Assembly (NCBI GenBank): GCA_964013405.1
Contig: CAXGWI010000044.1
Coordinates: 1-24,024 of the forward strand
Source of the DNA: an uncultured Myxococcales bacterium
GTDB taxonomy: Bacteria; Myxococcota; UBA4151
Length of the DNA: 24,024 nucleotides
Reading direction: 5' to 3'
The position numbers and the translations under genes are program-made. The notes beneath the pieces were generated by a model. The model was not told the DNA's origin. It saw only the letters and a list, made by a program, of their open reading frames with translations, and made no database searches. This document shows, one piece after another, positions 1-24,024 of this stretch. Numbering within the stretch: position 1 is the stretch's first letter; the number at the start of each line of letters is the position of its first letter.

Positions 1-800
1 TGGAGCTCTCCAGCTATCAGTTGGAGCTTCCCCTCGGCCTTTCGCCGGTGGGTGCGATCATCACCAATCTGGCGCCGGATCATCTGGATCGCTACGCGGA
101 TGTGACGACCTATTACCGCACCAAATGGCGGCTGGTCGAAGCCCTTGAGCCCTCGGGACTCGCCGTTTTGCCGAAGGACGATGAGGCCATCGAGGGATTG
201 GCTGCTGCCTTCATCCCGAGCGCGCGGTTACAACGCTGTGAAGCTCGCATGGTCGAGGGTTGGCCGACCGCAGAATCCCTTTCGAGTCCGAGTGGTCGCA
301 CGAATCTAGCCCAGGCGGCGACGATGGCTCGGCATCTGGGCGTCGGCGAGCACGAGATTCGGCAGGCGGGACAGGCTTTCGATGGGCTGCCCCATCGCCG
401 GCGTGTGGTTGGACGTTATGGGGGACGCTTGTGGATCAACGACAGCAAAGCGACCAACGTCGCCGCTGTTGTCGCCGCGCTGGCCGATGCTGAGGAGCCC
501 GTGATCGTCCTCCTCGGGGGGCGGGGTAAGGGCGAGGACTACCGACCGATCGCCCGGGCGATGGAGGGTCGGCGGGCCGAGGCTATTTGCTACGGTGAAG
601 AGGGGCCTGCGCTGGCAAGGGCCACACAGGGCACCTGCGTTGACACCCTGGTTGAGGCAGTCGCTCGGGCCCGCCAGTCAGCGCCCTTGGGGGCCACGAT
701 CCTCCTGGCTCCCGCCTGCGCTAGCTTCGACCAATTTGCCGATTACGCCGAGCGGGGCCGGACCTTCGCTCGCTTGGCTGCAGAGGGTGGGGCCGAATGA
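1..800 (+). CDS. murD: UDP-N-acetylmuramoyl-L-alanine--D-glutamate ligase (5' truncated by window edge)
   Basis: Frame is open from base 3 and reads ELSSYQLE. Contains NLAPDHLDRY, INDSKATN, GGRGKG and LLAPACASFDQF..YAERG. Stop overlaps the ftsW start (ATGA 797-800). Confidence 0.95.
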   Translation, partial: ELSSYQLELPLGLSPVGAIITNLAPDHLDRYADVTTYYRTKWRLVEALEPSGLAVLPKDDEAIEGLAAAFIPSARLQRCEARMVEGWPTAESLSSPSGRTNLAQAATMARHLGVGEHEIRQAGQAFDGLPHRRRVVGRYGGRLWINDSKATNVAAVVAALADAEEPVIVLLGGRGKGEDYRPIARAMEGRRAEAICYGEEGPALARATQGTCVDTLVEAVARARQSAPLGATILLAPACASFDQFADYAERGRTFARLAAEGGAE

Positions 801-1951
801 GAAGCTTGGAGATCCAGCGAAACGAGCGAGCCGTTTGGGGTGATCCTCTGGTGGTGATGGTGGTGGTGGCCCTAGCCGGCCTAGGTCTGATTAATGTGTA
901 TGCCAGTACCGGCGTCCATGCCGGCTCGGCCTTCCTCAGTCGTCAGGCGACGGGCCTCCTGCTGGGCCTGGTCGTCACCCTTGTCGTGACCCGCATGCCC
1001 TTGGCTTGGCTCGAGCGCTTCTTTTGGCTGGGCGTCGTCGCCCTCTGCATCCTCCTTCTACTCACGCTCTTCTCCCCCCTTGGTGTCGTCAAAAACGGTG
1101 CTCGTCGTTCCATGAATCTCGGCGCGTTCTTCTTGATGCCTGCCGAGTTGGCGAAGCCAATCCTCCTGCTCTGGACCGCCTACTTCTTTAGCCTGCAGAG
1201 GGCCTGGACTCGGCGGGATATCACCATCTTTTCCGCCGGTCTTCTCCTGCCCCTTGCGCTCATCGTCGGGACCAAAGACCTGGGCACGCCGGCGGTGCTT
1301 GCCGCGGGGATTTTCACCGTTTGGTTCCTGTCCGGAGCCCCGTGGCGATACATGCTGCCTGCCTTGGGTGTCGGTGCCGGCATCATCGCCTTGCTCATCG
1401 CAACCGCTGGTCATCGTTTGCGCTATGTGCGGGCCTGGCTGGACCCTTACTGTAGCCTGCGGCCCGCAACGGGCGACCCAACCGTTCACCGGGCCTGTCT
1501 CGATGAGACCAATGCGCTGCGGCAGAGTTTTCAGGCCATTGCGGATGGAGGATGGTTCGGGACACCGCTGGGCGGTGGTCAGGGGCCCCTGCACGTGATG
1601 GAGGGCCATAACGATTTCATCGGTGCCTTGGTGGCTGAGCAATTCGGGCTGCTCGGGCTCATTGGCATGGCGGCCCTTTTTACCATTCTCTTGGTGCGCG
1701 GTCTTCGGATCGCCGCGAGGGCGCCGTCCCGGTTTTCAGCGCTGGTGGTTTCGGGGGCAGGTTGCCTCATCTTCATCCAGGCTGCGGTCCACTTCGCCGT
1801 GGTCAGCGGCGCCATTCCGCCCAAGGGGCTCACACTCCCATTGGTCAGCGCGGGCAACTCCAGCATGCTGGCAACGGCCTGCTTAATTGGTTTTATCCTC
1901 AATATTGCGCGCCATCAGGCCGATCCACCAGAGGGGGGCTCGGGATTGTGA
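797..1951 (+). CDS. ftsW: SEDS-family peptidoglycan glycosyltransferase FtsW (divergent)
   Basis: Multi-TM protein with NGARR, PAELAK, DLGT, EGHNDFI (catalytic Asp) and PPKGLTLPLVS motifs. Lies between murD and murG. Confidence 0.92.
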   Translation: MRSLEIQRNERAVWGDPLVVMVVVALAGLGLINVYASTGVHAGSAFLSRQATGLLLGLVVTLVVTRMPLAWLERFFWLGVVALCILLLLTLFSPLGVVKNGARRSMNLGAFFLMPAELAKPILLLWTAYFFSLQRAWTRRDITIFSAGLLLPLALIVGTKDLGTPAVLAAGIFTVWFLSGAPWRYMLPALGVGAGIIALLIATAGHRLRYVRAWLDPYCSLRPATGDPTVHRACLDETNALRQSFQAIADGGWFGTPLGGGQGPLHVMEGHNDFIGALVAEQFGLLGLIGMAALFTILLVRGLRIAARAPSRFSALVVSGAGCLIFIQAAVHFAVVSGAIPPKGLTLPLVSAGNSSMLATACLIGFILNIARHQADPPEGGSGL

Positions 1952-3045
1952 AGCGCTTGTTGCTAGCCGGTGGAGGCACCGGGGGTCATCTTTATCCGGC
2001 CATGGCGGTGGGCCAGGCCTGGCGAGAGCGCTTTGGCGAGGAAGCCGAGCTCCTCTTCGTGGGGACCGCAGACCGGATCGAAGCCACGGCTGTCCCCCGG
2101 GCCGGTGAGCGACTCGAGACCATCGAGATCACGGGCATCGTCGGCCTATCGGGTTGGCGCAAGGTCCTCGGGCTGTTGCGCCTACCCAGGGCCCTTTTCC
2201 AGGCCGTTGGAATCATCCGTCGCTTTCGCCCCGATGTGGTGCTCGGCGCCGGTGGTTTCGCCAGTGGCCCAACGGTCGCTGCAGCCTGGCTCATGGGCTA
2301 CCCCACGGCGATTCTTGAGCAAAACAGCATGCCGGGTGTGACCAATCGGATTCTGGGTAAGCTCGTTCGTCGGGTCTTCACCCAATTTCAGGCCACTGCA
2401 GATTGGTTCGCCGCTCGAAAGGTGAGACAGGTAGGCAATCCTGTCCGTCTAGACCAACTGCAAAGTGTGGATCAACGGGAGGTCGCGACCGGCCCGGAGA
2501 TCCATGTTCTGGTCTTGGGCGGGAGCCAAGGAGCCCAGGCCCTCAACGAGGGGCTCCCCGCGGCCATCGCGGCCATGCCCGAAGCCCTTCAGACCCGACT
2601 GGCGGTCGTTCATCAGGCTGGACCGAAACGGGACCTAAAGCCGATTGAAGAAGCCTACGGGCAAACCCGTGCAAAAGCGGCCGTTCTTCCCTTCCTGGAC
2701 GATATGCCCCAGCGCTACGCATGGAGCGATCTGTGCGTTTGTCGCGCGGGCGCGATGACGGTCACGGAGCTCGCCGTTGCGGGGCGAGGCGCCGTGTTCA
2801 TTCCTTTTCCCTTGGCCACCCATGACCACCAGCGCCATAACGCCCAAGAATTGGTGGATCAGGGGGCGGCGCGGCTCGTGGACCAAAGTCACTTAGACCC
2901 CCAACTCGCCCATACCTTGGAAGAGCTAGCCCAGCATCCCGAAGCCCTGCGCACCATGGCTCAGGCCTCCAAGGAGCTGGGGCGACCCGACGCGGCCCGA
3001 GCCGTTGCCGGTGAACTCGCCGAACTCGCTGGATTGGGAGCCTGA
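1948..3045 (+). CDS. murG: Undecaprenyldiphospho-muramoylpentapeptide beta-N-acetylglucosaminyltransferase
   Basis: AGGGTGGHLYPA, EQN..PG.TN, GNPVR, GGSQGA, RAGAMTVTEL and HQRHNA motifs. Start reassigned to GTG 1948 (GTGA overlap with the ftsW stop, GAGGGGG upstream). Confidence 0.97.
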   Translation: MKRLLLAGGGTGGHLYPAMAVGQAWRERFGEEAELLFVGTADRIEATAVPRAGERLETIEITGIVGLSGWRKVLGLLRLPRALFQAVGIIRRFRPDVVLGAGGFASGPTVAAAWLMGYPTAILEQNSMPGVTNRILGKLVRRVFTQFQATADWFAARKVRQVGNPVRLDQLQSVDQREVATGPEIHVLVLGGSQGAQALNEGLPAAIAAMPEALQTRLAVVHQAGPKRDLKPIEEAYGQTRAKAAVLPFLDDMPQRYAWSDLCVCRAGAMTVTELAVAGRGAVFIPFPLATHDHQRHNAQELVDQGAARLVDQSHLDPQLAHTLEELAQHPEALRTMAQASKELGRPDAARAVAGELAELAGLGA

Positions 3046-3046
3046 C

Positions 3047-4441
3047 ATGGGCATGCGGCGAGAGGTTAAACGAATCCACTTCGTTGGGATCGGCGGGATT
3101 GGGCAAAGCGGTATCGCTGAAGTGCTCCGAGCCCAGGACTTCAAGGTCTCAGGCTCGGATTTGGCCGCGGGGGCGATGGTCACCCGGCTTCGGTCCCAAG
3201 ACATCGAGGTGACGGTTCCCCACCAGGCCGAGGCCGTTGACGGCGCTGATGTCTGCGTCGTCTCCAGCGCGATCCCACCCAGTAACCCCGAGATCCAACG
3301 GGCCCATGAACTGGGCATTCCCGTCATTCGGCGGGCCGAGATGCTCGGAGAGTTGATTCGACTCCAAACCGGTCTGTGTGTCGCCGGTCAGCATGGCAAG
3401 ACCACGACGACCTCCATGGTCGCAGAGGTCCTCACCGCCGGTGGTTTGGATCCCACCGTGATCAACGGCGGTGTGCTCGCCAGCTTGGGGAGCAATGCCC
3501 GTTATGGCAAAGGCTCTTATCTGGTCTGTGAGGCAGACGAGAGCGACGGCTCCTTTTTGAGCCTGTCACCAACCTACGCCATCATCACCAATCTCGCTGG
3601 CGCCGACCACCTTGAAACCTGGCCAGGGGGGATGCCGGAGTTACAGGAAGCCTTTCTGCGCTTCGCCAACTCAGTGCCATTCTATGGGCGCATCGTCCTT
3701 TGTCATGATGATCCCTATCTGCGGGAGATGCTCCCCAGCCTGACTCGGCCCCACGTGACCTATGGCTTGGGAGCGACCGCCGACTATCAGGCCATGGAGT
3801 TAGAATACGGTCCGGGCTGGACCGCTTTTTCCATCCACCATCGAGGTGAAGATCTCGGTCGGATTCGGATGCCTGTGCTCGGGGCCCACAATGTACGCAA
3901 CGCCTTAGCTGCAGCAGCGATGGGCATGGAATTAGGCGTCGAGGTCGCCTCCATCCGGAGCGCACTTGAGCAGTTTGCCGGGGTAGGGCGCCGCTTCGAA
4001 ATCGCCGGCGAGGTGGGTGGCGTGATGGTGGTCCACGACTATGGGCATCACCCCACGGAGATCGAGGCGGTGTTGAAAGCCGCTCGCCGGGCCTGGCCCC
4101 AGCGGCCGATCCGGGCCCTTTTCCAGCCCCACCGCTACAGTCGTTTTCGCGATCAGTGGGACGAGTTTACCGCCTGCTTCGACGATGCCCAGGCCGTTGT
4201 TGTCAGTGACGTCTATTCGGCCGGCGAAGCGCCCATCGATGGCGTCGATTCCCCCTCCTTTGCGGAGGCTGCTCGGAGTCGGGGGCATCGGGGCGTTGCA
4301 TACGCCGGCCATGTGGCAACGGCCGCAGAACAGCTCGCGGCCCAAGCTGAGGCCGGTGAGATCCTTATCTTATTTGGAGCCGGTGACATCCACCGGCAGG
4401 TCCCCCCTCTCATGGAGAGACTGGAAGGAGGCGCTGCGTGA
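3047..4441 (+). CDS. murC: UDP-N-acetylmuramate--L-alanine ligase
   Basis: IHFVGIGGIG.SG, GSD, HGKTTTT, EADESDGSFL, GVGRRF, DYGHHPTEI, FQPHRYSR and GAGDI motifs. Start at ATG 3047 (alternative 3053) after GGGAG. Confidence 0.97.
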   Translation: MGMRREVKRIHFVGIGGIGQSGIAEVLRAQDFKVSGSDLAAGAMVTRLRSQDIEVTVPHQAEAVDGADVCVVSSAIPPSNPEIQRAHELGIPVIRRAEMLGELIRLQTGLCVAGQHGKTTTTSMVAEVLTAGGLDPTVINGGVLASLGSNARYGKGSYLVCEADESDGSFLSLSPTYAIITNLAGADHLETWPGGMPELQEAFLRFANSVPFYGRIVLCHDDPYLREMLPSLTRPHVTYGLGATADYQAMELEYGPGWTAFSIHHRGEDLGRIRMPVLGAHNVRNALAAAAMGMELGVEVASIRSALEQFAGVGRRFEIAGEVGGVMVVHDYGHHPTEIEAVLKAARRAWPQRPIRALFQPHRYSRFRDQWDEFTACFDDAQAVVVSDVYSAGEAPIDGVDSPSFAEAARSRGHRGVAYAGHVATAAEQLAAQAEAGEILILFGAGDIHRQVPPLMERLEGGAA

Positions 4442-5382
4442 AGACAGGCGCTCGGAGCGAGACGAGAATCGAAACCCAAACCCAGACGAGACAGAGCCGT
4501 CTCGTGGATCGGTTGGGAGGAGGGCTTCTCTTCGATCAACCCCTCAGCGAACTCTGCTCTTTCGGTGTGGGAGGCCCGCTTCAGTATCTCTACAAGCCAG
4601 GGACCACCCGGGAACTTCAGGATGCGTTGCTGATCGCGTCCGAACTGGCCATGCCCACGCGCTTTGTTGGCCTGGGGAGCCGGGTCTTGGCCGGCGATTG
4701 GGGATTCAAAGGTCTGGGGATTCGTTTGGGGGGCGCCTTGGCGCAGGTGGCCGTCGACCCCCAGGACCCGCGGTATCTCTTGGTGGGAGCCGGATGTCCG
4801 ATCGAGACCTTACTGCCGCAGGCTCTGGAGCACGGTATCGACGCGAGTTGTCTCGCCGGCCTGACGGGGAGTTTGGGCGGCGCGTTGCTCGCAGGAGACC
4901 CTGGTTATGACGCCGAGCTGCGGACCCTCATCGACAGCGCTGAGGTGATCGACCGAGAGGGCCAAGTCCGGTGGGTGGTTCGGGCCCGCTCTCAAACCAT
5001 CGCTCGCCTCGGTGGCTTTGCCGCACTCACCCGGGTGCGGTTGGGGCCAAGGGATCCAGATCTCGACACGGAACTTGCGGCAGCTCGGGCCAAGGCCTGT
5101 CAGGAGTTTCGTCAGGCCTTTCGGCCGGAGGGGCCCTTTCTCGGACCGATCTTCAAAAACCCAGAAGGCCAGTTGGCATCCCATTTGGTGGATCGGGCCG
5201 GTTTGCGGGGAGCCCGTATCGGTCAAGCACAGTTCTCTTTGGTGCAGTCGAACTATCTTGTGAACCTGGGGGGAGCGACAGCCCGGGACGCACTGGAGCT
5301 GATGGACCTTGCGACCTACCGGGTTAAACGGAAGCTAGGCTGCAGTCTGCAACTCGAGGTCCAGTTGATGGGGGCCTTCTAG
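4438..5382 (+). CDS. murB: MurB-fold protein (UDP-N-acetylenolpyruvoylglucosamine reductase family), catalytic motifs degenerate
   Basis: Aligns by eye over its length to type II MurB (PL...SFGVGGP, G.GS, GSLGGA, FKNP, N.LVNLGGATARD, L.LEV) and follows murC. The catalytic Ser and FAD-binding motifs are altered (see findings). Confidence 0.85.
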   Translation: MKTGARSETRIETQTQTRQSRLVDRLGGGLLFDQPLSELCSFGVGGPLQYLYKPGTTRELQDALLIASELAMPTRFVGLGSRVLAGDWGFKGLGIRLGGALAQVAVDPQDPRYLLVGAGCPIETLLPQALEHGIDASCLAGLTGSLGGALLAGDPGYDAELRTLIDSAEVIDREGQVRWVVRARSQTIARLGGFAALTRVRLGPRDPDLDTELAAARAKACQEFRQAFRPEGPFLGPIFKNPEGQLASHLVDRAGLRGARIGQAQFSLVQSNYLVNLGGATARDALELMDLATYRVKRKLGCSLQLEVQLMGAF

Positions 5383-5384
5383 GG

Positions 5385-6122
5385 ATGAACAACCTGGGCA
5401 GCGATATTCCTTCTTCTCCGCCAGCATCGGGCTTTCGCGTCGCGCCATTCCTCTTGGCCGCGCTCTGTCTCGCGCTGGTGGGGTGGACGGCCCAGTTAGC
5501 TGCTGAGGGCGACCTCTTTCGGATCCAGGAACTCGACGTCCGTGGGCTTCCGCCGGATCAAGCAGAGATTGCAAAAGTCTACGCGGGGATCCCCAAAGGA
5601 ACCCCGCTGTATGCGGTGGATGTGGAGGCCCTACGACGACGGCTCCAGTATCTCCCGGGCATCACGCAGATCGAAATCAAACGGGAACTTCCCAACCGCC
5701 TGATCATCGAACTGCTGCCCGATGAAGCCCGGGCCGCAGCCCTACTCAATGGGCGGCGAGTCCTCCTCAACCGTAAAGGTCAGGCCTTCTCCATGGATGA
5801 GAAGACCCAAGATCTTCCCATCGTGATCGGGGGGGAGACCGCTGGAGATCTGCGTTTGGCGGTGTCAGCGGTCAATGCTTTCGCCGCGGTACGTGAGCCT
5901 GACGAATTGGCGATGGTTCGGGTCGGCCCCCTTGGGGTCAGCCTTTGGGACCGGACGGGCGTCGAACATCGATTGGGGAAACGTCGCCTGCGGGAGCGAC
6001 TGGAGCGGGGCACTCGAGTCTTGGAAGAGGCCCGGCGGCGAGGTGTGAAACTAGATCGTTTACTGCTGGACGATGAGGGGCACCCTAATCGGGTGGTCGC
6101 TCGTTTAGGCCGGGGAGGCTGA
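5385..6122 (+). CDS. ftsQ: Cell division protein FtsQ/DivIB (TM + POTRA domain)
   Basis: Single N-terminal TM, then a POTRA-like segment (FRIQELDVRG...LYAVDVEALRRRLQYLPGITQIEIKRELPNRLIIEL) and LPIVIG. Directly upstream of ftsA. Confidence 0.85.
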   Translation: MNNLGSDIPSSPPASGFRVAPFLLAALCLALVGWTAQLAAEGDLFRIQELDVRGLPPDQAEIAKVYAGIPKGTPLYAVDVEALRRRLQYLPGITQIEIKRELPNRLIIELLPDEARAAALLNGRRVLLNRKGQAFSMDEKTQDLPIVIGGETAGDLRLAVSAVNAFAAVREPDELAMVRVGPLGVSLWDRTGVEHRLGKRRLRERLERGTRVLEEARRRGVKLDRLLLDDEGHPNRVVARLGRGG

Positions 6123-6132
6123 GGGGACGCTT

Positions 6133-7392
6133 ATGATGGGATACAGCGACTATTTCGTTGGGCTGGATATCGGCACACGAACCGTGCGTGCAGCGGTCTG
6201 TGCCAGTGATCTCGGCGGGGCTGAGTTGAAGCTCCTTGGCTTGGGTCAGGTCCCGAGCGAGGGCATGAACCGAGGGGTCGTGGTCGACATCAGTGCCGCG
6301 AAGAACGCGGTCCGTCAGGCCATCGAGGCGGCCGAGGCCGAAGCCGGCGTGGAAGTTGAGTCAGCCCTCGTGGGCATCGCTGGCAGCCATATCCGCTCGC
6401 TCAACAGCACCGGTGTCGTGGCGATCAAAGGCTTGGAGATCACGCCGAGCGATGTGCGCCGCTGCGTTGAAGCGGCCAAGGACAATGCGTTACCATCAGA
6501 CCGGCGCATCATCCATGCTCTACCCCAAGACTTTAAGGTCGACGACCACGTGGGTGTTCGTGAGCCGGTGGGGATGAGTGGGAAACGACTCGAAGCCCAA
6601 GTTCATGTCGTCAGCGTCTCGGTCAATGCCGCGAACAACGTGGTGAAGTCGGTCAAGGCCGCAGGCTTTGAAGTTGAGGATGTCATCCTCGATCCGCTGG
6701 CATCCGCGGCCGCTGTACTCGACGATGACGAGCGACAACTCGGGGTCTGTGTTGCCGATCTAGGCTCCGGAACCACCGACCTTGCCGTCTATCGAGACGG
6801 AGCGCTCATTCACAGCAGGGTGCTCCCCCTCGGCGGCGAAGCTCTGACCAAGGCCATCAGTACGGCCTTGCTCACCCCCTTCGCCGAGGCCGAGCGCGTG
6901 AAGGTGGAAGCAGGGGCTGCCTGTGCTCACCTTGTTGAGCCTGATGACTGGATGCAGATCGGCTCGGTCGGTGGTCGGGCGAGCCGCAAGGTTGATGTGC
7001 TGAGCGTTGCCCGGATCATCGAAGAGCAGATGTCTGGGCTCTTTGCTTCGATTCTGGCTGAGTTAGAAGCCAATGACCTGACGCAGCATCTCGGTGGCGG
7101 CGTGGTCATCACCGGCGGCGGGGCTCAGATGCGGGGCATGGCGGAGCTCGCGGAGCGGGTCCTGGGTCTTCCCGTTCGTCGGGGCACGGTCTCGGGCGTC
7201 TCTGGGATCCCGAGGCAGGTCCGTTCCGAATCGCTGGCGACCGTCCTGGGGCTCTGCCTCTTTGGTAAAGCCCAGGCCGGCGATCCCCTGCGGAGCGCGC
7301 GTCGGCATCGGATGGGTGATGGCGACCAGACTGGTTTGTTCAAGATTACCAAGAGGTTAATGGACTTCTTCTCGGGCTACGGTGAGGCCTAG
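6133..7392 (+). CDS. ftsA: Cell division protein FtsA (copy 1)
   Basis: LDIGT, GVVVDI, EPVGMSGKRLE, DLGSGTTD, AERVK and VITGGGA motifs. Ends in an amphipathic helix LFKITKRLMDFF. GAGGGG RBS. Confidence 0.96.
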   Translation: MMGYSDYFVGLDIGTRTVRAAVCASDLGGAELKLLGLGQVPSEGMNRGVVVDISAAKNAVRQAIEAAEAEAGVEVESALVGIAGSHIRSLNSTGVVAIKGLEITPSDVRRCVEAAKDNALPSDRRIIHALPQDFKVDDHVGVREPVGMSGKRLEAQVHVVSVSVNAANNVVKSVKAAGFEVEDVILDPLASAAAVLDDDERQLGVCVADLGSGTTDLAVYRDGALIHSRVLPLGGEALTKAISTALLTPFAEAERVKVEAGAACAHLVEPDDWMQIGSVGGRASRKVDVLSVARIIEEQMSGLFASILAELEANDLTQHLGGGVVITGGGAQMRGMAELAERVLGLPVRRGTVSGVSGIPRQVRSESLATVLGLCLFGKAQAGDPLRSARRHRMGDGDQTGLFKITKRLMDFFSGYGEA

Positions 7393-7409
7393 AAAATTAG
7401 GAATTAATG

Positions 7410-7447
7410 GCTCCCTTCGGGCGGGCCGAAACATGGAGGCAGGGAGC
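7410..7447 (+). promoter_or_regulatory. Stem-loop in the ftsA-ftsZ intergenic region covering the ftsZ Shine-Dalgarno
   Basis: GCTCCCT (7410-7416) is the exact reverse complement of AGGGAGC (7441-7447), which ends 8 nt before ATG 7456. Nested hairpin TCGG-gcggg-CCGA at 7417-7429. Confidence 0.4.
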
Positions 7448-7455
7448 ATCTCATT

Positions 7456-9279
7456 ATGGTCGATTTCGTGGAATTCATTGATGACGAATCCGAAAATCCA
7501 ACGTTGCCGTTGAAGGCGAGCGAAGCCAAACCCGGCGGCCCCGGTACCCAGGTGCGCGGCACCCCCCGCATCCTCGTTATCGGGACCGGTGGGGCCGGTG
7601 GCAACGTGGTCACCACGCTTCACGGCATGGGCCTTTCAGGCGCCGATTTGGCGGCGACCAATACGGACTCGCAAGACCTGGATGCCTGCCCTGTTAGTCA
7701 GAAAATTTTGCTCGGAGCCGACATTTGTCGCGGTGAGGGCACCGGAGGCATTGCCGAGCACGGTCATCTCGCCGTCATGGAGAGCGTGGACGCGGTCCAG
7801 GCCCTGGTGACGGGTACGGACATGGTCTTCGTCGTTCTCGGCGGTGGTGGTGGCACGGGCTCAGGAAGCGCTCCGGAGATCTGCCACATCGCTCGCAGCG
7901 CCGGCGCACTCACCGTCGCCGTGATGACGAAACCTTTCTCCTGGGAGGGCAGGAAGCGGATGCGGACCGCAAGCGAGGCTTGTGAAGCCTTGCGGAACAC
8001 GGCGGACGCAACCGTTGTCCTCTCGAATGACAGACTCCAGGCCCTCTGCGACGAAGATGCTTCCGTTGAAGAAGCCTACGAGGCCACCGATCGCCTGCTG
8101 GCCGAGACGGTGAAGGGCCTCGTCCATTTGGCCCAGGCGCCGGCCACTGGGAGTCGAAGCATCAATCTGGACTTCCGCGATGTGCGCACCGTTCTTGCTG
8201 CTCGCAGGGATGCCTTGATCGGGATCGGTTTGGCGAAGGGGCCCGACCGGGCGGAAAAGGCATTGGAGCTAGCCATCAGCAGCCCGCTCCTTGAAGATGC
8301 GACGCTTGAGGGTGCGACCGGTGTGCTCTGTCATATTCGTTACGGCACCGAGGCCCTGACGATGCGCGAGAAGGCTCGCATCGGGGCCCTCATCGGCGAT
8401 GTGATCGATGAGGATGCAGACTACATCCTCGGATTCTGTGCCGACACGGCGCTGACCGATGAAATCTCGGTCATGGTGGTTGCGACGGGTTTCGATGGCG
8501 GCGCCGTCGAGAAGCGGACGGCGAGCCGCTCCGACGGCGTTCGAGTCATGGCGCCCGCTTCGCGGCCCGCCGCCCATGTCGACCGGCGGGCCGTCCCGGT
8601 GGAAGCACCGGTGGAGCATCGTCCGAAGCCGAGTAACCCCATCGTTAGCAATCCCACGCCTGTGAGCCGGCGGCAGCTCAAACGGGCCGGTGTCCGACCG
8701 ACAGCGACCCAGGGTGAGTTGGTGATTCCGGCAGCCCCCCGGCCCCCGGCCACGCCGGCGCCGAGCCAGGTTCGCCCCCAAGAGGCGATGGTAGCCCAAG
8801 CGCAGCCAGCGGCCCCAGCGCCGATGGCGGTTCAGCCCTCGTTACCGGAGGTCGGCGCCACTGGGGGCAGCCCCAGCGCGGCGGAGCAGCGGGCGGCTGA
8901 GGGGCAACGTGCACCGAAAGTTCGCATCGGAGCGGTGGTCTATGATGAGGAGCCAATTCCTCAGGCAAGTCCGGTGACTGAGGCCGAGCCGGCGGCCCTT
9001 GATGGTGAACCTTCCGCCCTTTACGTTGAGAATCTGACGAGCATCCTGCCGACCACGGAGCAGGTCGCCGACCTCTACGCGGAAGGGCCCACGGAAGGGG
9101 AGCCCAGTCGGGCGCCGTTCTCCGTGCCGACTGCTCAGCATCTCCAACGCAACAGCACGCTCCGAGGAGCCCAATTGACACCGACGGTTGGGAACGACCC
9201 GGTTCATCTGGAGTCGCCACGGCAAGCCTCGCTTGTGGTCACGGACGATGACATCGATCGTCCACCCTTCCTCAAGTAG
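7456..9279 (+). CDS. ftsZ: Cell division protein FtsZ, divergent, with very long C-terminal linker
   Basis: VIGTGGAGGN, NTD.Q.L, tubulin signature GGGTGSG, PFSWEG..R, T7 loop NLDFRD and ATGF ending the core at residue 346. C-terminal peptide DIDRPPFLK. Confidence 0.95.
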   Translation: MVDFVEFIDDESENPTLPLKASEAKPGGPGTQVRGTPRILVIGTGGAGGNVVTTLHGMGLSGADLAATNTDSQDLDACPVSQKILLGADICRGEGTGGIAEHGHLAVMESVDAVQALVTGTDMVFVVLGGGGGTGSGSAPEICHIARSAGALTVAVMTKPFSWEGRKRMRTASEACEALRNTADATVVLSNDRLQALCDEDASVEEAYEATDRLLAETVKGLVHLAQAPATGSRSINLDFRDVRTVLAARRDALIGIGLAKGPDRAEKALELAISSPLLEDATLEGATGVLCHIRYGTEALTMREKARIGALIGDVIDEDADYILGFCADTALTDEISVMVVATGFDGGAVEKRTASRSDGVRVMAPASRPAAHVDRRAVPVEAPVEHRPKPSNPIVSNPTPVSRRQLKRAGVRPTATQGELVIPAAPRPPATPAPSQVRPQEAMVAQAQPAAPAPMAVQPSLPEVGATGGSPSAAEQRAAEGQRAPKVRIGAVVYDEEPIPQASPVTEAEPAALDGEPSALYVENLTSILPTTEQVADLYAEGPTEGEPSRAPFSVPTAQHLQRNSTLRGAQLTPTVGNDPVHLESPRQASLVVTDDDIDRPPFLK

Positions 9280-9285
9280 CTTCCG

Positions 9286-9774
9286 GTGAGGGACCTGGCT
9301 CAGGACCTGGTCCAGGCCTTGGCCCAACGGGCCGCGACGGTGACGTTTGCCGAGAGTTGTACGGGAGGCTTAATGGCAGCCACCCTGACCGGTGCAGCAG
9401 GTGCTTCCCGGGTCTTCCGTGGAAGTTACGTTCTCTATTGCGATGAAGAGAAGGCACGGCTTCTCGGCGTCGCCCCCGCTTTGATTCAGGAGCAGGGGGC
9501 GGTCAGCGAGGGCTGTGTCCTTTCTCTGCTGCAGGGCTTGGCCCGGGACCATGGTCCCTGCTATGCTGCGGCCGTGAGCGGGATCGCCGGGCCCGATGGA
9601 GCTCGTCCTGGGAAGCCTGTCGGTACGGTCTGGATCGGTCTCGCAAGCCCGAACGATCGTTACAGCAAGCGGTTTCAGTTCGATGGGGATCGAGAGGCCG
9701 TTCGACGACAGGCTGTAGAGGTCGGGCTGCAAGGGCTTCTTCGGTTGGTCAAAGAAGAGGAGGGACCCTGGTGA
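9286..9774 (+). CDS. cinA: CinA C-terminal domain protein (PncC-like nicotinamide-nucleotide amidohydrolase)
   Basis: AESCTGG, GASRVF.GS, Y.DEEK..LLGV, GAVSE, SGIAGPDG..PGKPVGTVWIG and F.GDREAVR motifs. No N-terminal MoCF domain. Confidence 0.92.
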   Translation: MRDLAQDLVQALAQRAATVTFAESCTGGLMAATLTGAAGASRVFRGSYVLYCDEEKARLLGVAPALIQEQGAVSEGCVLSLLQGLARDHGPCYAAAVSGIAGPDGARPGKPVGTVWIGLASPNDRYSKRFQFDGDREAVRRQAVEVGLQGLLRLVKEEEGPW

Positions 9775-11057
9775 GTGGATGGTTTCAAGCCGCAGCGCTG
9801 CCGGTGCCCGAACGGGCCGTGGTGGTTGTTGATCTGGGAGCTCAGATCTTTCGGGTGGGCATCATCGACGGTGAGGGCTGCACCTTGGCCTTGCAGGAGG
9901 CAGAGGCCGTCGGGGTCGACCGCCAGGGTCTGTTACAGGATCTGGCGCCGGCCGCAGAACTCTTGGGTAAGTTGGTCCGGCGGGTCGAAACTCTGGCCGA
10001 TCATCAGGCTGACGAGATCCTGACCACAGTACCCGGGCCCCTTCTGCGTAGTTACAGTAGCGATGGTAAGGTGGCGGTCCCGGAGGGGGTGGTCGAGTCC
10101 GGTCATCTCCTGCGCGCGGCCGAGCACGCCGTGTTTAGCGAAGAGATCAGTCCGGGGAGTCGGCTCGTCCATGCGCTGCGACGGGGCTGCCGTCTCGATG
10201 GCCAAGATCACGTGGTTCGCCCCATGGGGCTAGCAGGACATCGCCTGGTCGTGGACTTCTTCTGGGTGCTCTTGGAGCAGCGGGCTGCCGAAACCATCGA
10301 TCAACTCTTTAGCATGGCTGATCTGCCGAAACCGGCCTTTATCGCCAGTCCACTGGCCACAGCCATTGGTGGTCTGACCCGAGATGAGGCGATTCTCGGA
10401 GCCGTCAGTATTGACCTCGGTCACGCTGCGACCGGTATGACCGTCTGGAAGGATGAGGTGCCCCAGGCCCAGTTTCATCTGCCCTGTGGTGGACGGCATC
10501 TCACCGGTGACCTGAGGCAGGTCTTTCAGGTCTCGAGCGAAGTTGCCCTCGATATCATGAAGAGTCAGATCCCGGCCGTGGCCGAGATGGCCGATGAAGA
10601 AGGACGGATTCGAGTGGGTCGCAAGCGGATCAAGCGCCGCAAAGCGGCTCGAGTACTCCAGTCTCGCCTCGAGGATACCTTTCATCGGGTGCGGGGTCTC
10701 CTGTCGACCCAGGGGTATTGGGGCGAAGCGAACAATGGCATTGTCCTGAGCGGCGGTGTCTCTCGCCTGGAAGGGGTTCAGGCCCTGGCTGAGGCTGTCT
10801 TTGAATGCCCGGTACGCATTGCGGGGATGGAGGCTGAGGATCGCCAGTGGACCTGGCCACCCACCCATGAGGAGATCGTCAGCCTGAAGGCCCGCCCTGA
10901 TCTCGTCACCCTGGCGGGAGCGATGGAGTTTGCTCGCCTTAATCTCCTCAATCTTGGCAGCGGGAAGCGAGGCCCCCAGCCCACGACCACCGGGGTGCCA
11001 GCGCCCCAGGTCCATGACCTACGAGGCGAACTAGGGGCCTTACAGGAAGGTCTGTAG
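9771..11057 (+). CDS. Second, divergent FtsA paralog
   Basis: Colinear with FtsA1, including the FtsA-specific 1C subdomain (RLVHAL...RLDG...RPMGLAGHRL), PLATA...L..DE..LG...IDLG, LP.GG..LT.DL, GIVLSGG and LAE.VF..PVRI. GTGA overlap with cinA; GAGGAGG upstream. Confidence 0.85.
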   Translation: MSGWFQAAALPVPERAVVVVDLGAQIFRVGIIDGEGCTLALQEAEAVGVDRQGLLQDLAPAAELLGKLVRRVETLADHQADEILTTVPGPLLRSYSSDGKVAVPEGVVESGHLLRAAEHAVFSEEISPGSRLVHALRRGCRLDGQDHVVRPMGLAGHRLVVDFFWVLLEQRAAETIDQLFSMADLPKPAFIASPLATAIGGLTRDEAILGAVSIDLGHAATGMTVWKDEVPQAQFHLPCGGRHLTGDLRQVFQVSSEVALDIMKSQIPAVAEMADEEGRIRVGRKRIKRRKAARVLQSRLEDTFHRVRGLLSTQGYWGEANNGIVLSGGVSRLEGVQALAEAVFECPVRIAGMEAEDRQWTWPPTHEEIVSLKARPDLVTLAGAMEFARLNLLNLGSGKRGPQPTTTGVPAPQVHDLRGELGALQEGL

Positions 11058-11065
11058 CGAGCGTT

Positions 11066-11077
11066 AAGGGGCCCCTT
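11066..11077. terminator. Perfect 12-bp palindrome between convergent genes, possible weak terminator or binding site
   Basis: AAGGGGCCCCTT in the 32-bp gap between the ftsA2 stop (11057) and the FHA gene stop (11090). No long U-tract. Confidence 0.25.
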
Positions 11078-11089
11078 CTTGCGCCGAGG

Positions 11090-12232
11090 CTAGAGCACCA
11101 AGAGCAAGATCAGGGCGAAGAGGAAGACCAAGACAGCGCCGCCGAAGATACCCAACATCAGCCAGTCCGGCTGGGCCTTCTTGACCGGTGAACTGATGGC
11201 CCGCGTCTCCTCGCGATTGGGAACCTCTTCCACCGCGGGTAGCGACTTCGACCACTCCCCCGAGTCGTCGAGTTCTAAGCGGCGGTCGGGGGCACTGAGT
11301 TCGGCGCTCTGGGCCGTCAGACTTTCCAAGTCTTCTTCCGTCGCGATGACGGTGACGGGTTCGTCCAACTCGTCGTCAGGCGGGTCCACACTGTCGACGG
11401 ATGGCTCGACCTCGACCAGATCATCTTCAAGGGGAAGTTCACTGCTGTCCTCAGCCTCGGTGGCTTCATGGGAAAGATCTTCCAGGGCATGTTGATCTTC
11501 AGGACTCAGGGGAATGTTCGATTGGCTTTCATCGAGTTCGCCGAGAAAGGCGGCGGCCGGATCGACGAAGACAAGACTCGTGGCACCGACGGTGATTTCC
11601 GTCCGATCCCTCAATTTGGTCCGCTCTGTGATTTCGGAACCATGGATTTTGACGCCATTTTTGGACTCGAGGTCTTCGACCCAAATCCCGGAGAAATCGA
11701 TGTCGAAGCGACAATGGCGCCGGCTGACGTTGGCCTCATCCAGGCAGATGTCGCAGTCATGGTCTCGGCCGAGGATCAGGAAGGGCTTGCGGCCATCGAG
11801 GAGGATGCGGTCGCCCTCCCGCTTGCCGCTGAGTACCCGGAGATAGGGCGTGTTGTCCTCGTTGCCGAGACTTCCGAGCATATCGGCGACCATCTGTTGG
11901 GCCAGAAAGCTCGTGTGTTCCTCACTGGCAAAGTCGAGCTTGGCCGCGTGAAAGATAACCTGGGTGCCTGCAACCTCGATACAGTCCCGGTCCCGCAGGC
12001 TGATGGATTGGGCCGACTCCATGCGAGCCCCATTGAGTCGGGTGCCGTGGCGACTGCCGAGGTCCTCGATGAGCCACTCAACCCCCCGCTGGAGGACTTT
12101 AAAATGATGCCGGCTAATGGCCGGGTTCTCCAAGACGATCTCGCAGTCCGCCTCTCGCCCAACCAGATAGCTGTTACCATCGGCCAGGTCGATGAAGCGG
12201 CCCTCCGAGACCACCTCAAGTTGGGCTGTCAC
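11090..12232 (-). CDS. Tandem FHA-domain protein with acidic linker and C-terminal transmembrane anchor
   Basis: Two FHA cores (GREADC...ISRHH...DLGSRHGT; GRDHDC...VSRRH...DLESKNG), a long D/E-rich stretch and a hydrophobic C-terminal tail. GTGA overlap with the upstream TPR gene. Confidence 0.9.
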   Translation of the reverse strand: MTAQLEVVSEGRFIDLADGNSYLVGREADCEIVLENPAISRHHFKVLQRGVEWLIEDLGSRHGTRLNGARMESAQSISLRDRDCIEVAGTQVIFHAAKLDFASEEHTSFLAQQMVADMLGSLGNEDNTPYLRVLSGKREGDRILLDGRKPFLILGRDHDCDICLDEANVSRRHCRFDIDFSGIWVEDLESKNGVKIHGSEITERTKLRDRTEITVGATSLVFVDPAAAFLGELDESQSNIPLSPEDQHALEDLSHEATEAEDSSELPLEDDLVEVEPSVDSVDPPDDELDEPVTVIATEEDLESLTAQSAELSAPDRRLELDDSGEWSKSLPAVEEVPNREETRAISSPVKKAQPDWLMLGIFGGAVLVFLFALILLLVL

Positions 12233-13353
12233 CGGCCACCACCTAGGCGCAGCACTCGAGTGATCTCCGCACAGGCGTCGATCCCTTCTGGGTCTCGACT
12301 GCGGGGCAGGGAGAGGACGGGCTCGCAGACCTCAAGAGCCCGCTGGCTGTTCTGCAACTCCACGAGGAAGCGAGCAAAAGTCACTCTCGTTGAGATGAAG
12401 CCGGGGTCCTGGCGTAGGGCTTCCTCACAGTAGGAGATGGCCTTTTCAACGTGGCGTTGGCCAGCGAAGGTCGCACAGAGGAACCGAAGCGGCTGCATAT
12501 TGCCCCGGGCCGCTTGGTCCCGCCAGGTGGCCTCCGCTTGTCGGACTTGGTCATCACGGGCAGCGAGGCAAGCCTGGACTTCTTGTTCCAAGTCTCCGAT
12601 CGGGCTCAGGTCCGCGCCGATCCGGCGGAGTTCGGCAATCCTTTGGCCCGCCTCCTCACAGCGCTTGAGTTGGTGACTCAGCATGACACCCAAGAGCAAA
12701 CAGTCCGTGAAGCTGGGCGCAGCCATTAAGCACTGTTCTACGCTGACCCGTGCCCGCTCAAGATCGGCAGCCGATGTCCGGGGACTGAGCATGGCCCGCT
12801 GCCGGTAAACCGTCCCGAGCAAGGCCCTCGCGTCGGGGCGTCGGGGCGCGAGTTCAGTGAGGCGGATGAGTTGGATTTCGGCTTCGTCGAGATCCTTGAG
12901 GACCTCTGCACCTCGGGCCGTGTCGCGCAGGACTCGAGAATAGAGTGCGTAGGCGTAGTTGTAGCGGGCGTCTAGGTAGCCTGGGTGGATCTGCAGGGCC
13001 GACTTGAAGAGTTCGATGGCCCGGTCGTAGGCCTGCCGCTCGAGAAAGTAGGTGCCCAGATTGTTACGGGCCTCAGCGAAGTCTGCATGGGCCTTGATCG
13101 CTTGGCGGTACCAGCGGGCGGCTTCTTCCCGTTCGCCAGCACCCCAGGCGGCGGTACCGAGACCGTTGAGGCAGGGGTGATAGTCGGGTGTGTACTCCAG
13201 GCACAGTTTGAAGGCTTCCCGGGCGCGGGGCCAATTCTCCTGATGCAGATAGGCCGCACCTTGGTTGACCAGCGCCAGCGCTTGGGGATGGGGCGGTGCA
13301 TGGGCCTTACAGCCCACCGCGAAGAGCAAAACGATCGCCAGCAGTCGCGTCAA
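12229..13353 (-). CDS. TPR-repeat lipoprotein (N-terminal half resembles PilF/PilW/Tgl-type TPR arrays)
   Basis: Signal peptide MTRLLAIVLLFAVGC with lipobox. TPR patterns LNGLG, AEARNNLG..FL, ARYNYA, ARALLG. TTG start with GGAGG upstream. Confidence 0.85.
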   Translation of the reverse strand: MTRLLAIVLLFAVGCKAHAPPHPQALALVNQGAAYLHQENWPRAREAFKLCLEYTPDYHPCLNGLGTAAWGAGEREEAARWYRQAIKAHADFAEARNNLGTYFLERQAYDRAIELFKSALQIHPGYLDARYNYAYALYSRVLRDTARGAEVLKDLDEAEIQLIRLTELAPRRPDARALLGTVYRQRAMLSPRTSAADLERARVSVEQCLMAAPSFTDCLLLGVMLSHQLKRCEEAGQRIAELRRIGADLSPIGDLEQEVQACLAARDDQVRQAEATWRDQAARGNMQPLRFLCATFAGQRHVEKAISYCEEALRQDPGFISTRVTFARFLVELQNSQRALEVCEPVLSLPRSRDPEGIDACAEITRVLRLGGGR

Positions 13354-13374
13354 AGGGGCCCAACCTCCGCAAAC

Positions 13375-13402
13375 AGTCTACGACGGGAATCGCATGGGGC
13401 AA
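13375..13402 (-). promoter_or_regulatory. Candidate sigma70-type promoter for the TPR-FHA pair
   Basis: Minus strand TTGCCC-N16-TAGACT, 4/6 match to each consensus hexamer, just upstream of the GGAGG RBS. Confidence 0.35.
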
Positions 13403-13411
13403 GGATTGCGC

Positions 13412-13756
13412 TCAATACCAACAGATCTCATGGCGACTCCGCTCAAAAACAACTTCGAGCAGTTTGGTCTGGGCCTTCACCGACGTGTCTTCTCCCGTGC
13501 AGTCCATGGCACAGCGGTCATTCGACATCTCGGAGCACTGGTAGTCACCGGCCTCTGCCATGCAATTCCACCAGCAGTCTTCCAAGGCCTTCTCAGCCTC
13601 GGTCAGCTTTTTCTGGCACTCCCGGCATTGCTCAAAATTGCTATCGACGATCTCGGCGGCATCTCCATCACAATTCATTAACCGCTCCACTTCGCAACGG
13701 TCTTTGGCGCAGCTCATCGTGGTGGCGAGGGCGGCGATGATGAAGAATCGATACAT
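13412..13756 (-). CDS. Small cysteine-rich putative lipoprotein (114 aa), function unknown
   Basis: Start reassigned to ATG 13756 (AAGGA upstream). Signal MYRFFIIAALATTMSC, then 10 more Cys including CxxC and two CxxxC. Fills the gap between same-strand genes. Confidence 0.7.
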   Translation of the reverse strand: MYRFFIIAALATTMSCAKDRCEVERLMNCDGDAAEIVDSNFEQCRECQKKLTEAEKALEDCWWNCMAEAGDYQCSEMSNDRCAMDCTGEDTSVKAQTKLLEVVFERSRHEICWY

Positions 13757-13797
13757 GGTGCTTCCTTGGCAACGATACAACAGTCAGGCTTTGCCTG

Positions 13798-16731
13798 TCA
13801 CTGGGCACAGAGCGTATCGTACTCAATTTCGATTTGCCCGCCCCGGCTTGGGATCGATCCAGCGTTGAAAACGACGGCGTTGGCTTCCCGGTCATAGAAC
13901 CAGCCGGTATTGCCTCCTTCTTGGCCCCGAGCGACTGGGTTACCATCCACCCGAACCTCGATCGTCTCAACCATTGGGCGCCGCGTCAGTCCAAAAGAGG
14001 ACCTGAAGGCGAAGGTGTCGAGTCCTAAAGCCCGCATCATTCCCCGCCAGTCGTTGGAGCAGATGTCTTGGGTCAGTCCATTGAGGCGATTGGCCAGTTC
14101 CATGTAGCGGCTCCCTCGATCCGCTTCACAGTTGTTACCGCCCTGTCCGACGATGGCCGAGAAGTTGATCAGGTCCCGGTTTCGCCAGCCCTTAATGGAG
14201 CGGAAGGCATCTTCGTAGAGTCCGACGGGGCCGCGACTCTGGTCCTCTTCATCGCTGACTGCGATGATGTAGAGTTTGGCTTCTTCCCGGAGGAACCCAG
14301 CATTGAGGCCGTCTTCGGCGAGACGATCGTGGCGGAAGAAATTCCGTGCCGCCTCGAGACCGGCCTCCCGGCTATCCGAACTGTTTCGATCGGGATTCCT
14401 GTTCCGGCTCACCCGGACATTGCATTCGAAATGCTCATACAGGCCGGGGGTATTGGCCTGGAGGTAAGGGGGCGGATCGCAGGCGGTATAGACTCCGCTC
14501 ATGTCACCATCAGCCAACGTGGTCGTGACCGCGATCTGAAAGTTCACGTTAATCTGCTGGGTCGCGAAACGGATGAACTCCCGGAAGTTACTGGCCAACG
14601 CATTTTGTTCGTCGCTCATGGAGCCCGAGTCATCCACCACCCAGAGCACATCCACCATGGGTTCGGCTGCTTGTTCAAAGCGGTCGATGTGATGGGTTTC
14701 TAGGGTCCCCTCGCCAACGAGGGGAACGGTGAATGCCTGCTCGTCTCCATCATTGTTTTCGATGATGAGAAGACCTTCCATGGGGCCCGCTTGGCGGGGG
14801 AACATGCGCACGCGCACTTCCGCGGTGTCTCCAGGGCGGACGACCAGTGGCACACGGGGGGCCCGGGTAATGCGGAATTCAGGATCCGAATTCTCCTCGA
14901 TGGAGAAGCCATTAATGGTGAGGTCAGCGTTGCCTAGATTGTAGATCGTCACCGTCTCTTCGACGCTGCCGCAACCGACGGTTTCGATGCCGAAGTCTAA
15001 GCGACCGGGAACGACGTCGATGTCTGGCTCTGCCGGTGTTGCTGAGAACCCGATGGAGAAGCTTCCTGGGCCCTCTTCATGTTCAAAGGTTTGGGGGGAA
15101 TCGGTGAAGATGGTGACGCCGTTACCGCACAAGGCGGTGGCTTGAGCACCACCTTGACCGCAGAGTAGGTCGCCTAAAGGCCCGGGAATGGGCGGCGAAC
15201 GGTGGGGCTGATAGGTGCCCGAATCGGTGCCTGCTAGTTGGGTGGGACGGAACGCGACCTCGATTCGGTATTCCTCCCCTGGTGCAATGAAGATACCCTC
15301 GTGATTTCCAAGGATCGAAAACTCCCGTTCGGGCGTTTGTTGCGGCTCAAAATTGAGGCCGAGAATGGAGCAAAGGGTGGATCCCGTATTCAGGATTTTG
15401 ATGGGGAGGATTTTCTCACTGCCCACCAAGACCGAGCCGAACTGAAGGATGCCATGGCGTCGGGTGAGCCGACCCAGTCCACCGGCATTCTCTGGAGTCA
15501 CTTCCAGCTCACAGATGGGCGCGCCGCCGCCATTTGCGGCGAGGGAGACGGTCACATTTTGATTGTTCGGATCGGGAACGAGCTCGTTTTCGAGAAAGTC
15601 GATTTCGATCGTGGCGTTGGCAGCGACAACGTCCTGCCTGTTTGGGCTTTCATACTGGACGATCAACTCGATCTGTCCTGTTTCGGGACGGGGAGCCGGG
15701 TTGAGGGTCTCTTCGTCGATGGTACCCCGCAGTCGGACTGGGAAGTTGAGGCCGTTCAGCCCTTCGATAATCTGGAACTCTTGGGAGCCCAGGGGGCCGC
15801 GAATATCCATGACATCGCAGTCGAGGCCGCCGACATTTGAGATGACGAGTCGCCGGGTAAGAGAATTGCCGCCGGGCACTCGTCCGAAGTGAATTTCGGT
15901 GGGGAGTACAGAGATCCGGCAGGCCGGTGCAGCGAGGCCACCGCCACGTAGGGGAATAATGAAGACCCCTTCCGGTGCTCGGGGGTCGTTGGTCTCAACC
16001 AGGACAGCCCCGCTCTTGTTACCCTCGGTCTCTGGGGCAAAGCGAAGGCCTTGGATGGTGGCCTCACCGGGGGCTAAACTGCCCGTGGTCGAGGAGGGGT
16101 CTGAGAAACTAAAGGCATCGTCACTGCCGTCCTGGAGACTGACGTTGGTGATCTCCAGAGCAAGGCGCCCACAACTGGTGAGACTGAGTTCTTTTTGGAC
16201 TTGGCCGCCCTGGAAGGCGTCACCGAATTCCATGGGGACGGGAGCTGCGCAGAGACGAGGTGCGAGACCATCGGCCGTCAGGAGCAGCCGGGCTTCGGGG
16301 TGCGCTGGGTCCGAGCTGACGACGACGAGGTCGGCGCAATCTTGGCCGTCGTCCAATGGCTTGTACTCCAAGACGAAGTCATGGGTCATTTCGGTGGCTA
16401 AGGTGCCTTCGAAATAGGGGACCGTGAACTCGCCTTCCGTGTAGCCAGCGGTGCAACTGGGGTCGGTACTGGCTTCAATGCGTATGGCTTCGACGAAGAG
16501 ATCCTTGGTCCCGATGCTCTCCAACTGGAGATTGGCGAGGGCCTGCTGGCCGTAGGGCACTGCACCGAGGTCAATGGACCGCAGTCCATCCCGGTAGTTG
16601 CTCCCGCGGTCGAGGTCGTGGATATCCAGGGAAGGAACAGGGAGTCTCGTGATCAGTTCATCCTCACAGTTGCAGTTGGCAAGCGCCAGTGGCAGCAACG
16701 CGAAGAGGCTCCAAAAAGGTCGTCGTCCCAT
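13798..16731 (-). CDS. Large surface lipoprotein: about five ASH/choice-of-anchor-D-like Ig repeats plus a VWA (MIDAS) domain (977 aa)
   Basis: Start reassigned to ATG 16731 (GGAGGAG upstream), giving signal MGRRPFWSLFALLPLALANC. Repeat starts IDLGAVPYG, MEFGDAFQG, IHFGRVPGG, LQFGSVLVG, LDFGIETVG. VWA motif VDVLWVVDDSGSM and later SDEEDQS. Confidence 0.85.
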   Translation of the reverse strand: MGRRPFWSLFALLPLALANCNCEDELITRLPVPSLDIHDLDRGSNYRDGLRSIDLGAVPYGQQALANLQLESIGTKDLFVEAIRIEASTDPSCTAGYTEGEFTVPYFEGTLATEMTHDFVLEYKPLDDGQDCADLVVVSSDPAHPEARLLLTADGLAPRLCAAPVPMEFGDAFQGGQVQKELSLTSCGRLALEITNVSLQDGSDDAFSFSDPSSTTGSLAPGEATIQGLRFAPETEGNKSGAVLVETNDPRAPEGVFIIPLRGGGLAAPACRISVLPTEIHFGRVPGGNSLTRRLVISNVGGLDCDVMDIRGPLGSQEFQIIEGLNGLNFPVRLRGTIDEETLNPAPRPETGQIELIVQYESPNRQDVVAANATIEIDFLENELVPDPNNQNVTVSLAANGGGAPICELEVTPENAGGLGRLTRRHGILQFGSVLVGSEKILPIKILNTGSTLCSILGLNFEPQQTPEREFSILGNHEGIFIAPGEEYRIEVAFRPTQLAGTDSGTYQPHRSPPIPGPLGDLLCGQGGAQATALCGNGVTIFTDSPQTFEHEEGPGSFSIGFSATPAEPDIDVVPGRLDFGIETVGCGSVEETVTIYNLGNADLTINGFSIEENSDPEFRITRAPRVPLVVRPGDTAEVRVRMFPRQAGPMEGLLIIENNDGDEQAFTVPLVGEGTLETHHIDRFEQAAEPMVDVLWVVDDSGSMSDEQNALASNFREFIRFATQQINVNFQIAVTTTLADGDMSGVYTACDPPPYLQANTPGLYEHFECNVRVSRNRNPDRNSSDSREAGLEAARNFFRHDRLAEDGLNAGFLREEAKLYIIAVSDEEDQSRGPVGLYEDAFRSIKGWRNRDLINFSAIVGQGGNNCEADRGSRYMELANRLNGLTQDICSNDWRGMMRALGLDTFAFRSSFGLTRRPMVETIEVRVDGNPVARGQEGGNTGWFYDREANAVVFNAGSIPSRGGQIEIEYDTLCAQ

Positions 16732-16792
16732 CCATTCTCCTCCAGGCACACCGTGCCGCCGGCAGTCTTGCCTTACTTTTTGCCTCGTTCGC

Positions 16793-17713
16793 ATGGGACG
16801 AATGACGGTCCTTTGTACCTTTTTCGCCTGTGTCCAGTCGCCTGCGCCCAAGCCCGTGAAAACCCAGCGTTCCTTGCAGACGGTGGCCGCCACCCGGCCT
16901 GAGCAGCGGCCTGTTCCCGCGCCGCCGAAAGAAGTCCGGAAGCGGGCAAAGAAAAAACCGAAGCGATCCCGCTCGAAACGGCGCCGTCAGCGGATGCGCT
17001 CGATCATGAAGCGCTTCCAGTCCTTGTCGCCGGTGGTCGTGAGCGACCGTCGCTCATTTCAACCGCTCCCGCCCCGGCGACAGCGCCTTTGGCAGGACCT
17101 CCTAGAGCAAGCCGGTGGTTGGGCGGCCCGGGCCCGGGGCGAGCAGGACCGTCGTTTTGCCTCGGTTTTGGCTCGTTGGTTAGAGGATCAACTGGCGTTG
17201 GAGCAGCGACAGTTTTCCCGGGATAAAGAGTTGGAGTTGGCGACTTGGGAAATGATTCGCTTCTGTGCGGCCCGGGGTGAAGTCGAGAATCTGCGCTTAA
17301 CCGTGCTCGAACAACGGCTGACTTGGCCCTTACGGCAGGTGGTCGTGACCAGTTTCTTTGGCCCCCGGAAGAACCCATTCGGCAAGGGGGAGCGCCAGCA
17401 CGAGGGGATCGATTTGGCTGCGGCCGTAGGGACTCCGGTCTTCGCAATCGCCGCAGGGCGAGTCACCCGGGCCCGGACCACAGGGGGCTATGGTCGGATG
17501 GTGGAGATCGATCATGGCAAAGGCTTAGTGAGCCGTTACGCCCATCTTTCTTCCAGTGATCTCCGGCCCGGTGATGTGGTCACCGCCGGGAGTCAGGTTG
17601 GTGAGACTGGTCAGTCGGGACGGGTGACAGGGCCACATCTACATCTCGAGGTTCGGCTCAAGGGGGCCCCGGTAGACCCCCTGCTGTTGGCCGGTTGGCG
17701 ATCACCGCCTTAG
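16793..17713 (+). CDS. M23-family metallopeptidase (peptidoglycan endopeptidase-like), start uncertain
   Basis: Zinc motifs HEGID (HxxxD) and GPHLHLEV (HxH), plus TSFFGPR..P, GYG..VEIDH and YAHLS. The ORF-track start overlaps the divergent gene. ATG 16793 gives a short possible lipoprotein signal MGRMTVLCTFFAC. Confidence 0.88.
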   Translation: MGRMTVLCTFFACVQSPAPKPVKTQRSLQTVAATRPEQRPVPAPPKEVRKRAKKKPKRSRSKRRRQRMRSIMKRFQSLSPVVVSDRRSFQPLPPRRQRLWQDLLEQAGGWAARARGEQDRRFASVLARWLEDQLALEQRQFSRDKELELATWEMIRFCAARGEVENLRLTVLEQRLTWPLRQVVVTSFFGPRKNPFGKGERQHEGIDLAAAVGTPVFAIAAGRVTRARTTGGYGRMVEIDHGKGLVSRYAHLSSSDLRPGDVVTAGSQVGETGQSGRVTGPHLHLEVRLKGAPVDPLLLAGWRSPP

Positions 17714-17723
17714 CGCAGCCGGG

Positions 17724-17873
17724 CTAGTGGACCAGATGGCTGGTCAGGTCCTCGCCCGAGTCGGCATCTACCTCAACAGGCAGCCCATCAGCTCGGTGCT
17801 CCCCATCGGCTGCAATACCGAAGGCTGCTAGCTCTTCTTCACTCAGAACCCGCTGCAGTTCACCCAGAGTCAT
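17724..17873 (-). CDS. Small acidic hypothetical protein (49 aa)
   Basis: ATG 17873 preceded by GGGGGGAG at 6-nt spacing. Reads MTLGELQRVLSEEELAAFGI...HLVH and occupies an otherwise empty gap. Confidence 0.5.
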   Translation of the reverse strand: MTLGELQRVLSEEELAAFGIAADGEHRADGLPVEVDADSGEDLTSHLVH

Positions 17874-17981
17874 CTTGTTCTCCCCCCCAAAAGTCGAAGA
17901 TGTTTCCTGGCCTAGAGGCTGAGCTAGCACAGGGAGGAGATGCGGCCAAGAGGCCACGGTCGATTTTTTTTCGTGCTGCGA

Positions 17982-18197
17982 TTAGGCGGGGCTTAGGCAG
18001 CCTGGGAGGGAGGAATGAGTCTCCCAATGACGAGCTTCGGCGGCTTCGACCAAGTCTCGCAACTGGGACATGCAGCTGCCGCAGTCGAGACCGCAGTGGG
18101 TTTGGGCCTGCACCGTAGAGACGGAGTCTGCCTCGCCGCTCTCAAGGAGTTTCTTGATCCGGCGATCAGAGACACCATGACAAAGACAGACGATCAT
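17982..18197 (-). CDS. bfd: Bacterioferritin-associated ferredoxin-like [2Fe-2S] protein (71 aa)
   Basis: MIVCLCHGVSDRRI...CGLDCGSC matches the Bfd C-x-C...C-x2-C pattern. Start reassigned to ATG 18197 with GAGGAG RBS. Confidence 0.9.
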   Translation of the reverse strand: MIVCLCHGVSDRRIKKLLESGEADSVSTVQAQTHCGLDCGSCMSQLRDLVEAAEARHWETHSSLPGCLSPA

Positions 18198-18214
18198 GAC
18201 CCTGCTCCTCTTGA

Positions 18215-18235
18215 TATTGATAGCCGTTCTCAATA
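18215..18235. promoter_or_regulatory. Fur-box-like operator upstream of bfd
   Basis: AT-rich inverted repeat TATTGA-N9-TCAATA, 17 bp upstream of the bfd start, with tandem TTGATA hexamers at 18211-18222. Overlaps a candidate minus-strand promoter TTGCGG(18245-18240)-N17-TATCAA(18222-18217). Confidence 0.65.
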
Positions 18236-18284
18236 GACCCCGCAAGTTAGAAATGACCGACGACAAATAAAGGGTCTTTGGCTT

Positions 18285-19733
18285 CTACTCGAAGGAGATT
18301 TGTACCGGCGTTGGGCGGTTCTCAAGGGTTCCATCGCCCAACTGGCCGACGCCATTGTGACCCCAGCACCAAAGGCGGCGCCGTTGGTCGATGCCGCAGT
18401 TGTGGTAATAGCCGGCTTCGATGCTCACAAACCCGCTGTCGCCATCCCTCGCCACGGCCTGGGGAATCAACTGATCCTCCATGGTCCCGATGCCCAGTTG
18501 GCCGCCGTGGTTCTGGCCCCAGCACATGAAGCCGCCGGATTCTTGGAGGCCGCAACTGTGGGTGCCACCCACCGCCATCTGCGTGACTCGATCGAGGAGA
18601 ATGACAGGGGTACCGTTGACCGAAGGGTTGGTGCTGCCATTACCCAGTTGGCCGTTGTGGTTCGCACCCCAGCAATAACCCGTGTTGGCCACGGTTCGGA
18701 TACAGCCATGAAACCAGTTTACCGAGAGGCTCTGTGCCGGTGGAAGCGTGGGCGCTAAGGGGGGGCTTAGGAGCTCAGCAGCGCCCTCGAAAGCCAATTG
18801 GTTTTCGTGATTCGAGCCCCAGCAGTGGACGTTGACCCCACCGCTTAGGGTGCAGGTATTTGCGATACCCAGGGCCACTTGCTGGACCCCAGAGACGCCA
18901 AGAACCCGCGTGGGCTCGAAGCGAGAAACTCGATCTCCAAGGCCCAGTTGGCCCTCTTCGTTGCGGCCCCAGCAAAAGAGATCCCCGTTGCTCAGTGCGC
19001 AACTATGACCCTTCGCGAGGGCAAAATCTTGGACCACGGGGAGGCCCCCCACCGCGATCGGGGGATGCACGTCGAGATTCTCGTTCGCCAATTGCCCCCA
19101 AGTGTTCCGGCCCCAGCACTGCATGGAGCCCTGATTGTCCAAGGCGCAGGCGTGACTCTCGCCGGCACCGATCCGTGTGACGTTGGCCAAGTTGACCGGG
19201 ACGGGGCGAGTTTGCACGGCCCCTTCTCGTCCCAATTGTTGGAACTCGTTGTCACCCCAGCAATACACCTGGCCGTTGCCCTGTAGGCTGCAGGTGAAGT
19301 GCCCACCTGCTGCGATTTGTGTGGTTTCACAGAGGCCGCCGCAAGGGGCGGGGCCGGTGTCCTGGGGCCCGCTGTCCTGGGGCCCGCTGTCCTGGGGCCC
19401 GCTGTCCTGGGGCCCGGCATCGCTGGCTCCCCCGTCTACAGCGACGCCTGCGTCCCCCGTATCCCCGGTGGCGGTTGTATCTGGCAACGAACCGTCGGCG
19501 GGGCCGGCGTCGTTGGGGCCCGTGTCCTCTGGGCCGTCGCCGAGGCTTGCGTCGAGGCCGGCATCACCACCCCCATCGGGGGGCAAGCCGCCTCCGTCAC
19601 CACCATCGGGAAAGGACTGGGTATCGGTCCGAGCCGAAGGCCCTCCGTCGTCCAGGCGCGGAGGTGGGAGGTCGAGCACGAGCCCACAGCCCAGACTCAG
19701 TGACCAGGTCATCACCAGAAGTTTGCTTCTCAT
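18285..19733 (-). CDS. RCC1/BLIP-II-repeat beta-propeller lipoprotein with Asp/Gly/Pro-rich linker
   Basis: Signal ending SLGC, a ~100-aa DGG/DAG linker, and seven repeats of G..H.C.L..G...CWG.N..GQLG. ATGA overlap with the engB stop. Confidence 0.9.
   Translation of the reverse strand: MRSKLLVMTWSLSLGCGLVLDLPPPRLDDGGPSARTDTQSFPDGGDGGGLPPDGGGDAGLDASLGDGPEDTGPNDAGPADGSLPDTTATGDTGDAGVAVDGGASDAGPQDSGPQDSGPQDSGPQDTGPAPCGGLCETTQIAAGGHFTCSLQGNGQVYCWGDNEFQQLGREGAVQTRPVPVNLANVTRIGAGESHACALDNQGSMQCWGRNTWGQLANENLDVHPPIAVGGLPVVQDFALAKGHSCALSNGDLFCWGRNEEGQLGLGDRVSRFEPTRVLGVSGVQQVALGIANTCTLSGGVNVHCWGSNHENQLAFEGAAELLSPPLAPTLPPAQSLSVNWFHGCIRTVANTGYCWGANHNGQLGNGSTNPSVNGTPVILLDRVTQMAVGGTHSCGLQESGGFMCWGQNHGGQLGIGTMEDQLIPQAVARDGDSGFVSIEAGYYHNCGIDQRRRLWCWGHNGVGQLGDGTLENRPTPVQISFE
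19358..19416. repeat. 15-bp in-frame tandem repeat, about 4 copies (encodes GPQDS)
   Basis: TGTCCTGGGGCCCGC three times exactly plus a 14/15 copy. Confidence 0.95.
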
Positions 19734-20341
19734 GCATCCTCCGTGAGGGACCAGAGCCGTTCGGTCAACGCAGAGATTCCAATCCCTTTCGTCGAGGAGG
19801 TCAACAGGGGCGGCCGGGCGAGACCCATTCGCATTTGGAGCGCGTCGAGGGCTGGCCGCCGTTTGTTTCGAGCCAACTGGTCACTTTTCGTGATGACCAC
19901 CTCAGCATAGCCGACATCGCAGAGCCCATCGAAGGCCGCGAGGTCCTGGTCCGAAGGGCCTCGCTTGAGGTCGATGAGCAGGATGGCTAAGCGATGGCGA
20001 CCGGCCGATAGATAGCGGTTAATCCGCCGACTCATCTCCCGTTGTTGGTCCTTGCTCACACGGGCGTAGCCATAACCGGGAAGGTCGACAAATCGAACGG
20101 CTCGCCGTTCATCGGCCGGGTTCACGAGGTCTGCGGAGAAGAAGTTGAGTTCCTGGGTTTTGCCCGGACGGTCGGCCACCCGGACGAGCTTACGGGTGCC
20201 AAAGAGCGCGTTGAGTAGAGAACTCTTACCCACGTTGCTCCGACCCGCGACCACGATTTCCGCTGTTGCTTCATCGCTCGGGAATTGGGCTTCCCGCACA
20301 GCACCGATGAGAAAGCTGGGGTTGATGATCCGGAAGCTCAT
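19730..20341 (-). CDS. engB: Ribosome biogenesis GTP-binding protein EngB (YihA/YsxC)
   Basis: G1 GRSNVGKSS, G2 PGKT, G3 DLPGYGYA and G4 TKSD; 203 aa. Confidence 0.96.
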   Translation of the reverse strand: MSFRIINPSFLIGAVREAQFPSDEATAEIVVAGRSNVGKSSLLNALFGTRKLVRVADRPGKTQELNFFSADLVNPADERRAVRFVDLPGYGYARVSKDQQREMSRRINRYLSAGRHRLAILLIDLKRGPSDQDLAAFDGLCDVGYAEVVITKSDQLARNKRRPALDALQMRMGLARPPLLTSSTKGIGISALTERLWSLTEDA

Positions 20342-20348
20342 CGAGTGG

Positions 20349-20849
20349 TCAGGGGCTCGGCGCCGGGGCCGGCGTCGGGGCCGGCGTTGGGGCCGGTGTC
20401 ACCGCGGGCGACTTGGTGCCCTTGTGGTGTAGCTTTCGCCAGAGCTCGACGAGATTCAGTGGCTTGAGTTTGGGGCTGTGCCCGCCCACGTGACAGCGCT
20501 GGCAGGTTGCGAGGCTCTGGGGCAGGAGCCCAAGATAACCCCGAAGGTTCGGGTCACGCATGATGTGGGAGGGAGCGTAGGCGCTGCCCGGTCCGTGGCA
20601 GGTCTCACAGTGGACGCCAGCCTGTCGGTTTTGTCGGTCCGGTGCGTGACACGTCAGGCATTGAGGGCGCTTTCGGTCCGCTTCCTTGAGGCGGTGCCAA
20701 CTTTTCGCGTGTAAGTGAGTCGCCCAGTCAGTATGTGCTGCCTCGTGGCACTTGCTGCAGCGCTCTGGACCGATGCTCCGCGGGGGATCAGACCAAGTGA
20801 TGCCCGGTCCCAAAAGTAGAACCAGGACCGCAGCGAGACGCCAACACAT
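20349..20849 (-). CDS. Periplasmic tetraheme c-type cytochrome (c554-like family)
   Basis: Signal peptide and four CXXCH motifs (CSKCH, CLTCH, CETCH, CQRCH). Family patterns G.E.C..CH....W...HA and GV.CE.CHGPGS. Pro/Thr/Ala tail; GGAGGA RBS. Confidence 0.9.
   Translation of the reverse strand: MCWRLAAVLVLLLGPGITWSDPPRSIGPERCSKCHEAAHTDWATHLHAKSWHRLKEADRKRPQCLTCHAPDRQNRQAGVHCETCHGPGSAYAPSHIMRDPNLRGYLGLLPQSLATCQRCHVGGHSPKLKPLNLVELWRKLHHKGTKSPAVTPAPTPAPTPAPAPSP
20365..20400. repeat. 12-bp tandem repeat x3 (encodes TPAP in the cytochrome tail)
   Basis: GGGGCCGGCGTC GGGGCCGGCGTT GGGGCCGGTGTC. Confidence 0.85.
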
Positions 20850-20908
20850 GATGTCCTCCGTAGGGGCGCTAACACGGCGATCGCGCGGCGGGCAACGATG
20901 GAGTGAGC

Positions 20909-21490
20909 ATGAGGATCATTGGTCTGACCGGCGGAATTGGCGCAGGAAAGTCTGAGGTCGCACGTCTATTAGCGAGACGCGATATTCCGGTGATCAACGC
21001 GGACAAGTTGAGCCGGGAGGTTGTTGAGCCAGGGACGAAGGGCTTGAAGGCCGTGATCGCTAAGTTCGGCGACTCGGTGTTACGCCCCGACGGTGGGCTG
21101 AACCGCAAGGGGCTGGCGACTCGCATCTTTGAGAGCAAGAGGGACCGACGCAGCCTGGAGGCGATTCTGCATCCCTTGATTCGGGAACGGGCCGAGGCCC
21201 ATCTCGGCCTCCTAGAAGAAAGCGGTTCGTCAGTGGTCGTCTTGGAGAGTCCCTTGCTGTTCGAAGCGGGCCAGGATGATCTTTGCGACGCGGTGATCGT
21301 GGTGGTTGCTCGGGAGGAACTTCGGGCCCGACGGTGTAAGCGCCGGGACGGCATGACGCTCGATAGCTTCCAGGCCCGACTAGACGCGCAGATGAGCGAC
21401 AAAGCCCGGGTCAAGCTAGCCGACATCGTTGTCGAGAATAACGGTAGCTTGGAAGAGTTGCGCCGAACCGTCGACGCCATCTCGATCTAG
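20909..21490 (+). CDS. coaE: Dephospho-CoA kinase
   Basis: IGLTGGIGAGKS P-loop, INAD, LEAILHP.IR, PLLFE, R..AQM and ADIVVENNG motifs. ATG 20909 after GGAG (alternative GTG 20903). Confidence 0.97.
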   Translation: MRIIGLTGGIGAGKSEVARLLARRDIPVINADKLSREVVEPGTKGLKAVIAKFGDSVLRPDGGLNRKGLATRIFESKRDRRSLEAILHPLIRERAEAHLGLLEESGSSVVVLESPLLFEAGQDDLCDAVIVVVAREELRARRCKRRDGMTLDSFQARLDAQMSDKARVKLADIVVENNGSLEELRRTVDAISI

Positions 21491-23461
21491 TCAGGGCGAC
21501 CAGTTGTACAGGTAAGCCTGGCTCGCCAGCTGCCCGCCGGCATCCTCGGGGGCGTCTAGACCACCGAAGACGATGATCGTACCATCCCGCAATCGTGACA
21601 CCTTCGCACCCCAGCGAGGTTCTGGGAGGTCGCCGAGGACTTCTTCGTCCATCACCCAGTTTGCTCGTCCGCTGTTGGGGTCCACCTCGCTCTTGAGGGT
21701 GAGCAAACGGGCTGAGCGACTCCCGAGGCCACCGTTGGTGGCGCCACCGACCACCAAGATGGGGCAATAGGTTTCGTCATCCCGGCAGGTCAGCGGCAAG
21801 GCTGCCATGCCGCGACCCCAGTGTTCGCCCGCATTGCTGAGCCGGGTGATGGGCGAGTGGATCAAACTCCCACCCCGGTCACGACCGGGCACAGGCCCCG
21901 GGCTCCAGCGATAGAGTTCGGCAACGAGTTGAGCATCATCTGGCATTTCGTCCAGGCCACCGATGAAAACCACCAGTTGGTCATGAACAGAAACAGCGAT
22001 GCCATCCCGTCGAGGCAAAGCGAGGGGCTCGGCCCGGTCCTTGTCCAGGTAGGGCATGATGAAGGAGCCACTGTTTCGATCCTCGTACAGCAGGTGGCTC
22101 GCGGCGTTGGTGCTTCCTTCGAGGCCATCTTCACCCACGGCCCAGCCGCCCGCAATCAATGCGCTGCCGTCGCCAAAGTTGGCGACCATCGGGCGGAAGC
22201 CCAAGGGGGTCTCCCCCTGGCGGGACCGGAGCAGCGGCTCACTTCGAGTGGTGAAATGGTCCACATCGACGAGGACCATGGTGGTTGGGAGCACCGCCGA
22301 CCGAACAGGCCAGGGGGCCTGACGCCCACCTTTGACGCCGCCCAGAAGGGCCAGATGGTGCAAGCCGTGCTGTAAAGGCACGGCCCTGGGATAGAGTAAG
22401 CCCTCAAGGGCCGCGCTCATCCGGACGACGGGGTCGCTGATCTTCACCCCCTCATCGTCGGCATCGAAATAGAAGGCCAATCCTTGCTCTCCCGGCGGAT
22501 GCTCTGTGCTTCCCCCCAAGATGAAGGCCCGGTCCCGGTCGGTTTGGGCGTAAACCGCCATCGCTTGGTAGCGCGAAAGAAAGGCAGTGTTCCCCTCGAT
22601 GGCATCACCGTGGAGGAACTCCGTCGTCGAAGCCTGGTAATAGGCCAAGCCCGTTTCAAGGGCCGGGCCGAGCAGGCCGTCGTCGGTGGCTCCGCCCCCT
22701 CCAAATCCGCCATCAGGTTGGGGGCCCGCATCAACAAGGTCTGGGCCCGCATCAACAACGGGTCCCGCATCGATCATCCCCCCATCGCCGTTGCTGGCGT
22801 CCCTGGGCGACCCTGCGTCGGGAAATGGTAGCTCCGCCCCCCCGTCGTTGACTGGCCCACCGCCGTCTCCGAGACCTCCATTTGAGGCATCGGGGGCCGG
22901 CACCCCTGCGTCTTGTGCGGGGGCAACACCGCCAGCGCCACTGGGGCGCCGTCCACCGACGATGAGAAGGCCTTCACCCACGGCCGCCTGTTGGTGCCCA
23001 TAGCGGGCCAAACCAGCGGGGATGTCGACGGGAATCCAGCGATTGACGGGCAGGAAGTTGACCTCGACTGGGATCTTTTCTTGGTCTGCGTCCAACTGGC
23101 AACTGAAGGGTTCGGAGTGGCCCGTCGACACCACCTGTTCATCGGCCGCCAGGCCGGTCACAGCTAAGGTGAACTCCTCGTTCTCGCGGATCTCTAGGGG
23201 TTCACCAGTCACTGAGGTGGTCCCGGATTGATCCACGACGGGAAGGCGCCGTTCTTGGCTGCCATTCTCGCTCTCAAGACGAAGGCTAAGTTCGGTAATG
23301 GCCGGAGAGCCCTCGGGGCGGAGTGGGTGACCCAGGCTTGCAGGCAAGCGAAAGGAGAGGTGAATCTCGCAATGGGGGCCTGGGATTTGAATGATCTCTG
23401 CCTCTTTCGGACAGGCAGCCAAACCCAATAGAATGACCAGACCGATGACCAAACGACTCAT
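21491..23461 (-). CDS. Kelch-like beta-propeller lipoprotein with N-terminal beta domain and internal low-complexity insert
   Basis: Lipobox LAAC. Seven hydrophobic-GG blades: LLIVGG, FILGG, LALLGG, LIAGG, VFIGG, LVVGG, IVFGG, several preceded by (P)R.G. ATGA overlap with the upstream gene; stop abuts the coaE stop. Confidence 0.75.
   Translation of the reverse strand: MSRLVIGLVILLGLAACPKEAEIIQIPGPHCEIHLSFRLPASLGHPLRPEGSPAITELSLRLESENGSQERRLPVVDQSGTTSVTGEPLEIRENEEFTLAVTGLAADEQVVSTGHSEPFSCQLDADQEKIPVEVNFLPVNRWIPVDIPAGLARYGHQQAAVGEGLLIVGGRRPSGAGGVAPAQDAGVPAPDASNGGLGDGGGPVNDGGAELPFPDAGSPRDASNGDGGMIDAGPVVDAGPDLVDAGPQPDGGFGGGGATDDGLLGPALETGLAYYQASTTEFLHGDAIEGNTAFLSRYQAMAVYAQTDRDRAFILGGSTEHPPGEQGLAFYFDADDEGVKISDPVVRMSAALEGLLYPRAVPLQHGLHHLALLGGVKGGRQAPWPVRSAVLPTTMVLVDVDHFTTRSEPLLRSRQGETPLGFRPMVANFGDGSALIAGGWAVGEDGLEGSTNAASHLLYEDRNSGSFIMPYLDKDRAEPLALPRRDGIAVSVHDQLVVFIGGLDEMPDDAQLVAELYRWSPGPVPGRDRGGSLIHSPITRLSNAGEHWGRGMAALPLTCRDDETYCPILVVGGATNGGLGSRSARLLTLKSEVDPNSGRANWVMDEEVLGDLPEPRWGAKVSRLRDGTIIVFGGLDAPEDAGGQLASQAYLYNWSP
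22722..22775. repeat. Imperfect repeat encoding (V/I)DAGP x3
   Basis: GGGCCCGCATCAACAA occurs twice, followed by GGTCCCGCATCGAT. Confidence 0.75.
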
Positions 23462-24024
23462 GGGATCTCCACCGATAGGCCCAAGGTGGGGGGAAGCGTT
23501 TGACTGACCGCTGGGGGCTCGTAGTTGTGATAAAGCACTGCTGCGACACCCCCTCCAACGACGAGCAGCACCCCCGCCGCAATGAGGTTTGATTTACTCT
23601 GGCGTGTCCGCAGGCGGGGATGGACCGGTAAATCGAGCCCATCGCCGCGGTAGCGAGACTGGCGCAATCGGCGTTCTCGGCTTCGCTGACTCTCCCTCTG
23701 CGGGCGTTGGACCTCTGGCGTCCGGTAGACGCCATCAGCGAGGGCTTTCGATAGGGTCCCGGAACTAGCCTGCTTGAGGGCGAGAAGGACGTCCTTCGAA
23801 CCCAGCAGGCCATCGGTGAGGAGGGTCCCGACGCCGACGAGTTTGCCCGAGGGTTGGATGGCAGCGATGCGAATTTGCACGCGACCATCGTCTTGGCGCC
23901 CCAGGCTTGGGAGCAGACCGATGGTTGAGCCAGCCTCGCGGGTGGCCTTGCCGGCGATGTCGAGGATCTTCGTTTCCGGGGCCAGTTCCTTGAGGGCATC
24001 GTTGAGTTCGGTGAGACGGCGGTG
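23458..24024 (-). CDS. C-terminal part of a hypothetical membrane-associated protein (5' end outside window)
   Basis: The frame stays open from 23880 to the window edge (HRRLTELNDALKELAPETKILDIAG...). Has a glycine-rich hydrophobic segment LIAAGVLLVVGGGVAAVLY and a terminal strand-like LGLSVEIP. Confidence 0.7.
   Translation of the reverse strand, partial: HRRLTELNDALKELAPETKILDIAGKATREAGSTIGLLPSLGRQDDGRVQIRIAAIQPSGKLVGVGTLLTDGLLGSKDVLLALKQASSGTLSKALADGVYRTPEVQRPQRESQRSRERRLRQSRYRGDGLDLPVHPRLRTRQSKSNLIAAGVLLVVGGGVAAVLYHNYEPPAVSQTLPPTLGLSVEIP

Follow-up and report, generated by a model that had tools for sequence, protein, structure and literature searches.

Why would a bacterium keep, in the middle of its dcw cluster, a full-length murB gene whose product seems to lack the active site of MurB? 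The question is raised by a 24,024-nt stretch of DNA, hereafter the window, which is contig C44 of a 3.9-Mb, 94% complete genome. Gene order in the window is murD-ftsW-murG-murC-[degenerate murB]-ftsQ-ftsA-ftsZ-cinA-second ftsA, and a degenerate gene lies between murC and ftsQ in all six genomes of its small Myxococcota class, which comprise two genera. The gene and its borders are as follows:

3047..4441, + strand: murC, the upstream neighbour, starting at the ATG common to its relatives
4426..4441, + strand: Shine-Dalgarno-like AGGAGG (4426-4431) and GTGA start/stop overlap with murC, read from the sequence
4438..5382, + strand: degenerate type II murB, full length; a 314-aa ORF recognized by Pfam domains, alignment and predicted fold
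5385..6122, + strand: ftsQ, downstream neighbour of the degenerate murB, with ddl absent in between

The GTG start codon of the degenerate murB overlaps the murC stop codon within GTGA, and ftsQ starts 2 nt past the stop codon of the degenerate gene, confirming the full-length, murC-coupled ORF of the preliminary description. In the source genome ddl has been relocated to contig C9. Further along the window, ftsZ (7456-9279, +) encodes a 607-aa FtsZ whose core domains are followed by some 250 aa rich in Pro and Ala. The second FtsA (9771-11057, +), encoded after ftsZ-cinA, is diverged, about 27% identical to the first and under the ftsA cut-off, with altered nucleotide-loop motifs (DLGAQ, DLGHAAT); it was found in 5/6 class genomes with a within-genus identity of 90%, and may be another disarmed or repurposed paralog of the same dcw cluster. 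After the cluster, on the opposite strand (11090-16893, -), lie genes for a double-FHA membrane protein, a TPR protein and a protein of 1031 aa that contains several Ig domains of the ASH/HYDIN type. Genes in the region 18285-23461 specify an RCC1-repeat protein that contains PQDSG in short tandem repeats, a GTPase similar to EngB, a small protein like a multi-haem cytochrome, CoaE and a Kelch-like protein.

Comparison with MurB enzymes assigned the changed and the surviving active-site residues to these positions:

4669..4683, + strand: G78-L-G80-S81-R82; GxG and Ser retained, conserved Asn replaced by Arg (alignment)
4699..4701, + strand: W88 of GDWGF, invariant in 21/21 clade rows and present in 0% of reference MurBs
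4861..4908, + strand: LTG replacing IPG and AGDPGY replacing MNAGAY (alignment)
5005..5007, + strand: R190, probable counterpart of S. aureus R188, retained in this genus (alignment)
5110..5112, + strand: R225, counterpart of S. aureus R225, retained in this genus (alignment)
5146..5148, + strand: P237 on the proton-donor Ser position (alignment)
5245..5256, + strand: QSNY replacing HANF/HAGF (alignment)
5356..5358, + strand: E307, counterpart of S. aureus E308, retained (alignment)

The motifs listed in the preliminary description (GSR, GLTG, AGDPGYD, PFLGPIF, QSNY, LQLEV) were right as written. Its placement of P237 at the donor Ser also held: an ungapped alignment to S. aureus MurB (1HSK; positions counted by hand) puts P237 on S238, E307 on E308 and R225 on R225. 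The pairing of R190 with R188 has low confidence in this alignment, and its column is stable in the other alignments. An active MurB carries a Ser or Cys proton donor in GSxF, where the degenerate protein has P237. Among 278 reference MurBs the donor column holds Ser in 223, Cys in 53 and another residue in 2; because 276/278 have Ser or Cys there, P237 is not a chance substitution. The accessible part of PMC3689657 likewise gives Ser or Cys as the proton donor of type II MurB, and S229A studies are cited in the accessible part of PMC12844806.

The loss extends beyond the donor side chain. Proline has no backbone NH. In P. aeruginosa MurB both substrates are bound by a Glu and by the Ser through its backbone amine (PMC3689657, accessible part), and a Pro at 237 therefore removes that backbone NH. 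The same part of PMC3689657 describes an Asn as the K+ ligand and the GXG motif as important for FAD binding; the Asn would correspond to the N82 position, lost here. Taken over the motifs GxG[ST]N, IPG, NAG and HxNF, the degenerate MurB keeps GxG-S and has lost the Asn, the Pro, NAG and the His; the Tyr of YRxS is absent as well. The Arg, Arg, Glu set of the active enzyme (S. aureus R188, R225, E308) is present as R190, R225 and E307, R190 being the less certain; the sister genus has lost this set. W88, C120 and D135 are rare among references and invariant in 21/21 clade rows, which include near-duplicates. When ten sites were scored, at least nine were kept in 275/278 reference MurBs, six in the degenerate ORF and one to four in the sister genus. 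The statement of the preliminary description that solely the C-terminal Glu remains was therefore too strong: G78-x-G80-S81, R190 and R225 survive beside E307, and the protein may therefore still bind FAD in this genus. At the family level, the protein matches FAD_binding_4 and MurB_C (Pfam), in keeping with a type II MurB of about 300 aa, and passes the cut-offs of 0/7 NCBIfam MurB models (168.8 vs 259; 100.6 vs 144.5). Such degenerate proteins carry the database label 'UDP-N-acetylmuramate dehydrogenase'.

If this copy is inactive, the cell needs another source of UDP-MurNAc, and the preliminary description had foreseen either a second murB or salvage of MurNAc. A genome search returned a second murB on contig C2 (C2:4110-5210), which is above the family cut-off, is nearest to long type I structures and has all its type I motifs intact (GGGSN, IPG, QNIGAYG, YRSS, SAGSFF, PEP). 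Contamination is an unlikely origin for it: the G001 copy is 84% identical and has the same downstream esterase gene. Type I murB is full length in 4/6 class genomes and a contig-end fragment in G004; it was not found in G005, a 59% complete genome. The murA gene, which the earlier description had also proposed looking for, is intact in the source genome and full length in 4/6 class genomes. As for salvage, on contig C19 a gene for an APH-family kinase stands immediately before one for a nucleotidyltransferase, an amgK-murU-like pair whose second member is under the MurU cut-off. Because intact type I murB and murA genes are present, the dcw copy would be dispensable for de novo synthesis, which, on this gene content, therefore appears to do without it. 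The source genome (G000) also contains two mreB copies (C6:36601-37581 and C3:18465-19448), both above the family cut-off.

An assembly error was rejected as the source of the changes, since P0008, a protein of 97% identity that belongs to a different assembly, shares them, as do three more relatives (76-88%). Short contigs from 3/4 sequencing runs match parts of the degenerate murB at 95-100% identity, none covering the P237 codon; they come from marine metagenomes of three studies, one run perhaps being the source itself, and the host group is likely marine. Among the sequencing runs listed as containing the sequence there was none of RNA. A decaying pseudogene was rejected too: the gene is free of stop codons in 6/6 genomes, its omega is at most 0.17 where defined, and its presence is not patchy. 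AlphaFold2 modelled the protein with pLDDT 91.6 and pTM 0.86 from 145 rows, and with 81.0 and 0.73 from 17 clade-only rows. The best matches of the predicted model are type II MurBs (TM 0.78-0.81, Z 31-32), with type I at Z 26-28; the predicted fold has the three domains of MurB and lacks the Tyr loop and insertion that mark type I. Several features of a pseudoenzyme were found together: a fold kept, as predicted, with its catalytic residues lost, an unbroken ORF whose protein is under purifying selection and, judged by motifs, an intact counterpart murB in the same genome.

Profile searches recovered solely this clade above the level of ordinary MurB (15/47 matches in one search, 3 of the best 150 clusters in another), and the ESM Atlas returned ordinary MurB clusters alone. 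Clade rows formed one branch in two quick trees, with SH-aLRT support of 99 (12 clade rows among 75) and 100 (8 among 56). In the second tree the sisters of the clade are MurBs of Myxococcaceae and Anaeromyxobacteraceae (support 87); the first leaves the placement open. Because murC-murB-ddl occupies the matching place in other Myxococcota, the degenerate murB likely descended vertically. In G004 (L035:1392-3557, -) murC and the degenerate murB form a single 721-aa ORF, joined by an in-frame deletion of about 140 nt through which MurC loses its C-terminus; it is either a misassembly or a strain-level fusion.

To the preliminary description's suggestion of a dN/dS analysis, the answer was purifying selection. 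Between G000 and its closest relative, G001, amino acid identity of the degenerate MurB is 87.9%, against 88.8% for MurC, 87.6% for MurG, 84.9% for FtsW, 84.4% for type I MurB and 81.6% for FtsQ. Identity by codon position is 0.85, 0.94 (0.939; murC 0.944) and 0.41, and 101/157 four-fold sites differ, spread evenly over the gene, much as in the neighbour genes. An amino acid identity of 87.9% alongside even saturation at synonymous sites places the purifying selection on the protein itself. In sister-genus pairs, omega was 0.09-0.17 for the degenerate murB (4/6 pairs; 2 undefined) vs 0.02-0.08 for murC, values that are rough since dS is saturated; through this saturation YN00 gave none for most of the pairs compared. 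Between genera the degenerate MurB is only 31-33% identical, the lowest of eight genes (FtsQ 35-39%, type I MurB 52%, MurC 66-67%), and in the first quick tree stem branches are long and crown branches short (0.79 and 1.22 vs about 0.05-0.25). Constraint acts on the protein and is strong within genera, with large change along two stems.

As a control, we examined other members of the phylum. In a sample of 251 phylum genomes, two MurB_C matches were found solely in the five class members included and in G226, a tally that more decayed dcw copies could escape and that includes one unpublished row, G183, which bears on it alone. Thirty genomes were picked, mainly for a weak MurB_C score, and 26 had a usable murC locus, four loci from the murC search (L156-L159) having been removed before this count as likely Mpl-type paralogs. 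An intact type II murB stands next to murC in 2/26 loci. In the other 24, the next gene after murC is ddl (6) or ftsQ (18; two called by eye), with no MurB-like ORF next to murC, and each of these 24 genomes has a single long-type MurB. Since the control genomes were chosen for a single match, they establish deletion as common but cannot gauge the rarity of retention. Type I MurBs of the class cluster, with support 94, with f24 and f28, two families included in those 24. In G226 the dcw type II murB is intact, and so is its type I murB (loci L160 and L186); such a genome may illustrate how replacement by type I begins.

The reading we prefer, and to which we give an even chance, is that the dcw type II MurB is retained as a folded protein that partners the Mur or division machinery without catalysis, the type I MurB likely doing the chemistry. 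Judging from its residues, the degenerate MurB is in all probability inactive and very likely makes no UDP-MurNAc. It has quite probably been retained for a protein-level job, and about half of that probability would go to a structural one, in which it would be translated together with MurC and FtsQ and serve as their adaptor or scaffold. On this account the type I murB would have assumed catalysis, as gene content suggests, the dcw copy would have lost its active site, as the motifs suggest, and it would have been retained since the folded protein does other work, as selection suggests; that work may most plausibly be a structural contact inside the co-translated Mur or division machinery. 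A pseudoenzyme with a protein role is favoured because the copy is conserved like MurC, whereas the 24 type I-only relatives dropped theirs. The preliminary description's catalytically dead, retained pseudoenzyme stands as far as a very likely loss of the canonical chemistry and purifying selection on the protein are concerned.

Several observations weigh against the preferred reading. Of no use to a pure scaffold, GxG-S, R190, R225 and E307 are retained in this genus; the gene is, of those compared, the fastest-changing between genera and less constrained than murC in the sister genus; and the donor column holds Ser in three rows of the sister genus. Because 24 relatives live without the dcw copy, any such role would not be general. 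Complex prediction for MurC with the degenerate MurB, which scored 0.00 in two runs with the controls unfolded, speaks neither for nor against a contact.

The surviving Arg, Arg, Glu and GxG-S leave room, in this genus and not in the sister genus, for a ligand sensor or an altered flavoenzyme. A ligand-binding regulator is unlikely in our estimation; its cleft would still bind FAD, a pyridine nucleotide or a UDP-sugar, through which MurC or the divisome would sense precursor or redox state. GxG-S, R190, R225, P230, G236 and E307 are retained in 5-6/6 rows of this genus, and according to the accessible part of PMC3689657 the counterpart Arg, Arg and Glu make contact with flavin and substrate; in the sister genus, however, Asp or Glu occupies G78 in 14/15 rows and R225 and E307 are lost in 15/15, so the ligand site is not class-wide. 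We consider improbable a flavoenzyme that in this genus would act on a new substrate or carry out the NADPH-oxidising half reaction alone. Its FAD-side residues survive, and long stems followed by short crowns would fit a functional shift, but the protein lacks IPG, NAG, the Asn and the backbone NH at position 237, the two genera share no new polar catalytic residue at the site, and there is no adjoining new enzyme gene. We see similarly little probability in a spacer whose translation does no harm, kept only to couple murC with ftsQ-ftsA-ftsZ or for an internal promoter, so that selection would avoid just stops and misfolding. The tight overlaps on either side and the fastest between-genus divergence of the genes compared would suit such a spacer, whereas its within-genus conservation equals that of MurC, and in 18 relatives murC and ftsQ adjoin with no such gene between them. 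An internal promoter or DNA element as the constraint was unsupported: the evenly saturated four-fold sites contain no cold spot, and a scan of 4300-6200, covering sigma-70-type sites alone, found 0 with 0.2 expected. Finally, a working MurB using water or another residue as proton donor, for which both Arg, the Glu and an apparently intact predicted fold could be cited, is highly improbable given the scored-site counts in both genera, the failure at all NCBIfam cut-offs and the intact type I copy in the genome.

MurB is generally treated as a purely catalytic, essential enzyme. A very likely chemistry-less copy conserved like MurC, in a phylum where displaced copies are otherwise deleted, would amount to a natural separation-of-function allele; within the scope of a small, uncultured class, it offers a test of the long-standing idea of a cytoplasmic Mur complex, its binding partners being candidate non-catalytic contacts of MurB. 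We tentatively extend the preferred reading of a non-catalytic partner to a possible but doubtful generalization: MurB might have a hidden second, structural or regulatory job in the Mur-divisome machinery, masked by essential catalysis, the class having split both jobs upon type I takeover, and the repeated disarming of MurB elsewhere might mark a wider family of MurB-fold regulators.

In the literature searched (largely outside subscription journals) we found no inactive MurB paralog, and the accessible parts of PMC4929429, PMC13204101 and PMC4324946 hold nothing relevant to one. The nearest setting for a structural Mur role comes from PMC10214165, on natural Mur chimeras and a proposed complex of Mur proteins in the cytoplasm. 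In the accessible part of that source MurC-MurB fusions make up 11% of Mur chimeras; it differs from our case in that the MurB halves are not given there as inactive and a MurB-MurC contact is not among the results presented. Natural MurC-MurB fusions of 738-797 aa with intact MurB motifs (P0142, P0168, P0173) occurred among our profile matches.

A parallel case is provided by MurB paralogs of Ktedonobacteria, whose description was not found in the literature searched. One reference row with Pro at the donor site, P0038, belongs to this paralog clade, in which Pro occupies the Ser column in 43/120 matches (14 unparsed), for example WP_220197889 and WP_201388828; named members include Ktedonobacter and Ktedonospora, and cultured strains carry the paralogs. 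Like the degenerate MurB, they have changed His and Glu columns and a MurB annotation. Their origin is separate, union with the Myxococcota clade being rejected (AU p = 0.015), and they differ in setting, the Ktedonobacteria dcw copy being canonical (7/7 loci with murC) and the altered copies lying outside dcw. The many standalone paralogs (P0038, P0197-P0316, L187-L266) have the catalytic Glu changed to Asp or Asn, the His changed and the Ser replaced by Pro, Thr or Ala; they often lie beside Usp, acyl-CoA ligase/GNAT, Sir2 or oxidoreductase genes.

Among characterized enzymes, the degenerate MurB resembles type IIa MurB (EC 1.3.1.98; PDB 4PYT, 3TX1, 1HSK, 9DTK) in length, in its two Pfam domains, in GxG, the two Arg and the Glu, and in predicted fold, with an rmsd of 2.4-2.6 Å over about 290 residues at Z 31-32; its place after murC is that of the dcw MurB of other Myxococcota. 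It is unlike type IIa MurB in having Pro for the catalytic Ser, in the loss of the Asn, IPG, NAG, the YRxS Tyr and the His, in falling below the family cut-offs and in sharing its genome with a second murB. That other copy, at C2:4110-5210, is of type I (PDB 5JZX, 4JAY, 1MBB), from which the degenerate MurB is set apart by the absence of the type I insertions and by the lower Z of 26-28. All in all, the observation is real, and the degenerate MurB is likely a pseudoenzyme form of MurB.

Follow-up and report, generated by a model that had tools for sequence, protein, structure and literature searches.

FtsA is normally the product of a single-copy cell-division gene, and one protein tethers FtsZ, binds ATP, polymerizes, and relays a signal to septal wall synthesis. 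Studies of the coupling between these jobs have so far relied on engineered mutants. The window analyzed here, a 24,024-nucleotide stretch of DNA from an uncultured Myxococcales bacterium, raises the question of how the jobs are shared when divergent ftsA genes lie on both sides of ftsZ. Two ancient ftsA duplications have produced three FtsA proteins with different losses of conserved residues. The functions proposed for them below are read from sequence only and concern a single small uncultured class of Myxococcota known from six genomes.

The dcw cluster in the window has the gene order ftsQ–ftsA1–ftsZ–cinA–ftsA2, all on the plus strand. The upstream ftsQ (5385..6122) encodes POTRA_1 and FtsQ_DivIB_C domains. 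The ftsA1 gene (6133..7392, 419 aa) occupies the canonical position and is followed by ftsZ (7456..9279, 607 aa, of which a C-terminal linker makes up 260 aa) and by cinA/pncC (9286..9774), which encodes an NMN deamidase domain and whose stop overlaps the start of ftsA2 (9771..11057, 428 aa) in the sequence GTGA. The open reading frames of FtsA1, FtsZ, CinA/PncC, and FtsA2 lie where the preliminary description put them, and every motif it cited for the two FtsA proteins is found at the residue given. The ftsA–ftsZ–cinA–ftsA2 synteny, proposed there as something to look for in related genomes, does recur: cinA/pncC has the equivalent place in G001–G004, ftsA2 follows ftsZ–cinA in all four relatives that have this contig, and ftsA2 lies behind ftsZ in 5/5 genomes that hold it. 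A promoter and terminator scan gave no signal exceeding shuffled sequences. A double-FHA membrane protein adjoins the cluster in genus g1 only and was dropped as a candidate partner because of that confined adjacency. In one marine metatranscriptome, three contigs of 150–170 bases at depth 2–3 fall in the end of ftsA1, in ftsZ, and in ftsA2; they are left out of the evidence, as DNA carry-over is possible.

The locus had been described as a two-paralog system, which missed a third gene, ftsA3, at G000:C109:5563-6810 on the minus strand, outside the dcw cluster and flanked by proC–proA and tatD. FtsA3 scores above the cut-off of the FtsA family model TIGR01174 (195.5 bits), and its FtsZ pocket is lost (29/32 cells deviate). 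The three paralogs occur together in five of the six class genomes, the sixth being 59% complete. Each is under purifying selection; FtsA1 is the copy closest to canonical FtsA and evolves most slowly, and the pocket-less FtsA3 evolves faster. Neutral decay of ftsA2, which had been named as a possible outcome, was not what emerged: dN/dS is 0.025–0.06, and together with open frames this excludes a pseudogene or frameshift product. In a tree of FtsAs, from which PilM was left out, FtsA2 groups with FtsA1 and FtsA3, and the stem branches of FtsA2 and FtsA3 are very long. A mixture-model tree, which omitted 17 rows and in which long branches meet, makes FtsA2 and FtsA3 sister groups (support 95) and the three paralogs a single clade (96); the one-clade grouping was not recovered in an LG+G4 tree of 47 rows. 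The origin of each paralog is older than the split between the genera. Each paralog has a clade to itself that spans both genera, which rules out assembly chimera and contamination. Of the TIGR01174 matches in G000, the fourth is mreB rather than an FtsA, and this genome carries two separate mreB genes.

In the rest of the phylum, at least two FtsA-profile matches occur in 37 of 395 genomes outside the class, and 13 of the 37 were examined further. The extra matches were weak, partial, and of the MreB type in eight of the 13, pieces of genes in three, and in one a fusion of an FtsA-like with a helicase-like domain. The remaining genome, G162, has a genuine second ftsA with its triad of pocket residues intact.

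FtsA1 is canonical in nearly every respect. It scores 390 bits against TIGR01174 (cut-off, 175.85), keeps the ATP motifs DIGT12, DLGSGTTD209, AERVK253, and TGGGA327, and has a C-terminal amphipathic helix (7336..7377; hydrophobic moment 0.73, charge +2, interface score −2.6 kcal/mol) predicted to be its membrane anchor. What has eroded is the FtsZ-tail pocket, which PMC10769210 places at FtsA residues 234–245 and 294–304. The gap-free alignment over E. coli D210–E303 that had been reported is seen in an alignment to the E. coli structure 7q6d. With D242, R300, E303, and K258 numbered from the E. coli K-12 record, A241 (6853..6855, in LTKAI238) falls at the D242 position, and Q299 and G302 (7027..7038, in IIEEQMSGL295) fall at R300 and E303. 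Across 174 reference FtsAs, 23 positions show an invariance of 93% or more; of these, the 12 FtsA1 orthologs deviate at 242, 300, and 303 only, all three of them among the four pocket positions (p about 0.002). None of the 240 cells at the other 20 positions deviates, nor does any of the 96 ATP-site cells.

No FtsA1 ortholog (0/12) has the full D242/R300/E303 triad. E303 is lost in 12/12, D242 is changed in 9/12, and R300 is lost in 4/12, in two separate events; on a 16-row tree there are seven changes at position 303, three at 242, and two at 300. The pocket loss is graded, lineage by lineage. The complete loss first described, A/Q/G in the window, thus holds for the window's genus, but R300 is kept in 8/12 orthologs and D242 in three of those eight, with FtsA2 present as well. 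With 20 positions unchanged and the pocket triad drifting, residue conservation indicates that constraint on FtsA1 is relaxed on this one surface. Because R300 is so often kept, in part together with D242, FtsA1 may still bind the FtsZ tail in most lineages.

FtsA2 departs from the canonical protein in a different way. It is a true FtsA paralog, with matches to PF14450 (44.5 bits; cut-off, 31.8) and PF02491 (39.8; 25.4) that cover the actin fold and the SHS2/1C insert, and it keeps G45, G49, D138, P146, G148, R153, and L154 around subdomain 1C. Family profiles found FtsA families only and no ZipA_C or SepF domain, and the ESM Atlas returned generic FtsA clusters only. The structure model (pLDDT 87.7) has FtsA as its 13 best listed Foldseek hits. 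Membership of the PilM family, raised earlier as a possibility, is rejected: there is no PilM match in Pfam or NCBIfam, and PilM appears in Foldseek at rank 20 and lower (TM 0.55–0.62). The window's FtsA2 falls under the TIGR01174 cut-off at 161.2 bits, and the genus g2 orthologs exceed it at 186–197 bits. Both overall and at the ATP site, every one of the 174 references outscores FtsA2, whose nucleotide motifs read DLGAQ21, DLGHAATG215, and ALDIM259. K258 is lost in 10/10, E255 in 7/10, and T215 in 9/9. ATP binding is probably weak or absent, and altered nucleotide binding is also possible because D14, D210, and the glycine loop (G336, G337) are kept, as are G16 and G212.

At the pocket triad, by contrast with FtsA1, FtsA2 has D247 (10509..10511, in LTGDL244) and R299 and D302 (10665..10676, in LQSRLEDT296). 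This D/R/D pattern is invariant in 10/10 orthologs, with a conservative change at E303; the triad is present in 30/30 of a Myxococcota reference set chosen without FtsA2 and in 25/25 of the first set. The 174-sequence set was picked with FtsA2 queries and may favor FtsA2. Scored over the whole 23-residue pocket against a Myxococcota-only profile, FtsA2 (−0.72 to +0.18) is no better than FtsA1 (−0.67 to −0.15), and the signal is confined to the triad. Loss of the ATP site in FtsA2 and of the FtsZ pocket in FtsA1 is a reciprocal residue pattern, and it extends from the two proteins in which it was first noticed to the family (12 FtsA1 and 10 FtsA2).

FtsA2 had been thought to lack a membrane anchor. 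That fits the poor score of its C terminus, +0.7 to +1.3 kcal/mol in 9/9, in the worst 5% of the 174 references; in the window the C-terminal helix (10998..11054), after a conserved PAP..DL motif, has a moment of 0.47 and no aromatic residue and is weak as an anchor. In genus g2, the helix is amphipathic and uncharged, with a moment of 0.66–0.74 (reference median, 0.68). The lack of an anchor is doubtful in view of the N terminus, where an aromatic extension (9771..9800, W4 invariant), a predicted membrane anchor, scores −2.2 to −4.0 kcal/mol in 9/9, like a canonical C-terminal anchor (median, −1.6 kcal/mol), compared with a best of −0.7 among 49 reference N-terminal extensions. Trp occurs within the first 10 residues in 9/9 FtsA2 proteins and in 2/149 references. 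FtsA2 is probably not soluble, given this predicted pairing of a weak C-terminal helix with a new Trp/Phe N terminus. It also has a specific 10-residue insertion (10827..10862) with an invariant WTWPP, modeled at a low pLDDT of about 60.

The S12–S13 hairpin of subdomain 2B (10605..10634) is 29 residues long in 9/9 FtsA2 proteins and 35 in all 25 and all 30 Myxococcota references; E. coli 279–284 are absent, and the FtsA2 model has strands 279–282 and 285–288. The preliminary description had missed this six-residue deletion as well as the Trp/Phe N terminus. According to PMC4281207, deletion of S12–S13 abolishes the FtsZ interaction, and FtsA2 is without the tip of this hairpin. PMC10213515 reports that E. 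coli FtsA E14 and D210 mutants fail in ring formation, so nucleotide-site damage can itself impair FtsA localization.

FtsZ is single copy in each of the five class genomes searched. Neither SepF nor ZipA was found in these genomes (85%–94% complete), and FtsA2 is therefore the one protein identified there in which the canonical triad is complete. The FtsZ C-terminal peptide (9244..9276) has Pro at the E. coli A376 position throughout the class and Arg at the I374 position in the window's genus. An Arg was thus gained in the tail, in a single event, in the genus where FtsA1 lost one, and it could be compensation for that loss. The linker also contains a class-specific conserved island (FtsZ 516–532; 9001..9051), a candidate second docking motif. 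An AlphaFold2 model of full-length FtsZ from 23 rows, too shallow to inform, gave this motif a pLDDT below 50 and no sign of fold-back to the FtsZ core.

The paralogs lost different conserved residues, and it seems somewhat likelier than otherwise that FtsA2 serves as an FtsZ-tail receptor with an anchor of its own and that FtsA1, perhaps with FtsA3, is an ATP filament signaling to late division proteins. FtsA2 would bind the FtsZ C-terminal peptide as the main tail receptor, with its membrane anchor shifted from the C to the N terminus. With the tip of its 2B hairpin missing, it would extend filaments poorly and so work as a ZipA/SepF-type tether or as a filament end. FtsA1 would form the filament that binds ATP and the membrane and communicates with the late proteins; freed from tail binding, it would lose its pocket lineage by lineage and reach the ring via FtsA2, the FtsZ linker motif, or late proteins. 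FtsA3 would be its accessory partner.

A tentative alternative, which we consider rather unlikely, is that FtsA1 remains the real tether, through a residual or retuned pocket or the FtsZ linker motif, and that FtsA2 is a competing, tail-occupying regulator that times or limits ring assembly. The R300 kept in 8/12 FtsA1 proteins, the canonical and slow-evolving character of this copy, the tail Arg gained where R300 was lost, and the second conserved FtsZ motif all suit it, and a nonpolymerizing competitor might well lack K258 and the hairpin tip. However, an essential pocket should not keep eroding while the other 20 positions stay fixed, and neither SepF nor ZipA was found as a replacement in the five class genomes searched. 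Also unlikely, and a shade more so, is a capped filament: FtsA1 and FtsA3 would form an ATP-dependent membrane filament without a grip on the FtsZ tail, FtsA2, able to receive a hairpin and unable to donate one, would cap one end as sole tail receptor, and the FtsZ linker would supply the second docking motif.

The model first proposed, in which a soluble FtsA2 depends for its membrane contact on copolymerization with FtsA1 (and FtsA3) in an obligate mixed filament, is now improbable. The poor C terminus, the residues retained around subdomain 1C, and the co-occurrence of three paralogs fit it, but the invariant aromatic N terminus and WTWPP loop offer FtsA2 its own anchor, the genus g2 C-terminal helix is still amphipathic, and the short hairpin speaks against FtsA2 inside a filament, which makes a regular FtsA1/FtsA2 copolymer doubtful. 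Least probable, and quite so, is a move of FtsA2 and FtsA3 to roles outside the Z-ring with the FtsA2 triad binding another partner, which accords with the long stem branches, the subthreshold TIGR01174 score, and the place of ftsA3 outside the dcw cluster, but not with FtsA2 lying behind ftsZ in 5/5 genomes and keeping exactly the residues FtsA1 is losing, nor with dN/dS of 0.025–0.14 and open frames, which exclude neutral decay.

If FtsA2 is the tail receptor, the class offers a natural separation-of-function set of tail receptor, ATP filament, and accessory protein. Purified parts mixed on bilayers could show whether tethering needs ATP or polymerization and could test whether a filament without an FtsZ grip still activates the divisome. 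This would be an FtsZ anchor of a new type, and it would mean that duplication can rebuild the core divisome; the capped version would be a polar, heteromeric bacterial actin tether.

A literature search found no comparable split-FtsA system. Canonical single-copy FtsA (TIGR01174; E. coli 7Q6D, Vibrio maritimus 7Q6F, and the Thermotoga maritima FtsA:FtsZ peptide complex 4A2A) shares with FtsA2 an actin fold that carries the 1C/SHS2 insert, and the FtsA2 model matches it at TM 0.76–0.78 (query) and 0.83–0.88 (target). The canonical gene likewise adjoins ftsZ in the dcw cluster, and its product combines ATP site, tail pocket, hairpin, and C-terminal anchor, whereas the window's genus has three copies and no paralog with all four features. 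ZipA and SepF are alternative membrane anchors for the FtsZ tail. FtsA2 would act like them as a tail-binding tether without dependence on an FtsA-type ATP cycle, but their folds are unrelated, and FtsA2 is built on the FtsA fold. E. coli-type MreB has the actin fold and is anchored by an aromatic N-terminal membrane helix, as predicted for FtsA2, but FtsA2 differs from it in having the FtsA 1C insert and the tail pocket. PilM shares the FtsA-like architecture. In the capped-filament reading, FtsA2 can be likened to a nucleotide-degenerate, actin-related capping subunit. Finally, FtsZ1 of Hyphomicrobiales (PMC13732431) and Haloferax FtsZ1/FtsZ2 (bioRxiv 10.1101/2020.06.04.133736) are reported cases of a core division gene that was duplicated, with labor then divided or a regulatory role taken on. 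Those systems duplicate FtsZ, whereas in this class a single FtsZ goes with a triplicated anchor.

The dcw cluster in the window (G000:C44) ends murB–ftsQ–ftsA1–ftsZ–cinA–ftsA2, with ftsA1 at 6133..7392 and ftsA2 at 9771..11057. The two proteins share 24% identity, and the motifs and residue numbers assigned to them in a preliminary description were all correct on re-checking. A tblastn search of the genome located a third paralog, ftsA3 (G000:C109 5563-6810, minus strand, 415 aa), with proC–proA on one side and tatD on the other. The proC–proA neighbor (L031, 7056-9227, plus strand) is an apparent ProC–ProA fusion in one frame, divergent from ftsA3 and kept in relatives. Within the class (six genomes, G000–G005, of one family and two genera), all three genes are whole in G000–G003. 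G004 has A2 and A3 plus part of A1 at the end of a contig, and the 59% complete G005 has A3 and two A1 pieces, with A2 not found there. The ftsA1–ftsZ–cinA–ftsA2 synteny raised in the preliminary description recurs in relatives wherever contigs allow, as does proA–ftsA3–tatD.

Elsewhere in the phylum, an A2 query matched once in 51 of 55 genomes and not at all in 3; the remaining genome had a second, weak, stop-containing match. TIGR01174 gave one match in most of 401 phylum genomes, a tally in which only four candidates were scored per genome and G195 contributes a single one-match row. One of the 13 multi-match genomes examined further has a real second ftsA, and its pocket is normal. This independent second copy, in another Myxococcota family (L074, G162:C131 626-2698, minus strand), is full length, has a long extension at its N terminus and keeps the D242/R300/E303 triad intact (E. 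coli numbering for conserved FtsA positions). At L076 (G046:C2 1477-3702), a divergent FtsA-like N-terminal domain is fused to what by eye appears to be a DnaB-type helicase domain, next to a sigma-54 activator gene. When an A2 profile was run against 1.84 billion representatives, two of the 150 matches listed were A2-like, the A2 ortholog P0003 and a fragment; the remaining listed matches were ordinary FtsAs. Judged by these surveys and the profile search, the three-paralog arrangement is specific to the class among the sequences searched. In databases, the orthologs of A2 and A3 carry the plain annotation FtsA.

In trees, each paralog forms its own clade spanning both genera (support 89-100), and the duplications are therefore older than the genus split. 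A single clade of A1, A2 and A3 has support of 96 under a mixture model and is absent under LG+G4; the long branches leave the duplication order uncertain. Estimates of dN/dS are 0.02-0.03 for A1, 0.025-0.06 for A2 and 0.10-0.14 for A3, rough values because synonymous sites are near saturation. The best structural matches to a predicted A2 model (pLDDT 87.7) are FtsAs, with PilM much poorer, in keeping with the original assignment of A2 as an FtsA paralog.

D242, R300 and E303 are pocket residues, each with a role of its own, and E255 and K258 hold the ATP ribose. Diverse references keep D242 in 148/149, R300 in 146/149, E303 in 138/149 and K258 in 148/149; all four are present in 25/25 Myxococcota FtsAs which, like the diverse set, were chosen with A2 queries, and in 30/30 more chosen with the family HMM. 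Twelve A1, ten A2 and eight A3 sequences, some near-identical so that cells are not independent, were compared at 23 positions at least 93% invariant in references. A1 departs solely at 242, 300 and 303 (25/48 pocket cells, 0/96 at the ATP site, 0/132 elsewhere). A2 retains G236, D242 and R300, has D at 303, and loses K258 in 10/10 and E255 in 7/10. A3 deviates in 29/32 pocket cells and retains E255/K258, with ATP-side changes D210E in 5/8 and G337N in 4/8. Under a broad profile, A1 pocket scores lie below all 174 references while its ATP-site and overall scores are in range, and A2 is the opposite, its pocket in range and its ATP site and overall score below all 174. Under a narrow Myxococcota profile the A1 and A2 pocket scores overlap, so it is the triad that carries the signal, and the surface as a whole does not. 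Passages of PMC10769210, where a genetic screen by Pichoff and Lutkenhaus is cited, place the FtsZ-tail site at residues 234-245 and 294-304, and a portion of PMC10213515 gives the roles of E14 and D210.

The triad loss first described for A1 holds in the window (A/Q/G), but across orthologs it is graded, with R300 kept in several lineages. The window's genus has A/Q/G or A/Q/S; outside it the triad is E/R/R, E/R/A, E/H/G, D/R/V, D/R/R or D/R/L, with three changes on the tree at 242, two at 300 and seven at 303. The D/R/R A1 ortholog P0169 and P0003 are each recorded on a 29,477-base contig, probably the same one, and thus A2 coexists with A1 proteins in which FtsZ-tail binding may persist. 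The drift of the A1 pocket is a better fit to a surface freed from selection than to a clean split in the ancestor. A scheme in which A1 is the tether and A2 a competitor we consider unlikely.

A2 was originally described as ending without an aromatic/basic helix. Its C-terminal tail in the window indeed has no aromatic or basic residues (moment 0.47), and A2 C-termini score badly on the interface scale in 9/9. However, the A2 N terminus is extended by 15-19 residues, among them an invariant Trp; this extension scores strongly on the interface scale in 9/9, unlike 49 reference extensions, and ribosome-binding sites in both genera support the start codon. The predicted anchor thus appears to have shifted to the N terminus. 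An obligate co-polymer with a soluble A2 is quite improbable; the weak C terminus counts for it and the predicted N-terminal anchor against it. A WTWPP-bearing 10-residue insertion is present in 9/9 A2 sequences, and 2/149 references have the same span length.

The reading given slightly better than even chances is that A2 is a self-anchored FtsZ-tail receptor, gripping the tail while held at the membrane by its own predicted anchor, and that A1, perhaps with A3, would form the ATP filament. A2 lacks residues 279-284, the S12–S13 hairpin tip adjoining R286; its hairpin has 29 residues versus 35, and the shortest printed among 144 of the 149 diverse references has 31. According to parts of PMC7613929, subdomains IIA and IIB meet at the longitudinal contact and R286 lies within subunit interfaces; the A2 deletion may block filament extension. 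As S12–S13 is tied to FtsZ binding in a section of PMC4281207, the deletion counts against A2 as tail receptor. Roles outside division are the least probable of all.

FtsZ is single copy in 5/5 genomes, and its C-terminal region spans 256-301 aa in seven class sequences versus 60-103 aa in 17 others and 62-167 aa in a further 22, some of which may repeat genomes, with one row left out. A linker island at 516-532 (11/17 positions invariant) was found in 5/6 class genomes and 0/145 others, the query being 25 residues long and limited in sensitivity. A further short linker motif conserved in both genera, P-x-x-L-E-x-x-x-Q-x-x-L (window 9199-9234), sits just upstream of the tail peptide, which has Pro at the A376 position throughout the class and Arg at the I374 position in the window's genus. 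The FtsZ core (window 7456-8500) is divergent, scoring 288 against the TIGR00065 cut-off of 295.2. Several of its cysteines are invariant across the class, and its T7 loop has R/Q where Ala is usual. Neither SepF nor ZipA was found in the five class genomes searched; G000 encodes a SPOR protein with a single membrane segment, FtsN-like by domain layout only.

Convergent on ftsA2 is a minus-strand gene (11090-12232) whose product has two FHA domains, an acidic linker and a membrane segment at the C terminus. Orthologs occur in 4/5 class relatives, next to ftsA2 in the window's genus only. FHA domains prefer a Thr whose +3 residue is hydrophobic, a combination that the FtsZ linker island contains, and a link between the two is speculative. 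MurB (4438-5382) is divergent, falling under every NCBIfam murB cut-off, and no ddl lies between murB and ftsQ. Further along are a TPR lipoprotein-like gene (12229-13353), the adjoining minus-strand gene for a protein of 1031 aa that combines HYDIN/ASH-type Ig domains with a vWA-like motif at the C terminus (13798-16893), and, between yihA/engB and coaE, a small multiheme cytochrome c with three CxxCH motifs (20349-20849, minus strand). The genome has two mreB genes (G000:C6:36580-37677 and C3:18447-19592), as does G001 of the same genus; one was found in G002 and G003.

The largely open-access full texts searched contain no description of specialized ftsA paralogs, nor do passages in PMC13109935, PMC8136486, PMC13732431, PMC11323482 and PMC5508204. 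The copy-number tables of large dcw surveys may list these three genes. Set against the literature searched, this class-wide variation on the FtsA–FtsZ tether is real and previously undescribed.
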